From: a virus
DNA length: 64,000 nt
Strand: one strand, 5' to 3'
IMG/VR virus record: IMGVR_UViG_3300048575_000222
Location: 1,778 to 65,777 of that record
Every line of letters starts with the position of its first letter. Position 1 is the first letter of the stretch. Position numbers and translations under genes: made by a program. Below, in pieces: positions 1 to 64,000 of this stretch. Under the pieces are notes generated by a model. That model was not told where the DNA came from, made no database searches, and saw only the letters and a program-made list of their open reading frames with translations.

Positions 1-1917
1 CGAGACGAAATCGCCGCTTTCGGCGCACAGGACAGCACGGTGCGCGACGGGCGAGGGGTGCCAGTGTTCCGAGGTCTACCCGACATCGCCCTGCGCCGGG
101 CGGGGCACGGGTTCGTCTCCCTTCCGACTCGGCGCCGTCTGTACCGTTCCGGCGGGCGCGGCGCTTGGCGACGATCAGCACCGGAGGAGAGCTTCCTCGG
201 CACGCTCGACGTCGCCGCGGAAGAAGACGGGAACGTGGGCGCACGGCTCCGGCTACGAATCCTGCCGCCGGCAGCGCGCTTCTCGATGGATGCCGGGGGC
301 GAGGCGCTGAGCGTCTCCGGCTTGCCTGCCGGCTGGGCCCTGCGGGTGGAAGACGCCACGCCGGCGGTGATCAATGAGGCTGGGTCTGCCCAGGTTCCGC
401 TGCCCGCGGGCGGGGTCCGCAAGGCGCGGCTCCGCCTGCGCGCCGCTGCGCCAGATGGGGCGGAGACGCTGGACTGGCAACTCGCGCTCCCGGCCACGCG
501 GGCCTATCTGGCAGGGCCAGACGGGTCGATCCTTGAGACACAGCGCGAGATCACGCTGCACGATCTGCGCGACTGGCGGGTGCTGCCAGCTCACGTCGGC
601 CAGACCGACCTTAGCCTGCGGCTGGTCGCGCCCGGTCTTGGTGGCATAACGTCGCCGCTGGCCGTCCGCGTCCACGGCGAGGCGCCCCTGTCGAGCATTC
701 GAGACCTTGTGGACGACTTGCTCTCCCATGGCGGGCCGGACGCGGAGGTTCGGCTTCGAGCGCTCGCCGACGGGCACGAGTCGCCCCGACTCCTAGTGCG
801 GCGGTTCCTTGGCGAGACCCATTTGACCGAGGATGGGGTGATCTTGCGAACGCATGGCGCACCGGGTGATGAACGGACGTTGCCCGACCTGGTGGCGATC
901 AACATCGACGCGCCTGGGCCGGCGGTCGCGGCTCCCAACGCGCCGCCGGCGGCGATGGGAAACGTGCTCGGGCCAGGGCGCTGGTTCTTCCTTCCCTCTC
1001 TACACGGACAGCCGCTTCGCCCGCCCCGCCCGCTCGTGGTCGAGCCGGATGCCGGACAAGAGGCGACGACCGATCAAGATGATCGTCTGCATGCCGCCGG
1101 CACCGGACGCACCCGTGCAGCGCGAGTCGAAGCCTATGCGGCGATATTCCGCGACGGGGTCGATGTACAGCACATCATGGCGCTTGAGCGGGCCATAGAC
1201 GCCCTGACGACTCATGGTGCGAGCCCTTCCGCGCTGGACCAGGTGCTGGCGCTTGAACGAGTGTCGGCCGTGGCCGTGCGTCTGCTCGTGAGGGCCGACG
1301 TATCGGACCTGTCGGACCGACTGGAGCTTGAGCGTCACGGCGCACGCCGCTGGGCTTTTGTTGCGCCGCGGGACTGGGGCGCGGCCGTGGCGTCGGAGCT
1401 GGCAAGCCTGACCACTAGCCTCGCTGCGATCCCCGCGCTGGCGGAGCGGGCCGAGACGCTCGCGCGCGAGCAGATGGCGCGACGCGTGCGGGAGATCCTG
1501 ACGCTCCGCCCCGATCTGGACGGGCATCTCGCGCTCGGCCTCATGGAGGCGAGGCTCGCGGCGCACCCCGATCTCATGCACTGGCTCGGGCGTATGCCGT
1601 CAGCGTTCGGGGATCCTGAAGGGACCCTTTTGCGGCTTGCAGACGCGGCCGCGCGGCGCCACGGCGAGAGCGACCTCTCCTTTCCCGACCTGCGCGCGGC
1701 GGCGCAGCCTGCGGCCTTCGTCCGTTTTGCCGATCATGTGAATGGCCTGATCGAGGCGCCGCTATTCGTGTCCGAGGTCGCCTTCGGCCTGCGAGCAGCG
1801 CCGCAGGGCCGCACCGGGGTGCAGCTGTTGCGCTGCATCCACCTAGACCCGAGCCATTTTGACTTGGCGCTCCCGGCCGCGATGGCCTGGCAGGCAATGC
1901 GCCTTTCGCGGAAATAA
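1..1917 (+). CDS. 5'-truncated large hypothetical protein, probably DruH-like (STY4851/ECs_5259-type) partner of the downstream helicase
   Basis: Frame is open from base 1 (RDEIAAFGAQ...) to TAA at 1915-1917, so the true start lies left of the window. It ends 14 nt before a DruE-like helicase. The family assignment rests on context and recalled resemblance only. Confidence 0.55.
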   Translation, partial: RDEIAAFGAQDSTVRDGRGVPVFRGLPDIALRRAGHGFVSLPTRRRLYRSGGRGAWRRSAPEESFLGTLDVAAEEDGNVGARLRLRILPPAARFSMDAGGEALSVSGLPAGWALRVEDATPAVINEAGSAQVPLPAGGVRKARLRLRAAAPDGAETLDWQLALPATRAYLAGPDGSILETQREITLHDLRDWRVLPAHVGQTDLSLRLVAPGLGGITSPLAVRVHGEAPLSSIRDLVDDLLSHGGPDAEVRLRALADGHESPRLLVRRFLGETHLTEDGVILRTHGAPGDERTLPDLVAINIDAPGPAVAAPNAPPAAMGNVLGPGRWFFLPSLHGQPLRPPRPLVVEPDAGQEATTDQDDRLHAAGTGRTRAARVEAYAAIFRDGVDVQHIMALERAIDALTTHGASPSALDQVLALERVSAVAVRLLVRADVSDLSDRLELERHGARRWAFVAPRDWGAAVASELASLTTSLAAIPALAERAETLAREQMARRVREILTLRPDLDGHLALGLMEARLAAHPDLMHWLGRMPSAFGDPEGTLLRLADAAARRHGESDLSFPDLRAAAQPAAFVRFADHVNGLIEAPLFVSEVAFGLRAAPQGRTGVQLLRCIHLDPSHFDLALPAAMAWQAMRLSRK

Positions 1918-1931
1918 GGGAAGACGGCAGA

Positions 1932-4900
1932 ATGAAGGACGGCATCGACACCAACCGCTCGGGCTACGCCGAGGTCCTGGATCGGGTCGCGGAACGCGCC
2001 GCGTCGGCGGTGGTGGCCAAAGGACGTGTCCGCTCGGTCGCCCTGCGCACCGCGCTTTCCGCGCGCCTGCGGGCCGAGCCAGGACAGGCGGACGCGTTCC
2101 TCGCCGACCCGGTGTTCGAGGCCGCGCGGGTCTGGAAACGCGCGGACCGCACGCTGAACGATCTGGCAGGTAGACTTTTGGAAGAGGATCTGGTGGCCGC
2201 ACTAGACGGGGCGCCAAACCGCCGATGGCCACGGCACGGCGCTGAGCACGCGCCCTATCTCCACCAGATGCGCGCCTGGACCGCCGCGGCCGAGGGGCGG
2301 AGCTTTCTCGTCACCAGCGGCACCGGCTCGGGCAAGACCGAGTGCTTCATGGTGCCGATGCTAAACGACCTCCTGCGGCAGTCGCCAGCCGGGCGGCGGC
2401 GGGGCGTGCAGGCCATCGTCCTCTACCCGCTAAACGCTCTGATCGACAGCCAGCGCGAGCGGCTCGGCGAGTGGATTGCGCCCCTGTCGGGTAGGATCAC
2501 CTACGCGCTCTACAACAGACATCTCAAAGAGACGCTGCCACCCCATGAATGGCCCGGCGGCGGGATGGTGCCGGACCGCAAGCGGCTGCGGGAGGATCCA
2601 CCCTCGATTCTCGTCACTAACACCACGATGCTCGAATACATGCTGATGCGGGCTCAGGACGGACCAATCCTCGAGCGTTCGCAGGGCACGCTGCGCTGGA
2701 TCGTGCTGGATGAGGCGCACAGCTACGTCGGCGCGCAGGCGGCAGAGATGGCGCTGCTGCTGCGCCGGGTGCGGGAGGCGTTTGGGGTCGCCCCGGAAGA
2801 CGTTCGTCTCGCTGCGACCTCCGCCACCATCGGCGAAGGACAGGAAACGGCGGCGGCGCTGCGCCGCTTCGTGGCGGACCTGGGCGGCGTGCCGGAGGAT
2901 CGCGTTGAGATCATCGCCGGCGAGGAGCGGGAGCCCGATCTTCCGCCCGAAGGCGATCAAGCGGCGCTCGACCGAGAGGCGCTGGCGGTCCCAGACGAGA
3001 GCCTCTGGCAGATGCTCGCGCCCGATCCTCGGATCCGTGCCGCCCGCGCCCGGATGCGCGACGGGGGGCTGACGCTCGGCGGAGCGACGGGGATCCTCGG
3101 GCTCGGGGATCCGGGCGATCGAGGGGCCCGGCATCAGGCTTTCGCGGTTCTGGAGGCTGCGGCACGGGCGTGTGCTCCCGGATCCGATCTCCGCCTCGCG
3201 CCGTGGCGGCTCCACGTATTCCACCGGGCGCAGGCCGGACTCTGGGCCTGCATCGACCCAGCATGCCCGGATCGCCACCCGGCGCTTTCCACCGAAGGCT
3301 CGGACTGGCCATACGGCCAGGTGCATCTTGAGGAACGAGAGCGCTGTACCTGCAGCGCGCCGGTCTTCGAGGTCGGCGCCTGCGACGAGTGCGGAACACC
3401 CTGGCTCCTCGCTGAACGCTTCGCGCAAGGGGCCCACGAATACCTGACGCAGGCCCGCAGGGGTGACGACGAGGACGAGTACGTGCTCGATGTCGAGCCC
3501 GACCCAAGCCCCGAAGAGGGCGCTGCGGCGACGCCGTCACGCGAGGTTCTGCTCGGCCCCGCGCAGGATAGCGGGGACGACATCGCAGTTCGGCTCACGG
3601 ATGGCGCGTTGCTGAACCGGCCTGAGCCAAGTGACCTTGTTGCGACGCTTCGGATCGTCGAAGAGCATGCCGATCGGGCCTGTTGCGCGCGCGCACACGA
3701 GCCACGCACCGGCGTTCGGCCGCAGACCTTCGGCGCACCGTTCCTGATGGGTAACGCGATGCCCGTGCTCCTTGAGGCCGTGCCGCGCGTCGAGGGCGCG
3801 GGGGCGGCGCCCTTCGGCGGACGGAGGCTCTTGTCCTTTACCGACAGCCGGCAGGGCACCGCGCGGTTTTCGGCCAAGCTCCAGCAAGAGGCCGAGCGCA
3901 ACTTGACCCGCGCCGTGATCACCCATGCCGTGCAAGAGGCCGGCGGGGGCGATCCGGCTAGAGCGGCCGCGCTGCAGGCCGAGATCGAAGGGCTGGAACA
4001 AGCGGTCGTTGCCGTGCCGTCGCTGCGTGGCCTTCTCGAAGAGAAACGGGAGGCGCTCGCTGCGCTGATCGACGGTGCCGGCCGTATCTCCTGGACCGAT
4101 CTGCGCGGTACCCTCGCCGCCAACCCCGAACTGTCGGACTTCGCCGCCGAGGTCTGGCGCGGCCGCCCGCTCGGGGGTGCGCATCTGGCCGACACGCCCG
4201 CCGACCTCGCCGAACTGTTCCTGTTCCGCGAACTCTTCCGCCGGCCACGGCTCCAAAACAACGTCGAGACCATGGGCCTCGCCCGGCTCGTCTTCCCGGC
4301 GCTCGAGGAGCATGCGCGCCTCAAGGTGCCGGCGCCGCTCGCCGAGGCCGGGCACGATACGAAGGTCTGGGCGGACGTCCTCCATGCTGCGGTGGACATC
4401 GTGTTCCGCGCCACCCTCGCCATCGACCTGCCACAGGATCCGGTGGACATGCGCCACTGGATTTCGCCCCGCAGCGCGCTTTCGGCAGTCATGGAGCCTG
4501 GTACGCCGCCTGACGCCGAGAGCCCGGTACGCAGCCCGTCCCGCTTTCCCACTGCCGCCGCGACGCGTGGCAGTCTAGTGCGGCTGCTCTACCGCCTGAC
4601 AGGCGGTGCCCCCGACAACGCGCTAGACGCGGGGCGTGTCGACACCGTCCTCGCGGCGATCTGGACGGCCTTTAGCAGCGCGCGCCTGCTGAGGGCGGCC
4701 GGCCCCTATGCATGGCGGCTAGACCTTCGACGAGCGGAGGTCGCGCGGCTCGACCGCGCCTGGCAATGCCCGCAGACTTGGCGGCTTCTGCCCTTTGCGC
4801 CTGCCGGCGTTTCGCTCAACGCAATCGAGGCCGAGGCCCTGGCTACTCCCGTCGACATGCCGCGCCTGCCAGGGGCAGCGCCTACGGGGCTGACGGCCGA

Positions 4901-7900
4901 GGCGCGGGCGGAGGTCCGGCGCTGGCTCGAAGAGGACGGGAGGGTGGCTTCGCTCCGCAAGCGGGGCCACTGGACCGACATACACGACCGGATTGCTGAG
5001 TTCGCGCCCTTCCTGCGGGCGCAGGAGCATTCCGCTCAGATCGACCGGGCCAGCCTTCAGACGTATGAAGAAGCGTTCAGGAAAGGACGGATCAACATCC
5101 TCAACTGCTCCACCACCATGGAGATGGGCGTCGACATTCCCGACGTGGGCCTCGTGGTGAACACGAACGTGCCGCCGGCGCCTGCCAACTACCGCCAGCG
5201 GGTCGGCCGAGCCGGGCGCCGGGGCGAGCCATGGGCCCTGGCATTCACCTTCTGCAAAGACCTCCCGCTCGACCGCATGGTGTTTCGCGAACCCGCGCGC
5301 CTATTGAAGGGCGCGGTACGCGCGCCGGCGGTGCGGCTCGACGGGCCTGTCCTAATTCAGCGCCATGTCAACGCGCTCCTTCTCGGGATGTACCTGCGCG
5401 GCGAAGGCGGCATCAGGGTGACTACGGGCATCGGTACCTTCTTCGGCGCGACGCCCGATACGGTCTCGCCGTGGCTCCCCGACAGCCCGGCCGAAGGGTT
5501 CCTCGTCGCGCTGCAGGGAGAGTGGGCCGACAGCCTAGCCGTGGCTGAGGCCCTTCAGAACCTCGTTCGTGGAACCGTGCTCGAAGGCAACGCCGCAGTG
5601 ACCGAGCGCGCGGCGGACGCGTTCGACCGGATGCGCGAGCGCTGGATGGCGGAGTATGGGCAGCTCCTGACTGCGCAAGATGCCCATCCGGAGCGTGACC
5701 CCGCTCATGGCTTCTACATGCGGCGCGCAAAGCGGATGCGGGAAGAATTCATGATCTCCGAACTCGCACGCCGTGGCTTCACCCCGGCCTATGGCTTTCC
5801 CGTCGATGTGGTCGCCTTCGACCATGTCGGGCGGACGGGCGGCGAAAGCGGTCCCTCGCGCCCGCTCGACATGGCGATCCGGGATTACTCGCCCGGGGCC
5901 GAGGTGGTCATCGACGGGCTCGTGCACCGCTCCGACGGCATCCTGCCGACTTAGGGCAACAGGAGCGAGCCAGGATCGGTCGAGGACCTGCGCACGCTAT
6001 GGCGCTGTCCGTCCTGCAACGCCTTCGGACTGTCGCGCCTGCCCGTCGACACCTGCCCCGACTGTGGCAGCGGGACACGGCGGGGGGAGCTGCTGCGGCC
6101 GTCCGGCTTTCTCGGCACCAGCAAGCCACATGCAGCCTACGAGACCCTCGCCTTCGTGCCGCCCGACCGCGCCCGCGTGTCGGCGGCAGGCGCGCCATGG
6201 GTCTCGCTCAGCGATCCCGCCACCGGCGCGCTGCGGACCAGCCGAGAAGGCAAGGTGCTTGTGACCTCCTCGGGGCCCGGGGGCGCGGGCTACGCGATTT
6301 GCATAGCCTGTGGCCGGGCCGAGGCTGAGACCGGCGAAGACAGTGAAACGCTGCCGGCGGGTATGCGTAGTCACCGGCCATTGCAGAAACTCCGTGACAA
6401 CCCGCGCGACGACGGGCTTTGCCCGGGCAACGACACGGGCTCGCGCCGGATCCGGCGCAACGTACGGCTTGGCAACGAAGTTTCCACAGATGTGTTCGAG
6501 CTGCGTCTCGAGGCGCTTCAGGCGACCGAGGCGGACCAGGGCCGCGCGCTCGCGATCGGCGCGGCGGTGCGAGAAGCGCTGGCGGAGCGGCTAGGGATCG
6601 ACGCCGAGCTTATGGGTGTCAGCGTCGCTCCGAGCGTTCGCGCGGATGGAGGGCGGCGGTCGTCGTTCTTCCTTTACGATAAGGCGTCCGGCGGCTCTGG
6701 CTTTGCCAACACCGCCGAGACGGATCTTCCCACTCTGCTGACCGCTGCGGCTGAGCGGCTCGACTGTCCCTCGCGCTGCGCTCATGGCTGCCCCGACTGC
6801 ATCCTGCGCCGCGATTTGCAGTTCGACCTCGGGCCGGTGGACCGACCCGGCGCGCTTGAAGCGCTGCGCAGCGAGGTCCTGCCGCGCCTGTCCCTGCCCG
6901 AAGATTTGCAGGTCTTCGGCCCGGCGACGCGGGTGCTCACCGAACCAGTCCCCGACTGGATACGCCGCGCCCTCGCCCAAGGCGGTCTGACCCGCCTCAC
7001 GCTCTTCCTGCACGGCGACGCGACCGGCTGGGACGCCATGGACTGGACTGGCCCCGAACTGCTCGCGGCGGCGCAGCGGTGCGGCGTCGAGGTTGCGCTG
7101 GCGCTGCCTGCTGGGGAAGTGCCAAAGCTAGCCTTCGCGCAGAAGCTCGACCTGGTGCGGGCTGTCGCACGCTCTGGTGGGGCGCTGCGCTCCTGTGCAA
7201 ACCTGCCCATGGCGGGCGGCCTTCCCATCATCGCCGAGCTCGAGGCCGGCGGACGCCATCAGCAGATCGCAACCCCTGCACCGTCGGCTGCAACAGTCGG
7301 ACCAACGTGGGGCGACGTCAGCGTCGCGCCAGCCCTCGTTGGCGCGCACGCTCCGGCCGAGATGGGCCCAGCGCTCTCTCTGGCTAAGCTTGCGGCCTTC
7401 GGCGAAGGTAACAGCGCCCACGTGGACATCCGGCATCAGTTTGACGGACCGGTCGCCGGTTTCGGCAAGGCCTTCTGGAAAGCGGTGGTGCCCCTTCGCC
7501 CGCAGGCCTTCGCGGGCAAGCGTCCGGTAGCTCGTGTCGTGTACAGCGACCGCTACCTGCGCACGCCACTGTCCGTGCGCCTTCTCGCGGGGATCCTGTA
7601 TGCCATGCCGGGCCGGAACGAGGCAACAGCGGTCGAGGTCGTCTCTGAACAGGGCTCCGGAGCCGACCGGGAGCCGCCGCGGGCCCTGCACCACACCTGG
7701 CCGGAGGATACAACGCGCGGCGCCGTCCTGCGCGCGCTGCTGCCCAGCGCCTCGGTGTCGCTCCGACCCAAGGACGCCTGTGCCCACGCCCGGAGCCTGC
7801 GGCTTGACTTTGCCGACGGCACGGCGGTCACGATTCATCTCGATCAGGGTTTGGGCGCTTGGCGCACCCCGGGACGCCCGGTGCGCTTCGACGGCGAGGC

Positions 7901-8000
7901 CGAGCCAGCGCGTCAGGCTGCCGAGTTGATGCGGATCGAGACCGCTGTCGTGATCCAAGGAGAAGGTCAACAGCCCTCGCCGCTCTGGGTAACTTGGTAG
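1932..8000 (+). pseudogene. YprA/DruE-like DEAD/DEAH SF2 helicase with DUF1998-like Cys cluster and C-terminal nuclease/PLD-like domain, interrupted by in-frame TAG at 5952-5954
   Basis: Helicase motifs SGTGSGKT, YPLNAL, LDEAH, ATSAT, STTTMEMGVD and QRVGRAGR lie in 1932-5954. The same frame continues without stops after the TAG (GNRSEPG..CPSC..CPDC) into ORF 6156-8000, which carries CPSRCAHGCPDC and YSDRYL. Total span is 2022 codons. Confidence 0.85.
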
Positions 8001-8584
8001 GGGTGTGATAGGTAGTGAGCCAGAACGACCACAAGGCGCGGATCTTCTTCGATCAGCCCATCCCGAAATCACTGCATCAGGCGATCGGCCGGCAAAGGAC
8101 GATCGATAGCGAAGGTCGGTCGACCAACCGACCGAAGCCTCGAAAAGCGGCACCGCTCCGTTCTGGGCTCGGCCATGCAGGGTGCAAAGCGAAGGACCGG
8201 CGCGAAGACGGAAAGGATGTTCGTCGCAGACACGGGCATCTCGACGACCAAGACCGGAGCCTGCTACACAGTACTTTCACGTCGAATGCACATCGGAAGG
8301 CCGCGTTGCAGATTTCACTTCTTGAAAACCATGTCACATTAATCAGTGAGCCGACGTTGCTACGCCATCGCTCTTGGAAATTCGAATTAGCTCACCGGCG
8401 GCGTCCATATACGCTGCTCGACCAAGTCTTTGGCCGCTGGAGGGGCGAGGGCTGTTCGCACCACGACTTTACCGCGAATCCGCCTACGCACGCACTTCGC
8501 CTGAGAACAGCATCCATTCACATCGTCGAGCGCCAGATCTCTCGCGCTCACATAGCGAAAAAACTCGACTGACGCGGGGCTCAG

Positions 8585-11500
8585 ATGGACGACAACATCC
8601 TACCCGATCCTATGGCCAGCCTTAGCGCAGATCTCGCACAGGAGATATTTCCGATTGCGAGGAGCGATCGGCGAAAGAACAAGGATCTTTTTTTCGATAT
8701 AATCCCGGAGGATCGGCTAAAGAACGACGCTGACTTCTACGACGGCCTCCTCCGCATCATTGCATCAGGAGATCATGCGCGCCTGCGTCGCTATGACGAC
8801 CGTATGAAGCGGTCCGGGGATATGACCAAGACCTTCGGATTTCGCGCACTACGCTGGCTGGTGACCCGATCCGCGGAGGAACTGACTTCTGATGAGATTC
8901 ACGACATTCCGGAGGACCATTTTCCCTTCGGAACACCAGAGCGAGAAGTGCACCGAATCTACCTCGGTCTCGTAGGGATAGATTCATCCATGGCGCCGGT
9001 CTCGCCTGCGGAGGCGGGAGGGAAAGAAGCTCCTTCGGCTCGCGACTGGATGACTCTCGCTCAAGGTCTTGCCGACGGTGCGCAAAGCTTGGATCGGCCC
9101 GACGTCGAAGCGGCCGCGCGCTTGGTAGAGCTGGCCGAGGCGCTGTACGAGGCTTGTCGCACCGCTGCTGCAGCTGACGCTGCGGAGGAGAACATCCGTC
9201 TACGAGCAGACGCCTTGCGTGACCGGCTCATTACACTCGATCCGGATCTGGCCGACGCTTGGCCCGAGGATGCTTCCGCCGAGAGCCTCGACCGGATCGA
9301 GGAAACACTCGCGGAGGCAGAGATTGCTTATCAAGCTGCTCTAGAGGCCGAAAATGCGTTCGAGGCGGCAGATCGTGAGGTGCGCGCTGCTGCAGAGGCT
9401 CGGGCCTACGAGCGTCTCCCAGATTTGTCGTCGTGCGCGAAGGAGCAGGGGATCCAAGCGTATTCGGCTCGCACTGATCGGGATAAGGTATTCGCGGCAC
9501 TGCTTGCGCTACTATCGCAGGAAGAACCAAAGGACACATCCGCAGGAAACGGCACCGAACCTGATTCCGCCAAGGACGAACCCGGGCCGGGATCAATCGC
9601 GGAGGCGGCGTCACCTGAACCGGAGGTCCCGGTGCAGATTGCAAACCACCCGGACGATGCTTCGCCGGACGCGCACGTTCCGCCGGACTTGTCGCCAATT
9701 CCGGAAGGGACGGATCCGGAAGAACTGCTCGCACAGTATCTTTCCGCGGGCGAGATCGCCTTCGCTTGGCATCTGGCGCGGCTTGTAAAGACACCAGTAT
9801 CGGCGCCGATCCTGCGGACGTTGGCGATCCTTCCCGCCATACATCAGCCCGAGGACATGGCGGATCCGAGGCGCAGCAGTGCGCTTGCCGAACTTGCGGC
9901 CGCTTTGCCCGAAGCGACCGATCCCGTCGCCGCGGGGAGGCTAGCCCTAGCAGCGCTGTTGCGCCCGGCCCTGTTCGACCCCGATCACGGAGCCCGCGGC
10001 ATTCTGGAAAACCTCGTTGGCTTGCCGGGGCTCGAAGCACAAGCACCGCTGATCGAGGCGCTCGCCAACCTTGGCTACGATGTGCGGCTGTCGGCTGGAC
10101 TGCTTGCCGAACTTGCCGGGAATCGACCGCCGTCGGCGGAACCGGCCATGCGCAAGCGCCTCGAGGGGTGGTTGGCTGAAGCTCGGCACCGAAAGACGGT
10201 GCATCAGCCGACTTACGCGATATTCCACAGAGAGCTTCACCAAGAGGGTGAGATTGGACGTGTCGCCGAGGCTGTGTTGGCCGGGGCCGAGAACGCAGAG
10301 GCGCTTGCGCAGGATCTGATCGACAGGCTTGCCCATGATAGGAATGCGCAGGAGGCTTTCGTTTCCGAAGCCGAACGGCGCAGTGGCCGCCCAAGACGGG
10401 ACCGGATCGAAGGCATGGCGCTCGATTGGTTTTGTCGAGGGATTCAGGAGGCCTGCGATCAATTCGCCGACTGGATTGAAGCGCGGCGCCAGGATGCTCG
10501 GCTGACGCAGGATCACAGCCGCGAGCGGCTGCTGCGCGCTCTTGGACCCGTACGAAAGGCCCTGGACATTCGCGTTAGCGGGCCGACCGAAGGCGAAGGG
10601 AAACTTGCCGAAGCTTCTGGTCTCGTTCTGGCCGACAAGCTCGACGATTTGCGGAAACTCATCGAAGGTCGGGCGGCACTTTCGGTCACGCCGCGCATTC
10701 AGGATCTGCTCGAATCCCCGCTACTGCGACTGCCCGGCGGTTGTCAGGACTGGACCGAGGATGACGGTCCTGCCTTTGATTCCGAGCGTGCGTTGCGCGA
10801 TCGTCGCCTTGCCGCCGCTCTCGTTAGGCCGGAGTTGATTGCACCGAACGTATCCCTTGCATTCGACGCGAGGCTGAAAGAGACGGCGGTGCTCGCCGCG
10901 CAACGCCTCCTAGACCGACTGCATGAGAGCGACCTACCCAAAAATCAATACGATTCCGGACGGCAGCAGCTCGACGAGGTGCTTGAAGCTGCCCGCCGAA
11001 AGGCGCGCGAGCGTGTGGCACGTCTTCGGCAATCCTTGACGACGATCGGTTACCTTGATCTCGACGCTGCAACAACGCTACCCGGTGATCTGTCACGACT
11101 CGCCCTCATCGATTCCGCCTTGGTCGCCTCGGACAAGGGTGACGACGTGATGTTGCCGGCACTGAACAGAATTCGACGGCCTGATCTGCCGCCAGATTTT
11201 CCAGAACTCGATTCCCTCCTTGCCGAGATGGAAGTGCGCCGGGACCGTCTGCAGGAGCAGATTGCCGAGCGTCAGCGGCTGGAACTGGAACGGCTCATGG
11301 CCTTGCCACAGGGGGAATCGGCGCGGGAGCTTCTCGCGGTCTTCGACCGCTTGGATCCAGTTACTGCCGACGACGCGATCGCCGAGATCAAGGCGGGACG
11401 AGCGGTCCCGATGCCAGAAGTTGCTGTTCCCGATGTTTTTGCCCGATTCTTTCCCGGCTTTGTCGCTGACATCGCGGCAGAACCTGAAGAGACCAAGCGA

Positions 11501-14122
11501 GGGCGAATTCAGGCTGCCTTGGAAACGCGAGGATCGGCTGGGCCAATCAACCTGGCAAGCATCGACGAGCGGCGCGCCCGCAGGCTCAAGCAGCTTCTAG
11601 AATCTTGGGGTCAGGGAGAGAACGCGCTGCGGCAGAGCCAGCCTGCTCGGCTGCGCGAGGCTTTGGCGAAGCTGTTCGAGTTGATCGGATTCAGTGGAGT
11701 GCGCCTTGCCGACGGGCGCGAAGCCCTGCCTGGACGGCTTCGGCTGCTGACGATGAACTGCGATGTGCCGCGCCGGGCAGACGGCTTCCTTCCCCCCGCG
11801 TTCGGCAGTGTCGCGGGCGGACGCTATCAACTGCTAGCGGCACGCGCGGATGTGCCCATCGACCAGCTCCTGCGCCAAATCGGAAGCGAAGCCCCCGATG
11901 CGCCTTGGATCGTTGTGCTATTCAACAGGCTTGACGTCAAAGATCGTCAACGCCTTGCACGCCAGATGAGGTCCGAGGCGCGTTCAGCTGTCTTTCTCGA
12001 CGAACCGCTTCTGCTCTTCGCGGGTCTCGAAAGCGACGATACGCTCGCAACTCTTTTCGATTGTGCGATGCCCTTTGCATGGGTTCAGCCGTATACGATC
12101 AGCCCCGGCCGGATTCCGCCCGAGATCTTTTTCGGTCGCGAGGCCGAGATCGACCGGATCGTTTCTCGCAACGCAGAGGGTTGCCTGATCTACGGCGGTC
12201 GGCAGTTGGGCAAGTCGGTTCTTCTCAACCACATTCGCGGAGAGCGGCATCGGCCGGAGCGCGGCGAACTGGCGCTCTATCTCGACATCAGGTCTATCGG
12301 AGGGCCAGGTGTGCCGGCCGAGGGCATCTGGCAATCACTTGCTCATGAATTGCGCAGGTTCGCGGAATTTCAGGAGATCGAGTCCGACCCCAAGGAACTG
12401 GTTGCTGCAGTTGAGACCTGGCTCGACCGCGACCCCGCACGTCGTCTGCTTGCAATGTTCGACGAGGCCGACAACTTCCTGCGCACCGAACATGCCGCCG
12501 GGTATCCCCACCTCCTGCCGCTCAAGGGGCTCATGGAGAGGACCGGACGGCGCTTCAAGGCGGTATTCGCGGGCCTGCACAATGTCCGACGGATGGCGCG
12601 GGCGCCAAACTCACCGCTGCCGCATCTTGGCGAGCCAATCTGCATTGGGCCTATGAACCAGAGCCCCGCAAACCGTACCGCTCTACGGCAGCTCGCGGTT
12701 GAGCCGATGCGCGCGGCCGGTCTTGACTATTCCGAACAGGAACTCGTTTCGGACATGTTGGCGCGAATGAACTACTATCCATCTCTTGTGCAGGTCTTTG
12801 GCTGGCAGATCGTTGAAAGCTTCGGCAGGCGGCCGCGCGCAGGCAACGTTGGACCGCGCTGGAAATTGGACCGAGAGAGCCTTTTCGAGGGCGCTGCTGC
12901 GGAGAGGATCGCCGATCAGATCCGCGATCGCTTTCAGTTAACGCTGAACCTCGATGTCCGTTACGACTGTATTGCCCGCTCAATCGCGCTGCACCGGCTC
13001 GAAGCGGCAGGCGGCGACAACAAGGTTCTGGCACAGGGGCTGACGGCAGCCGAGATTCGCAGGATCACACATTGGCCGAAGGCGCTCGCTCAACCAGCGA
13101 TGACTGATTTCGAGGAACTCCTTGAGGAGCTGGTAGATCTTGGCATCCTCAGCCGGTTTCCCGACAAACGGTATGGGTTGCGAAATGCCCAAGTGGCGCA
13201 GATGTTGGGGCGGCAAGAGGAACTGGAGGACGCTCTCCTTCGGCTCGACGAACGTGAGGACGACCCCGCATACGACGCGGCGCTATTTTTCCGGTTGCTC
13301 GCGCCCGAAATACCCGGTGCGCGCGCCCCTCTATCCGACCGTGACCTCGACAGAGTGTTTGATCGGCGCGTTCCCGGTATACGTTTGGTCCGATCTTCTG
13401 CTGCGATTGTCGGTGGTGATGTCGCGGGCCGCGTTCTTGCTGCAGCACGTCTCTGGCTGCCCGAAGGCAACCATATCCGAACCAAGAGCGACGACGCGCA
13501 GGTCCGGCGCGCGCTTGACAGGGTCAAGACAGGACCTGCGGCTCTTGTGATTGAGGGTGATTGGTCGCCTTCTTCCGCGGCGCAGCTCGCCCGCCAACCG
13601 AAGGTCGAGCGGGGAGACGTGCTGCCGATCTGGTGCGTGTCGCATGTCACTTCACCTGCGGATGGGATGATCGTCTTTGATGCTGGTGCGTGGTCCGAGG
13701 CGATGCTGCGGCATTGGCTGGCAGACGAGGGCTTCGTTCCAGCTCTGGACGATGCGCCAACGCGAGCTGCGCTCATGGCTGCAACGGGCGGAGCGCCGGC
13801 CCGTCTGGAGGCGCTTCGCCATTTCCTGTCGGACCTGGCGGTTCGACCGGTCGCTGGCCGTGCCGAGGATCTTGCAGACTGGGCGGCGAAAACGCCGCTG
13901 TCAGCGGAATCTTTGGGTCTTGATCAAGCCGACTTGAATTGCCTGAACACGCTTCACCAACTTGAGGACCTCGATCCGTCGCTCGCGGATTTCTTGGGCG
14001 AGTGTCCCGACGCGACTGCGCAAAGGCTGGAACGCCTCGCCACCTTCGGAACACTTCGCCAAGGGCGGACACCCGACGCTGCACCGATCCTCACCCCGCT
14101 GGGCAGACTGTTCGCTGAATGA
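8585..14122 (+). CDS. 1845-aa multidomain protein with a STAND-like P-loop ATPase and long helical N-terminal region
   Basis: FFGREAEI pre-P-loop, Walker A GGRQLGKS, Walker B LLAMFDEAD, NYYPSLVQ helical-domain motif, and a winged-helix-like LVDLGIL segment. A second TGGAP motif occurs near the C-terminus. Confidence 0.85.
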   Translation: MDDNILPDPMASLSADLAQEIFPIARSDRRKNKDLFFDIIPEDRLKNDADFYDGLLRIIASGDHARLRRYDDRMKRSGDMTKTFGFRALRWLVTRSAEELTSDEIHDIPEDHFPFGTPEREVHRIYLGLVGIDSSMAPVSPAEAGGKEAPSARDWMTLAQGLADGAQSLDRPDVEAAARLVELAEALYEACRTAAAADAAEENIRLRADALRDRLITLDPDLADAWPEDASAESLDRIEETLAEAEIAYQAALEAENAFEAADREVRAAAEARAYERLPDLSSCAKEQGIQAYSARTDRDKVFAALLALLSQEEPKDTSAGNGTEPDSAKDEPGPGSIAEAASPEPEVPVQIANHPDDASPDAHVPPDLSPIPEGTDPEELLAQYLSAGEIAFAWHLARLVKTPVSAPILRTLAILPAIHQPEDMADPRRSSALAELAAALPEATDPVAAGRLALAALLRPALFDPDHGARGILENLVGLPGLEAQAPLIEALANLGYDVRLSAGLLAELAGNRPPSAEPAMRKRLEGWLAEARHRKTVHQPTYAIFHRELHQEGEIGRVAEAVLAGAENAEALAQDLIDRLAHDRNAQEAFVSEAERRSGRPRRDRIEGMALDWFCRGIQEACDQFADWIEARRQDARLTQDHSRERLLRALGPVRKALDIRVSGPTEGEGKLAEASGLVLADKLDDLRKLIEGRAALSVTPRIQDLLESPLLRLPGGCQDWTEDDGPAFDSERALRDRRLAAALVRPELIAPNVSLAFDARLKETAVLAAQRLLDRLHESDLPKNQYDSGRQQLDEVLEAARRKARERVARLRQSLTTIGYLDLDAATTLPGDLSRLALIDSALVASDKGDDVMLPALNRIRRPDLPPDFPELDSLLAEMEVRRDRLQEQIAERQRLELERLMALPQGESARELLAVFDRLDPVTADDAIAEIKAGRAVPMPEVAVPDVFARFFPGFVADIAAEPEETKRGRIQAALETRGSAGPINLASIDERRARRLKQLLESWGQGENALRQSQPARLREALAKLFELIGFSGVRLADGREALPGRLRLLTMNCDVPRRADGFLPPAFGSVAGGRYQLLAARADVPIDQLLRQIGSEAPDAPWIVVLFNRLDVKDRQRLARQMRSEARSAVFLDEPLLLFAGLESDDTLATLFDCAMPFAWVQPYTISPGRIPPEIFFGREAEIDRIVSRNAEGCLIYGGRQLGKSVLLNHIRGERHRPERGELALYLDIRSIGGPGVPAEGIWQSLAHELRRFAEFQEIESDPKELVAAVETWLDRDPARRLLAMFDEADNFLRTEHAAGYPHLLPLKGLMERTGRRFKAVFAGLHNVRRMARAPNSPLPHLGEPICIGPMNQSPANRTALRQLAVEPMRAAGLDYSEQELVSDMLARMNYYPSLVQVFGWQIVESFGRRPRAGNVGPRWKLDRESLFEGAAAERIADQIRDRFQLTLNLDVRYDCIARSIALHRLEAAGGDNKVLAQGLTAAEIRRITHWPKALAQPAMTDFEELLEELVDLGILSRFPDKRYGLRNAQVAQMLGRQEELEDALLRLDEREDDPAYDAALFFRLLAPEIPGARAPLSDRDLDRVFDRRVPGIRLVRSSAAIVGGDVAGRVLAAARLWLPEGNHIRTKSDDAQVRRALDRVKTGPAALVIEGDWSPSSAAQLARQPKVERGDVLPIWCVSHVTSPADGMIVFDAGAWSEAMLRHWLADEGFVPALDDAPTRAALMAATGGAPARLEALRHFLSDLAVRPVAGRAEDLADWAAKTPLSAESLGLDQADLNCLNTLHQLEDLDPSLADFLGECPDATAQRLERLATFGTLRQGRTPDAAPILTPLGRLFAE

Positions 14123-15117
14123 CGGCAGATCCGGATCCGTGGAGTCTGCCAGGCCTCGGCAGGTGGCTTAATGACTTAGCGCGGCGGCTCGATCATGGAA
14201 TCGCCGTGCTTCCTTCGGACCCGAGCCGTCCGCCCGGCGTCGAGGCAGCGCTAAGGGCTCACCTACGGCATCCGCCCGTCGAGTTCCGCGCGGATATTGG
14301 CCAGTCCCCCGCCGCCGCCGTGGCTGATGCCTTCGGTACCGCGCCAACGCTCGAGGCGCTGCTCAATCCAGTACTGGACGAGGAACTCGGTATCATATCG
14401 CTCTCGGAAATCGGACCAAATGACGTGGCAGTTTGGTCTGTATTCCTGGAGCGTTTTGCGGCTGCCCGTGCTTCGGGGCGCGCCGGCCCAGCGTTGCTGG
14501 TGACCGACATACCGGCGGACCTGGCTATTCCGGCCGAGGCAATGCCTCAGAACTGGCAGAAAGGGCTGCGCCGGGGAGACCGAGTGATCTGGGCAGAAGA
14601 GCATCTTCCCGCAACGCGCGACGGCTTGGCCGGAGAATTGGCAGTAGTGCTCGCAGTGGAGCTGTGTGCTTGGCGGCTGGACCTCGCGGCGTCGCTGGTA
14701 CAGGCTGGTCTCGATGACTTGGCCGATCCAGTAGCGTGGCTTTCGCGCCGCGCCGAGGCCCCGATCCTTGGACAAGAGACCCCATGCCCGCTAGCCATTC
14801 TCGCCGGTCAGCGAAAGAGCGAAATACAGCAGCGCATCTGGAAGGCCCAGTTGACAGCTTTGTTTCCCGAGATCGAGAGTAGACGACTTGAGATTGTGGC
14901 AGCGCATCGGAGCCGGCTAAGGCTCGATGATCATCTGCGTGGCCTCGGTGTGGCCTCAATCGAAGAAATTGAGCTGGGTGCGCTTCGTTTTCAGTTACGC
15001 GGGGCTCTGACCCGACAAGAGACCGATCGGCTTGATGTGCTTGTGCGGGCACGCAATGCACTCGCCCACCGCCAACCTGTGCCTCCTGAAGATGCACTAA
15101 GACTCCTTCGCAACTGA
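14119..15117 (+). CDS. 332-aa hypothetical protein, translationally coupled to the STAND-like ATPase
   Basis: ATGA start/stop overlap at 14119-14122, long ORF and composition similar to the upstream gene. No intact Walker motifs. Confidence 0.8.
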   Translation: MTADPDPWSLPGLGRWLNDLARRLDHGIAVLPSDPSRPPGVEAALRAHLRHPPVEFRADIGQSPAAAVADAFGTAPTLEALLNPVLDEELGIISLSEIGPNDVAVWSVFLERFAAARASGRAGPALLVTDIPADLAIPAEAMPQNWQKGLRRGDRVIWAEEHLPATRDGLAGELAVVLAVELCAWRLDLAASLVQAGLDDLADPVAWLSRRAEAPILGQETPCPLAILAGQRKSEIQQRIWKAQLTALFPEIESRRLEIVAAHRSRLRLDDHLRGLGVASIEEIELGALRFQLRGALTRQETDRLDVLVRARNALAHRQPVPPEDALRLLRN

Positions 15118-15283
15118 AATCTGGCGACGCCTCGATCCATTTCGGTTGCGACCTCGGCTAGCAGGCCCAGCTCTTTTTCTACTATTTGGCGTGTCGCATC
15201 CGCAATTAATGACGAGACACTAACCGATCAGGTTTCGCGTCGATACCGCAGGCATTAACTTGCGGGGCGCTCGAATACCTCCC

Positions 15284-16360
15284 TCAGCCGACCTTGCAGC
15301 CCCAGAAGGACGTGTGATCGGCGGCGAAGTAGCCGTCCGCGACCCGGAAATACCCCTGCAGCTCGACGGTATCGCCCGCGGTCAACGGGACCATCGTCTG
15401 CAGCCAGATCGCGGTGGCGAGCGAAACGTGGGTGGCGGAGATTTCGCCGAGGGAGCCGCGGATTTCGGTGGTGCCGTTCAGCACGAGTCGCCCGCGCATG
15501 CGGGCCGTGGCGCTGGCGTTGATCTTGTAGAGCAGCGTCGCGCCGAAGAGGTAGGTGCCGTCCATGGGGGCGACGAAGTGATTGTTGGCAGCGTCGAAGG
15601 CGCCCTGGTCGTTGTAGTCGGTGTTGTTGAGGCCGATCTTCGTCCAGGTCCCAACGCCGACATAGTTGTCGTAGTTCGTGTAGGCCTTGAAGCGGGGCAG
15701 CCGGGGCTGGTCGACGATGCCGGTGGCGTTGTCCACGCTCAGCCCATCGAAAAAGGTGCTGCCGTCAGCGGAGACCGCGAGGCGGAAGCGGTCCGAGCCG
15801 AAGAGCCCCACCAGCGCCTTGGTCACGAAGTTGGTCTGCAGCGTCAGGCCGAGATCGTCGCCGGCGGCCTCCTTGTTCATGGTGTAGAACAGGTCGCCCG
15901 TGCCGCCTTCGGCCACGGTCCTGGCGGTCCAGAGCGCGGCGTTCAGCTTGGCCGAGAACGGGTTCGACGCATCCGCTGTGGTGCCGACCCCGAGCAGCGC
16001 CATGTTCTGCAGCGCCGCCGGTGTGGTGCCGACCCAGCCCGCGCCGTCGTAGACCAGCAGCAGCCCCTCGTCCTCGACCCATGCGCGCCACCCCGTCCGC
16101 GGCGGCATGCGCAGCCATGCCCCGTCCGTCCAGAGTGCCACGTTAAGGTCCCAGCCCGCCCAGTCGCCCGTCGCGCCCGAAGCGACGATGTAGCGATCGC
16201 CGTCGGCGGGGCTCGCCGGGGGTGCTTCCAGATCGCGGTCGAGAACCGAGAGCTGGACGAGCCCGTCGAGGATCCGCAGCGCCTCATTGTGGGTGACATG
16301 CTTCTGGGCCTGCGCCGCGAGGATGTAGGGCAGCAGCAGATGGGTCGTGGCGTCGGACAT
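15284..16360 (-). CDS. DUF2793-domain tail fibre/tip protein with C1q-like C-terminus
   Basis: N-terminus MSDATTHLLLPYILAAQAQKHVTHNEAL is typical of DUF2793. The C-terminal FxAP.DGTYLF segment is C1q-like. Last gene of the tail operon. Confidence 0.85.
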   Translation of the reverse strand: MSDATTHLLLPYILAAQAQKHVTHNEALRILDGLVQLSVLDRDLEAPPASPADGDRYIVASGATGDWAGWDLNVALWTDGAWLRMPPRTGWRAWVEDEGLLLVYDGAGWVGTTPAALQNMALLGVGTTADASNPFSAKLNAALWTARTVAEGGTGDLFYTMNKEAAGDDLGLTLQTNFVTKALVGLFGSDRFRLAVSADGSTFFDGLSVDNATGIVDQPRLPRFKAYTNYDNYVGVGTWTKIGLNNTDYNDQGAFDAANNHFVAPMDGTYLFGATLLYKINASATARMRGRLVLNGTTEIRGSLGEISATHVSLATAIWLQTMVPLTAGDTVELQGYFRVADGYFAADHTSFWGCKVG

Positions 16361-16371
16361 GGGCGGTCTCC

Positions 16372-16405
16372 AGAACGAAGAACGCCGCCTGCATGGCAGG
16401 CGGCG
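16372..16405 (-). terminator. Putative intrinsic terminator upstream of DUF2793
   Basis: Perfect 10-bp stem CGCCGCCTGC/GCAGGCGGCG (16383-16392 and 16396-16405) with a 3-nt loop, followed on the minus strand by TTCTTCGTTCT, an imperfect U-tract. Confidence 0.5.
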
Positions 16406-16435
16406 GACAATGGCGCGGTGATCGGCGGTGGCGAG

Positions 16436-16816
16436 CTACCCGCGCTCGGGCGTCTCCGCCGGAATGGCCGAGAGAACCGGATCGGGCTTGGGCGCGTCCC
16501 ACTTCGCGGTCATTGCGGCCCAGCGATCGATCTCGGCCCGGAAGGCCGGATCGTCGATCCGTAGATGAAAGGTGTAGAGGCGATCCACGATCTCGCGCAT
16601 CAACGCGCGCATCTCGTCGTCATTGATCCGCGAGACCTCGGACCAGGGTATGCGTCGGCCCACGGCGTCCTCCACGATGACGTCGCTGCCATCACCCGTG
16701 TGCGAAACGGGCGTGAGGCCGGCATGCAGGGTCTCGAGCTGCGTGTTTCGCACGCAGGCAACGGCCATCACTCTGGCAAGCTTGGCGGCAATCCGGTCTT
16801 CGTCCTCGGCGCGCAT
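16436..16816 (-). CDS. 126-aa hypothetical protein inserted in the tail operon (moron-like)
   Basis: Protein-like ORF filling the gap between the tail-tip gene and DUF2793, followed by a hairpin. Confidence 0.7.
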   Translation of the reverse strand: MRAEDEDRIAAKLARVMAVACVRNTQLETLHAGLTPVSHTGDGSDVIVEDAVGRRIPWSEVSRINDDEMRALMREIVDRLYTFHLRIDDPAFRAEIDRWAAMTAKWDAPKPDPVLSAIPAETPERG

Positions 16817-16869
16817 GGCCCGAGCCTACGACGCCGATCGCGCATAGTGCCAGAACTCATTGCGCTACC

Positions 16870-19800
16870 TCAGAAGCTCAGCGTTACAGCCTTGGGCGCA
16901 CCCCGCCCGACAAGGGCGGAGAGCTGGTAGATGCGGATGTCGAGCGTGTCGCCGGGGGCGAGTAGCTCGCCCCAGTCTGCGGTCTGCTGGGCGGCGGTGT
17001 AGACCGTGCTGGTGGTGGCCGTGCTCAGCACCCGCTTCACAGTGGCGCCGTCGAGGATCTCCACCTCGTAGGCTTCCAGTTCCTCGGCCAGCGGCACCTC
17101 GAGCCCACCCCAGCTGTCGGCGGAAAGTGCGCGCGACCGGCGCGTCCAGCGGATCGTCAGGTCGCCGGGCGTGCGTGCGCGACGCCACGGCTGCTCGACA
17201 TGAGCGACGGAGAACGTCCGCAGCCCGACGCCTGCAGGCGTGAAGGCGTGCCCGACGTAGGTCTCGTCGCTGACGGGACGGCTCGCCGGGCCAATGCGCC
17301 AGTTCCATGGGATGCCGAGATCGGACTCGGCAAGGGGCAGCGATGCGAGGCTGCCGTCGAGCACCACGATGCGCGCGCCTGCAGGGGCCGGGTTGCCCAT
17401 CGCATTCTCGGTGCCGCGCTGACCGCGCAGGAGCCGGCTCAGGCGGTACCGGCCGGGCGCCAGCAGCTCGGCCGCGCCCGCCTGCACGATTTCCCAGACG
17501 CCGGGCGCGCTCTCGATGGCCAGCGCGTTGGTCCCTCCGAACAGTGTCAGGTCCGTGACGCTTTCGAGAGTGCCGGTCAGCAGATCGACCACCAGCGAGT
17601 TGCCGAGGTCGAAGCGCGAGGTTGGGCCCGCGTAGAAGTCCGAGACCAGCGAGCCGAGCCGGGCCCGCGTGCCGAAGCTGGTGAGCAGCTCGAAGCCATC
17701 GGTCGAGGGGCTGCGGAACACCGCCATCTCGCCCGGCCAGGGAACCGCGTGCGCCGCAATGAGGGGCCGATGTGCCGGCTGGTCCTCGGTGAGCTGCGGC
17801 AGGTCCATCAGCACCGCATCCGGCGCGCCGAACACCACGGCCCGCGTCAGCGACGCCGCGCGGGGATCGCCGGGCGGCAGATCGTAGGTCGCCCGGTCCT
17901 GGCGGACCGCCTCGATGCCGCGCGCCTCGGAGTCGGCGATGGAGACGAGCCGCAGATCGACCAGCCGCCCGTCATAGCTGAGCCGGATCGCGTCGGCCGG
18001 GTCCAGCGCAAGGCGCGAGGGCGGCAGACGGAACGCCGCCGTCTCGCGCCCCACCCAAGCCTCCATCAGCGCGCGGCGGCAGCGCCGTTCGGCCTCCTCG
18101 GGCGGCACGGCCATCGGGAAGCTCTCGGACGCGATGCGCGTCGTGTCCACGGTGATTCGCCGCGCCTCGACGAGGGCCGCGTCGTAATCCTCGTCGGCGC
18201 GCGCGACCTGCCATTTCAGCGCCTGCGGCAGTTCGGTCTCCTGGCCGCGCGTCAGTTCCAACACGTCGCCCTCGCGGGCCGCGACCAGATCGTCGGTCGC
18301 CAGGGTGGCGACGGAAGCCCGGCCGCGCATGATGAAGCGGATCACCCCTTCGGTCTCGACCGCGTCGAAGCCGAAATGCCGCGACAGCGTGGTGATCGAG
18401 GCGCGCGGGCTTTCGAGCGCCGTGATGGCGTAGCCCTCGACTGCGCCCCAGAGGCCGGAGACGTCGATGCGGTCCTCGGGAAGCCCCGCCCGCTGGCAGA
18501 GATGGCGGACCAGTGCGGCCAGCGACACCGCGCCGAGCCGCCCCGTCAGCCAGTGGCCGAGCCGCCAGTTCGCCCCGTCCGTCCAGACGTCGGTCAGCGC
18601 CGGGAAGAACGGATAGGGCCGCGCGTCCCAAGTCCAGGCGGCACATTCCGGCACATGCACCATCCGGCCGCCGTAGACCGAGGACACCGGGTTGTTCGCG
18701 GCCTCGCCCCAGAAGAGGTAGGTCGCCTCGAGATAGGCCCGCTGGATCGCGTCATCGCGCCAGCCCCGCGAGAAATGCGGCGTGAAGCTCTCCGAGGACT
18801 TGGGGTCGAAGAAGACGTTCGGCTGGTTGGAGCCCCGGTCGATGGCGGGACAGCCGAGCTCGGTGAACCAGATCGGCTTCGACTGCGGCGTCCATGCCGT
18901 CGCCGTCCCGCTCTCCACGCCACCGGGGCGGTTGTAGTGCGCGTTCGACCACCAGCTGCGCAGATCCTTGTAGCGGAAGACCCACGGCTTGGCCGCCGCA
19001 CCGTCGGTGATCGGGGTCCGGACCTGCGCGGAGCGATCCGCCGCGCTGGCATAGAACCAGTCGAAGCCTTCCCCGCCTGCGATGTTCCCCTGCAGGTAGG
19101 CCCGATCGTAGATCGCGGGCCAGCCCTCGGCCGCGTCCGCATGCTCGAACCCGTCGCGCCAGTCCGACAGCGGCATGTAGTTGTCAATGCCGATGAAATC
19201 GATCTCCGGATCGGCCCAGAGCGGGTCGAGGTGGAAGTACACGTCGCCCGAGCCGTCGCCCGGCTGGTGCCCGAAATACTCCGACCAGTCCGCCGCGTAT
19301 CCGATCCTGGTGCCGGCCCCGAGGATCGAGCGCACATCCGCGAGGAGGTCTCGATACGCCTGCACCGCCGGATAGGTGCTGGCGCCCGAGCGGATCGTCG
19401 TCAGCCCCGGCATCTCGGTGCCGATCAGGAACGCGTCGACCCCGCCCGCCGCCGCGCAGAGATGGGCGTAGTGCAGTACCATGCGGCGCAGGCCCCAGTC
19501 GCCGGGCGTGCCGGTCCAGCTGACGCTCTCGCCCGAGACGCTGAAGCTGGCGGGCGTGGCCGCGCCGAACAGCGCCGCCACCTGGCTTGCCGCCGTGGCG
19601 GTCTTGTCCACGGTTCCCGCAAGACCTGCCGCGGGAGAACAGGTGATCCGCCCCCGCCAGGGGAATACAGGCTGGCCCGTCTCCGCGGCGTTGTCGGAAT
19701 ACGGGTTCGGCAGGGAGTTGCCGGGCGGCACGTCCATCAGGATGAAGGGATAGAAGGTGACGCGCAGCCCGCGCGCCTTCATCTCCTGGATCGCCTGCAC

Positions 19801-20835
19801 CACGGCGAAATCGGACGGCGTACCGCCATAGACCGGGCGATCCTGATCGTCTCGGCTGACGAGGAAGGCATTGGCGCGGCTGACGCCATTGACCGACCAG
19901 CTGGCGGGTGTGGTGGATTTGGCTGACACCTCGACGCCGGGCCGCACCTTGCACGATCCCGCGCGCAAATCGTCGCCGAACCACGCGACGACGAGGCTGA
20001 CGCTCTCGACCACCGGGGCCATGGCCTGCAGCCGGTCCAGCGCCTCCACCATGTCGGTGGAGTCGGCCAGCGCGTTCAGGTTCTCGGGCACCGTCGCGCC
20101 GCCATCGGGCTTGCGGATCGCCTGCGTCGCGTAGGTGAACTCGCCCGAGGCCGGGATCATGGTCACGGCGCGGGTCAGCCCCTCGGCGGTGTCGGGATCG
20201 GCGAGCGGGCGAAACACCTCAAAGGAGAGCTGCGGAAGGCGGTTGCCGTAGGTCGAGAGCGCCAGCTCCTCGAAGACCACATAGGCCGTGCCGCGATAGG
20301 CCGGAGTGTTGGCCGCGCCCATCTTCGCCGCGATGAACGGATCAGGGCTCTGCGTCTCGTCGCCGGGATACCAGCGCCAGGTGACGCCGGAGAGGTCCAT
20401 GGGCTTGCCGTCGGCCCAGATGCGGCCGATGCCGGTGATCGGGCCCTCGCAGAGCGCGACGGCGAAGGAGGCGTAGTACAGATACTCGGTCGTCTTGACC
20501 TTGCCGCCTCCGCCACCCTTGCCGCCGCCCTGCGTGGTGGTCTTCGTCTCCTCACGGAAATCCGTCGCCCAGATGATGTTGCCGCCCATGCGCATGCGAC
20601 CGTAGAGCCGCGGGAGGACCGCCCCTTCGGTGGCCGAGGTGATGCGCAGCGTGTCGAGCCGCGCGCCCTCGATGCGCTGGGTGGGCGCCAGCGACGAGAT
20701 GATCCAGCTGTCGACGACCGAGCCGATGCTGGAGCCGATGAACCCGCCGATGGTCGCGGCGCTGACGCCGAGGATCGCACCGCCGATCGAACCGCCGATG
20801 GCGGCGCCGGCGACGCCGAGGACAAGCGTTGCCAT
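16870..20835 (-). CDS. GTA-type baseplate/host-specificity tail protein (GTA_TIM + phage-tail_3; RcGTA g15-like)
   Basis: 1321 aa with MATLVLG..GAAIGG start, PAYRGTAYVVFE, YAADWSEY and IWFTELGCPA motifs. Follows NlpC/P60. Confidence 0.93.
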   Translation of the reverse strand: MATLVLGVAGAAIGGSIGGAILGVSAATIGGFIGSSIGSVVDSWIISSLAPTQRIEGARLDTLRITSATEGAVLPRLYGRMRMGGNIIWATDFREETKTTTQGGGKGGGGGKVKTTEYLYYASFAVALCEGPITGIGRIWADGKPMDLSGVTWRWYPGDETQSPDPFIAAKMGAANTPAYRGTAYVVFEELALSTYGNRLPQLSFEVFRPLADPDTAEGLTRAVTMIPASGEFTYATQAIRKPDGGATVPENLNALADSTDMVEALDRLQAMAPVVESVSLVVAWFGDDLRAGSCKVRPGVEVSAKSTTPASWSVNGVSRANAFLVSRDDQDRPVYGGTPSDFAVVQAIQEMKARGLRVTFYPFILMDVPPGNSLPNPYSDNAAETGQPVFPWRGRITCSPAAGLAGTVDKTATAASQVAALFGAATPASFSVSGESVSWTGTPGDWGLRRMVLHYAHLCAAAGGVDAFLIGTEMPGLTTIRSGASTYPAVQAYRDLLADVRSILGAGTRIGYAADWSEYFGHQPGDGSGDVYFHLDPLWADPEIDFIGIDNYMPLSDWRDGFEHADAAEGWPAIYDRAYLQGNIAGGEGFDWFYASAADRSAQVRTPITDGAAAKPWVFRYKDLRSWWSNAHYNRPGGVESGTATAWTPQSKPIWFTELGCPAIDRGSNQPNVFFDPKSSESFTPHFSRGWRDDAIQRAYLEATYLFWGEAANNPVSSVYGGRMVHVPECAAWTWDARPYPFFPALTDVWTDGANWRLGHWLTGRLGAVSLAALVRHLCQRAGLPEDRIDVSGLWGAVEGYAITALESPRASITTLSRHFGFDAVETEGVIRFIMRGRASVATLATDDLVAAREGDVLELTRGQETELPQALKWQVARADEDYDAALVEARRITVDTTRIASESFPMAVPPEEAERRCRRALMEAWVGRETAAFRLPPSRLALDPADAIRLSYDGRLVDLRLVSIADSEARGIEAVRQDRATYDLPPGDPRAASLTRAVVFGAPDAVLMDLPQLTEDQPAHRPLIAAHAVPWPGEMAVFRSPSTDGFELLTSFGTRARLGSLVSDFYAGPTSRFDLGNSLVVDLLTGTLESVTDLTLFGGTNALAIESAPGVWEIVQAGAAELLAPGRYRLSRLLRGQRGTENAMGNPAPAGARIVVLDGSLASLPLAESDLGIPWNWRIGPASRPVSDETYVGHAFTPAGVGLRTFSVAHVEQPWRRARTPGDLTIRWTRRSRALSADSWGGLEVPLAEELEAYEVEILDGATVKRVLSTATTSTVYTAAQQTADWGELLAPGDTLDIRIYQLSALVGRGAPKAVTLSF

Positions 20836-20844
20836 GGTCGGGTC

Positions 20845-21279
20845 TCAGCGTTGCGGAAACAGGAAGGCGAAGGCGATGCGCCGCCGCCAGCTTTGAGTTA
20901 GCGGTTCCTCGATCACGCCGAGCCGCTCATAGGCGTGGAGGAAGCTGTCGGGACAGGTCAGGATCCCGACATGCTTCGCGATGGCGCGGGGCTTCATGCG
21001 GAAGAGGACCAGCGCGCCGGGACCGGCCGCCGCAGGTTCCACTTCGATCATCATGCGCCGCGCGCCCTCTGCCAGAACCTCGCGCAGACCGGTCTCGCCC
21101 CAGTCGCGGCTGTAGGGTGGGATCGGGAACGGCTCGGGGCCGACGATCTCGCGCCAGACGCCCCGCGCCAGCCCGAGGCAGTCGCAGCCGACGCCGCGCA
21201 GGCTAGCCTGGTCGTGATACGGCGTGCCGAGCCATGAGCGCGCAATGGCAATGACGCGCTCGGGATTGCCGGAGGTCAC
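20845..21279 (-). CDS. NlpC/P60 cell-wall peptidase (RcGTA g14-like)
   Basis: ARSWLGTPY, catalytic GCDCLGL Cys and KHVGI His. Position within the tail module. Confidence 0.92.
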   Translation of the reverse strand: MTSGNPERVIAIARSWLGTPYHDQASLRGVGCDCLGLARGVWREIVGPEPFPIPPYSRDWGETGLREVLAEGARRMMIEVEPAAAGPGALVLFRMKPRAIAKHVGILTCPDSFLHAYERLGVIEEPLTQSWRRRIAFAFLFPQR

Positions 21280-22158
21280 AGCACGCTACCCTCGTGGCCG
21301 CCATCCTTGGTGGCGTAGCGGAGGACCGCGTCCTGACCGGGGATGTGCGGGAAGCCGCAGAAGTTTGCGCTGTTCGCGAACTTCGCCCCGCAGGTCTCCA
21401 TCCGCTTGTCACAGCCCGCACGGATGATGAAGGCGTCGTCCTCGGCGATCGCGCGCACGGGCGCTTCGAGCAGCGTCAGCACAGCAATGCCGTCCGTGAC
21501 GTCATGGCCCAGCACTTCGGTGCGCCGCCCCGCGTTCGCGCCGCTGGTCCATTCGAGCGTCCCGAAGGTGAACCAGCCCGCCTCGAAGCCGGAGAGACCA
21601 GAAGCGGTGAAGGCCCTGTCGCGCAGGAGATCGATGGTGGCTCCGGTGCCCCTGTAGGCCGGGTCCTCCAGATCGACGCCGCAGCGCGCATCGCCGAGAG
21701 CGGCGTCGCAGGTTGCCTGGAAGGTCCGTCCGACTGTCTGGCCCAGCACATGGGCGAGCGAGCGGACCTCAGCGACGAACGCTAGGCGCCCGCGCCGGAT
21801 CTGCCCGATGGCCCCGCGCCGCATCAGCACGCGCTGGCCGGTGTCGGCCCAGTTCACGCGCCAGACCTCGACCTCGGCGTTGTCCCAGCGGCCGTCGAGA
21901 ATGTCGGTCGGTGATCCGATCCGAGGTCAGCACGCCCTCGGCGTCCTGCGCATCGACGGAAAGGTCGGAGCCCGAGCGCACCTCGGACGCCGTCAGCCCG
22001 CTCTCGGGGTCGAAGTCCGTGCCGTCGAAGCGCAAGACCTGGTCGTGGTCGGTGAACCCGAAGGTGACGCCATCGGCACGGGTGATGCGCCAGCACCAGG
22101 CCAGCGTCGTGGTACCCTCGTCGAGATGGGTCTGAAGGTCGGGCGAGAGGGATTTCAT
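21276..22158 (-). pseudogene. DUF2163 baseplate hub protein (RcGTA g13-like), frameshifted near 21908
   Basis: The N-terminal half (LAWCWRITRADG..GFTDHD) in 21769-22158 and the C-terminal half (RVNWAD..GCDK..CGAKF.N..NF.GFPHIPG) are in different frames. The junction reads ATC ACC GA CC GAC ATT where ITETDI is expected, consistent with a 2-nt loss. Confidence 0.85.
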
Positions 22159-22345
22159 CGGCAGGTTCCCGTCATGCGGTCGTCGAGATCGGCGATCCAG
22201 TTCGCCCAGTGCGGCGGAACGGCGGCGACCATCTCGGCGGGTGGTCGGGCGAGCCGGGCCTCGGCGTAGGAGGCGCAGCCAGCGTCACCAGCGCCCATCG
22301 TTGCGGCGCAGCCGGTCAGCAGGATTACCGGCAGCGCGGCCATCG
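22155..22345 (-). CDS. Small lipoprotein, o-spanin (Rz1)-like
   Basis: MAALPVILLTGC lipobox in a frame overlapping the upstream membrane gene. Located at the end of the lysis cassette; start approximate. Confidence 0.55.
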
Positions 22346-22514
22346 CGAACCGCGTCGCGCCCGCTCTCGACGCGCTTGCTCTCGTCTTCCATGGCATCGC
22401 GTTCGGCCTCCCGTTTGCCCGTTCGTTCTCCTTCCACGCGTCCCCAGACCCGGCCGAGGATGACACCCCGACGGCGCCCAGAGCCGCGACCAGCCAGATC
22501 AGGAACTCAGCCAT
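22285..22514 (-). pseudogene. i-spanin (Rz)-like membrane protein with a 1-nt deletion at the C run 22466-22469
   Basis: Restoring one G gives MAEFLIWLVAALGAVGGVILGRVWGRVEGERTGKREAERDAMEDESKRVESGRDAVRDGRAAGNPADRLRRNDGRW*. As sequenced, the N-terminal TM helix runs into the lipoprotein frame (119-aa ORF 22155-22514). Confidence 0.65.
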
Positions 22515-22608
22515 CGTCCCGCTCCCCGCGCGCGGCGGCGACGCAGAGGGCGACGATCAGCACGCCAAGGCAGCCGCCCACGACCAGACCTGCGAGAAAC
22601 TCAAGCAT
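22507..22608 (-). CDS. 33-aa hydrophobic peptide in the lysis cassette
   Basis: MLEFLAGLVVGGCLGVLIVALCVAAARGERDDG*, read directly. Overlaps both neighbours. Confidence 0.55.
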   Translation of the reverse strand: MLEFLAGLVVGGCLGVLIVALCVAAARGERDDG

Positions 22609-22831
22609 CGCCGCGGAACCCGCGCTCGATCCGGTCGCGCAGTCCGATCAGGCCAAGCCCGAGGAACATGAGGCCAGCGGGAGAGGCGTCGCCGCTGCCA
22701 GCAAGGAGAGCAACGAGGCGGGAAAGTTCTGCGAACGGGCCGGTAGCGGGCAGCGCCAGGGAAGCGATGCCGGTGAGCATGGCGAGCAATCCTGCCCACC
22801 AGGTTAGCGAGGTTGGACGGATGTAGCGCAT
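22601..22831 (-). CDS. Putative holin, two TM segments
   Basis: 76 aa, hydrophobic, charged C-terminus, directly after the endolysin. Confidence 0.6.
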   Translation of the reverse strand: MRYIRPTSLTWWAGLLAMLTGIASLALPATGPFAELSRLVALLAGSGDASPAGLMFLGLGLIGLRDRIERGFRGDA

Positions 22832-22836
22832 GGGGA

Positions 22837-23493
22837 TCAGGCCCTCCGGATCAGGGTGGAGACGAAGGCGGCCAGCCGTGCGAGCCAACTGGTCGGCGCG
22901 GTGGGTGAAGGCTCGCGGACCGGCGGCGTCGGCGACGGCCCGCGAGCCAAGGCCAGCGCCTCATCCTCGGTCAGGCGACGGATCGGTCGCGAGAAATCCA
23001 CGCGGCCCGTGCGATCCACGGACCAGACCGGGATCGTGCCGCCGGGATAGCGGCCATGGCGGAACAGGTCGCGCTCGGCTTCCCGCCGCGGAATGATCGC
23101 CGCCGGGCGCCGCCAATTGAGAAACGCGTCGGCGGCTGCAACGCGATTGCCGGCATTGAGGTGCCGGGTGAGCGCGGCCTTCGCGATGCCGCCGGTATTA
23201 TAGTGGAAGCTGACCAGCGCATCGAACTCGTGCGGCACCAATGGCACCTTCACGGCGCGCAGGACGGCGGCCTCATAGCGCGCGAGGTCGGCGCGGAAGA
23301 CCCGGAACGCCTCGCGGATCCCGGCGTCGAGATCGGCGGGCATGCCGCGCGGCATGGTGACGGGATCGGGCGGCCCGGCCGCGGCCGTGTGGCCGATGCC
23401 GAAGGTCCAGACCTGTTTCACATCGAGATAAGGTCCGGGCACGAGTCCTTCGTGCCGGACGAGGGCCAGCAGGCCCCGGTCGGTCATGTGCAT
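22837..23493 (-). CDS. Endolysin, GH24 phage lysozyme
   Basis: HEG..PYLD..VWTFGIGHT catalytic E/D/T region, EFDALVSFHYNTG and RREAERDLF. Confidence 0.93.
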   Translation of the reverse strand: MHMTDRGLLALVRHEGLVPGPYLDVKQVWTFGIGHTAAAGPPDPVTMPRGMPADLDAGIREAFRVFRADLARYEAAVLRAVKVPLVPHEFDALVSFHYNTGGIAKAALTRHLNAGNRVAAADAFLNWRRPAAIIPRREAERDLFRHGRYPGGTIPVWSVDRTGRVDFSRPIRRLTEDEALALARGPSPTPPVREPSPTAPTSWLARLAAFVSTLIRRA

Positions 23494-23497
23494 GGGA

Positions 23498-23629
23498 TTA
23501 CCTGAGGAGCGAGAGGATCAGGATCAGAGCCGCGACGGCGAGGCCGATGCGCAGGCGATGAGCAAAGGCCTGCCGGGGGTCGGCAGGGTCGCTGCGAAGG
23601 GAGCGCGCGAGGCGGAGAAGTTCATTCAT
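23498..23629 (-). CDS. 43-aa membrane peptide
   Basis: MNELLRLARSL...IGLAVAALILILSLLR*, overlapping the upstream stop codon. Confidence 0.55.
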   Translation of the reverse strand: MNELLRLARSLRSDPADPRQAFAHRLRIGLAVAALILILSLLR

Positions 23630-23972
23630 CGCCGTCGCCCTGCTTGGCGCGGCGCAGCCGGGCGAGCAGCATCTCGATGAAGGCCGGCCCGAAGACCCCG
23701 ACGAGATAGGCGGCGGACCCTGCAGCACCGCCTGCCGGGATCGCCTCGGGCGGCAGGCCCATCCAGCTCGTAATGACGGCCATGGAGAGGCTGCCCATCC
23801 CGGCCGCGATAAGCCCGCCGAGCACGATGTGCCGGAGCGCATCCCGCAGCCGCATCTTCGTGGTCAATGCGTTCGTGGCGCCGCCGAGCGCGCCCCAGGC
23901 AGCGAGGATCACGGCGGTCGAGGCCGCAAGTTCGCGCAGCACGGCCGCAACGAAGCTGCCGGTGTCGTTCAT
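23622..23972 (-). CDS. Membrane protein, holin-like
   Basis: 116 aa with three hydrophobic segments, between the distal tail gene and the endolysin. Confidence 0.7.
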   Translation of the reverse strand: MNDTGSFVAAVLRELAASTAVILAAWGALGGATNALTTKMRLRDALRHIVLGGLIAAGMGSLSMAVITSWMGLPPEAIPAGGAAGSAAYLVGVFGPAFIEMLLARLRRAKQGDGDE

Positions 23973-24598
23973 CGCCGGATCTCCATCAGCGGAATGGAGG
24001 TGATCGAGCCGAGCCGCTCGAGGTCGAGCGTCACGTCCAGCACATCGGTGTCGAAGCGCACCGGCACATCGAACTCGAAGCCCGCGGTGATGGCGACGCC
24101 AGCACCCGGCGCAGCGCTGAAGGTGACGACGCCTGTGGCGGTGTCGACCGACCAGCCGGAGAGCTGCTCGACGCCCGCCAGCGCGATGCGCACGCTGCCC
24201 GCCACCGGCTTGGCGATGGCGCGCGTCCAGGATTGCGCGCCGGAGGCGTAGCGCTTCACCAGCTGGAAGGCGGTCGTCGCGCCGTCGCCGGTGCCGATCG
24301 ACTGATCGGTGGGCGATGGCGTGCCCGAAGGCAGGCAGGACTTGTGGTCGCCCCAGTCCTTGAAGCGGAAACCGTGGAGCCTACCGTTGCGCGCCTCGAA
24401 GAAGGCAACCACCGCCGCCAGATCGTCGGCGCGGCGAATGCCATAGGCGACGTCGTAGCGGCGACGCGAATTGGCCCAGCTGGCGTTCCTCTCCTCGTCG
24501 CCCGAGGCGAGCTCGACGATCTGGGTTCGCCGCTCGGGCCCGCCGTGCGCGCCGCGGCTGATGTTGTCGGGAAAGCGGACTTCGTGAAACGCCATCAC
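23969..24598 (-). CDS. DUF2460 distal tail protein (RcGTA g12-like)
   Basis: FHEVRFPDNIS.GA.GGPER.T, FRFKDW.D and FDVPVRFD motifs. Follows the tape measure gene. Confidence 0.93.
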   Translation of the reverse strand: MMAFHEVRFPDNISRGAHGGPERRTQIVELASGDEERNASWANSRRRYDVAYGIRRADDLAAVVAFFEARNGRLHGFRFKDWGDHKSCLPSGTPSPTDQSIGTGDGATTAFQLVKRYASGAQSWTRAIAKPVAGSVRIALAGVEQLSGWSVDTATGVVTFSAAPGAGVAITAGFEFDVPVRFDTDVLDVTLDLERLGSITSIPLMEIRR

Positions 24599-27012
24599 AT
24601 GCCCCTCCGCCCGAGCGACACGGCGCGGGCGATATCGCTTGCCACCTGTGTGCGGGACTGCCGGAAGCTCTCGGCGTCACGGGCCATGATGGTGACGTTG
24701 ACGCCACCGCTTGCGCCGTAGGTCTGGGCCTCCCGCCGCGACAGCACCCGCTCGCCGCGCTGCAGGATTGCGGGCACCTCATCATGCCGAAGCCCGGCCA
24801 TCCCGCCGGAATGCAATCGCGGGGCGGCGGCGAAAGCCATGGCCGGGACCAGGCGTGAGGGCCCGGCCGATCCGACCATCCCGCCCGCATGCAGCACGTT
24901 GGCGAAGATGCCGCCCGCGCCGGCAAACACGCCGGAGAGCGCATTGGCGATCGGCCCGAGGATGAACCGCCGCGCCGCCAGCTGGGCGAGATCAGCGAGC
25001 AGCGAGGTGACAAGGTCGCGGAAGTTCAGCTTCCCGGTCTTCACGAACTGGCCCACCGCGTTCTCGGCGGACTGGAAGGCGCCGACGAGGCTCTGACCGA
25101 TGTCGCCACCGATGTCGCGGGCCTTGCTGGCGTAATCGGACAGCGCCGCCGTGACCGCCTGCCAGCCGGTGACAGCAGCCTCGGTCGCGGGCTCCGCCGC
25201 AGCGGCGGCAGCCCCGGCCGCCGCGCCTGCATCTGTTGCAGCGCGCCCGGCTTCACCAAGCGCCGTCTCCAGCAGCTCGGCCGCGCCGGTGGCCTCGGTC
25301 AGCGCATCGGTACTGGCTTCGTCGGTGCCGCGCACCGCATCGCGCAGCGCCTGCCAGCTTTCCAGCGGCGCGCGGGCCCCTTCGGCCAGATCGCGCGCTG
25401 CGCCGCGATAGAGGTTCGCGGACTCAAGCGCGCGGTTCGCCGCCTCGGCCAGACCGAGATCGGGCGCGGTCAGCGGATTGTCCTCGAAGGCCCGGTCGAA
25501 GGCCGCCTGCGCCGCCGTGGTCGCTGCCGTCGCTGCGCCCTCGAAGCGGTTCTCGATCTCGCCGAGGTCGAGGTCCGGCACCAGCGAGATGCGCCGCTCG
25601 GACCCGAGGGCTTCGAGACCGGCGTTGATGCCGCCGATGAAGCCGTTGATGCGCGAGACCACCCCGTTCAGCATCGCCTCGACGCCGTCGACCAGGCTGT
25701 TCGCCGCCTGGAACGCCAGGTCCCCGATGGCGGCGGGCAGCAGACCCCAGATCGCCTTGATCGCCTCGTAGGCGCCTTCGAAGGTGTTCGCCGCGGTGTT
25801 GCCGAAACCGACCACGCTCTCGATTGCGCTCTGCATCCCCGACGCGGCGTCGGCCTTCAGGTCGAAGAACATCGCCGTGGCGGCCGCGCCCGCCGCAGCG
25901 GCGCCCATCCTGATCCGCTCCCAAACCTCGACCGCCAGGTCCTTCAAGAGCGACATGGCCTCACCAAAGCCGCCCGCGCCGGAAACAAGCCGGGTGAACT
26001 GGTAGACAAGCTCGCCCGCGCCGACGATCAGCGCGCCGATGCCGGTGCGGATCAGGGCGCCGCGCAGGACGACCAGCGTGGTGGCGAGACCGCGCACGGA
26101 GAGCGCTGCGGCGGCCATCCCCGCCACCCAGCGGCCCGCGAGGAAGGCCGCGAAGGTGGCCGCGTAGGTGGTCAGGCGGCCAATGTTGTCGAAGAGCCCG
26201 CGGATCGCGATGCCCAGCGGCCCGCTGCGGCTGGCGACCGCCGCCATGGCATCCGCGACGGCTTCCAACGCGGGGGCTGCGGCAACCGCGAACTGGTTCG
26301 ACAGCCCGCGCCAGACCAGCCCGAGCCGAGAGATGGCGTCGTTCGTCCGCTCGATCTGGTCGGCATCCTGCTCGGAGACGACGACCCCGAAGGCAAGCAC
26401 GTCCTCCGTCGCCTGGCGCAGCGTCGCAGTATCGATCCGGCTCATCGCGATGGAGCCTTCCTCGCCGAAGAGCTGGCCCGCGACGGCCGCACGCTCGGCG
26501 GCAGGCACGAAGCTCTCGATCGCCGCGTTGATCTCGCCGACGCGCTGGTCCAGCGGCAGGGCGATCAGGTCGCTGGCGGAAAGGCCCAGCCGGTCGAGCG
26601 CGTCGGCGGCGGGGCCGGTTCCGGCGGCCGCCTGGCTCAATCGCCGCGTCAGATCCTTGGTCGCCTGCTCGATGCCGGACATCGACACGCCAGCCAGCTC
26701 GCCCGCGCGCTCCAGCGTCTGGATCGAGGCGACCGTGGTCCCCAGCGATTGCGCCAGCTTGGCCTGCGCATCGACCGTCTGCAGGCCGGAGCGCACCATC
26801 GCCACGCCAGCGGCGGTCGCGGCCGCAACGGCGGCAGCGGCGGCCACACGCACCCGCCGCGAGAAGGCCGCAAGCCGGGTGTTGGCTGCCTCCATCTCGC
26901 GGCTGAGCCGCCCGAAACCGCGCGACCCGGCCTCGCCGACGCCTTCCAACTCGGCACGCACCTGCCGTCCGCCCACGGCCGCGAGGCGGACGCTGACGCG
27001 TTTCTCGGCCAT
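24595..27012 (-). CDS. Tail tape measure protein
   Basis: 805 aa, Ala-rich helical, MAEKRVSVRL start, C-terminal HSGG..GLR.DEVPAILQRGERVL. Confidence 0.92.
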   Translation of the reverse strand: MAEKRVSVRLAAVGGRQVRAELEGVGEAGSRGFGRLSREMEAANTRLAAFSRRVRVAAAAAVAAATAAGVAMVRSGLQTVDAQAKLAQSLGTTVASIQTLERAGELAGVSMSGIEQATKDLTRRLSQAAAGTGPAADALDRLGLSASDLIALPLDQRVGEINAAIESFVPAAERAAVAGQLFGEEGSIAMSRIDTATLRQATEDVLAFGVVVSEQDADQIERTNDAISRLGLVWRGLSNQFAVAAAPALEAVADAMAAVASRSGPLGIAIRGLFDNIGRLTTYAATFAAFLAGRWVAGMAAAALSVRGLATTLVVLRGALIRTGIGALIVGAGELVYQFTRLVSGAGGFGEAMSLLKDLAVEVWERIRMGAAAAGAAATAMFFDLKADAASGMQSAIESVVGFGNTAANTFEGAYEAIKAIWGLLPAAIGDLAFQAANSLVDGVEAMLNGVVSRINGFIGGINAGLEALGSERRISLVPDLDLGEIENRFEGAATAATTAAQAAFDRAFEDNPLTAPDLGLAEAANRALESANLYRGAARDLAEGARAPLESWQALRDAVRGTDEASTDALTEATGAAELLETALGEAGRAATDAGAAAGAAAAAAEPATEAAVTGWQAVTAALSDYASKARDIGGDIGQSLVGAFQSAENAVGQFVKTGKLNFRDLVTSLLADLAQLAARRFILGPIANALSGVFAGAGGIFANVLHAGGMVGSAGPSRLVPAMAFAAAPRLHSGGMAGLRHDEVPAILQRGERVLSRREAQTYGASGGVNVTIMARDAESFRQSRTQVASDIARAVSLGRRGM

Positions 27013-27082
27013 CGGTCAGACTCCTTGCTTTCGCCGTACGGGCGTCTTACGTTTATGCCATCGATCAAGTGAAGGTATGACC

Positions 27083-27295
27083 ATGGCCGAGACCGCGACC
27101 CTGTCCTCGAAGTTCCAGATCTCGATCCCCAAGGCGATCCGGGCGGCGCAGCACTGGGAAGCAGGGCTGACCTTTGCCTTCATCCCGAAAGGCACGGGCG
27201 TCCTGCTTGTGCCGGTGCCCAAGCGGGAGGTGCTGAAGGGGCTCGCGCGCGGCGCGTCCGCCACCGATTATCGCGACCGGACGGATCGGTTCTGA
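27083..27295 (+). CDS. AbrB/MazE-family antitoxin (VapB-like)
   Basis: ATLSSKFQISIPKAIR AbrB signature. Its stop overlaps the PIN gene start (TGATG). An alternative ATG lies at 27077. Confidence 0.88.
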   Translation: MAETATLSSKFQISIPKAIRAAQHWEAGLTFAFIPKGTGVLLVPVPKREVLKGLARGASATDYRDRTDRF

Positions 27296-27675
27296 TGATC
27301 CTCGTCGATACGTCGGCCTGGATCGAATGGCTGATCGACTCGGCAACCGGCGCCAAGGTGGCCGAGCACCTGCCCGAACAGGCGGAGTGGATCGTGCCGA
27401 CCATGGTCCAGCTCGAGCTGGCGAAATGGCTGACCCGCGAGGTCGGCGAGGACAAGGCGGATCAGGTCATCGCTTTCACGCAGGTCTGCCACGTCGTCCC
27501 GCTCGACACCGAGATCGCGCTGGCGGCCGCGGAAGCCTGCCGCGAGCACAAGCTCGCCACCGCCGACGCGATCATCTTCGCAACCGCCCGCGCACAGGGC
27601 GCGACGCTCCTGACCTGCGACGCGCATTTCGAGGGGCTGCCCGGCGTCTCGCTGATCGAGAAGATCAAGGTCTGA
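27295..27675 (+). CDS. vapC: PIN-domain toxin
   Basis: ILVDTS, LEL, TADA and LTCD acidic quartet in 126 aa. Confidence 0.9.
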   Translation: MILVDTSAWIEWLIDSATGAKVAEHLPEQAEWIVPTMVQLELAKWLTREVGEDKADQVIAFTQVCHVVPLDTEIALAAAEACREHKLATADAIIFATARAQGATLLTCDAHFEGLPGVSLIEKIKV

Positions 27676-28000
27676 CCCCCGGGCCGCCATTCGCGCTCAG
27701 CTCCTCGTTCAGCTTCCGCACCATCACCGCCTCGATGACGGGCAGCAGTTCGGCCATGGCGAGGGGCGGCACATCGAGGGCGTCACCCAGCGCGAGCGCC
27801 GCCGACATGTCCCAGCCGATCACCGCGCCCGGCAGCACGCGCAGCTGGCCGCCGAGGCGGCCGACGAGGTCCCAGACCTGCCAGCCTTCATAAGTCCGAG
27901 GCCGGTTCAGCCGCTCCGGGCAGTCCGCGCACGGGCTCTGGCAGGCCTCGCAGTAGCGCTCGCCCCCGCCGAAGGACCATTCGGCGAGAGCGCGGAGGCG
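27665..28000 (-). CDS. Frameshift (GT) extension of the tail assembly chaperone
   Basis: The -1 frame after A AAA AAC reads RLRALAEWSFGGGERYCEAC..GWQVWDLV..GWDMSAAL to TGA at 27665-27667 and has no start codon of its own. Confidence 0.75.
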   Translation of the reverse strand, partial: RLRALAEWSFGGGERYCEACQSPCADCPERLNRPRTYEGWQVWDLVGRLGGQLRVLPGAVIGWDMSAALALGDALDVPPLAMAELLPVIEAVMVRKLNEELSANGGPGVRP

Positions 28001-28344
28001 TTTTTTTCCTGCTCCAGCAGCAGACCCTTGGAGACGTAGGTCAGCTGGAAGGCCTCGAAGATCGGCCAGACATCGAGCAGCGCGTCGATGGCCTCAGGGC
28101 TGGGATCAATCGGCTTTCCGTCCGCATCGCCGATGCCCTCCCAGGTGAGCACCGCCCGCCGCGCGAGCGCCTTGGCGAAGGCGACGGCGCGCTCCTCGTC
28201 GGAGGCCTCCCCCGTTACCGCCTCGACGGCCGGATCGCTGCGCGTCGCCACCATCAGCGCGGTGGTCAGCGGTCGCAACTGCACCCGGACGCCGGGGGCG
28301 AGGTCGTGCCAGCGCGGCGCATTGGTCAGGTCGAGCGTCAGCAT
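27907..28344 (-). CDS. Tail assembly chaperone (G-like)
   Basis: 145 aa between the tail tube and tape measure genes, with a slippery site near the 3' end (EQEKN). Confidence 0.85.
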   Translation of the reverse strand: MLTLDLTNAPRWHDLAPGVRVQLRPLTTALMVATRSDPAVEAVTGEASDEERAVAFAKALARRAVLTWEGIGDADGKPIDPSPEAIDALLDVWPIFEAFQLTYVSKGLLLEQEKNASALSPNGPSAGASATARPARARARTARSG

Positions 28345-28346
28345 CG

Positions 28347-29288
28347 TCAGTACACCTCAATGTCGTTGATCAGGGTTGCGGTGCACATCCGGCCGACGAC
28401 GCTGTCGCGGGCGGCCTGCCAGTCGAAGGTCGCCTGCACGCCCTGCGGCCCGGAAATCTCGATGCGCGGGCGCGGCAGGTAGACGGCGTGCACGGTGAAG
28501 GTGAAGCTCCCGCCCGAGGGCAGGACGTAGGTGAACTCCATCTCGCAGGCCTCGCCATTGATGGCCTGCGTCACCAGCGTCTGGTCGGCGAAGCGCACCT
28601 CGATCCGGCCGGTCAGCGCGGCGATGGACGGGTCCGCCCCGTCGATGCGCCCGTCCGAGCGGATGGTCTCGATCCGGTCGAGGTTGTTGGCATAGGTGAT
28701 CTCGGCCGAGACCACGTTGCCGAGCGCGGTCCCGTTTCGCGTTATCGCGCCGTTGAAATGGCCGAAGCGCTTCAGTTCCAACGCGGCGGGCGTTCCGGCG
28801 CTGGTCGTGGTGCCGACCGTCTCGCCCTGCGCCACCAGCCGCGCGGTGGCCGTGAGCAGTCCCGAGCGCTGCATCTGCCAGGTGATCTGGTCGAGCACGC
28901 AGCCGGAATACATCGCGTATCGCGGCACCTCCGGCATGCCGGTCTCGATCGACATGCTGGGCAGCGTCCACGACCCCGACTGGAACTCGTGGCTGTACGG
29001 CGCTTCCGCACCCGTGGTCGTGGGCGCGCCGAAGGCCGCCTTCAGCCAGAAGCCGAAGGCTTCGGCGTCGAGCGGCACGACGACATCGCCGTCCGCCGTG
29101 ACCGCGTCCTTGATCGGCGCCAGCGGATCGCGGCCGTAGCCGAGAAGCTCCGAGTTGAGCAGCGGCTGCTCCGCCCCGAGCGAAGTGCTGGCGAAGGGCA
29201 TGCGGGTGAAGCCGCTGGCGGGCGGCGTTCGATATGTCGTCTCGAACGCAAGCGCCATCAGCGCCCGCGCCCCCTGGGCTCGTGCCAT
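28347..29288 (-). CDS. Major tail tube protein
   Basis: 313 aa, MARAQGARA start, precedes the chaperone and tape measure genes. Confidence 0.88.
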   Translation of the reverse strand: MARAQGARALMALAFETTYRTPPASGFTRMPFASTSLGAEQPLLNSELLGYGRDPLAPIKDAVTADGDVVVPLDAEAFGFWLKAAFGAPTTTGAEAPYSHEFQSGSWTLPSMSIETGMPEVPRYAMYSGCVLDQITWQMQRSGLLTATARLVAQGETVGTTTSAGTPAALELKRFGHFNGAITRNGTALGNVVSAEITYANNLDRIETIRSDGRIDGADPSIAALTGRIEVRFADQTLVTQAINGEACEMEFTYVLPSGGSFTFTVHAVYLPRPRIEISGPQGVQATFDWQAARDSVVGRMCTATLINDIEVY

Positions 29289-29312
29289 GGTGTTCTCCTC
29301 GGGTTGTCGGGG

Positions 29313-29732
29313 TCAGGCCAGTTGGTCAGCCGTGGAATAGTGCAGCACCACCGGGATCACGGCGGCCTTCAGGCTCGCGGCGCCCTCAACCGGCAGATCG
29401 ACCGGCCGCGGCGCTTCGGCCTCGACCCAGTCGCAGAGCCCGCCCAGCGTGCGGTCGGCAGCGAGCGCCGCGCCGATGCTGGCGGTCAACGTGTCGAAGG
29501 CGGCGTCACGGTCGGCACCCTGCACGACCGCCTCGATCTCGGCGCGGTGCTGGTAGTGGTAGGCCAGCGGCGAGAGGGTCACCTCGGGCGCGCCCGGTTC
29601 GCCGTCGCGCAGGATCAGCAGCCCCTCGGTCGGCACGCGCTCTGGCAGCACCTCGCCGCGGAGGGCGGTGGCGGGCAGCGCCGAAAGCCGCGCGTGCAGC
29701 GCGGTGAGGATGGTTTCGCGGGGGGTGGGCAT
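29313..29732 (-). CDS. Tail terminator/completion protein (putative)
   Basis: 139 aa immediately upstream of the tail tube gene. Call is positional. Confidence 0.7.
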   Translation of the reverse strand: MPTPRETILTALHARLSALPATALRGEVLPERVPTEGLLILRDGEPGAPEVTLSPLAYHYQHRAEIEAVVQGADRDAAFDTLTASIGAALAADRTLGGLCDWVEAEAPRPVDLPVEGAASLKAAVIPVVLHYSTADQLA

Positions 29733-29858
29733 CTCTGACTGTTACCTTGGACGCGCGGCAAGAGCGCCACGTTGTGACCATGTTCTTGAAAGGCATAAGT
29801 TCTTGACCACCATCATCTCTATCGCGACGATGGTGCCGAAGATCGGCGGGAGACTCGG

Positions 29859-30608
29859 TTGTCCTACATCATTGCGCACGTAATTTTTGACAACACGGGA
29901 AACACTTACCCTGTGAACTGTCTCCGGACCGACTTGAAAATCGGAGATGAGGTTGTAGTCAAGATGAGCAACCGTCCACTTAAGTGGGCAAGGATTGCTG
30001 ATATCAACTATCTCAATTGGAATTGCCAAAATACCATCGAGTGCTTGGCTTCGGAGGCCAAATTCACAAAAGATGGTATCGTCCTGCCGTCTGGAGACTC
30101 TCGAAGCGTTAACGGCTTGGCGCGCCCCTACGATTTAGCCGTTTTCCTATACAAGATTGGTTGGGTGCCTCGTCGCGCTGCCAGCAAGATGTACAGGATG
30201 GCCTATTCAGCGCAGAACAGAACTCAAACCTCTTTGATCCTCATGCGGAAGAATGGCATTGATGTTCAGATCATAAACGACACCTCAATGGATAAGATGA
30301 TTCCTAATTCAGCCTTGTCAATTAGCCGAAGCGATGGCCCGTTCATTGGACAGCCGTTCCACGGCAGCCTGTCCAACATTCTTGAGCGCACGGCTGATTT
30401 TGCGCAAGCGTTTCTGCGAAATGAAGAAAATCTCGAGGCCATGGTGGAGCCGTTACAAACCACCAAAATCTTGCCGAAGCCGCCGCCCAAAGTGCGAGAA
30501 GGCGAGGACGACCTCTATTCTGCCTTAGGGGGTGCAGGCGAACCAATCTACCTTTCCGATGGTGTATGGCTGACCTCTGACGGTGGCGCACATGACTGGG
30601 GGAGATAG
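29859..30608 (+). CDS. 249-aa hypothetical moron protein
   Basis: TTG start after GGGAGA, lower GC, opposite strand to the structural operon. N-terminal YPVNCLRTDLKIGDEVVV; C-terminal GEPIYLSDGVW. Confidence 0.8.
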   Translation: MSYIIAHVIFDNTGNTYPVNCLRTDLKIGDEVVVKMSNRPLKWARIADINYLNWNCQNTIECLASEAKFTKDGIVLPSGDSRSVNGLARPYDLAVFLYKIGWVPRRAASKMYRMAYSAQNRTQTSLILMRKNGIDVQIINDTSMDKMIPNSALSISRSDGPFIGQPFHGSLSNILERTADFAQAFLRNEENLEAMVEPLQTTKILPKPPPKVREGEDDLYSALGGAGEPIYLSDGVWLTSDGGAHDWGR

Positions 30609-30658
30609 CAACTCAATCTCGCACTTTTTCCGAAAAATGAATCGAAGGGATTGGCACT

Positions 30659-31117
30659 TTGGCTGACATCAGCAGGTCCGACAAACTCACTACTTCTGAT
30701 CGTGACGAGCAAACCAAGATGGTTTCTGGTCAGTATGTCTTGCTGCGTATTCTCCATGAAGGAGACAGCTACACGCTCATGACCGCCACAGCTAAGGAAG
30801 ATGACGATTCATATCAAGCATATCCCAACCTCGAGAAACTGGTTGCTGCTGCTGAGGAGGTGCTAGGTCGGGGCGAGCACCACACCGACAATTGGGGGCG
30901 GCCGTACCTTTTATGCCGGGGGTTTGATCACCCCAAGGCAATTCGGGGCCTGGCGAACCTGATTGCGACGAAACTCGGACTTCCTTCCGTCGACGAGCCT
31001 TGGGCCGACGAAGAAATGCGAGAGATTTACGACGAGTTTTCGGTCGGCGACGATGGTGAACCTGCCTACCTCTCGGACGGTGTTTACATAAGCAAGCGTG
31101 GCCGACTGTTTGAGTAG
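30659..31117 (+). CDS. 152-aa hypothetical moron protein
   Basis: Lower GC, 50 nt after the previous gene. C-terminal GEPAYLSDGVY. Confidence 0.78.
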   Translation: MADISRSDKLTTSDRDEQTKMVSGQYVLLRILHEGDSYTLMTATAKEDDDSYQAYPNLEKLVAAAEEVLGRGEHHTDNWGRPYLLCRGFDHPKAIRGLANLIATKLGLPSVDEPWADEEMREIYDEFSVGDDGEPAYLSDGVYISKRGRLFE

Positions 31118-31201
31118 GATCGCTGCCGACCCACAGTTTCGAATAGTGTGCGAGCCAGGATGCGTTTTTTCTGGCACGTCTCTGGCCGTGGTGATTTCCT
31201 T

Positions 31202-31834
31202 TCAATTCATCCGCCGCTCCACCCAGTTCGCCACGATCAGCCCCGGCACGCTGTCCAACGCCCGCTCCGCGTCCCGAGCGAGAGCCAGCCGCTTTGGCAG
31301 TTTCACCTGCGGCACGAGCAGGAAGATCGGCGCGGTGACCTTTCCGCGCCCGGTCTTCGATCGCGAAACCACCGCCTGGCCTTTCGTGTTCAGCCGCCCC
31401 TCGGCCACCAGCAGGCTCGGTCCGGTGCGGCGATAGACGAAACGCAGGCGCAATCCGCGGCGTCGTTCCCATTCGCCGGGCGTGATCCGGCCGCCGCGCA
31501 GGGACTTGCCCGCAGCGGGCAGAGGGATCGCCAGCCAGAACCCGTCTTTCGACCGGATCAGCGGGCCGGTGTCGTGGGCGCCGATGATGACCGGGGCCTT
31601 GGACCAGACCAGCGCCGCGGCGTTCAGGCTCTCGCCGGCCTTCGGATAGGTCTGGCTACGGATCGAGTTCGCCAGCCGCCGGCCGAGCCCCGCGCCGGTG
31701 ATCTGGCCGCGCCAGGCGGTCTTCAGCCCGGTCCCCGCCTCGCGCATCGCGGCAGTGACGGCCTTCTCGCCGGCCTTCACCTCGGCAGCCATGGCGGCGA
31801 CGAGATCGGGTGTGATGTCGAGCTTCAGCTTCAT
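31202..31834 (-). CDS. DUF6441-like minor tail/neck protein
   Basis: 210 aa, basic, GPLIRSKDGFWLAIP motif. Follows the head-closure gene. Confidence 0.75.
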   Translation of the reverse strand: MKLKLDITPDLVAAMAAEVKAGEKAVTAAMREAGTGLKTAWRGQITGAGLGRRLANSIRSQTYPKAGESLNAAALVWSKAPVIIGAHDTGPLIRSKDGFWLAIPLPAAGKSLRGGRITPGEWERRRGLRLRFVYRRTGPSLLVAEGRLNTKGQAVVSRSKTGRGKVTAPIFLLVPQVKLPKRLALARDAERALDSVPGLIVANWVERRMN

Positions 31835-31839
31835 CGCGG

Positions 31840-32151
31840 TCAGGCCGGGCGCAGGTCGACGGTCCAGACGAGCCGCTCGCGGTCGCGGACGGGCTCGCCC
31901 TGGATGAGGAAGGCCTCGCCGTCGATCTCGATGCGGTCGCCGGGGCGCGGGTTCGCGACCTCGGCGAGACGCAGGTCCAGCCGGGTGGTTTCCGACCAGA
32001 GGCGCGCCTCGCCGAAGTCGGTGACGTCGTCCGGCCGGCGCAGGATCGCGCGGACCAGCGACGGTGCCCCGCCCTCGGTAGTGTAGACGACGTCGCGCGC
32101 CAGATGCGCGTCAGCGAAGAGCGCATCCAGTGCCGCGGCGAAGGCGGTCAT
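31840..32151 (-). CDS. Head-tail joining (head closure) protein
   Basis: 103 aa (MTAFAAALDALFAD..PRPGDRIEIDGEAF), start overlaps the capsid stop codon. Confidence 0.8.
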   Translation of the reverse strand: MTAFAAALDALFADAHLARDVVYTTEGGAPSLVRAILRRPDDVTDFGEARLWSETTRLDLRLAEVANPRPGDRIEIDGEAFLIQGEPVRDRERLVWTVDLRPA

Positions 32152-33164
32152 CAGGTCCGCCTGGCCTGTCGCAGCACCTGCGGGCGGGTGCAGATCGGGA
32201 GCGGGTTGCTCTCGATCTCGAGCCGCACCCACTCGTCGCGATCCCGGTCGGGGATCGTGCGGGCGTAGAGCGGCTGGCCGAGCGTGTTGACCGTCTCGAA
32301 GGTGTCGGCGGGGGCGTAGTAGATCTCGAAGAGCCCCTCGATGCCCTCGGGATAGATGAACGCCTTGTCGGTCGGGACCGTGAACCCGACGCCGCCCCGG
32401 TAGCGGCGGAAGGTGATCCCGCCGAAGCTGACCTCGTCGGCCACGCGGCCCCGCAGATCGGCCGCCGCGGCGGTGTTGAGATAGGTCTCCCGCACCTCCT
32501 TGTGGGCCACGAGATCGGCGAAGAAGGCCGAGCCGCATTCCGCGCGGATCTGCACGGCCCCGGCCGAGAGCCCGCCCATCGAGTCCTCGACGCTCTCGAT
32601 GAGCGCCTGGCAGCGCTTTCGCAGTGCTCCCGAGGCGGGGCTCGCATTGTCGAGGTCGAAGTCGATCTCGGCCGCCGGCGTGATGCCGAACTCGGTGAAG
32701 TAGTTCACGACCGTGGCGTGGTCTTTCGGATCCTTCACCAGCCCCTGGATGCCGTTCAGCAGGTGGTACTCGAAGGTGGTCTCGGCGTCCTGGCGGAGCT
32801 TGCGCAGGCGGTAGGCCACCTCGGTCTGCACCTGCTGGGTAGCACTCTCCGAGCCGAAGTCGCGGACGGACTGGATTTCGGAGGCCCAGAGCACGTCCTG
32901 CTTCTTGAACTGCCGGCAGACGAAGGCGCGCATCTCGCGCCGGTCGGGCACCTGCTGCTCGTAGGCCGAACCGCGCTCCGAGAACGGGATCAGCGACAGC
33001 GTGCCGTCGCGGCTCTCGATCACGACGGTGCGGGAGCGCACGCCGCGCGGGCTGAAGAGGTTCGAGCCCGAGAGCAGCGCGGGCTTGTAGGGGATGTTCT
33101 CGAGCGCACGGGTGAGCTCGACAATGGTGAAGGCATCGCCTTCGAAGATGTCCATGGTGGCCAT
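32151..33164 (-). CDS. Major capsid protein, lambda gpE family
   Basis: 337 aa from MATMDIFEGDAF, C-terminal IESNPLPICTRP. Follows the decorator gene. Confidence 0.92.
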   Translation of the reverse strand: MATMDIFEGDAFTIVELTRALENIPYKPALLSGSNLFSPRGVRSRTVVIESRDGTLSLIPFSERGSAYEQQVPDRREMRAFVCRQFKKQDVLWASEIQSVRDFGSESATQQVQTEVAYRLRKLRQDAETTFEYHLLNGIQGLVKDPKDHATVVNYFTEFGITPAAEIDFDLDNASPASGALRKRCQALIESVEDSMGGLSAGAVQIRAECGSAFFADLVAHKEVRETYLNTAAAADLRGRVADEVSFGGITFRRYRGGVGFTVPTDKAFIYPEGIEGLFEIYYAPADTFETVNTLGQPLYARTIPDRDRDEWVRLEIESNPLPICTRPQVLRQARRT

Positions 33165-33180
33165 GAGGATGCCTCCTGTC

Positions 33181-33236
33181 TGGAGCGCGCCCAGCAAAAG
33201 TGGATGCCGGTTTTGCGTCCGGGCGCGCGTGAATAT
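33181..33236. repeat. Short palindromic element resembling alphaproteobacterial Bru-RS/RPE-type repeats
   Basis: Nested inverted repeats GCGCGCCC (33185-92)/GGGCGCGC (33221-28) and GCAAAA (33194-99)/TTTTGC (33211-16) around the core CAGCAAAAGTG..CGGTTTTGCGT. Confidence 0.55.
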
Positions 33237-33246
33237 GGGGATTGGG

Positions 33247-33612
33247 TCAGCGGACGAGGATGCCCGCGGCGAGGAGCGCCGTGTGTGCGGCCGCGATCTC
33301 GCCCTCGCTGGGGGTGCCCGCGAAGACGAGGTCGTGGCGGTTGACGATGGCGGGGCCGCGGACGACGGCGACGGCCGGTGCGTCGCCACCGGACGCATCC
33401 GCCTTGCCCCAGAGCACCGTCACGGCGGTCTCGGTGCCGTCGACGGCGGCCGGGTCGTGGGCGGCGTACTTGCCCGAGGCGGTGATCTTGCCCAGCACCG
33501 TTCCGGGCTCGAGCGTGCCCGCGGCGACAGTGATCGTCTCGCGGGTGTAGTCGCGGAAGGCTTCCCAGACGAGGAAGCCGCCGGGGTGTTTGCCTTCGAC
33601 CAGCGTGGTCAT
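33247..33612 (-). CDS. Head decoration protein (lambda gpD-like)
   Basis: 121 aa, GTVLGKITASGKY motif, between protease and capsid genes. Confidence 0.88.
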   Translation of the reverse strand: MTTLVEGKHPGGFLVWEAFRDYTRETITVAAGTLEPGTVLGKITASGKYAAHDPAAVDGTETAVTVLWGKADASGGDAPAVAVVRGPAIVNRHDLVFAGTPSEGEIAAAHTALLAAGILVR

Positions 33613-33616
33613 GGTG

Positions 33617-34642
33617 TCATCCTTTCAGCTTGAAGGTGCGGGCGACGATCTCGCCCCAGGGGCGCGCGGCCGAGGACCGGCCGGGCTGCGAGTGATGTGG
33701 CGCGATCTCGGGCTCGGCCTCGGCCTTGGCAGCAAGGAGCGCAGCGCGCACCTCGTCGAGGCTCGCGTCCTCTTCGAGGAAGCGGCCGGCCATCTGCGGA
33801 TGGCCCGCGAGGCGGCAGAGATCGACCACGGCGCGGGCATGCCCGATGGCCTGCGCGCGGATCGCGGCGGGATCGGGCGGCGCGCCGCTCGGCGGCGGGG
33901 TTTCGGCGGGCGGCTGCGGGGCATTGGAGGCGGCCGCCGGCTCGTCCTCGGCGTCCGCGACCTTGTCACCTTCGGTGGCGTCGTCGGTATCCTCGTTCGC
34001 TTCGACCTCGGCGCCATCGGCCGCGTCGTCTGTCTCCGGCTCAACCTCGACCGCTTCGACCAGCACCGGCGGCGCGTTGCAGAAGCGGCCGATGTCGAAG
34101 CGCGCGGCGATCCGGACGGGCTCGATCAGCCGGTCGGCAAAGCCCTGCGCCACAGCGTCGGCGGCGTCGAACCAGGTCTCGGACGCCATGAGCGCGGATA
34201 CCTCGCCGGGCGTCCGGCCGGATTTCGCGGCATAGCCCGCGACGAGGCTGCCCTTCACCTTGTCGAGCGCCTCGGCCATGGCGCGCATGTCCTCGGCCGT
34301 GCCCATCACGAGACCGGCGGGGTCGTGGATCATCAGGAAGGCGTTCTCGGGCATGACGATCTCGTCGCCCGCCATGGCAATGTAGGAGGCAGCCGAGGCG
34401 GCGATGCCGTCGATCCAGACCGTGACCGGGCCCTCGTGGCGCTTCAGCGCGTTGTGGATCGCCACCGCATCGAAGACCGATCCGCCGGGGCTGTTCAGCC
34501 GCAGATCGACGGGCGTGCCGTCGGGCAGCGCGCCGAGTTCGGCGAGAAAGCCCTTCGCGGAGACCCCGTAGGCGCCGATCTCGTCATAGATCGCCACTTC
34601 CGCGCCGGTCCCCCGGGCGCGGATCGCATACCAGCTTGCCAT
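33617..34642 (-). CDS. ClpP-type head maturation protease with scaffold-like C-terminus
   Basis: LNSPGGSVFD, DGIAASAASY and FLMIHDP motifs, then an acidic/Pro-rich linker. Confidence 0.92.
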   Translation of the reverse strand: MASWYAIRARGTGAEVAIYDEIGAYGVSAKGFLAELGALPDGTPVDLRLNSPGGSVFDAVAIHNALKRHEGPVTVWIDGIAASAASYIAMAGDEIVMPENAFLMIHDPAGLVMGTAEDMRAMAEALDKVKGSLVAGYAAKSGRTPGEVSALMASETWFDAADAVAQGFADRLIEPVRIAARFDIGRFCNAPPVLVEAVEVEPETDDAADGAEVEANEDTDDATEGDKVADAEDEPAAASNAPQPPAETPPPSGAPPDPAAIRAQAIGHARAVVDLCRLAGHPQMAGRFLEEDASLDEVRAALLAAKAEAEPEIAPHHSQPGRSSAARPWGEIVARTFKLKG

Positions 34643-34646
34643 GTCG

Positions 34647-36224
34647 TCACTCCTGTTCGGTGGCCGGATCGGTCGCCGCGGCGCCGTCGTCCGTATCGTT
34701 GCCGGCGCCATTGCCGGGCTCGGCCCGGGTCGCCGGTGTCGCGCGGGCGCCCTGCGTCTCGCCGGGGCTGGTGCGGTAGCGCAGGCCGAGCCCAGTCGCG
34801 CGCGCGGCGTCGGCCGCGTTCTCGCGGTCCACTTCCTCGATGTCGTAGCCGGTGGCCTCGACCACCTTGCGCCGCGAGGTGATACCGGCCTCCATCGCCA
34901 GCACCTGCGCCTGGATGTCCTTCAGCGGATCGACCCAGTCCCAGCGCGGCGGGATCCACTGCACCGGCCGCACTTCTGCCGGATCGGCGTCGAGCGCGCC
35001 CGAGAGCACCGCCGTCTCCAGCCATCGCCGCCAGACCGCGCGGCAGAGCTGGTGCACGATCACGCCATGCTGCAGCTGGCCGATGCGGCGGCGGAACTCG
35101 ACAAGCTCGGCCCTGAGGCTCGAGTAGTTCGCCTGCCGGACATCGCCGGTGACGAGGTGATAGGGCAGCCCCAGCGAGGCGGCGACCGAGAGCAGCGTCC
35201 GGTACTGGAACGCCTCGTAGCCGCCGCCGACATCCGCCGGCGACGAGAACTTCACGTCCTCGCCGGGCAGCAGCACCTGCATCGTGCCGGGCTCGAGGCT
35301 TGCGATGGCCGCGCCATCCAGATCCGCCTCCGCCTCGCCCAGCATCGGCTCCTCCGGCGCGGTCTTGGTGATGAAGCCGGCGAACATCGCCGCGGTCTTC
35401 TTCCGGTCCAGCTCGGCGTCGTCATACTGATCGAGCAGGAACAGCCGCACCATGGCCGGCGCGATATGCGGCAGCCCCCGGATCTGGCCCGCGTCGATGG
35501 GGCGATAGATGTGCAGCACGTCCGTCGCGGGCACGCGCACGGTCTCCGGGATCGCCATGCCCATGACCGGGCCGCCCTGATCGGTGCTGTCGCCCGGATG
35601 GCGCCGGCGGAAGTGATAGGCCACGCGCCGGCCGATCGCGTCGAACTCAATCCCGCAGCGGATGCGGTTGCCGTTGGCCGCCGTCTCCGTCTTCTCGAAG
35701 GGCAGCATCTCGGACTGGAGAAGCTGCAGCTGCAGCGGCACCAGCAACCCGTCCTCGGCCCGGCGCGGGCGCAGCCGGACGAAGCACTCGCCGGCGACGA
35801 ACATCTCCCGCGCCACCATGGCCTGCAGGCCGTAGAAGTCGGTCAGACCGTCGGCGTCGGCCTCGTCGGTCCAGGCGAGCCAGAGCTGCTGCACCCGGTC
35901 GCGGAGATCCGCGTCTCCGATGAGCGACGAGGGCTTGATCCCGTCGCCGACAAGGTTCGCCGCGAAGGCCTCGCAGGCGTTGGCGGCATAGCCGTTGGTC
36001 ACCACCAGCTCACGCGAGCGCGCCAGCAGCCGTGGGCCACCGGAGGCGACCAGCGCATTGATGTTTTCGAGCGGCGGGTTCCAGCCGCGCAGCCGGCGCT
36101 TCGCCATGGCGCCTTCGAGACGGGCGCGCAGTCCGGAGGGACCGTGGCTCCGGGGGAGCCGCGTAAGCCCGGAGGACGCGGGGCCGCTGGGACCGCGGCG
36201 GCGGAAGCGGTCGAAGAGGCCCAT
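34647..36224 (-). CDS. Portal protein, lambda family
   Basis: 525 aa with LQLLQSEML, GDVRQANYSSLR and WVDPLKD motifs. Confidence 0.93.
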   Translation of the reverse strand: MGLFDRFRRRGPSGPASSGLTRLPRSHGPSGLRARLEGAMAKRRLRGWNPPLENINALVASGGPRLLARSRELVVTNGYAANACEAFAANLVGDGIKPSSLIGDADLRDRVQQLWLAWTDEADADGLTDFYGLQAMVAREMFVAGECFVRLRPRRAEDGLLVPLQLQLLQSEMLPFEKTETAANGNRIRCGIEFDAIGRRVAYHFRRRHPGDSTDQGGPVMGMAIPETVRVPATDVLHIYRPIDAGQIRGLPHIAPAMVRLFLLDQYDDAELDRKKTAAMFAGFITKTAPEEPMLGEAEADLDGAAIASLEPGTMQVLLPGEDVKFSSPADVGGGYEAFQYRTLLSVAASLGLPYHLVTGDVRQANYSSLRAELVEFRRRIGQLQHGVIVHQLCRAVWRRWLETAVLSGALDADPAEVRPVQWIPPRWDWVDPLKDIQAQVLAMEAGITSRRKVVEATGYDIEEVDRENAADAARATGLGLRYRTSPGETQGARATPATRAEPGNGAGNDTDDGAAATDPATEQE

Positions 36225-36227
36225 CGA

Positions 36228-36443
36228 TCAGAGCCCCTTCACCGTCGTCACGCGGACCTGCCGGACGATCCGACGCCCCTCGGCCGCGGGGATCTCGCGA
36301 TCCAGCGCCTCGACGGCCCGGTCGATCTCGGCGACGCTGCGGTAGTCCACGGTCTTGCCGTCATAGCTGACCCGCGCCACGCCCGAGGACCGCTGCGCGG
36401 TCAGCGCGTCGCGGCGGGCGCGGAGCTCTGCGGCCGTGGCCAT
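36228..36443 (-). CDS. gpW-like head-tail joining protein
   Basis: 71 aa, RVSYDGKTVDYRS, between terminase and portal genes. Confidence 0.85.
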   Translation of the reverse strand: MATAAELRARRDALTAQRSSGVARVSYDGKTVDYRSVAEIDRAVEALDREIPAAEGRRIVRQVRVTTVKGL

Positions 36444-36447
36444 TGGG

Positions 36448-38397
36448 TCACCTCATGTAGCTCGAGCGCACCGTGCGTCGGCGCGGCGTCGTTCGGGTTG
36501 GGGCGGATGGCGCCGTCGCTGGACCGGGCTCAGACCCGTCCTGCTTCGCCACCCCGAGCTGCGCTTCCAGATCGGCCCACCGCGCCTCGGGCCAGCGATC
36601 CGCCCCGAGGATCCACGCGGCCGCGCGGGCATAGACGCGCGTATCCAGCGCCTCGTTGCGTTCGCGCATCTTCTGCCATTCGAGCCGCGCGAAGCCACGC
36701 CTGGTCCGGACCGTCACCAGCTGCTCGGCGGTCAGCTGCTTCAGCCATTCACCGTCCGCCCAGTCTGGCAGGTGGATCGTCCCGGGCGGGCACAGTGCGC
36801 CCACCGCCTGTTCCTCCCGCGTCGGCCGGTCCTGCCGCAGGAAGCGATAGGTCTCGGCCTTGAAGGTCGAGGTGGCCACGGTCCAGAGCCGGGCGCCGCG
36901 CCGCAGCCGCTTGCCCGCGACGGTGGCGTCGACATAGGTCGGCCCGGTCACCGGGCTCGTCCGCGTGAACCCCTCGACGCCCTTCACCGGCGCGACTTGC
37001 GCGAACCCCACCTGGCGCGACCAGGCATAGACCGCGCTGGTCTCGTAGCCCGTGTCGATCGCGAGCCGGGCCATCGCCATCGGCTGACCCGAGGCATGCG
37101 TCCATGTCCGCCCGAGCAGCTCCGTCAGTTGCTGCCAGCAGGCCGGATCGCCGGGGCCGCCCTCGAGTACGAGGTGGTCGACGAGCCAGCTTTCCAGACC
37201 ACGGCCCCAGGCCCAGACGTCTACCTCGATCCGGTCCTTCTGGACGTCGGCGCCCGCGGTCAGGAAGAGCCCGCGCTCGGGCACCGTTCCCGCCGGCCAT
37301 GCCTCGCGCCGGTCCGCCAGCCGTTGCCAGTCGGGCGACTCGCCGGTTTCCATCCAGGTCTCGCCAAGTATGGTGTTCCGGAACGCCCGCATCGCCTCGT
37401 CGCTGCCCCGTGCCGCCTCATGCGCCCGCGCGATCCGCTGCCAGCTGAGCCACCCCACTGGCGAGTAGAGCGCCGAGAGGTGGTAGCCGACCGTCGCCGG
37501 ATCGGTGGTCGTTGCCGTTGCGCGCCATTCGCCGCGCTCGAGCATCCGCGTCTTGTGGTGCTCCGCGATGGGCCGCTCGCAGCCCTCGCAGTGATATTCC
37601 GCCGTCTCGGGGCGGCCTTTCTGCCAGCGCAGTCGGTCGAACTTCAGCCACTGCATTGCGCCGCAATGCGGGCACGGCACGAAGAACCGCCGCTGGTCGC
37701 TGGCCTCGTACTCGCGCTCGATGCGCGACAGCCCCCGGATGGTGGGCGTCGAGACCAGCAGCACCTTGCGCCGGTGGGCGAAGGTCAGCGAGCGCGCCTC
37801 GGCCAGCGTGACCGGGTCGCCTTCCTCGTCGGCCGAGGCTGGATAAGCATCGACCTCGTCGAGGAAGATGTAGCGCGCCGGGGTCGATCGAAGCCCCACC
37901 GCCGAGTTCGCCCCGGTCATGATCAGGATGCCGCCCGCGAACTCCTTCGACAGCATCGTGTTGCCCGCATCGCGGGATCGCGCCGGCTTCACCCTCTCCC
38001 GCAGATCGGGGCTCTCGTCGATCAGCGGGTCGATCCGCTGGCGCGAGTTGCGTTTCGCCAGCTCCACCGTCGGCTGGACCGCGAGCATCGGCCCCGGCGC
38101 CTGATGGATGATGAAGCCGATCCAGTTATTGCCGGCCTCGGTCGCACCGACCTGCGCGGCCTTCATGAACACGATCCGCTGCGTGGGATCGCCGGGCGAG
38201 AGCCGGTCCATGATCTCGCGCATGTAGGGCGTGCGCGCGGTCCGGTACTGCCCGGGTTCGGCCGACGCGCGCGAGGCGAGTTTCCGGTGGCGGTCGGCCC
38301 AACTCGAGACGGTCAGGTCCGGGTCGGGGCGCAGGCCCCGCGACCAGGCGCGGAGCAGCGCGGCGGCGCCGTCGAACCCGACGAGATCGTCAGGCAA
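36448..38397 (-). CDS. terL: Terminase large subunit, lambda gpA family
   Basis: MKAAQVGATE, FLDEVD, STPT, CPHC/CEGC and AGADVQKDR motifs. TTG start at 38397 inferred; the ORF extends to 38442. Confidence 0.93.
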   Translation of the reverse strand: MPDDLVGFDGAAALLRAWSRGLRPDPDLTVSSWADRHRKLASRASAEPGQYRTARTPYMREIMDRLSPGDPTQRIVFMKAAQVGATEAGNNWIGFIIHQAPGPMLAVQPTVELAKRNSRQRIDPLIDESPDLRERVKPARSRDAGNTMLSKEFAGGILIMTGANSAVGLRSTPARYIFLDEVDAYPASADEEGDPVTLAEARSLTFAHRRKVLLVSTPTIRGLSRIEREYEASDQRRFFVPCPHCGAMQWLKFDRLRWQKGRPETAEYHCEGCERPIAEHHKTRMLERGEWRATATTTDPATVGYHLSALYSPVGWLSWQRIARAHEAARGSDEAMRAFRNTILGETWMETGESPDWQRLADRREAWPAGTVPERGLFLTAGADVQKDRIEVDVWAWGRGLESWLVDHLVLEGGPGDPACWQQLTELLGRTWTHASGQPMAMARLAIDTGYETSAVYAWSRQVGFAQVAPVKGVEGFTRTSPVTGPTYVDATVAGKRLRRGARLWTVATSTFKAETYRFLRQDRPTREEQAVGALCPPGTIHLPDWADGEWLKQLTAEQLVTVRTRRGFARLEWQKMRERNEALDTRVYARAAAWILGADRWPEARWADLEAQLGVAKQDGSEPGPATAPSAPTRTTPRRRTVRSSYMR

Positions 38398-38974
38398 GCC
38401 CGGGTCGGATCTCCGCGAGGCTGTCGAGCTGGGCGCGGACATGGGCCTCCAGAACCTTCTGCATCAGCGCCGCCTCCACCTCGCACGCGTCCCCAAGCGC
38501 CGCGGTGAGTTCCGAGGCCATCAGCGCAGCAACCCGCGCCGGCCAGGTCACCCAAGCGTCGCGCTCGTCGCGCGCGAGCCGGAACATCAGCGTCTCCGCC
38601 CGGGCGCGGTCGACCAGCTCCCCCTTCAGCTTCTGGAGCCGGATGCGACGCTCCTGCGCCTTTAGCACCTCGTTCGCGGTCTTGGCCTGCAGGAACGTAG
38701 TGCCGCCGCCGACGGCTGGCGCAGAAAGCCCCTGTTCCCGCAGCACGTCGCTCACGGCGGCGACAGCGGCTTCCGGGACGGGCTTCAGCTTCGGCGCCGG
38801 CGCTTTCCTGGTCTTCGATGGGTCCGTCGTCTCGGCCCGCCGCTTGTCGGATGCGACAGCGTCGATGCTGCCATCCTCGTGCAGGACGAGCCGCCGCGCC
38901 GTCTTCGCCTTCTGGATCGCGCCGCGTGACAGCCCGACATGGGCGGCGTACTGGCGCTCGCTCATGCCCTGCAT
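38390..38974 (-). CDS. Terminase small subunit (Nu1-like)
   Basis: N-terminal HTH (MSERQYAAHVGLSRGAIQKA) plus coiled coil. Overlaps the terL start. Confidence 0.8.
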   Translation of the reverse strand: MQGMSERQYAAHVGLSRGAIQKAKTARRLVLHEDGSIDAVASDKRRAETTDPSKTRKAPAPKLKPVPEAAVAAVSDVLREQGLSAPAVGGGTTFLQAKTANEVLKAQERRIRLQKLKGELVDRARAETLMFRLARDERDAWVTWPARVAALMASELTAALGDACEVEAALMQKVLEAHVRAQLDSLAEIRPGLA

Positions 38975-39085
38975 CGACAGCTCCGATTATCATTCAAGAT
39001 CATGTGGTTATCGAGTTGATAAGCCTCCGAGACAGAGCGAACGTCCATCCCACAAGGACGATGCAACTCACCCGGAGCCACCACG

Positions 39086-39358
39086 ATGACCACGCGCCTG
39101 AACCCGATCACCACCCCGCGCCACGAACTCCGCGCCGACAAGGCCCGGCACAACAAGGAAGCTGCGCTCGCCGCCTTCATCGGAAAGAAGGCCGAGATCG
39201 ACGAGATGCTCACGCGCCTGCAGGCGCTGAGTGAAGACCACTTCAACGCCCACCCCGACGAAGTGAACTGGGGCCATGTCGGCACCCTCGAACACTACGC
39301 AAGCCTCCTGAAGCGCATCACCGACAGCGCCTTCGGCGAGGGCGAGCACGCCCGCTGA
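39086..39358 (+). CDS. 90-aa hypothetical protein
   Basis: Protein-like ORF divergent from terS and co-oriented with DUF3489. Confidence 0.75.
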   Translation: MTTRLNPITTPRHELRADKARHNKEAALAAFIGKKAEIDEMLTRLQALSEDHFNAHPDEVNWGHVGTLEHYASLLKRITDSAFGEGEHAR

Positions 39359-39453
39359 CCTCCGGCACTGCCGGAACTCCTGCCGCGCCCCCTGCGCGGC
39401 TCGGGGTCGTAGGAGGGTCGCGACGGTCGCGGCCCCGAAACCGGAGACCCCAG

Positions 39454-40038
39454 ATGACCAAGCTTTCCGACACGCAAGCCGTGATCCTCAGCGCCGCCGC
39501 GCAGCGTGAGGACCGCAACGTCCTGCCGCTCCCCGGCTCCCTTCGCGGCGGCGCGGCTGCCAAGGTGGTCGGCGCGCTCCTTACCCGCGGGCTGATCGCC
39601 GAAACCACGACCGACAGCCAGACCAAGGCCGACGCCGCGCTCAACCGCATCTGGCGCAACGACGAGGACGGGCGGGCCATCCTCCTGCACATCACCGACG
39701 CAGGCCTCGCCGCCATCGGCATCGAGCCGGAGGACGGCGACAGCGCGCCCACGGGCGCCGACGCGGCGCCGAGCGCAAAGCCCCCGCAGGACGCTCCCAC
39801 AGAGGCCGTCCCCGCGCCTAAGGCGCACACGCCGCGCACGGGCACGAAGCAGGCCAAGCTGATAGAGATGCTCCGCGCCGAGGGCGGAGCGACCATCAAC
39901 GAGATCGTCGCCGCCACGGGCTGGCAGCCGCACACGGTCCGCGGGGCATTCGCCGGCGCGCTGAAGAAGAAGCTCGGGCTCGAAGTGACCTCCGAAAAGG
40001 TTGAGGGCCGCGGGCGGGTCTACCGCTTGGAGGCCTGA
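39454..40038 (+). CDS. DUF3489-domain protein (winged HTH C-terminus)
   Basis: MTKLSDTQ.VILSAAAQR start and GATINEIVAATGWQPHTVRGA..LKKKLGL. Confidence 0.85.
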   Translation: MTKLSDTQAVILSAAAQREDRNVLPLPGSLRGGAAAKVVGALLTRGLIAETTTDSQTKADAALNRIWRNDEDGRAILLHITDAGLAAIGIEPEDGDSAPTGADAAPSAKPPQDAPTEAVPAPKAHTPRTGTKQAKLIEMLRAEGGATINEIVAATGWQPHTVRGAFAGALKKKLGLEVTSEKVEGRGRVYRLEA

Positions 40039-40340
40039 TCTCGTCTGATCGCAGGACCGAAATCGCGCCGATAAGGCAGTCGACGACGAACATGGCCGCC
40101 GCTCGCATCGAGCGGCGGTCTTGTCGTTCTGACCCGGATCGCCTCAAAGAGCCGCCGCAAGGCGAAGGACCGCGCGATGCTCACCACCGTGAACACCGCC
40201 CCCATCTTGAGGTTCTGCGCCAGCGTCGTGTGCAGCCCGAAGACCGGGAAGAGCAGGATCTGCGTCACGACCGCGACGCCATAGCCCACCGCCACGTTGG
40301 CGACGGCCTCGACCAGCGACATGGCCCGGCTCTGCTTCAT
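40020..40340 (-). CDS. Small membrane protein (MKQSRAMSLVEA type)
   Basis: Two hydrophobic segments. ATGA overlap with the upstream alternative-frame ORF. Confidence 0.7.
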   Translation of the reverse strand: MKQSRAMSLVEAVANVAVGYGVAVVTQILLFPVFGLHTTLAQNLKMGAVFTVVSIARSFALRRLFEAIRVRTTRPPLDASGGHVRRRLPYRRDFGPAIRRDQASKR

Positions 40341-40750
40341 TGCGCCCCCTCATCCATCGGCCAGCAGTTCAGCTGCGAGAGTTCGGAGCGCATGCGCCGC
40401 GACCAGCGGGACCACTCCGTTGCCACAGAGCCGAAGCCGGTCCACCCGGTGGGCCAGCCCATCAGCGCCTCGACGAACAGCGGGTTCAAGGTTCGGCGCG
40501 GATCGGAGGTATCGCTCCCAGCCATCGGCGTCACCAGGACCTGGCGGCCAAGCAGCCCGTTCACCGGCGTGTTCGCGAGGCTCGTCGCCCCGTCCTTGTG
40601 ATCCCGCGCCGTCGGCGTCATCCACATTCGCGTCGCATCGCAGAGCGTCGTCCCGTCGTTGCGCGGGCGCGCCGTCTCGCTGCGATTGCTGGTCCGGTTC
40701 CGCGTCCCCTTGCTGTCGTCGGCCAGCGGCGTCGGCCAGAGGCGCATCAT
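40337..40750 (-). CDS. Overlapping alternative-frame ORF, putative beta subunit (motif IX) of the C5 methyltransferase
   Basis: WPTP/WMTP repeats and RTLNPLFVEALMGWPTGW, a motif IX-like segment. Its stop is ATGA-coupled to the next gene. Start uncertain. Confidence 0.6.
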   Translation of the reverse strand: MMRLWPTPLADDSKGTRNRTSNRSETARPRNDGTTLCDATRMWMTPTARDHKDGATSLANTPVNGLLGRQVLVTPMAGSDTSDPRRTLNPLFVEALMGWPTGWTGFGSVATEWSRWSRRMRSELSQLNCWPMDEGAQ

Positions 40751-41372
40751 CTCCGTCCGGTTGCCTCCGCTCGAGCGCGTCCCCGAGCAGGCGCGCGGGG
40801 TCGGCCAGGTGGTCGCGCTCGCGGTGGGCGAGGATGAAGAGCCGTTCGCGCCGGTGGGGTGCGCCGACTTCCGCCGCCGTGAAGAGGCCCGCCGCAAGGC
40901 GGTAGCCCATGCCGACCAGCCCTCCGGCGACTTCGGGGAAGCCGAGGCGGAGATGATGGGCGACGTTCTCGAGGAAGACGAAGGGCGGCTCGACCTCTCC
41001 AATGATCCGAGCAACATGCGGCCAGAGGTGCCGCGGGTCGTCCGCACCCCGACGCTTTCCCGCGACGGAGAACGGCTGACACGGATAGCCCGCAGTGACG
41101 ATGTCCACCGCGCCGCGCCACGGACGGCCGTCGAAGGTTGCAACGTCGTCCCAGACAGGCGCCCGATCCAGGGCCGTGTCTTCCATCCGCGCCACGAGGA
41201 TGGCCGCGGCGTAGGCGTCCCGCTCGACATGACCCACAGTGCGATATCCGGGGAGTGCGAGGTGCAGCCCGAGGTCGAGCCCGCCGGCGCCGGAGCAGAG
41301 CGAGAGGCCGAACAGGCACACGTCGTCGGCTCCGGCAGGCAGGCCGGAGGAAGCTAGAGCCACGCCATCCAC
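40350..41372 (-). CDS. C5 cytosine DNA methyltransferase (alpha subunit)
   Basis: Motifs I (LCSGAGG), IV (GYPCQPFS), VI (FLENV), VIII (RRERLFI) and X (LCGNGVVP). Confidence 0.92.
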   Translation of the reverse strand: MDGVALASSGLPAGADDVCLFGLSLCSGAGGLDLGLHLALPGYRTVGHVERDAYAAAILVARMEDTALDRAPVWDDVATFDGRPWRGAVDIVTAGYPCQPFSVAGKRRGADDPRHLWPHVARIIGEVEPPFVFLENVAHHLRLGFPEVAGGLVGMGYRLAAGLFTAAEVGAPHRRERLFILAHRERDHLADPARLLGDALERRQPDGDDAPLADAAGRRQQGDAEPDQQSQRDGAPAQRRDDALRCDANVDDADGAGSQGRGDEPREHAGERAAWPPGPGDADGWERYLRSAPNLEPAVRRGADGLAHRVDRLRLCGNGVVPLVAAHALRTLAAELLADG

Positions 41373-41376
41373 GTCG

Positions 41377-42714
41377 TCAGGCCGCGTGGGCCCCCTCGGC
41401 CGCGGCCGGGGTCTCGCCCAGCCGCTTGGCCTTCACCTCGGCGAAGGTCCGGCCGTCGCCATCGAGGATCGCGTCGCGGCCGGTCTCGGCCTGCCAGCGT
41501 TCGACGGCGACATCGATATAGGCGGGGCTGATCTCCATCGCGAAGACGCGGCGGCCGTTTGCCTCGCCCGCCATGATTTGTGAGCCGGAGCCCGAGAACG
41601 GCTCGTAGCAGAGCCCGCCGCGGGCGACGTGCTGGCGCATCGGGATGCCGAAGGCGTCGAGCGGTTTCGGCGTCGGATGGTCCGGGCGCTCGTCCTTCGC
41701 GAAGGACGGCATTTCCCAGGTCGAAGGCAGCGTTTGCTCGGCCACCTTCGGCGGCCGGTTCGGGCGGCGCCAGCCCATGAAACAGGGCTCGTGCTTCCAG
41801 AGGTAATGCGAACGGGTGAGCACCCCGCGGTCCTTCACCCAGATGATCTGCTGGTGAACGAAGGCGCCCGCCTTCTCCCAGCAAGCCTCGAGCATCGCCT
41901 GGCGGCGGGAGGCGTGCCAGCAGTACCAGGCAGCGTCTTCGGCGATGGCCCCGGCGACCGCCGCCGCGATGAAGCCGTCGTAGAGTTCCGCGCCCTGGCT
42001 GCTGTCGTCCCAAGTGACGCCGTAGGACTGCGACCAGTCCTTGATCCGGGTCGGGTGGTTCGAGCCGTCGTAGTCGACGAGATACGGCGGGTCGGTCGCG
42101 AACAGCACGGCGCGCTCGCCGTTCATCAGCCGGCGGACGTCGTCGTGCGAGGTCGAGTCGCCGCAGAGCAGCCGGTGGTCGCCAAGGATCCAAAGATCGC
42201 CGGTGCGCGAGGCCGGGTTACGCGGCGGTTCGGGGATGGTCACCGAAGGCACCGAGCCCCCGGCGCCACCTTCCTCTTCACCGTCGTCTTCCGCGACGTA
42301 GGCCAGCAGCTTGTCCAGCTCGCCCTCCGAGAAGCCGACCAGCGACAGATCGTAGTCGTCCGCCAGCAGGTCCTGCAGCTCGGCCGAGAGAAGCGCCTCG
42401 TCCCAGCTGCCGAGTTCCGTGAGCTTGTTGTCCGCGATGCGATAGGCCCGGCACTGCGCCTCGGTCAGGTGGCCCAGCACGATTACCGGCGCCTCGGTCA
42501 GCCCGAGCTGCGTCGCGGCCAGCACCCGGCCATGGCCCGCGATCAGCTCCCCGTCCTCGGCGACGAGGCAGGGCACGGTCCAGCCGAACTCGGCCATGCT
42601 TGCGGCGATCTTTGCGACCTGGTCGGGCCCGTGCACCTTCGCGTTCTTCGCGTAGGGTTGGAGGCGCGCAAGCGGCCACATCTCGATCCGCTCGGGGGCG
42701 AAGGCGAGGTTCAT
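41377..42714 (-). CDS. ParB-N-terminal N6/N4 DNA methyltransferase
   Basis: PYAKNAK.H..IAGHGR ParB-like region, TDPPY catalytic motif, HPTPKP and EPFSGSGS. Confidence 0.92.
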   Translation of the reverse strand: MNLAFAPERIEMWPLARLQPYAKNAKVHGPDQVAKIAASMAEFGWTVPCLVAEDGELIAGHGRVLAATQLGLTEAPVIVLGHLTEAQCRAYRIADNKLTELGSWDEALLSAELQDLLADDYDLSLVGFSEGELDKLLAYVAEDDGEEEGGAGGSVPSVTIPEPPRNPASRTGDLWILGDHRLLCGDSTSHDDVRRLMNGERAVLFATDPPYLVDYDGSNHPTRIKDWSQSYGVTWDDSSQGAELYDGFIAAAVAGAIAEDAAWYCWHASRRQAMLEACWEKAGAFVHQQIIWVKDRGVLTRSHYLWKHEPCFMGWRRPNRPPKVAEQTLPSTWEMPSFAKDERPDHPTPKPLDAFGIPMRQHVARGGLCYEPFSGSGSQIMAGEANGRRVFAMEISPAYIDVAVERWQAETGRDAILDGDGRTFAEVKAKRLGETPAAAEGAHAA

Positions 42715-42751
42715 GCAGGTTCCTGTCGATGATAGGTCGGCATCCGCCGGA

Positions 42752-43011
42752 CTGGACTCCGGAGCGATGGGGTCCGCCGGCTTTCGGCTGGACTCCGGCA
42801 TCCGCGGGGTGTCCACCCCGCGCGGCCGGTCAGACTTTTGAATTCACGAGGATTTCTTGGCGTTGCAGCTGAACGCTGGACTCCGGTGGCTTCCCAAAAA
42901 TCTGGCCCTGTCGCTGGCGAAATGCCGAGCCAAGCCCGCCAGCATACGTTTCGGCCCGGAAAGGAACCGGAAAACAATGGCTTGGCTGCCTGGACCCCGG
43001 CTGGACCCCGG
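42752..43011. repeat. Five CTGGACYCCGG direct repeats around a lambda cosQ-like sequence; putative packaging (cos) region
   Basis: Copies at 42752, 42788, 42876, 42990 and 43001. The minus strand at 42968-42956 reads GGTTCCTTTCCGG. Confidence 0.55.
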
Positions 43012-43166
43012 AAGCCAGCCCCGGTGTCCACCTCGGGATCAGCGTCGGTTCGCCTGAGCGCACGACCCCGAGTATATCGCCATGGATAGCGTCAGCGGGG
43101 CGATCCGTCTCGCCGTCCGGTGTATCGCCGAAAATTGTCTCACGAGCCCGTCGAGCCTTGACACAC

Positions 43167-43592
43167 TCAGTGCGCCGCCTGCGCCACCACGAACTCCATC
43201 GACCGCTTCCTCGGCACCCGCTTCCCGTTCAGTCGCCAGACGATGACCGCGATCCCGTACTGCCAGCGCCGGTTTGCGGTGGCACGGCTGAAACCCAGCT
43301 CCCAGCAGATCGGCTTCCACGGCTTTCGGTTCGCCCGGCGCCAGAGCAGGCGCGCATCGGCAGGGTCGAGCCAGCGCAGCCAGAGCAGAGCATCCTCGGC
43401 CTGCGTGATGTCACGCGGCCCGGGCTTGGGTCGGCGCATCCGAGGCTCTTGGCCGACCTGGTCGGCGAAGCTGTGGAAGTACTCGGGCCAGGCGTTGAAG
43501 TAGCCTTGCGGCTTCACCTCAGGCAGCGAGCGGAACACGTCGGCCGCGCTCTCGAGCTGGTCCTCGACCATGGTGGGTGTCCAGTCAGCCAT
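43167..43592 (-). CDS. DUF6362-like putative late transcriptional regulator
   Basis: 141 aa with an HTH-like C-terminus (WKPICWELGFSRATANRRW). Sits just upstream of the late operon. Confidence 0.7.
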   Translation of the reverse strand: MADWTPTMVEDQLESAADVFRSLPEVKPQGYFNAWPEYFHSFADQVGQEPRMRRPKPGPRDITQAEDALLWLRWLDPADARLLWRRANRKPWKPICWELGFSRATANRRWQYGIAVIVWRLNGKRVPRKRSMEFVVAQAAH

Positions 43593-43785
43593 TGGCGGCC
43601 TCCGGGTCGTTCGCCCGAGGCCCATACAGCTTCTCCCCGAGCTGACGCACCAGCTCGCGCTCCGGCCAGGTCAGCCGGTCGTCGTCGACGGAGACGGCGA
43701 GTAGACCCTCGTCATGCCAGCCATCGCGCTTCACCTGGTCCGGATCCCGGCGCGTGCCGCCGTAGCCTTTCGGATACCACCTCAT
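43585..43785 (-). CDS. 66-aa hypothetical protein
   Basis: Overlaps both neighbours, including an ATGA overlap with the RuvC-like gene. Confidence 0.7.
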   Translation of the reverse strand: MRWYPKGYGGTRRDPDQVKRDGWHDEGLLAVSVDDDRLTWPERELVRQLGEKLYGPRANDPEAANG

Positions 43786-44303
43786 CCCAGGCCCCCGTTC
43801 GTCTCGATCGCCCAGTGCAGAATGGCGATGGCGTCGGCCTCATTGTCGTCTGCGGGTGAGAACCCTCGTGCTCGCGCCGCGGCGATCATCGCCTCCTTGG
43901 GCGCGTTGCCCTTGCCGGTGGCGTGGCGCTTGATTGTGCCGACCGGAACACCCTCGTACGGAACGCCGCGCAGCTCGGCCCAAGAAGTCAGGGTTGCCAT
44001 CAGCCCGCCGTAGATGTGGGCCGCGTCGGTGCCAGCGTGGCGGCGCACCTCCTCGAACCAGATCGCGGCGATGGGCCCGGACAGACGGTCGAGTTCGGTC
44101 AGCCAGTTGGTGAAACGGAGGTATCGCATGCCGCCGCCGTCGAAGCGTCCGGGACGAAAGCTGACCGTACCGCTGGTGATCAGTCCGTCATGGCTGCGAA
44201 GCGCCCAGCCGGTCGTGGTGCCGAGATCGAGGGCGAGGATACAGGACCGGGAGATCGCGCCCGTTTCGGGGCTCAGGTCCTGCGCGGGGATCGGTGTGTT
44301 CAT
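43782..44303 (-). CDS. RuvC-like Holliday junction resolvase
   Basis: ILALDLGTTTGW, FEEV, ATGKGNAPK and NEADAIA catalytic motifs. Confidence 0.85.
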   Translation of the reverse strand: MNTPIPAQDLSPETGAISRSCILALDLGTTTGWALRSHDGLITSGTVSFRPGRFDGGGMRYLRFTNWLTELDRLSGPIAAIWFEEVRRHAGTDAAHIYGGLMATLTSWAELRGVPYEGVPVGTIKRHATGKGNAPKEAMIAAARARGFSPADDNEADAIAILHWAIETNGGLG

Positions 44304-44431
44304 CGTGAAGGCTCACAAGCTGTGGGCCTTCGGCTTCGGTCACCGCAAGATTTAGCATCCGGCGGGTCGGCGCCAAAGCGAAAACGACCAGGGACGACGC
44401 GGCGGGCTAAGATCGACGCGCTGCCCGTCCC

Positions 44432-44730
44432 GGTCCCAACCTCCGAGCGCGTGGTCCCAACCTTCGAGGGGGTTGGGACAAGCCTTTATTGTTTTACTCC
44501 AATGGCTTGAACGGATGCGGTCCCAACCTCGGTTTCCCCAACGGGGGTCCTTCTCTTTTCGTATAGAAAAACATGTTCCCGACCTTTTCCGTTCTCCCAC
44601 ATGAATGTGTAGCAAAAGGTTGGGACCACAAGGCGAGGTTGGGGACACCGTTGTTTTTGAACGGCTTTTCGTGTCCCCAACCTCCTCGGGAGGTTGGGAC
44701 AGGGTTGGGACTACTGGGGAGGTTGGGACA
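44432..44730. repeat. About ten GGTTGGG(G)AC/GTCCC(C)AACC direct and inverted repeats; putative replication origin iterons
   Basis: Copies near 44432, 44452, 44471, 44520, 44619, 44636, 44675, 44691, 44703 and 44720, with an AT-rich core at about 44555-44575. Confidence 0.65.
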
Positions 44731-45001
44731 GACGATCCGGCAGCCATGTAATCCACGGTGCCTTGAAGCCGGAAGCAAGCCGGTGTTCGACCAAGACGTC
44801 ACTGGACTGAGTGCAGGTGTATCGGCAGCTGCTTGCTGCCGTGTCGACCTCGGCTGTCAGGGAGAAAGCCAAATCCGGTATGCGAACACATCGCCGCTTG
44901 TTACTATATCTGGGAGTGCGAAGAGGGTCTCTCCTCAACGCGTTGTAGCCTTAGGGTTTGGAAATGCGAGTATTGGCGTGCCAATCGAAGAAGTTGCCGT
45001 G

Positions 45002-48000
45002 ATGATCGACGAGGTGCCCTCACCGTCGGAGTTCATGCGAATGCGGCGTCCAGAGCAGTTCTCGGATAGCTCTGAACGGTCGCTTTATCGCTTGTCGCGC
45101 GACGTGCTGGAACAACGACTGGAGACGCTCACAGCACGAAACGACATGCAGGCGTTTGAGCGGTTCGCGAGGGCTCTCTGCGAGCGCTTTGTCTGTCCGT
45201 TCCTGAAGCCGGCAACGGGTCCGGAAGGTGGGGGAGATGGCAAGGTCGATACTGAGAGCATCAGGACCGCCGAGGAGGTCGTCGAGCGCCACTTCGAGGG
45301 CCGCGCTGACCGCGGCAACGAGAGGTGGGGTTTTGCTTTCAGTACCAAGAGGGATTGGAAGGCAAAGGCACGCGCTGATGTGGCTGGGATGGTCGGAACT
45401 CGGCGAGGCTACAAGACGGCATTCTTCGTCACATCTCGTTACGCGCGATCAAAAGATCGCTCTGAGCTGCAAGATGCGCTGGCGGCCGAGCATGGCATCT
45501 TGGTGGAAATTCTCGACCGGAATTGGATTGTAGACAACGTCATTGAAAAGGATGCCCGCGATCTCGCCTATATCCATCTCGGCATTGGCGAAAAGGTCGA
45601 GGAATCGAAGATTGGGCCGCGCGACAGGGAGCGCCGGGAAAGGTTGGCGTCGTTGGATCGTGACCTCGAAGCTCCCGACCGGGCAGCGGAGGCGCCGCTA
45701 GCCGTAGTGAAATGCGCGCTGGACGCCGCAATCCTGTCCCGAGAACTTGAGCGACCACGATATGAGACTGACGGCCGCTTCGAGCGAGCCATACGGCTCG
45801 CCGACCGCCATGGAGCGGACCGACACAGCCTCGCGGCGCGCTACGAGAAGCTTTGGACGGCACTGCACTGGTTCGACGATATTGGGGCCGTCCGCGATGG
45901 CTACCGCGACATCGAGGAGCGCGCCCTCGCTCTCAATCACGCATCCGCAATCGAGAGGGCCACGAACCTGCTTTTCGGGCTGTCAGGACCGTTTGCCCAA
46001 GCCACCTCAGACGGTGTGGATGTCGACGTACAAGCGGCATGGGAACGTCTGGAGGCCAGTCTTGAGTCGATGTGGAATGACGAGACTCTGCCCAACAACA
46101 GGCTGACCGCCCGGACGCTTCTGTTGATGCGTGGCATTATGGTGGACCTGGCAGCCAGCGACCTGAGTTCGATCGAGACACGACTATCGCAGATCATCGA
46201 AATCATCGACGCCGCCCGCGGATTGATGGAGTATGACTTTGATCGCTTGGAGCAGCTCGTGGAAATGCTCGGCGAGACGCTCGGAGGAAACGCAACGTTG
46301 TCCCGCGTCGTCGACCATCTTGGCGACGCGCTTCAACAACGGCGCGGTGAGACGGCACGTGGTATGCTTTTCTTGCGCCGCGCTCGGCAACTTGACATCG
46401 AACGGGATCGGTTCGAGGTTATTCGCCGCCTTGGCACCGTTGTCGAATGCCTGACAAAGGAAGAGCACCTCGATGAGTTGGTGGAAGCGGCATACCTGCT
46501 CGCTGTAGCCTATCGCGGGGCCGGGCTACCATGGGCGGCTAGAGCCACCGCTTTGTTCGGTCTATCAGCAATCGTGATACAAGCCGAAAAGTCGTCGGTG
46601 CCCCCGAGTGAGATACTTCCCACATTCCTCCTGTTGGGATGGATCGATCTGGAACTTGGTCTTGTCGCGGAGTTACTGGACGTCGTCGCAGTCTCACGCG
46701 GCATCCTTGGATCGTTGCCCTTCGACGAAGATTCGAAGAATAGAGCACGCGAAACACTTCAGACTTTCGACTTCTCACTCGGAGGCAAATTCCTGAATGC
46801 GCGGGAGGCGGATCTGTCAGCCTTCCAGAGCTTGCCCGATGTCCTCATGGCAATCGAGTTACCGGCAGCATCCACTTGCCTCTTATATGCTCTTGGCCAC
46901 GAAGACGAAGCTCTCGGCCCGGCGATCGAAGATCGCGCAACAAATCTTGAAATGCTTGCTCAGCTTTCGGCGCAACCCGCTTGCGCCCTGCCTCGCCATG
47001 GCCTGATCGGAGAATTCGACGGTCCATTCGCCTTCACAACGGATGTCCTCGGGCTGCAGCTGACGATCTCCGGCGACAAGGGAGCGAGATGCGCCTTGGT
47101 TGCGCAACTCCTGATCTCAATGGCTGAAACGCTTCTGGCGACCGGTTTCGAAGCCGGCTTCGCCGCACATCGCGAGCGCTACGAGGTGCGTGTAGTGTTG
47201 AGCGATGTGATTGCGGCTCCTTTCCCGAAGTTTGACGAGACCGCGTCGCAGGACCTGCTCGAATGGCCAGCCGATTGGAATCCGGCTGAGCCAAGGACAG
47301 CATCGGATGCGCGAGATGCATTGCTGACGACAGTCGCGTACATCATTGGTCAGACCTGCATCTTGAAGGACGGGACCGAGTCGCTTGAGACGCTCCTCGA
47401 CAGCGATACGGCAATCAGCCGGATCATGACTTCGCTCGGATTGGGTGTCAGCATGAGCCGGGTATTGAAGGAGACGCCGGTCACGCCTGCCAGCATCGCG
47501 GATCATTTTCGTGCTGATCCCCCACGGCCTTTTCCTTTTCGAGCGGTTCTTCCATTGCCCGAAGTTTCCGCGCCAGAAGGACCGACGTCAGGTGACACGA
47601 CGGATCAGCCATTCGGGGCAATACGCAGCCATCGAGAACTGAAGACCCGATCTCTCATTGACGTCCCGCTCTGGAACGCCGCGAAATGGAGGGGTGTCGC
47701 GGTGATGAAGCTGTCACTTGTCGGTCTGCCCATTCTGGCTTTGATGTTCGAGAATTCCGATGCCGGTTATCGCATCTTCGAAGCCTGGCGGGAGAGGCTG
47801 GGGTCGGAAGATGAAGCCGGTGAACTCCTGGTGACTATCGTGACGGACCTGCCGGGTCGTCCGAGATCGCACTACGCCGTCATTCTGACGACCAACTTGG
47901 AAGCGCGGCCGGTGATCGGCGAGATGTTTTTCGTGGTCGCAAGATCACTGATCATGGAACCGAGTTCGGGAGAGAACCTGCAGCTATTCCTCCGTGATTG

Positions 48001-48169
48001 GGGGCGCAACGGAGCTTTCCTTATCGGCGGTGCTTCAATGCCCCAAGATGTCAGGCCACCTGAACTGCGGAAGGAAACCACGATCCTCAAGAGGCACCTG
48101 CGGGTGGCGCGGCACGAGGATCTGGAAGAGTACGAAGTCGGTTTTCTTGGCGGCTCGAAGGGAGTCTAG
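45002..48169 (+). CDS. 1055-aa protein with N-terminal restriction-endonuclease (PD-(D/E)xK)-like domain and long helical region; candidate anti-phage effector
   Basis: FERFARAL..GGGDGKVD..FAFSTK..FFVTS..EILDRNWI motif order. Lower GC than its flanks and on the opposite strand. Start at ATG 45002 inferred; the ORF extends to 44573. Confidence 0.75.
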   Translation: MIDEVPSPSEFMRMRRPEQFSDSSERSLYRLSRDVLEQRLETLTARNDMQAFERFARALCERFVCPFLKPATGPEGGGDGKVDTESIRTAEEVVERHFEGRADRGNERWGFAFSTKRDWKAKARADVAGMVGTRRGYKTAFFVTSRYARSKDRSELQDALAAEHGILVEILDRNWIVDNVIEKDARDLAYIHLGIGEKVEESKIGPRDRERRERLASLDRDLEAPDRAAEAPLAVVKCALDAAILSRELERPRYETDGRFERAIRLADRHGADRHSLAARYEKLWTALHWFDDIGAVRDGYRDIEERALALNHASAIERATNLLFGLSGPFAQATSDGVDVDVQAAWERLEASLESMWNDETLPNNRLTARTLLLMRGIMVDLAASDLSSIETRLSQIIEIIDAARGLMEYDFDRLEQLVEMLGETLGGNATLSRVVDHLGDALQQRRGETARGMLFLRRARQLDIERDRFEVIRRLGTVVECLTKEEHLDELVEAAYLLAVAYRGAGLPWAARATALFGLSAIVIQAEKSSVPPSEILPTFLLLGWIDLELGLVAELLDVVAVSRGILGSLPFDEDSKNRARETLQTFDFSLGGKFLNAREADLSAFQSLPDVLMAIELPAASTCLLYALGHEDEALGPAIEDRATNLEMLAQLSAQPACALPRHGLIGEFDGPFAFTTDVLGLQLTISGDKGARCALVAQLLISMAETLLATGFEAGFAAHRERYEVRVVLSDVIAAPFPKFDETASQDLLEWPADWNPAEPRTASDARDALLTTVAYIIGQTCILKDGTESLETLLDSDTAISRIMTSLGLGVSMSRVLKETPVTPASIADHFRADPPRPFPFRAVLPLPEVSAPEGPTSGDTTDQPFGAIRSHRELKTRSLIDVPLWNAAKWRGVAVMKLSLVGLPILALMFENSDAGYRIFEAWRERLGSEDEAGELLVTIVTDLPGRPRSHYAVILTTNLEARPVIGEMFFVVARSLIMEPSSGENLQLFLRDWGRNGAFLIGGASMPQDVRPPELRKETTILKRHLRVARHEDLEEYEVGFLGGSKGV

Positions 48170-48192
48170 ATCGTCCCATGGTTTAGGGTCAG

Positions 48193-50790
48193 TCAAGTCC
48201 GATCCTGCCCCCTCCGATACCGCCACTCCCGCGGCGCCTCACGGCCGCCCTCGTCGCGGCGTCGGTACCGCTCCCAGCCATTTGCCTTGAGGTAGGCCGA
48301 GACGCGCATCTGGTCGCCTCGGGTCCAACGGGCGGGTTCGAGCCCGATGGCCTCCTCGAGGATCTCGCCGACCGACACATCTCTCAGCGGCTCCGGGCGC
48401 GGCACGCTCTCGGTGCGGGAGTTGTCGTAGTCGGGGAAGCCATCGGAGACGGTGCGGATCTCGTGCGTCAGCCAGTGTTCGATCAGGTCGTCCCAGGCGT
48501 CCGACTGGTAGCGGCGGTCCTGTTCCTCGCGGGCTTCCTCCAGCAGCGCCGGGTCGTCGATCCACCAGATTGCGCCGGCGCGGAAGCGGTGGACGGCCTC
48601 CGCCCAGAGCTGGTCCCGGTCACGCGCGAGCGCAGCGATGTCTATGGCGCCGCAGCGCAACGGCCAGAAACGACGATTGCCGGTCTCGTCGCGAAGGTAG
48701 GTGTCGGGGTTCACGGTGCCGGCAAACACGCACTGTCGGGGCACCTCGACGGTGTAGCGGCCATAGGGCGGACGGAAGCGGTCGGTGGTGCGGGTCAGGA
48801 AGGCCTTGATGCGCGAGACTTCGGCGCGACCAATGGCATCGAGTTCGGCGATCTCCACGATCCAGACGCCCTGCATGTGCAGCGCGGCGTCCTTCGACCC
48901 GAGCTCGGGCAGTTCGTCGGTGAACCATTCCTCACCGGCCAGCACCTTGATCGCCGTGGACTTGCGCGCGCCCTGCGGCCCCTCGAGGATCAGCATGTGG
49001 TCGGCCTTCACGCCGGGCCGGTAGATGCGGGCGATGGCCGAGATCAGCCAGAGCGCGCCGATGGTGTGGTTGAACGCCGTGGGCTCGGCGCCGAGACAGG
49101 CGCTCGTCCACGTCTCGATCCGGGGCGTGCCGTCCCATTTCAGGGTGTCGAGCCAGTCGCGGACGGGATGGATGCGCAGCTCGCGGGCGACGGCGCCGAC
49201 AGCGCGGCTCACGACCACCGGGGCGACGTTGATGCCGCGGAGTTGCAGCCATTCGGCGGTGCGGATGTCGTCGGCGTCCTCCCAGGGGCGCGGGAGGGGG
49301 GCGATTCCGGCGTCCCACGGCAGCGGCTGGCGCACCACGATCTCCTGCCCGAACTCATCGAAGGCGAGCACGCCGGCAAAGGCCGGATCGGAGGTCAGTG
49401 CGACGATGACGTTAGCTTCGTTTCGCTCGGGCGCACCCGCGAGGTCGAGCCGCAGGCGCCTGAACCAGGAAGGCTTCGGGATCGGCGCGTTTGGATCGCC
49501 GGTGGCGTTTACGCGGCGGCGGAGCTCGGCCAGCTGCTGCGTCAGGACCGACATGCCGATCCCGGTCGCGGACTTGATCCGCGCGATGACCTGCCGTTCG
49601 GGCAGCGGGTCGAGCCTTGCCAACGCGATGCGCCCGAGCAGCGTGGACAGGGCTTCGAACTCGGGCGGATTGGTCAGCGCCTCGGCAGCGGCGATCAGGG
49701 TCGCGGGATCGTCTGCGGAGGCGACGACGGGTGTGACCGTTTCAGGGTCGACCGTATCTCCGGCCTGCGGCTCGGCTGCGGTATCTGTCTCGTGCGCGTA
49801 ATCCTCGGCGCGAGCGCCGCGCTGCAGATCGTCGTTGAAGTCGTCGCCGTGGAGCGGCGCGACGATCTCGTTCGGGATGTCGGCCCTGTTCAAACGGTCC
49901 GAGAGCGTTGCGGCCGCCTGGCGGCCGGCGTCTCCGGCATCGGCGTAGATGGTGACGCGCCGGGCACCCTCGGGCCACTGGAACCGCGCCAGACCGTCGG
50001 CCGACAGCGCCGCCCAGACCGACATGCCGAAGAGCGCGTGCGCGGCGAGCGCCGTCTCGATCCCCTCGGCGATGCCGATTTGACCATCCTCCGGCATCGG
50101 TAACAGCCGGACCACGGCATCCTTCACGCTGCCCAGCATCTTCTTGCCCGGAGGCGCCTTGGCGCTGCCGTCGTCGAGCAGGAAGGTGCGATGGATACCC
50201 GGCGCGCGCTCCCCGCCCGGCAGCCGCAGGATCGCGATGAGGCCGGGCCAGCCACGGCAGCTGTCGAAGTCCGGCAAGTCGGGATGGAACAACAAGTCGG
50301 ACGATCCGGGATCCGACAGCCCGCGCGCGCGCAGATAGGTCTCGCCCAGCGTGCCCGCGAGTGGAACGGCCCCGTCGACGAGACGTGCGATCTCGGAAGA
50401 ATGATCCGGGCGCGCGCGCAAGGGCGCCGCCGGCGCAGGCCGCGGCGCTGGATGGACCATACCCGCGAGCCGCGCCGCCTCGTCGAAGAGCGCGCCATCG
50501 CAAAGGCCGGTCGCCTGGGCGATCAGGTCGATGGGACCGGCCCGCTCGCCGGTGGCGTAGTCGAAGCCCCAGCCGGCATAGGGCCCGTCGAGATGGATGG
50601 TGCAGGAGCCCTCCTTCCGTGGCGGGCGCCCGGAGAGGTCGGCGCAGCGCAAGGAACGACGGTCGCGCGCCAGCCGGGCCTCCGGGAAGAGCCCCGGCAG
50701 CCAGTCGGCGGCGGTGCAGGCCAGCCGCTCCTTCACCGCCGCGAGATCGTGCCGGGTCTTCGGGACCGCGATGTCGTTGAGGTCGATCAT
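48193..50790 (-). CDS. Primase-helicase: TOPRIM + VirE-family (VapE) P-loop domain
   Basis: IAEGIETAL and IYADAG TOPRIM motifs, then GPQGARKST, EIAELD and DETGNRRFWP. Confidence 0.9.
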   Translation of the reverse strand: MIDLNDIAVPKTRHDLAAVKERLACTAADWLPGLFPEARLARDRRSLRCADLSGRPPRKEGSCTIHLDGPYAGWGFDYATGERAGPIDLIAQATGLCDGALFDEAARLAGMVHPAPRPAPAAPLRARPDHSSEIARLVDGAVPLAGTLGETYLRARGLSDPGSSDLLFHPDLPDFDSCRGWPGLIAILRLPGGERAPGIHRTFLLDDGSAKAPPGKKMLGSVKDAVVRLLPMPEDGQIGIAEGIETALAAHALFGMSVWAALSADGLARFQWPEGARRVTIYADAGDAGRQAAATLSDRLNRADIPNEIVAPLHGDDFNDDLQRGARAEDYAHETDTAAEPQAGDTVDPETVTPVVASADDPATLIAAAEALTNPPEFEALSTLLGRIALARLDPLPERQVIARIKSATGIGMSVLTQQLAELRRRVNATGDPNAPIPKPSWFRRLRLDLAGAPERNEANVIVALTSDPAFAGVLAFDEFGQEIVVRQPLPWDAGIAPLPRPWEDADDIRTAEWLQLRGINVAPVVVSRAVGAVARELRIHPVRDWLDTLKWDGTPRIETWTSACLGAEPTAFNHTIGALWLISAIARIYRPGVKADHMLILEGPQGARKSTAIKVLAGEEWFTDELPELGSKDAALHMQGVWIVEIAELDAIGRAEVSRIKAFLTRTTDRFRPPYGRYTVEVPRQCVFAGTVNPDTYLRDETGNRRFWPLRCGAIDIAALARDRDQLWAEAVHRFRAGAIWWIDDPALLEEAREEQDRRYQSDAWDDLIEHWLTHEIRTVSDGFPDYDNSRTESVPRPEPLRDVSVGEILEEAIGLEPARWTRGDQMRVSAYLKANGWERYRRRDEGGREAPREWRYRRGQDRT

Positions 50791-50798
50791 CGCGCCCC

Positions 50799-52118
50799 TC
50801 AGGCCAGCAGGACGAGCCCGCGCTCGGCGCGGGTGATCGCGGTGTAGAGCCAGCGGCGCCGGTCGATCTCGCTGCGGCCCAGCCCGTCGTCCCAGACGAT
50901 CACGTTCTCCCACTGCGACCCCTGCGCCTTGTGAGCGGTGATCGCCCAGCCGAAGGTCGCCTCGGTCAACAGGCGCTTCTCCTTGTAGTCGCGGTCATGA
51001 CGCTTGTCGTCGTAGGCGACGTGGTCCTCGAAATGCCCCTTGTAGATGCGCAGCCGGCCCGGACGCCCGTCCTCATAGGGCTCGCCGATGTGGCGCCCGT
51101 CCTCGTCGTGGACGACGGCGGAGAAGTAAAGGCTGCCCTCGTCGACGATGTCCTCGAGCGTCACGAACATGCCGTTGATCAGCCCCAGATCGTTCTGGTT
51201 CTTGAGACAGATGATCTTCTCGGCCGGCCCCGTGGGTAGCCAGGTCCCGCCGAGACCGGCGGCCGCGCGCATGGCGTTGTTGATCTGCAGCCGCGTGGCG
51301 TTCAGCCCGCAAATCAGCTGGCCGCCGCGCAGCGCCTGTTCCGGCGTGATGTCGCCCTTGCGGAGCTTCGCGACATGATCGTCGTAGACGCCGAAGCCGA
51401 TGGGCCGCCCCTCCCGCGCCATGGTGGCGAGGCGGATGATCGCGCTCTCGGCCGCCTGGCGGTGGATCTCGGTCAGCATCACGTCCGGCTCGTCGCGAGT
51501 GAAGGCGCCTTCGCCCCGGATCGGCGGCAACTGGCCCGGATCTCCGAGGACGAGGATCGGCTTGCCGAAGCTCATCAGGTCGCGCGCCATTTCCTCGCCG
51601 ACCATCGACACCTCGTCGAGCACGATCAGCCGGGCGTCGGCCGCGTCGCTCTGCGGGTTCAGGGCGAAGCGCGGGTGCTTCATCGCCGAGAGCCCCTGGC
51701 GCATCGCCTCGATCGCGGCATCGGCCGTGGTGCGCGCGAACCCGGTGAGACGGAGGGCGTCGCGTTCGGCCAGCGCGATCTTTCGGGCGGCCTCCTCGAT
51801 CTCCTCCTCGGTCGACTCGATCACCGAGTAGATCAGGCTGTGAATGGTGCGCGCGGGCGTGCCCTTGCGGGTCAGCACCAGCGCGGCCTTGCCGGTGAAG
51901 GTGGCGGTGACCACGCCGGGCACGCATCGGCCGTCCCGCGCGCTGCGGTGGGGCGAGAGGCCGAGCTCGTCGAGCGCGAACTTCAGGACGGTGCTCTTGC
52001 CCGACCCGGCATAGCCGAAGAGGCGGAATACCTGCTGCTGCTCGGTTCGGGTCTCGAACCACTCCTTGATCTCGCGGATCGCGGCGGCCTGGGTGGCGGA
52101 TGGGGTGAACTCGGTCAT
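50799..52118 (-). CDS. RecD/Dda-like SF1 helicase
   Basis: GYAGSGKST, VLDEVSMV, GDPGQLPP, LTEIHRQ, TAHKAQGSQW and YTAITRA. Confidence 0.92.
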   Translation of the reverse strand: MTEFTPSATQAAAIREIKEWFETRTEQQQVFRLFGYAGSGKSTVLKFALDELGLSPHRSARDGRCVPGVVTATFTGKAALVLTRKGTPARTIHSLIYSVIESTEEEIEEAARKIALAERDALRLTGFARTTADAAIEAMRQGLSAMKHPRFALNPQSDAADARLIVLDEVSMVGEEMARDLMSFGKPILVLGDPGQLPPIRGEGAFTRDEPDVMLTEIHRQAAESAIIRLATMAREGRPIGFGVYDDHVAKLRKGDITPEQALRGGQLICGLNATRLQINNAMRAAAGLGGTWLPTGPAEKIICLKNQNDLGLINGMFVTLEDIVDEGSLYFSAVVHDEDGRHIGEPYEDGRPGRLRIYKGHFEDHVAYDDKRHDRDYKEKRLLTEATFGWAITAHKAQGSQWENVIVWDDGLGRSEIDRRRWLYTAITRAERGLVLLA

Positions 52119-52864
52119 GGCTGGGGCATCTCCACTGCGTAATCCTTGACGATCCCACCGCGGGTTGGATCGCCCACCTCGCACGGACGGACGAAGACCC
52201 GGCGCCCGTCGGCGAGCTGCCGCCAGTGACCGCGTCGGATATGCCAGCGCGGGCTGGCGTGACTGCCGCCCTGCGGCGGTGTCGCTGCCTGAAGGCGAGC
52301 GGGATCGATGGCGACCTGACGCCAGACCCAACCGCGTACGCCCTCACGGGACAGGCGGGACCGTTTCGCGAGCGACACCTTGCGGTCGCGGATGTCCGGG
52401 GTCGCGCCGAGAATGGTCAGTGCGCGCCACACGATGCCGGCGGCGACTTCGCCGTGACCGCGGACCGTCTCGTCGCTCCGCTCGGCCGGGTTGCCCTCGA
52501 TCTCCGCCTTGCCGTCCGGATGCATCCAGATCCGCACCAGGCAATCCGTCCAGCCGCGCGGCGCCCGCTGGCGCATGAGGAACGTGGCCTCGACGATGTC
52601 GCCGTCGGCGCGGGCGCAGACGATCAGGCCCGAGGGAGACGCGCGCTGCTCGCGCACCTCGAAGATCACGGACGAATGCGGCAGCCGGAGCGGACCGGTA
52701 AAGACCCGGGTCATCGCGCGGTCGACGATTTCGCCATCGAAGGCGGCCTGATCGTCGAAGAAATAGATCGGCGCGAACTCCGCCGCTCCGAGCAGGTCGG
52801 AGCACCAGAACCGCTCGCGATGCGCGCGCACGATCCGCTTGAGCTCATACGCATCGGGGATCAT
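52115..52864 (-). CDS. 249-aa hypothetical phage protein with C-terminal HIRRGHWR motif
   Basis: ATGA overlaps on both sides within the replication operon. Confidence 0.8.
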   Translation of the reverse strand: MIPDAYELKRIVRAHRERFWCSDLLGAAEFAPIYFFDDQAAFDGEIVDRAMTRVFTGPLRLPHSSVIFEVREQRASPSGLIVCARADGDIVEATFLMRQRAPRGWTDCLVRIWMHPDGKAEIEGNPAERSDETVRGHGEVAAGIVWRALTILGATPDIRDRKVSLAKRSRLSREGVRGWVWRQVAIDPARLQAATPPQGGSHASPRWHIRRGHWRQLADGRRVFVRPCEVGDPTRGGIVKDYAVEMPQP

Positions 52865-53658
52865 GGCCGCTCACTCCAGCATCTTTTCGCCCAGGCGCAG
52901 GGGGCGTGCCACTTGCCGGCCGCCATGCCGCCGCGGCAGAGGACTGCGGTGGGTTCGGCGGCGGCGCGCGGCAGCCATTCCGCGGCCTCGGAGGCCCGCA
53001 CCACGGCGACGGCGCGATCCGACATCTCCTGCGCGAGATGCGCGTCGAAGGGCACGAGCTCCGCGTGCAGCTCCATCGTGTCGCGGTTCAGCGCGGTGAA
53101 GAGCGCCGGGGCGGGCAGATCCATGTAGGCCTGATAGAGCGCGATCTGGGCGGCATAGACCGGCCGCGCGAGGCTGACGCCTCGCTTGACGACGTCCTTC
53201 CAGCTGGCCGCCCCGAGCGCCTTGTTCTCCCAGAGCGCGGGATAGTCCATCGCGACCGGGCCCGAGACGAAACAGCCGTCGATATGGCCCTTGAAGCGCC
53301 TGCCGAGCGCTTCGAACCCGAACTGGCGGCCGTCGGGGCGCTCGGTGCGCAGGTCGAAGCCAGCGATCCGGAACCAGTTCGCGACGATGTCCTCGGCCCT
53401 ATGGCCCGCCTCGAAGATGCGCAGCGTGCGCGGCGCGAACTCCTGGCCCTCGTCCTTCGGCACCGCGAGGAAGTCGTACTGGATCTGGCGCAGGCAGTCG
53501 CGGCCGAGACCCGAGGAACTGACATAGGTGCGCGGACGCTCGGCGCGGTGGCGCGCGGTCAGCGCCGTGTCGATGGCGACGGACACGGCTTCCGCGATGG
53601 GCGGACGCGGCGCGTCGGCGCCGTAGAGGAAGCCCGAGCCATGGTTCAGGTCGATCAT
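52861..53658 (-). CDS. Cas4/PD-(D/E)xK-like exonuclease
   Basis: SSGLG..C, GHIDG, LWENK, AQIALY and C-terminal C..C.W...C motifs. Confidence 0.82.
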   Translation of the reverse strand: MIDLNHGSGFLYGADAPRPPIAEAVSVAIDTALTARHRAERPRTYVSSSGLGRDCLRQIQYDFLAVPKDEGQEFAPRTLRIFEAGHRAEDIVANWFRIAGFDLRTERPDGRQFGFEALGRRFKGHIDGCFVSGPVAMDYPALWENKALGAASWKDVVKRGVSLARPVYAAQIALYQAYMDLPAPALFTALNRDTMELHAELVPFDAHLAQEMSDRAVAVVRASEAAEWLPRAAAEPTAVLCRGGMAAGKWHAPCAWAKRCWSERP

Positions 53659-53870
53659 CGCTCGCGCTCCCAGAACCCGCCGGCCTGCGCGATGCAGGTC
53701 AGCTTGTGGAACTGCGCGTCCGTCAGCCGGGCGCTCTCGCCGAAGCGCGCGAGCTTCTCGCGGAGGCTGTCGCAGAACTCGATCTCGAAGTCGGTGACGG
53801 CGTTCCCGGTGGCCGCCTCGAGCAGAGGCTTCCAGCTGCTGGACGCGGTGTCGTCGTTCAGGTCGATCAT
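53655..53870 (-). CDS. 71-aa hypothetical protein
   Basis: ATGA overlap with the exonuclease gene. MIDLND start. Confidence 0.7.
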   Translation of the reverse strand: MIDLNDDTASSSWKPLLEAATGNAVTDFEIEFCDSLREKLARFGESARLTDAQFHKLTCIAQAGGFWERER

Positions 53871-53881
53871 CGCGCGCCCCC

Positions 53882-54253
53882 TCAGAACGGAATGGGGTCG
53901 TCGAGGCCCGTGCCGGTGCGCTCCTTGCGCGCGGCCTGGTCCTGCATGCTGTCGATGTAGCCGGTGACCGCCGCCTCGATCAGGCGGTCGATGTCCTCGG
54001 CGCTGCGGTGAAAGAAGGGCTCCATGAGCCCGAGTTCGGTGAGCGCTTCGGCGAAGAGCGTCCGCGCATCGCGGATCGCACGGGCCTCGCGCGCGGTCTT
54101 GTCGATCATGCCGTTGTTCCTTTGGGCGATGGCGCTGCCCACGTCCTGACAGCGGCGCGAGCAGAAGCGGTGGTAGGGATGGCGATCCCAGCGGAGGCCG
54201 TGGCAGTAGCCGAAGCCGCGCGCCTCGCGGGCGCAGACGGCGCAGAGCGCTAC
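53882..54253 (-). CDS. DUF6511-like protein with N-terminal Cys cluster
   Basis: CAVC..FCSRRC followed by MIDKT..DDPIPF. Start uncertain; an internal ATG lies at 54109. Confidence 0.65.
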   Translation of the reverse strand, partial: VALCAVCAREARGFGYCHGLRWDRHPYHRFCSRRCQDVGSAIAQRNNGMIDKTAREARAIRDARTLFAEALTELGLMEPFFHRSAEDIDRLIEAAVTGYIDSMQDQAARKERTGTGLDDPIPF

Positions 54254-54480
54254 CCGAGCAAGAAGGTCGCGATCGGGTCCTCGGGCGGCCAGCCCGCCCT
54301 CTGGAGCTTTTCGGACTGGAGCACGATCCAGCGCGAGATCGCGTTGGTGGCCATGGCTTCGAGGTCGCCGAGGCTGAGGCTTGCGATGGGGGCGTGCAGT
54401 CTTCCTCGGGCCTCGAGCCATCGTCCGATCTCCAGCGCCGCCTCGCGCGTCACGTGCACCTGCCATTCATCCGGGGTCAT
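54250..54480 (-). CDS. 76-aa hypothetical protein
   Basis: MTPDEWQVHVTREAA.. fills the operon gap. Confidence 0.65.
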   Translation of the reverse strand: MTPDEWQVHVTREAALEIGRWLEARGRLHAPIASLSLGDLEAMATNAISRWIVLQSEKLQRAGWPPEDPIATFLLG

Positions 54481-54559
54481 CGGCCCGGCAGGATCGCGCC
54501 GGGCCTCGGGCGGCGGCGAAGGCCGGGTTGACCTCCGCCGCCGTGCTGCCGACCGCGCC

Positions 54560-55333
54560 TCACCCATTGAGCCAGGCGGGCATGCCGGTCGCCGGCGCTC
54601 CGCCCGACGCGGACGGCGGGGACGCGGGCGACTGCTGGGCGGGCGACTGCTGCGTGGGCTGCGGCGCGGGCGCCTGTGCGCCCCAGGCCGGAGCCGCCGC
54701 CGGGGCTTGCGGTTGCGCATCCCATGCCGGCGTAGGCGCCTGCCAGCCCGGCGCCGGCGCGCTCGCGGCTTTCCGCGGCGGCGCGTTGACGGGCTCCGGG
54801 GGCACGGTTTCGCCGCGCATGATCGGGCCGTGCTGCGGCTCGTCGGGCAGAACGACGTTCGCGATCCGGTTCTGGTCGCGGTATTGCGGGTTGGAGGCGG
54901 GCTCCACCATGATCCGCGCGGCGAAGACGATGCCGTCGAGATGCTTGAGCCCGGGCAGCACCCGCTTGGCCTTGGCGTCGGGGCTCTCGTCCCTGGGATC
55001 GAGCCCGAGAGCGCTGTCGACCATCGCCCGAAAGGTGGACTTGGAGATCTTCCAGCCGATCGACTGGCCCTTCTCGTCGACCTTGCCGCCCGCCACAGTG
55101 AAGCTCTGCCAGAACTTCCGCCGGGCATGTGGCCCCTCGAGGATGGTGAACTCGCAGTCCAGCATCTTCGCGTCGCTCGACTGCGAGGCCTTCAGGAGCT
55201 TCGTGTCCATCGGGGTGGCGCCGTCCACGCCGCCGGGGCGCACGGTCAGGCGGACCTTGGCGAAGGTGCCGTCGGGGATCAGCTCGCCGATGGGGGCCAT
55301 CTGCGGCTGGGCGTCGTTGAGATCGTAGCTCAT
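54560..55333 (-). CDS. Putative ssDNA-binding protein (OB-fold-like) with Pro/Ala/Gln tail
   Basis: IPDGTFAKV..LDCEFTILEGPHARRKFW, ends PAWLNG. Follows the Sak4-like ATPase. Confidence 0.65.
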   Translation of the reverse strand: MSYDLNDAQPQMAPIGELIPDGTFAKVRLTVRPGGVDGATPMDTKLLKASQSSDAKMLDCEFTILEGPHARRKFWQSFTVAGGKVDEKGQSIGWKISKSTFRAMVDSALGLDPRDESPDAKAKRVLPGLKHLDGIVFAARIMVEPASNPQYRDQNRIANVVLPDEPQHGPIMRGETVPPEPVNAPPRKAASAPAPGWQAPTPAWDAQPQAPAAAPAWGAQAPAPQPTQQSPAQQSPASPPSASGGAPATGMPAWLNG

Positions 55334-55355
55334 GGATCTGTCCTTTGCGTCTGGA

Positions 55356-56213
55356 TCAGGAAGGGGTGGCGGTGTGGGCGGGTGCACGGCCGTCGATCTT
55401 GGCGATCAGCGCGCCGAGATCGGGCGCCTCGGTCACATCGAGGCGGCCGGAGCGGTCCTTAGCGGGAACGCCCCAGGGATTGCCGGAGCGGCAGACGAGG
55501 CGGCGGTCGGCGGAGGTCTCATCCAGGGTCCAGTCGCCCTTGGCGTCGCGGCCGAAGAGTTGCATCGAGACCACCTGATCGACGATGCCCGGCAACTCGC
55601 GCCCGGCCTTGGTGCCCTCCATCTGCGGCTGCCAGGTCGCCGTGCCGAACTCGTCGGTCACCTTCTCGAGCACGCCGACGAAGATCACCGTCTTGCCGCG
55701 GGCGTGCTGCAGGTGCTTCAGCGCCTGGATCACCTCGCGGCCCAGGAGCCCGTAGGCGCCGCGGACATCGGGCTTCCCGGTCCGCTCGGAGAAGGCCTCG
55801 GGCTGCTGGCGGGCATAGGCCATGGCCTGCCGCGTCAGGTCGGTGATCGAGTCGACGAAGACGATCCGTTTCCGGGCGAGAAAGTCCTCGATGCCGGTGC
55901 CGAGATACTGCTGCTGCAGCCAGGCGTGATACTCGGCGCCGTACCAGGACTTCGGATGCTGGGCCGGATCGTGCCCGCCGATCAGTACGGCGAGGTCGCG
56001 GAAATCGGTGAAGCTGCGCACCGGGATCGAGTCCCCGCGCCAGTCCTGCACCGATTTCATGCCGGCCTCGAGGTCGAGGCAGACCGTCTCATCGGCGGGC
56101 AGGGATTTCAGGAGCGTCGTCTTGCCGACGCCGGGCGGACCGAAGATGGCGAGCGAGGTCTTGTTCTCGGCGGCCGAGAGCCGTTCGTCGGCGGTGATGA
56201 TGCGGAAGGCCAT
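55356..56213 (-). CDS. AAA_24/Sak4-like ATPase (phage recombinase)
   Basis: GPPGVGKT, LDLEAG, FVDSIT and PAKDRSG motifs. Confidence 0.85.
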   Translation of the reverse strand: MAFRIITADERLSAAENKTSLAIFGPPGVGKTTLLKSLPADETVCLDLEAGMKSVQDWRGDSIPVRSFTDFRDLAVLIGGHDPAQHPKSWYGAEYHAWLQQQYLGTGIEDFLARKRIVFVDSITDLTRQAMAYARQQPEAFSERTGKPDVRGAYGLLGREVIQALKHLQHARGKTVIFVGVLEKVTDEFGTATWQPQMEGTKAGRELPGIVDQVVSMQLFGRDAKGDWTLDETSADRRLVCRSGNPWGVPAKDRSGRLDVTEAPDLGALIAKIDGRAPAHTATPS

Positions 56214-56317
56214 GGGGTTCTCCGAAGGTTGCGTTCAGGGTGCGCGGCGGCGGGGGTGACCGGGTGCCGAAGGGGAACCTGCCCGGCGTTGCCGCTCGGG
56301 CGTCCCGCCGCCGCGCG

Positions 56318-56800
56318 TCACCGGTCTCGAACCTCGAGCCGGAAGGCGGGTTTGCCGGTGGTCTCGCTGCGCGCGTCCGCGAAGCCCTCGCGCATCGCCA
56401 CGGGCCAGGCGCCGTAGCGCCGCTCGGGGACGCGGTAGGCGATCTCGAGATACTCGGTCGGATCGTCGCCGGCGGCGCGGATGCGCTCGGCCATGGCGGC
56501 GAGCTGGTCCTGATCCCATGTGACCTTCTTCGGCAGGTCCGCGATAATCACGACACCCTCGTCCTCGACCCGCACGGTGCCGCTGGTCTTGCCTTGCGCA
56601 GCCCGTTCCGCCGCGGCGGCGGTCTCGTAGCGCCGCGCGATCCCGGCCTCGAGCCGGTCCCGCAGCCGCTTCACGCGGGCAGTCTCGGCGAGCGCTGTCG
56701 TCTGCAGATCCAGCAGCATCTCGGGCGGCAGCGCCGCGATGTCGCCTATGGCGAGACCTTCGAGATCGTCGAAGCGGGGGGCATTGTTGGGGTGCGGCAT
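56318..56800 (-). CDS. 160-aa hypothetical phage protein
   Basis: ORF in the replication operon upstream of the Sak4-like ATPase. Confidence 0.7.
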   Translation of the reverse strand: MPHPNNAPRFDDLEGLAIGDIAALPPEMLLDLQTTALAETARVKRLRDRLEAGIARRYETAAAAERAAQGKTSGTVRVEDEGVVIIADLPKKVTWDQDQLAAMAERIRAAGDDPTEYLEIAYRVPERRYGAWPVAMREGFADARSETTGKPAFRLEVRDR

Positions 56801-56835
56801 GGCGGGGTCTCCGTTGGAAGGGAATGGCAGGGCCA

Positions 56836-57189
56836 TCACGCGGCGCGCTCTTCGAGGAGCAGCGCCGAGAGCGAGGTGGCGGCGGCTTTGGGTCTCGGAC
56901 GGGCGACGGCGATGTAAGCGAAGCGATCGGGGCCCACGCGCTCCTGCACGAGGTGGACGAGGCCCTTCTCGAAGGCGCCCAGCGCGGCCTGACCGAGGTC
57001 GGCGAGCTGGCGGCGCTCGGGCTCCGGCAGGGTCGAGATCACCGGCGTGACATCGATCCCGAGAAAGCCGCGGTGATACTCGATCCGGGCGCCAGCCTCG
57101 GCCTGTGCGATCCAGGCGTAGAGCTCGACATCGGTGACCTTCGGCGTCGCCACGCGGGCGCCGATCGGGGTTGCGGCGACCATCAGCAT
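56836..57189 (-). CDS. 117-aa hypothetical protein
   Basis: YHRGFL..HLVQERVG..FAYIAV motif. Overlaps the HTH gene. Confidence 0.7.
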   Translation of the reverse strand: MLMVAATPIGARVATPKVTDVELYAWIAQAEAGARIEYHRGFLGIDVTPVISTLPEPERRQLADLGQAALGAFEKGLVHLVQERVGPDRFAYIAVARPRPKAAATSLSALLLEERAA

Positions 57190-57449
57190 ACCCGTGCGGC
57201 CCGCGCGGGGTCAGCGGTCAGCCGGCGGGGCGAATGACCGACGCGCGCGACCGCCTCGGTGATCTTCAGGGCGCGCTGAAGCTGGCTCTGCTCGAAGGCT
57301 TCGATGTCGGCGAGCCGGTAAAGCACGCGCCCGCCGAGTTTGAGGAAAGTCGGCCCCTGGCCGTTGTAGCGCCAGCGTTCCAGCGTCCGGTGGGAGATTC
57401 CCCAGCGCCGGGCCAGCTCTTTCTGGTTCAGGCAATGCCTCTGCAGCAT
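57183..57449 (-). CDS. Excisionase/AlpA-like HTH DNA-binding protein
   Basis: LNQKELARRWGISHRTLERWR..GPTFLKLGGRVLY. Confidence 0.88.
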   Translation of the reverse strand: MLQRHCLNQKELARRWGISHRTLERWRYNGQGPTFLKLGGRVLYRLADIEAFEQSQLQRALKITEAVARVGHSPRRLTADPARAARVC

Positions 57450-57647
57450 CGGTGTCTCCTCTCGTTGTCGAGGAGACCATGCGAAATTCCGCTGTGGGAT
57501 GTCGTCAGGATCAGCGGGGGATGTAGAGGGGGATCAGCTGACCCTTGCAGGACTGGCGTTTGGCCGCCGGCGGGGTGCCGTCATCCCCCACCATCCCTCA
57601 CTCGTCCCCCACCCGATCCCACGGGGAACCGGGCGGAGGGGGATCGG

Positions 57648-58331
57648 TCAGTCGAGATTCAGGCGGTAGCCGCCCCGCCGATCGGACCGGATCAACTGCC
57701 GCCAGTCCTTCTGCGACTTGAAGACGTCGGCCATGCGCAGGCTCTTGGAGCCGGCGCGCGACAGGATCGCCTTGCCGTTCTGCCAGGGCGCGCCGGCCTG
57801 CGCGGCCTCGTGCAGCGCGCGCACGACTTCCGCCTGGATCGGGCCCAGCTTGAACCGGCATCCATTGCAGCGGACCTCGAAGTAGTCGGCCGAGTGGATG
57901 AAGGGGGCCTCCTCCATCGGCTGTCCACCAGGCGAGAACCCGGTCTCGATCTCGAAACGGTCACGTTCGTCACGTCTTAGGAGGAGATCGCCGATCATGA
58001 CGAGGACGGGCTGCGCATCGCCCCAGGTCTTCGCGTAGTCGGCCTTCGGCGTCCGAAAGCTGTCGAGATGGACCTCGCCGCATCGGAAAAGCTGGAACAC
58101 GTCGCGGGCGTGGAGATCGAGCAGACCGCTGTAATGGCTCTGTTCCCGCGGCACGCGGTAGGGTTCGCCGTCGGCGCCTTCCTCGTAGTCGCCGAACTCG
58201 ATCGGCACGCCGAACACGCGCACCGACAGGCGGAGCTTGTCGTTCTCAGCAAGGTAGATCAGGTCCGCCTCCGTGATCTGCCACCGCTCGAGGATCTCGG
58301 GGAGCGTGAAGTACGATTTGTCGATGTGCAT
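57648..58331 (-). CDS. 227-aa putative transcription regulator divergent from the repressor
   Basis: YFTLPEILERW N-terminus and an HTH-like C-terminus. First gene of the leftward early operon. Confidence 0.7.
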   Translation of the reverse strand: MHIDKSYFTLPEILERWQITEADLIYLAENDKLRLSVRVFGVPIEFGDYEEGADGEPYRVPREQSHYSGLLDLHARDVFQLFRCGEVHLDSFRTPKADYAKTWGDAQPVLVMIGDLLLRRDERDRFEIETGFSPGGQPMEEAPFIHSADYFEVRCNGCRFKLGPIQAEVVRALHEAAQAGAPWQNGKAILSRAGSKSLRMADVFKSQKDWRQLIRSDRRGGYRLNLD

Positions 58332-58447
58332 TCACTGCCCTCCGCGCCGATTCCCGTGTAAGATGTTTACTTTATGTTCTTATTCGCTTGACGGGCTTCG
58401 ATCAATCCGATTTTATCCTATTTTATCCACAGATGGGTGGGGATGAC

Positions 58448-59125
58448 ATGACCGAGCACCACACGCTTTCCGACCGCCTCAGAGCCCGGGCCAATCAGCT
58501 CGGCATCAGTCCCGCCCACGTCGCCGAGATGGCCGGCGTGAACCGCTCCTTCGTCTACGACATCCTCCGTGGTCGCTCCGCGCGCCCCGGCATCGACCGG
58601 CTGGCCGAGGTCGCCCGCGTGCTGAAGGTGGACCGTGACTGGCTGATCCACGGCATCGGAGAGGTCGAAGGCACGCCCCCCTTCGTGGACAATCCCGACG
58701 ACGCCTTCGTGGCCATCGCGCACGCCACCCCACGCCCCGCGATGGGCGGCGGCGCGGTCGTGACCGAAGACGGCGACACGCCCGGGCGCGTCTATCACTT
58801 CCGCCGCTCCTGGATCCGCAACAGCCTGAAGGCCACCCCGTCGCAGCTGCGCATCATGCATGTGGAGGGCGACAGCATGGCGCCGACGCTGCTGAGCGGC
58901 GACGCGGTCCTGGTCGACATGACCCGCCGCGCGCCGAACCCGCCCGGCATCTTCGTACTGGACGACGGGATGGGTCTGGTGGCCAAGCGACTCGAGCACA
59001 TCCCCAACAGCGACCCGCCCGCGGTGCGCGTCATCTCCGACAACAAGCACTACCCCGAATACGAAAGAACGGCCGACGAGATCCACATCGTCGGCCGCAT
59101 CCGCTGGTTCGCGCGGGAGATCTGA
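58448..59125 (+). CDS. CI-like repressor: XRE HTH + S24 peptidase
   Basis: HTH (SPAHVAEMAGVNRSFVYDI), catalytic GDSM Ser and VAKRL Lys. Confidence 0.92.
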   Translation: MTEHHTLSDRLRARANQLGISPAHVAEMAGVNRSFVYDILRGRSARPGIDRLAEVARVLKVDRDWLIHGIGEVEGTPPFVDNPDDAFVAIAHATPRPAMGGGAVVTEDGDTPGRVYHFRRSWIRNSLKATPSQLRIMHVEGDSMAPTLLSGDAVLVDMTRRAPNPPGIFVLDDGMGLVAKRLEHIPNSDPPAVRVISDNKHYPEYERTADEIHIVGRIRWFAREI

Positions 59126-59126
59126 G

Positions 59127-59858
59127 GTGATCGCGTTCCGGGAGATCAACGATACCGAGCCAGCGCTGGCGCATTCACCGCTGGTGCGCGGGGTCGAGAA
59201 GACGTTTGCCTGGATCGGTGAGCATGGCGGCATCCCCCTGACGCCGTCCAAGGCGTTCAAGCGGGTCTTCGTGCACTGGGCCGCGGCAGAGTTCGACTGG
59301 CCCGGCCACACCGAGGCGGACCTCTTCGCCGTCAACAAGGTGCTGAACGAGCCTGACTTCGCCCCGCTTATGGTGCTGCACGACCTGATGATCGCGATGA
59401 AGCTCGGGCGGCACTACAAGGGTGAGTTCCGCCTGACCAAGACCGGCCAGGCGCTGACGGGCCATCCCGGCCGGATTTTCGGCACGGTCGTCCCGTTCTT
59501 CTTGTTCCGGATCAACCACGCCAGCATGTCGCGGTTCGACGACGCGCCGATCCTGGGCAACTGGGACGTGTTCCTGAACGTGCTCAACGTCGAGACCGAG
59601 GACGGCGCCACGGGCACGCACCTCCGCCGCGTGTTCTTCGGCGAGCCCGAGACAGGACCTCTCCCACGGTACGACGAGGTGATGGGCCAGCTCTACATCC
59701 AGGTGTTGCGTCCGCTCTGCTGGGCGGGCCTGTTGCAGCAGGAGCGGGGAACGGCCAGCTATCGCTTCGAGGAGGCGGTGTTCATGAAGACGCCGCTCTG
59801 GAGATCGGCGCTGGTTCTAGACACCGATGCACAGGTCGCGCCGGCGACACGTCACTGA
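59127..59858 (+). CDS. 243-aa hypothetical protein co-transcribed with the repressor
   Basis: GTG start 1 nt after the repressor stop. No recognised motif. Confidence 0.75.
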   Translation: MIAFREINDTEPALAHSPLVRGVEKTFAWIGEHGGIPLTPSKAFKRVFVHWAAAEFDWPGHTEADLFAVNKVLNEPDFAPLMVLHDLMIAMKLGRHYKGEFRLTKTGQALTGHPGRIFGTVVPFFLFRINHASMSRFDDAPILGNWDVFLNVLNVETEDGATGTHLRRVFFGEPETGPLPRYDEVMGQLYIQVLRPLCWAGLLQQERGTASYRFEEAVFMKTPLWRSALVLDTDAQVAPATRH

Positions 59859-59957
59859 TGCTCCGCCGGTTCCTATCCTCTGCGCAGGATTACGCGGGAA
59901 TCCCATAAGTCTTTGAATCCGATTGTTTTCGGAGGGTGCGCGGGTAGCGTTTCCCTC

Positions 59958-60185
59958 ATGCGAAACGTGCCGACAAATCCACAGCGGGGTTCAAACCCGC
60001 TGCCGCCCGACCAGATGACCCCCGCCGAGCGCCGCGCCGAGTTGTGCGGCCTGCTGGCGCTCGGGCTGGTCCGACTTCGACTGCGGGAAGAGGGCGAACC
60101 TTCTGACGATACTGGAGAAATTCGCCTACACTCTCCGGCCGACCGATGCCGTCATGCAACTCCAACTTACCGGAGACCCGCATGA
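59958..60185 (+). CDS. Small hypothetical protein
   Basis: MTPAERRAELCGLLALGLVRL segment, ATGA overlap with DUF2924. Start uncertain. Confidence 0.55.
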   Translation: MRNVPTNPQRGSNPLPPDQMTPAERRAELCGLLALGLVRLRLREEGEPSDDTGEIRLHSPADRCRHATPTYRRPA

Positions 60186-60634
60186 CGACCCACGATCCCA
60201 TTCCCGCTCGCCTGGCTGCGCTGAAGACCGCCACGACGCCTGAACTGAAGGCGCAGTGGCGTGATCTGTTCGACAGCGAGCCGCCGCCGTTCAACCGACG
60301 CTACCTGGAGAGCCGGCTGGCCTATCGCATCCAGGAACTCGCCTATGGCGGGCTGAAACCCGAGACCGTCCGGCGGCTGGAGCGGCTCGGCGAGGAACTG
60401 GACGGCGGCGACCGAAAGAAGAGCCGCGTCCGCGCCGACGCCATGCCCATCGCCGGCACGCGGCTGATCCGCGAATGGCAGGGTTTCGAGCACGTCGTCA
60501 CCGTGACCACGGACGGCTTCGAGTGGCAGGGACGGCCCTACAGGTCGCTATCGGCCATCGCCCGTGCCATCACTGGCACGCGCTGGAACGGCTGGGTGTT
60601 CTTCGGCCTGAAGAACCGGAGGGCGCGGACATGA
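60182..60634 (+). CDS. DUF2924-domain protein
   Basis: LAYRIQELAYGGL, GTRLIREWQG and SLSAIARAITGTRWNG motifs. Confidence 0.9.
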   Translation: MTTHDPIPARLAALKTATTPELKAQWRDLFDSEPPPFNRRYLESRLAYRIQELAYGGLKPETVRRLERLGEELDGGDRKKSRVRADAMPIAGTRLIREWQGFEHVVTVTTDGFEWQGRPYRSLSAIARAITGTRWNGWVFFGLKNRRART

Positions 60635-61956
60635 CGAAGGCGCCGGCAAAATCAGGAATGATCCGGAAACAGCGCTGTGCAATCTACACGCGCAAGTCTT
60701 CCGAGGAAGGGTTGGAGCAGGAGTTCAACTCGCTCCACGCCCAACGCGAGTCATGCGAGGCCTTCATCGCTAGCCAGCGATCCGAGGGATGGGTGCTCGT
60801 CCGCGATCAGTATGACGACGGCGGCATCTCGGGCGGGACGTTGGAACGCCCAGGCCTGCAGCGGCTGCTGGAGGACATCGAGGACGGGCTGGTCGACGTG
60901 GTCGTGGTCTACAAGATCGACCGGCTCAGCCGCTCGCTGGCTGACTTCGCCAAGCTGGTCGAGGTGTTCGACCGGAACGGCGTGACGTTCGTCTCGGTGA
61001 CGCAGTCCTTCAACACGACCACCTCCATGGGCCGGCTGACGCTGAACATCCTGCTGTCCTTCGCCCAGTTCGAGCGCGAAGTGACCGCCGAGCGCATCCG
61101 CGACAAGGTCGCAGCCAGCCGGAAGAAGGGGATATGGATGGGCGGGGTGCCGCCCTACGGATATCGCGTCGAGAACCGCAAGCTGGTTGTGGACGAAGAA
61201 ACCGCAGAGCATGTCCGCTGGATCTTCGCCCGCTTCCTCGAGATCGGATCGGGGACGGAACTGTCCCGCGAGGTCGCGAAGCGCGGCATCCGCACGCCCC
61301 GCGGCAACCGGATCGACAAGAAGTACCTGTATCGGATGCTGAACAACCGCGCCTATATTGGCGAGGCGGTCCACAAGGGCGAGAGCTATCCCGGCGAGCA
61401 CGACGCCATCATCGACCGCGAGACGTGGGACCGGGTGCATGCTATCCTGCAGGAGAGCCCGCGCAAGCGGGCGATGCGGACCCGCGCCGAGACGCCCGCG
61501 CTGCTGAAGGGGCTGCTGTTCGGACCGGACGGCGCGGCCTTCTCGCCGACGCACACCCGCAAGGGCGACCGGCTCTACCGCTACTACGTCAGCCAGACGG
61601 TGCTGAAGCACGGCGCGGGGGCCTGTCCGGTCGGCCGAGTCCCCGCCGCCGAGATCGAGGCGGCCGTCATAGACCAGCTCCGCGTCGTGTTTCGCCAGCC
61701 GGAGATCGTTGCAGGAACGTGGAAGGCCGCGCGCGCACGCGCCGACGACATCACCGAGGCAGACGCCCGCGCGGCGCTGCAGCAGCTCGATCCGCTGTGG
61801 GACGAACTGTTCCCAGCCGAGCAGGCCCGCATCGTCGCGCTTCTGGTCGAGCGCGTCGATATCGGCACGAACGGGCTGAACGTCCGGCTCCGGATGGACG
61901 GCCTCAGCAGCCTCGCGCGAGAGATGCTGGCTGGCGGCATCGAGGCGGCCGCATGA
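60631..61956 (+). CDS. Large serine recombinase (integrase)
   Basis: RCAIYTRKS catalytic Ser, DDGGISGG, VYKIDRLSRS and AQFERE, plus a recombinase domain. Confidence 0.95.
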   Translation: MTKAPAKSGMIRKQRCAIYTRKSSEEGLEQEFNSLHAQRESCEAFIASQRSEGWVLVRDQYDDGGISGGTLERPGLQRLLEDIEDGLVDVVVVYKIDRLSRSLADFAKLVEVFDRNGVTFVSVTQSFNTTTSMGRLTLNILLSFAQFEREVTAERIRDKVAASRKKGIWMGGVPPYGYRVENRKLVVDEETAEHVRWIFARFLEIGSGTELSREVAKRGIRTPRGNRIDKKYLYRMLNNRAYIGEAVHKGESYPGEHDAIIDRETWDRVHAILQESPRKRAMRTRAETPALLKGLLFGPDGAAFSPTHTRKGDRLYRYYVSQTVLKHGAGACPVGRVPAAEIEAAVIDQLRVVFRQPEIVAGTWKAARARADDITEADARAALQQLDPLWDELFPAEQARIVALLVERVDIGTNGLNVRLRMDGLSSLAREMLAGGIEAAA

Positions 61957-62339
61957 ACCGTGGAGCGACGATCCCCGAGACGGTGACGCTCCACGTGCCC
62001 TTCCGCGTCGTGAAGCGCGGCGGGCGGAAGGAGATGCAGTTGCCGGAGGGCGCCACGCACTCACGGCGCGCGGACAGCACGCTCGTCAAGGCGCTGGCCC
62101 GCGCTTTCCGGTGGAAACGGATGCTGGAGTCGGGCGAGTTCGCCACCGTCGCCGAACTGGCCGAGCGCGAGGGCATCGCGGCCTCCTACATGACCCGTGT
62201 CCTGCGCCTGACGCTGCTCGCGCCCGACATCGTCGAAGCGGTCCTCGACGGGAGGCAGGGACCGGAGGTGACGCTCACGCAGGTGCTGGAGCCGTTCCCG
62301 CTCACGTGGCAGCACCAAGCCCAGCATTTTACTCTGTAG
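61953..62339 (+). CDS. 128-aa HTH protein accompanying the recombinase
   Basis: ATGA overlap; ELAEREGIAASYMTRVLRLTLLAPDIVEA. Confidence 0.78.
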   Translation: MNRGATIPETVTLHVPFRVVKRGGRKEMQLPEGATHSRRADSTLVKALARAFRWKRMLESGEFATVAELAEREGIAASYMTRVLRLTLLAPDIVEAVLDGRQGPEVTLTQVLEPFPLTWQHQAQHFTL

Positions 62340-62421
62340 AGCCAAAACTGCATCTGGGAGGATTGACTCACGAGGCGAGCTCACTTATATCTCTGTAAAT
62401 CACCGTACAGAGGTTTCTTTC

Positions 62422-63012
62422 ATGCGGCTCGCGGAGCTCTCGGACATTCACTCCGGCTACACGGCACGCGGCAGGCTCGATCCGCTGTCGGAGGGTGGCG
62501 TGCCGGCGCTTCAGCTGCGTGACGTCGGAACGAACGGCGAAGCGCCAGGACCGGACTTCCAGAGGTACGACCTGGACAAGCTGTCCGACCGATACTTCGT
62601 CCGCGGTGGCGAGGTCGTCTTTCGATCGCGTGGCGAGCCGAACGCCGCGGCGGCCATTCCCGCTTCGCTGCCGGAGCCCGTCGTGGTCATCGTTCCGCTG
62701 GTGATCGTTCGCCCTGACAGGGCCCGCGTTCTCCCAGAATACCTCGCTTGGGCCATCAACCAGCCCGACGCGCAGCGCAGGCTCGGCGCGGAAGCGCAGG
62801 GCACAAGCCTCAGGATGATCCCGATGGCGGTCCTCGAGAACCTCGAGATTGCCGTGCCTGACCTGCCCACGCAGAAACGTATCGTTGAACTCGATGCCCT
62901 CGCCCGGCAGGAGGGGCAATTGCTACGTCAACTCGCCGCTCGCCGAGAAGAACTCGTAAGCGCCATTCTCGGCGAGGCCGCAAAGGGCGCCGACCAGAAG
63001 GAAATTGCCTGA
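62422..63012 (+). CDS. hsdS: Half-size type I R-M specificity subunit (single TRD)
   Basis: MRLAELSDI start, GEVVF, PEYLAW and LEIAVPDLPTQKRIV conserved region. 196 aa, coupled to hsdM. Confidence 0.75.
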   Translation: MRLAELSDIHSGYTARGRLDPLSEGGVPALQLRDVGTNGEAPGPDFQRYDLDKLSDRYFVRGGEVVFRSRGEPNAAAAIPASLPEPVVVIVPLVIVRPDRARVLPEYLAWAINQPDAQRRLGAEAQGTSLRMIPMAVLENLEIAVPDLPTQKRIVELDALARQEGQLLRQLAARREELVSAILGEAAKGADQKEIA

Positions 63013-64000
63013 TGACCGATCAGATTACCCAACAGCAGATCAACCAGACCGCCTGGGCGGCCTGCGACACCTTCCGGGGCGCCGTCGATGCCGGCCAGTA
63101 CAAGGACTACATCCTCGTGATGTTGTTTCTGAAGTACATATCGGACCTCTGGAACGACCACCTCGAAACCTACCGCAAGCAGTACGGCGGCGACGAGGCC
63201 CGCATTCGTCGACGCCTCGAACGCGAGCGGTTCATTCTGCCCGAGGGCGCCAGCTTCTACGACCTGTATGCCAAGAGGAACGAGCCCAACATCGGCGAAC
63301 TGATCAACGTCGCTCTGGAGGCTATCCAAGACTCGAACCTCGCGAAGTTGGATGGCGTATTCCGCAACATCGACTTCAACTCCGAGGCCAACCTCGGCCG
63401 CCCGAAGGATCGCAACCGCCGCCTCAAGAACCTCCTCGAGGACTTCGCCAAGCCTGCCCTCGACCTGCGCCCGTCGCGGGTGACCGAGGACATCATCGGC
63501 GAGTGCTACATCTACCTAATCTCGCGCTTCGCTTCGGACGCCGGGAAAAAGGCGGGCGAGTTCTACACGCCCACGGCCGTGTCGCGCTTGCTGGCCAAGC
63601 TGGCCGCGCCGCAGCCCGGCAACACGATCTGCGACCCTGCCTGCGGCTCCGGCTCGCTGCTGATCCAGGCCTCGCAGGAGGTCGGGTCCGAGAACTTCGC
63701 CCTCTACGGGCAGGAGGTAAACGGGGCAACCTGGGCGCTGGCCCGGATGAACATGTTCCTGCACGCCAAGGACGCCGCCCGCATCGAGTGGTGCGACACG
63801 CTCAACAGCCCGGCGCTGGTTGAGGGCGACCACCTCATGCGCTTCGACGTGGTGCTGGCCAATCCACCGTTCTCGCTCGACAAGTGGGGCGCGGAGGACG
63901 CCGACAGCGACCAGTACAAGCGCTTCTGGCGCGGCGTGCCGCCCAAATCCAAGGGCGACTACGCCTTCATTACCCACATGATCGAGATCGCCAAGCGGCA
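63012..64000 (+). CDS. hsdM: Type I R-M methyltransferase subunit, 3'-truncated
   Basis: WAACDTFRG, GEFYTP, DPACGSG, YGQE and ANPPF motifs. Frame is open to the window end. Confidence 0.95.
   Translation, partial: MTDQITQQQINQTAWAACDTFRGAVDAGQYKDYILVMLFLKYISDLWNDHLETYRKQYGGDEARIRRRLERERFILPEGASFYDLYAKRNEPNIGELINVALEAIQDSNLAKLDGVFRNIDFNSEANLGRPKDRNRRLKNLLEDFAKPALDLRPSRVTEDIIGECYIYLISRFASDAGKKAGEFYTPTAVSRLLAKLAAPQPGNTICDPACGSGSLLIQASQEVGSENFALYGQEVNGATWALARMNMFLHAKDAARIEWCDTLNSPALVEGDHLMRFDVVLANPPFSLDKWGAEDADSDQYKRFWRGVPPKSKGDYAFITHMIEIAKR

What the first reader, a model, noticed from the sequence alone, without database searches (positions are those of the whole stretch)
8585..15117. Two-gene module: 1845-aa STAND-like ATPase plus ATGA-coupled 332-aa partner
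The large protein has ~1100 aa of helical/coiled N-terminus, an alpha/beta segment just before the P-loop that could be a restriction-endonuclease-like fold, an intact Walker A/B, a winged helix, and a C-terminal region with a second TGGAP motif suggesting a degenerate second STAND unit. The partner may also be an inactive P-loop fold (ALLVTD strand). I recognise no named defence system with this layout. STAND NTPases (e.g. Avs) act as phage-protein sensors, and this pair sits beside another defence locus.
Basis: partly seen in the sequence, partly recalled or inferred. Interest (0 to 1): 0.75.

Follow-up and report, generated by a model that had tools for sequence, protein, structure and literature searches.

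The report
Giant ATPase–HEPN cassette joined to Druantia
A 1,845-residue ORC/STAND-type ATPase and a small partner with a predicted RNase (HEPN) domain form a widespread, unnamed two-gene cassette that in alphaproteobacteria usually lies directly downstream of, and apparently in one operon with, the Druantia III anti-phage helicase, so it is probably a new defence module or an extended form of Druantia.

Summary
ORFs 8585-14122 (1,845 aa) and 14119-15117 (332 aa) overlap by ATGA and are real, conserved genes. Neither matches Pfam, PADLOC or NCBIfam.

The giant protein's C-terminal 800 residues fold confidently into four parts:
- an alpha/beta domain;
- an active ATPase_2/ORC-type NTPase with lid and winged helix (Z 18.8 to PDB 2qen);
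- a degenerate second AAA+-like unit;
- a helical tail.

The partner is an AAA+-like protein without a P-loop.

The main new result is context. In 40 of 58 related loci the giant gene lies directly downstream of a DruE helicase on the same strand, and the two proteins' trees agree (Mantel r 0.94). There are two forms: DruH-DruE-giant-partner, and a three-gene form without the partner. The pair also occurs alone, and distant versions sit in other defence islands.

Here it lies at the tail-fibre end of a prophage, and DruE carries an amber codon.

Most likely it is an NTP-driven switch controlling an RNase effector, layered on Druantia. Function is inferred, not shown. This scan reached the same reading earlier on other DNA (e1-4255226). 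I found no published description.

The parts
40..1917 (+). C-terminal part of DruH (YjiT family). The gene starts upstream of the window.
   Evidence: PADLOC DruH3 E 6.5e-15; NCBIfam YjiT_fam E 1.5e-19
1932..8000 (+). DruE helicase, type III-A-like (DEAD, Helicase_C, MZB), split by one in-frame amber codon at 5952-5954
   Evidence: PADLOC DruE3 PDLC00037, 1432 bits for the first piece and 459 bits for the second. Relatives L005 and L007 read TGG at that codon and have an intact 2022-aa frame.
8001..8584 (.). 584-nt spacer between DruE and the giant gene; GC drops here
   Evidence: No Rfam family. In most other loci this spacer is only 1-105 nt or an overlap.
8585..9721 (+). Giant protein aa 1-379: variable Ala/Glu-rich N-terminus with a Pro/Glu/Asp-rich linker
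   Evidence: Almost no conserved columns before aa ~394 (one near-invariant, Y52). The distant homologue aligns only from aa ~377.
9722..11701 (+). Giant protein aa 380-1039: conserved region of unknown fold (candidate sensor or scaffold)
   Evidence: Conserved blocks in A1. Aligned to the distant L067 homologue by hhalign, E 1.3e-96. No Pfam or Atlas lead. Not folded.
11702..12079 (+). Giant protein aa 1040-1165: alpha/beta domain before the P-loop (FLPPxFGS loop, D1139-E1140 at a strand end)
   Evidence: AF2 model m393949eed373, secondary structure; conservation
12086..13213 (+). Giant protein aa 1168-1543: active ATPase_2/ORC-type NTPase, lid and winged helix
   Evidence: VIA Z 18.8 to 2qen (321 of 350 residues aligned) and Z 17.1 to 2fna. 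Foldseek E 9.5e-8. Weak nSTAND1 and AAA_16 hits.
12194..12217 (+). Walker A GGRQLGKS (aa 1204-1211)
   Evidence: G, G, R, G, K and S invariant in 50 of 50; Q and L in 49 of 50
12461..12466 (+). Walker B D1293-E1294
   Evidence: invariant in 50 of 50 homologues
13274..13912 (+). Giant protein aa 1564-1776: second, degenerate AAA+-like unit with a TGGAP lid motif and no Walker A
   Evidence: VIA Z 9.9 to NSF D2 (1d2n) and Rubisco activase (4w5w), model residues 525-737. G1735, G1736 and P1738 kept in 48-49 of 50.
13913..14119 (+). Giant protein aa 1777-1845: helical tail with short strands; diverges between the partner-bearing and partner-less groups
   Evidence: tblastn matches to the partner-less loci end near aa 1739.
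14119..14793 (+). Partner aa 1-225: AAA+-like alpha/beta and lid domains without a P-loop (clamp-loader delta-prime-like)
   Evidence: Model mb24e91a6220d, pLDDT 94.9. Foldseek best hits are clamp-loader delta-prime and gamma, E 2.7e-3, probability 0.93-0.96. VIA Z 8.7-7.9 to AAA+/STAND chains.
14800..15114 (+). Partner aa 228-332: all-helical HEPN-like domain
   Evidence: HEPN_Swt1 hit in 21 of 47 family members, best E 3.1e-4, plus other HEPN families. Atlas 'Swt1-like HEPN' cluster at 0.92.
15052..15069 (+). Rx4H motif R312-N-A-L-A-H317 of the partner
   Evidence: R312 invariant; N313 and H317 at 90% or more in 47 sequences. The motif is present in all 34 locus-derived partners, including the distant L054, L056 and L057.

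Best explanation
This is a self-contained two-gene anti-phage cassette. The giant protein is an NTP-driven switch of the ORC/STAND (ATPase_2-like) kind. Its conserved N-terminal ~650 residues (aa 380-1040) and the alpha/beta domain before the P-loop would sense a signal of infection or act as a scaffold. Its active NTPase-lid-winged-helix unit, followed by a degenerate AAA+-like unit, would change assembly state on nucleotide binding. The partner, whose start codon overlaps the giant gene's stop (suggesting translational coupling), would dock through its P-loop-less AAA+-like domain. It carries a HEPN domain with an intact Rx4H motif. HEPN RNases act as dimers, so assembly would bring two HEPN domains together and switch on RNA cleavage, arresting the infected cell. 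In alphaproteobacteria the cassette is usually placed directly downstream of Druantia III (DruH-DruE), where it would serve as a second, RNA-directed layer or be triggered by the same DNA intermediates. In this window DruE carries a nonsense codon, so the cassette may be the only working half.

Shown: the genes, motifs, folds, synteny, co-divergence and distribution. Inferred: the defence role, RNase activity, giant-partner binding and coupling to Druantia.
For: - Intact, invariant NTPase motifs, and a fold match of Z 18.8 to 2qen, followed by NLR resistosomes, Orc1/Cdc6, MuB/TnsC, BrxC and Avs3.
- Partner: AAA+-like domain plus a HEPN-like domain with a conserved Rx4H motif.
- The giant-partner order and the overlapping stop/start are kept even in distant versions (L067, L068). 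The giant architecture is conserved over ~1,330 columns.
- The pair stands alone among housekeeping genes in L063-L065, so it is separable from Druantia.
- Defence or mobile context elsewhere: Druantia in 40 of 58 loci; CBASS and HNH; DUF499 and UvrD; HNH_2; BrxR, a reverse transcriptase and Cas genes; plasmid toxin-antitoxin genes and an integrase; here the end of a prophage.
- Patchy distribution: 5 of 401 genomes of the order. Lower GC than its surroundings.
- Published parallel: DUF499/BrxC ORC-type ATPases working with a helicase-nuclease and a HEPN backup effector (PMC12839542).
Against: - There is no experimental evidence for any family member.
- All HEPN hits are below Pfam's gathering score, and the C-terminal domain was not fold-searched on its own.
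- The partner-less group (25 loci) has no HEPN protein at all, so the giant protein must have a role that does not need one.
- Three stand-alone loci have only housekeeping neighbours.
- Domain order is unlike characterised STAND sensors.
Confidence: 0.55

Rival explanations
1. The giant ATPase (with or without the partner) is an obligate extra subunit of a three- or four-gene Druantia subtype. It regulates or loads DruE/DruH on phage DNA, as ORC, MuB/TnsC or BrxC-type ATPases do on DNA. It has no independent activity.
For: - 40 of 58 loci have DruE directly upstream on the same strand.
- Spacers are 1-105 nt or overlaps, with matched GC3.
- Co-divergence: Mantel r 0.94 overall and 0.97 in the partner-less group.
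- All 5 genomes of the order that carry the giant gene also carry a DruE-like gene, out of 17 of 401 with DruE. My own hypergeometric estimate is about 7e-8, not corrected for relatedness.
- All 25 loci scored as the partner-less group have the helicase upstream. Two other partner-less loci (L051, L053) show no helicase upstream; their group assignment was not tested.
Against: - The pair stands alone in L001, L063, L064 and L065 and in distant lineages with other neighbours.
- In this window's lineage the spacer is ~585 nt and GC3 is 0.80 for DruE against 0.65 for the giant gene. Within the partner-bearing group co-divergence is only r 0.51, which points to module exchange.
- Twelve DruE-bearing genomes of the order lack the giant gene.
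- E. coli, Pseudomonas and Mycolicibacterium Druantia III work as two genes (abstracts listed).
Confidence: 0.25
2. It is not a defence system. It could be an ORC/MuB/TnsC-like AAA+ protein serving replication, partition or target choice of a mobile element, or a selfish addiction module.
For: Fold neighbours include Orc1/Cdc6, MuB and TnsC. Mobile contexts include a prophage, plasmids and IS elements. Some loci have only housekeeping neighbours.
Against: - No transposase, replication or partition gene is consistently linked.
- The consistent neighbours are a defence helicase and, in partner-bearing loci, a HEPN-motif protein.
- A conserved 1,800-2,100-aa size is not seen in those families.
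Confidence: 0.08
3. The partner is a non-catalytic adaptor, and the effector activity lies in the giant protein itself (the unexplained aa 380-1165) or in DruE.
For: The partner-less group does without the partner. HEPN hits are sub-threshold. The giant protein has ~800 conserved residues of unknown function.
Against: The Arg and His of the Rx4H motif are kept across a family of more than 2,000 representatives wherever examined. That is hard to explain without catalysis or ligand binding. No catalytic motif is evident in aa 380-1165.
Confidence: 0.12

Closest known systems
BrxC/PglY and DUF499 (HmaC) ATPases of BREX and BREX-related (BR/Hma) systems (PMC12839542)
   Same: Large defence ATPases with an ORC/STAND-type AAA+ domain followed by winged-helix and alpha/beta domains. 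They work beside a helicase-nuclease, and DUF499 often carries a HEPN domain read as a backup suicide effector. BrxC is a fold neighbour (9zdx_A, Z 12.3).
   Different: No Pfam DUF499 hit and no PADLOC BrxC hit. Here the NTPase lies after ~1,170 residues rather than at the N-terminus. There is no methyltransferase or PglZ. The HEPN domain is on a separate AAA+-like protein. The linked helicase is DruE (YprA family), not Snf2-like.
Archaeal ATPase_2 (PF01637) proteins PabY2304 (2qen) and SSO1545 (2fna)
   Same: Best structural match over the whole NTPase-lid-winged-helix unit (Z 18.8 and 17.1). 6 of 16 family members hit PF01637 at E <= 0.01.
   Different: These are ~350-aa stand-alone proteins. 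The window protein scores 13.5 bits against a cut-off of 33.2.
Avs / NLR-like STAND anti-phage sensors
   Same: P-loop NTPase plus winged helix inside a very large protein. Fold neighbours include wheat and Arabidopsis resistosomes (Z 14.9) and Avs3 (Z 11.5). Weak nSTAND1 hit.
   Different: The large non-catalytic region is N-terminal, not a C-terminal repeat sensor. A degenerate second AAA+-like unit follows the NTPase. The predicted effector is a separate protein. No PADLOC Avs hit.
Druantia type III (DruH-DruE)
   Same: Same apparent operon in 40 of 58 loci, and co-diverging.
   Different: Published type III-A and III-B systems are described as two genes only. The giant protein and partner match no Dru model.
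Clamp-loader delta-prime (HolB) and Swt1-like HEPN domains (for the partner)
   Same: A three-domain AAA+ layout lacking a P-loop (3glh_E, 1jr3_E, 1a5t). An Rx4H motif in a C-terminal helical domain.
   Different: Foldseek E is only ~3e-3 with TM ~0.3. HEPN hits are below Pfam's cut-offs. No known protein combines the two domains. The only full-length fold matches are unnamed Atlas clusters (TM 0.83).

Membership tests
STAND NTPases | P-loop NTPase with Walker A and an hhhhD[DE] Walker B | tested here: met
   GGRQLGKS and D1293-E1294 invariant in 50 of 50
STAND NTPases | Helical lid and winged-helix domains directly after the NTPase | tested here: met
   Model residues 129-504 align with 321 of 350 residues of 2qen, Z 18.8. 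Conserved lid motif NYYPSLVQ.
STAND NTPases | Pfam STAND model above its gathering score | tested here: not met
   nSTAND1 24.8 bits against a cut-off of 27.1; nSTAND6 14.0 bits against 27.7
STAND NTPases | Sensor repeats C-terminal to the NTPase module and an N-terminal effector | tested here: not met
   A degenerate AAA+-like unit and a short helical tail follow the NTPase. The ~1,170 non-catalytic residues are N-terminal.
ATPase_2 (PF01637) | Pfam hit above its gathering score | tested here: not met
   13.5 bits against 33.2 for the window protein. 6 of 16 relatives hit at E <= 0.01. The fold agrees.
HEPN superfamily (partner) | Rx4-6H motif | tested here: met
   R312-NALA-H317. R312 invariant; N313 and H317 at 90% or more. 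Present in all locus-derived partners.
HEPN superfamily (partner) | Recognised HEPN family model above its cut-off, or a HEPN fold match | tested here: inconclusive
   HEPN_Swt1 14.9 bits against 27.5 for the window protein. 21 of 47 members hit, best E 3.1e-4. Atlas features 0.92. The domain (aa 228-332) is all-helical, but the fold searches covered only aa 1-240.
Druantia type III | DruH and DruE genes present | tested here: met
   PADLOC DruH3 and DruE3 on the upstream genes. DruE is broken by an amber codon here.
Druantia (any type) | The giant protein or the partner matches a described Dru component (DruA-H, DruM) | tested here: not met
   No PADLOC hit for P0001, P0002, P0067, P0104 or P0116
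BrxC / DUF499 | Sequence-model hit (PADLOC BrxC, Pfam DUF499) | tested here: not met
   None. Fold similarity is limited to the AAA+ core (Z 12.3).
AAA+ (partner N-terminal part) | AAA+ alpha/beta and lid fold | tested here: inconclusive
   Every top Foldseek and VIA hit is AAA+/STAND, but the scores are middling (E 2.7e-3; Z 8.7-7.9). No Walker A in the sequence.

The most novel reading that the evidence does not exclude
The giant ATPase, with its HEPN partner where present, is a working extension of Druantia. That would define new three- and four-gene Druantia subtypes in which an ORC/STAND-type ATPase reads the DNA intermediates produced or bound by DruE/DruH. In the four-gene form it would then release an RNase as an abortive back-up, coupling a DNA-directed, non-abortive defence to an RNA-directed, abortive one within a single operon.
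Probability: 0.3. Interest if true: 0.8.

Novelty: new variant of a known kind. Interest (0 to 1): 0.68.

Why it matters
Druantia III is under intense study as a minimal two-protein system (five 2026 preprints, one also published). These loci show that a whole branch of it in alphaproteobacteria carries one or two further large genes that no database names. The partner family alone has about 2,250 representatives at 50% identity, so this is a sizeable blind spot in defence annotation rather than a curiosity. If the cassette works as proposed, it adds another case of an ORC/STAND-type switch coupled to a HEPN RNase. It would also give a genetically tractable example of two defence layers fused into one operon, carried here by a temperate phage.

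Tried and rejected
- Complex prediction of giant aa 1179-1845 with the partner: score 0.00, no verdict. It counts neither for nor against binding.
- Sequence searches of the PDB with the giant segment, its profile and the partner profile found nothing meaningful.
- Profile comparison of the partner with the giant protein's C-terminal part found no homology, so the partner is not a detectable duplicate of the second AAA-like unit.
- The Atlas feature search with aa 400-1040 gave no usable hit.
- Restriction-endonuclease reading of aa 1040-1165: no conserved D...(D/E)xK. The fold was not tested in isolation.
- A fused partner in the partner-less group is rejected. Their C-termini end at the equivalent position and no conserved downstream gene exists.
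- Calling the partner-less operons Druantia III-B is not justified. Their first gene shows no similarity to DruH by PADLOC, Pfam or BLASTP.
- Rfam found no RNA family in 1-17000. There are no flanking direct repeats around the low-GC block. No sigma-70-like promoter was found, and terminator-like sites were not above chance.
- The link to phage tail genes is not general. Only the Tabrizicola soli loci share it.
The census was centred on the Amaricoccus genome instead.
Full report
**1. What is there**

The window holds two overlapping ORFs on the + strand: 8585-14122 (1,845 aa, P0001) and 14119-15117 (332 aa, P0002). They are joined by an ATGA stop/start overlap. They lie in a block of GC 0.60-0.63 within DNA of about 0.70. 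Neither protein matches any Pfam, PADLOC or NCBIfam model at E <= 0.01.

Both are nevertheless real genes. The large protein has 260 database relatives, mostly 1,850-2,090 aa and all unnamed or called 'AAA family ATPase'. The small one has 44 close relatives. A profile search that reads every protein finds 2,248 representatives at 50% identity, 495 of them at E <= 1e-30, nearly all matching full length.

**2. Surroundings**

The three ORFs upstream are a type III Druantia system. DruH (40-1917) is cut by the start of the window. DruE (1932-8000) has DEAD, Helicase_C and MZB domains and a top PADLOC DruE3 score. DruE is split by one amber codon at 5952-5954. The close relatives L005 and L007 read TGG there and have an intact 2,022-codon frame, so this is a single nonsense change (or a sequencing error) in this record.

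Downstream, from about 15.2 kb to 62 kb, the window is a prophage. It has a tail fibre, a GTA-type host-specificity protein, a tape measure, major head, protease, portal, large terminase, primase-helicase and a serine integrase. The record itself is an IMG/VR virus contig of 73,979 bases. The defence genes therefore sit at, or just beyond, the tail-fibre end of a temperate phage. I could not locate the attachment sites.

**3. Anatomy of the giant protein**

An alignment of 16 and then 50 relatives shows conservation from about aa 380 to the C-terminus. A distant version (23% identity) aligns over 1,333 columns, from aa ~377 to ~1750. The first ~380 residues are variable.

Residues 1040-1845 fold with pLDDT 89.1 and pTM 0.80. 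They comprise:
- (a) aa ~1040-1165, an alpha/beta domain. Its conserved residues are an FLPPxFGS loop and D1139-E1140 at the end of a strand.
- (b) aa 1168-1543, an NTPase-lid-winged-helix unit. It matches the archaeal ATPase_2 proteins 2qen (Z 18.8, rmsd 4.5, 321 of 350 residues) and 2fna (Z 17.1). Next come NLR resistosomes (14.9), MuB (14.1), Orc1/Cdc6 (14.0, 13.8), TnsC, BrxC (12.3), CED-4 and Avs3 (11.5).
- (c) aa ~1564-1776, a second AAA+-like unit (Z 9.9 to NSF-D2 and Rubisco activase). It has no Walker A but keeps a conserved TGGxP lid motif.
- (d) a helical tail with short strands.

Walker A GGRQLGKS, Walker B D-E, Asn1333 and Arg1336 are invariant or nearly so in 50 sequences, so the first unit is very probably an active NTPase. 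By sequence, the window protein reaches only sub-threshold scores for nSTAND1, AAA_16 and ATPase_2. Relatives hit AAA_22, AAA_16 and ATPase_2.

**4. Anatomy of the partner**

The model is excellent (pLDDT 94.9, pTM 0.89). Residues 1-240 are AAA+-like:
- All the best Foldseek hits are clamp-loader subunits, led by the P-loop-less delta-prime (E 2.7e-3, probability 0.93-0.96).
- All the best VIA hits are AAA+/STAND chains (Z 8.7-7.9, middling).
- The sequence has no Walker A.

Residues ~228-332 are helical and end in R312-N-A-L-A-H317. This Rx4H motif is present in every partner I extracted, including the most distant. HEPN_Swt1 is hit by 21 of 47 family members (best E 3.1e-4). DUF4145, RiboL-PSP, MAE_28990, ApeA and Abi_2, all HEPN-type families, are hit by others. 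A language-model search returns a 'Swt1-like HEPN' cluster at 0.92. All of this is below Pfam's cut-offs, and the domain was not fold-searched alone, so HEPN membership is likely but not proven.

The whole fold recurs in unnamed Atlas clusters from Actinomycetota (TM 0.83 over 329 residues) and Bacillota.

**5. The link to Druantia**

I fetched 58 related loci from one-genome-per-species contigs and scored them by tblastn.
- In 40 of 58, a DruE helicase lies directly upstream on the same strand. In two more it is within 10 kb.
- Form A (15 loci plus the window): DruH(YjiT)-DruE(~2,020 aa)-giant-partner.
- Form B (25 loci): a ~1,000-aa first gene, a ~1,650-aa DruE-like helicase without the C-terminal nuclease part, and the giant gene. 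There is no partner and no conserved downstream gene.

The form B first gene shows no similarity to DruH by PADLOC, Pfam or BLASTP. I therefore call those operons Druantia-like, not III-B.

In most loci the DruE-giant spacer is 1-105 nt or an overlap, and GC3 is matched. Trees of DruE and the giant protein agree: Mantel r 0.94 overall, 0.97 within form B and 0.51 within form A, with 0 of 2,000 permutations reaching the observed value in each case. Relatedness inflates such numbers. But the genes are patchy, occurring in 5 of 401 genomes of the order, so the agreement means they travel together. All five of those genomes also have a DruE-like gene, against 17 of 401 overall.

**6. Evidence that the cassette is separable**

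- The pair occurs without Druantia: in Pikeienuella behind an HNH gene, and among housekeeping genes in Neomegalonema, an Azospirillaceae MAG and Hasllibacter.
- Distant partners are again preceded by a giant ATPase with an overlapping (L067, 4 nt) or closely spaced (L068, 9 nt) stop/start junction. One sits beside a DUF499 ATPase and a UvrD helicase. The other lies between an HNH gene and a CBASS operon.
- In the window's own lineage (window, L005, L006, L007) the spacer is ~585-630 nt and GC3 is 0.80 for DruE against 0.65 for the giant gene. The giant tree places this lineage differently from the DruE tree. The ATPase module was apparently exchanged recently.
- Conversely, 12 DruE-bearing genomes of the order lack the giant gene.
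- Published Druantia III systems protect as two genes (abstracts listed).

**7. Literature**

The Druantia III preprints and paper and the YprA-family analysis describe III-A and III-B as DruH plus DruE only. They mention no ATPase of this kind.

The closest published parallel is the DUF499/BrxC analysis (PMC12839542). It describes ORC/STAND-type ATPases followed by wHTH, alpha+beta and wHTH domains. [quoted passage not shown] That paper does not mention Druantia, DruE or YprA.

A survey of bacterial STAND receptors (PMC13581612) showed nothing resembling this pair in the passages I searched.

An earlier follow-up in this scan on another genome (e1-4255226) described the same family as a 'giant ORC-like ATPase with HEPN partner', often beside Druantia-type helicases. 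My results were obtained before I saw that note, and they agree with it.

**8. Most likely mechanism**

The giant protein is an NTP-driven switch. The partner docks on it through its degenerate AAA+ domain and delivers a HEPN RNase. The RNase becomes active when assembly brings two HEPN domains together. Druantia and the cassette form two layers of one island. Every step beyond the anatomy is inference.

The main rival is an obligate Druantia subunit. It is favoured by form B, which has no HEPN protein and, in all 25 loci scored as that form, has the helicase upstream. It is disfavoured by the stand-alone pairs. The two readings may both be true in different branches.

**9. Verdict**

The finding is best described as a widespread, undescribed cassette built from known kinds of parts, with a strong and previously unpublished operonic link to Druantia III. 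It is a new variant of a known kind, of clear interest to defence-system biology, but without functional evidence.

Noticed in passing
window 5952-5954: A single in-frame TAG splits DruE into 1,340- and 614-codon pieces. Relatives L005 and L007 read TGG (Trp) and have an intact frame, so Druantia is probably inactive in this record.
   Followed up: yes
window 15284-62000: Prophage with a GTA-type tail module: tail fibre, host-specificity protein, tape measure, major head, protease, portal, TerL, primase-helicase and serine integrase (60475-61956). No tRNA gene anywhere in the window. The attachment sites were not found.
   Followed up: partly
L004:1999-5037, L036:290-3295: In the three-gene operons, the ~1,000-aa gene that occupies DruH's position has no detectable similarity to DruH/YjiT (PADLOC, Pfam, BLASTP). 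It may be an unrecognised DruH analogue.
   Followed up: partly
L027:10001-15226 / L066:10001-15199 (Halovulum marinum): Giant protein aa 1-1470 and the partner's C-terminal ~210 residues lie in one ORF next to an IS110 transposase. This is probably a deletion derivative.
   Followed up: no
L065:10001-17038 (Hasllibacter MAG): The giant homologue is called as 2,345 aa with an EamA (membrane transporter) hit at its N-terminus. This is either a fusion or a mis-called start.
   Followed up: no
L002 (Tabrizicola soli) 1-19102: The four-gene operon is preceded by a BrxR-type WYL regulator and followed by a reverse-transcriptase gene, then phage tail and lysis genes homologous to those next to the window's island.
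   Followed up: partly
L068:1236-13641; L067:1-11134: Distant versions of the cassette lie between an HNH gene and a CBASS operon (S_4TM plus SMODS), and next to a DUF499 ATPase and a UvrD helicase.
   Followed up: partly
window 44573-48169: A 1,198-aa ORF in a second low-GC block (0.58-0.61) inside the prophage has no PHROG match.
   Followed up: no
window 7969-7985 and 8440-8456: A 17-nt inverted repeat (94% complementary) spans the end of DruE and the spacer before the giant gene. Its meaning is unknown.
   Followed up: no
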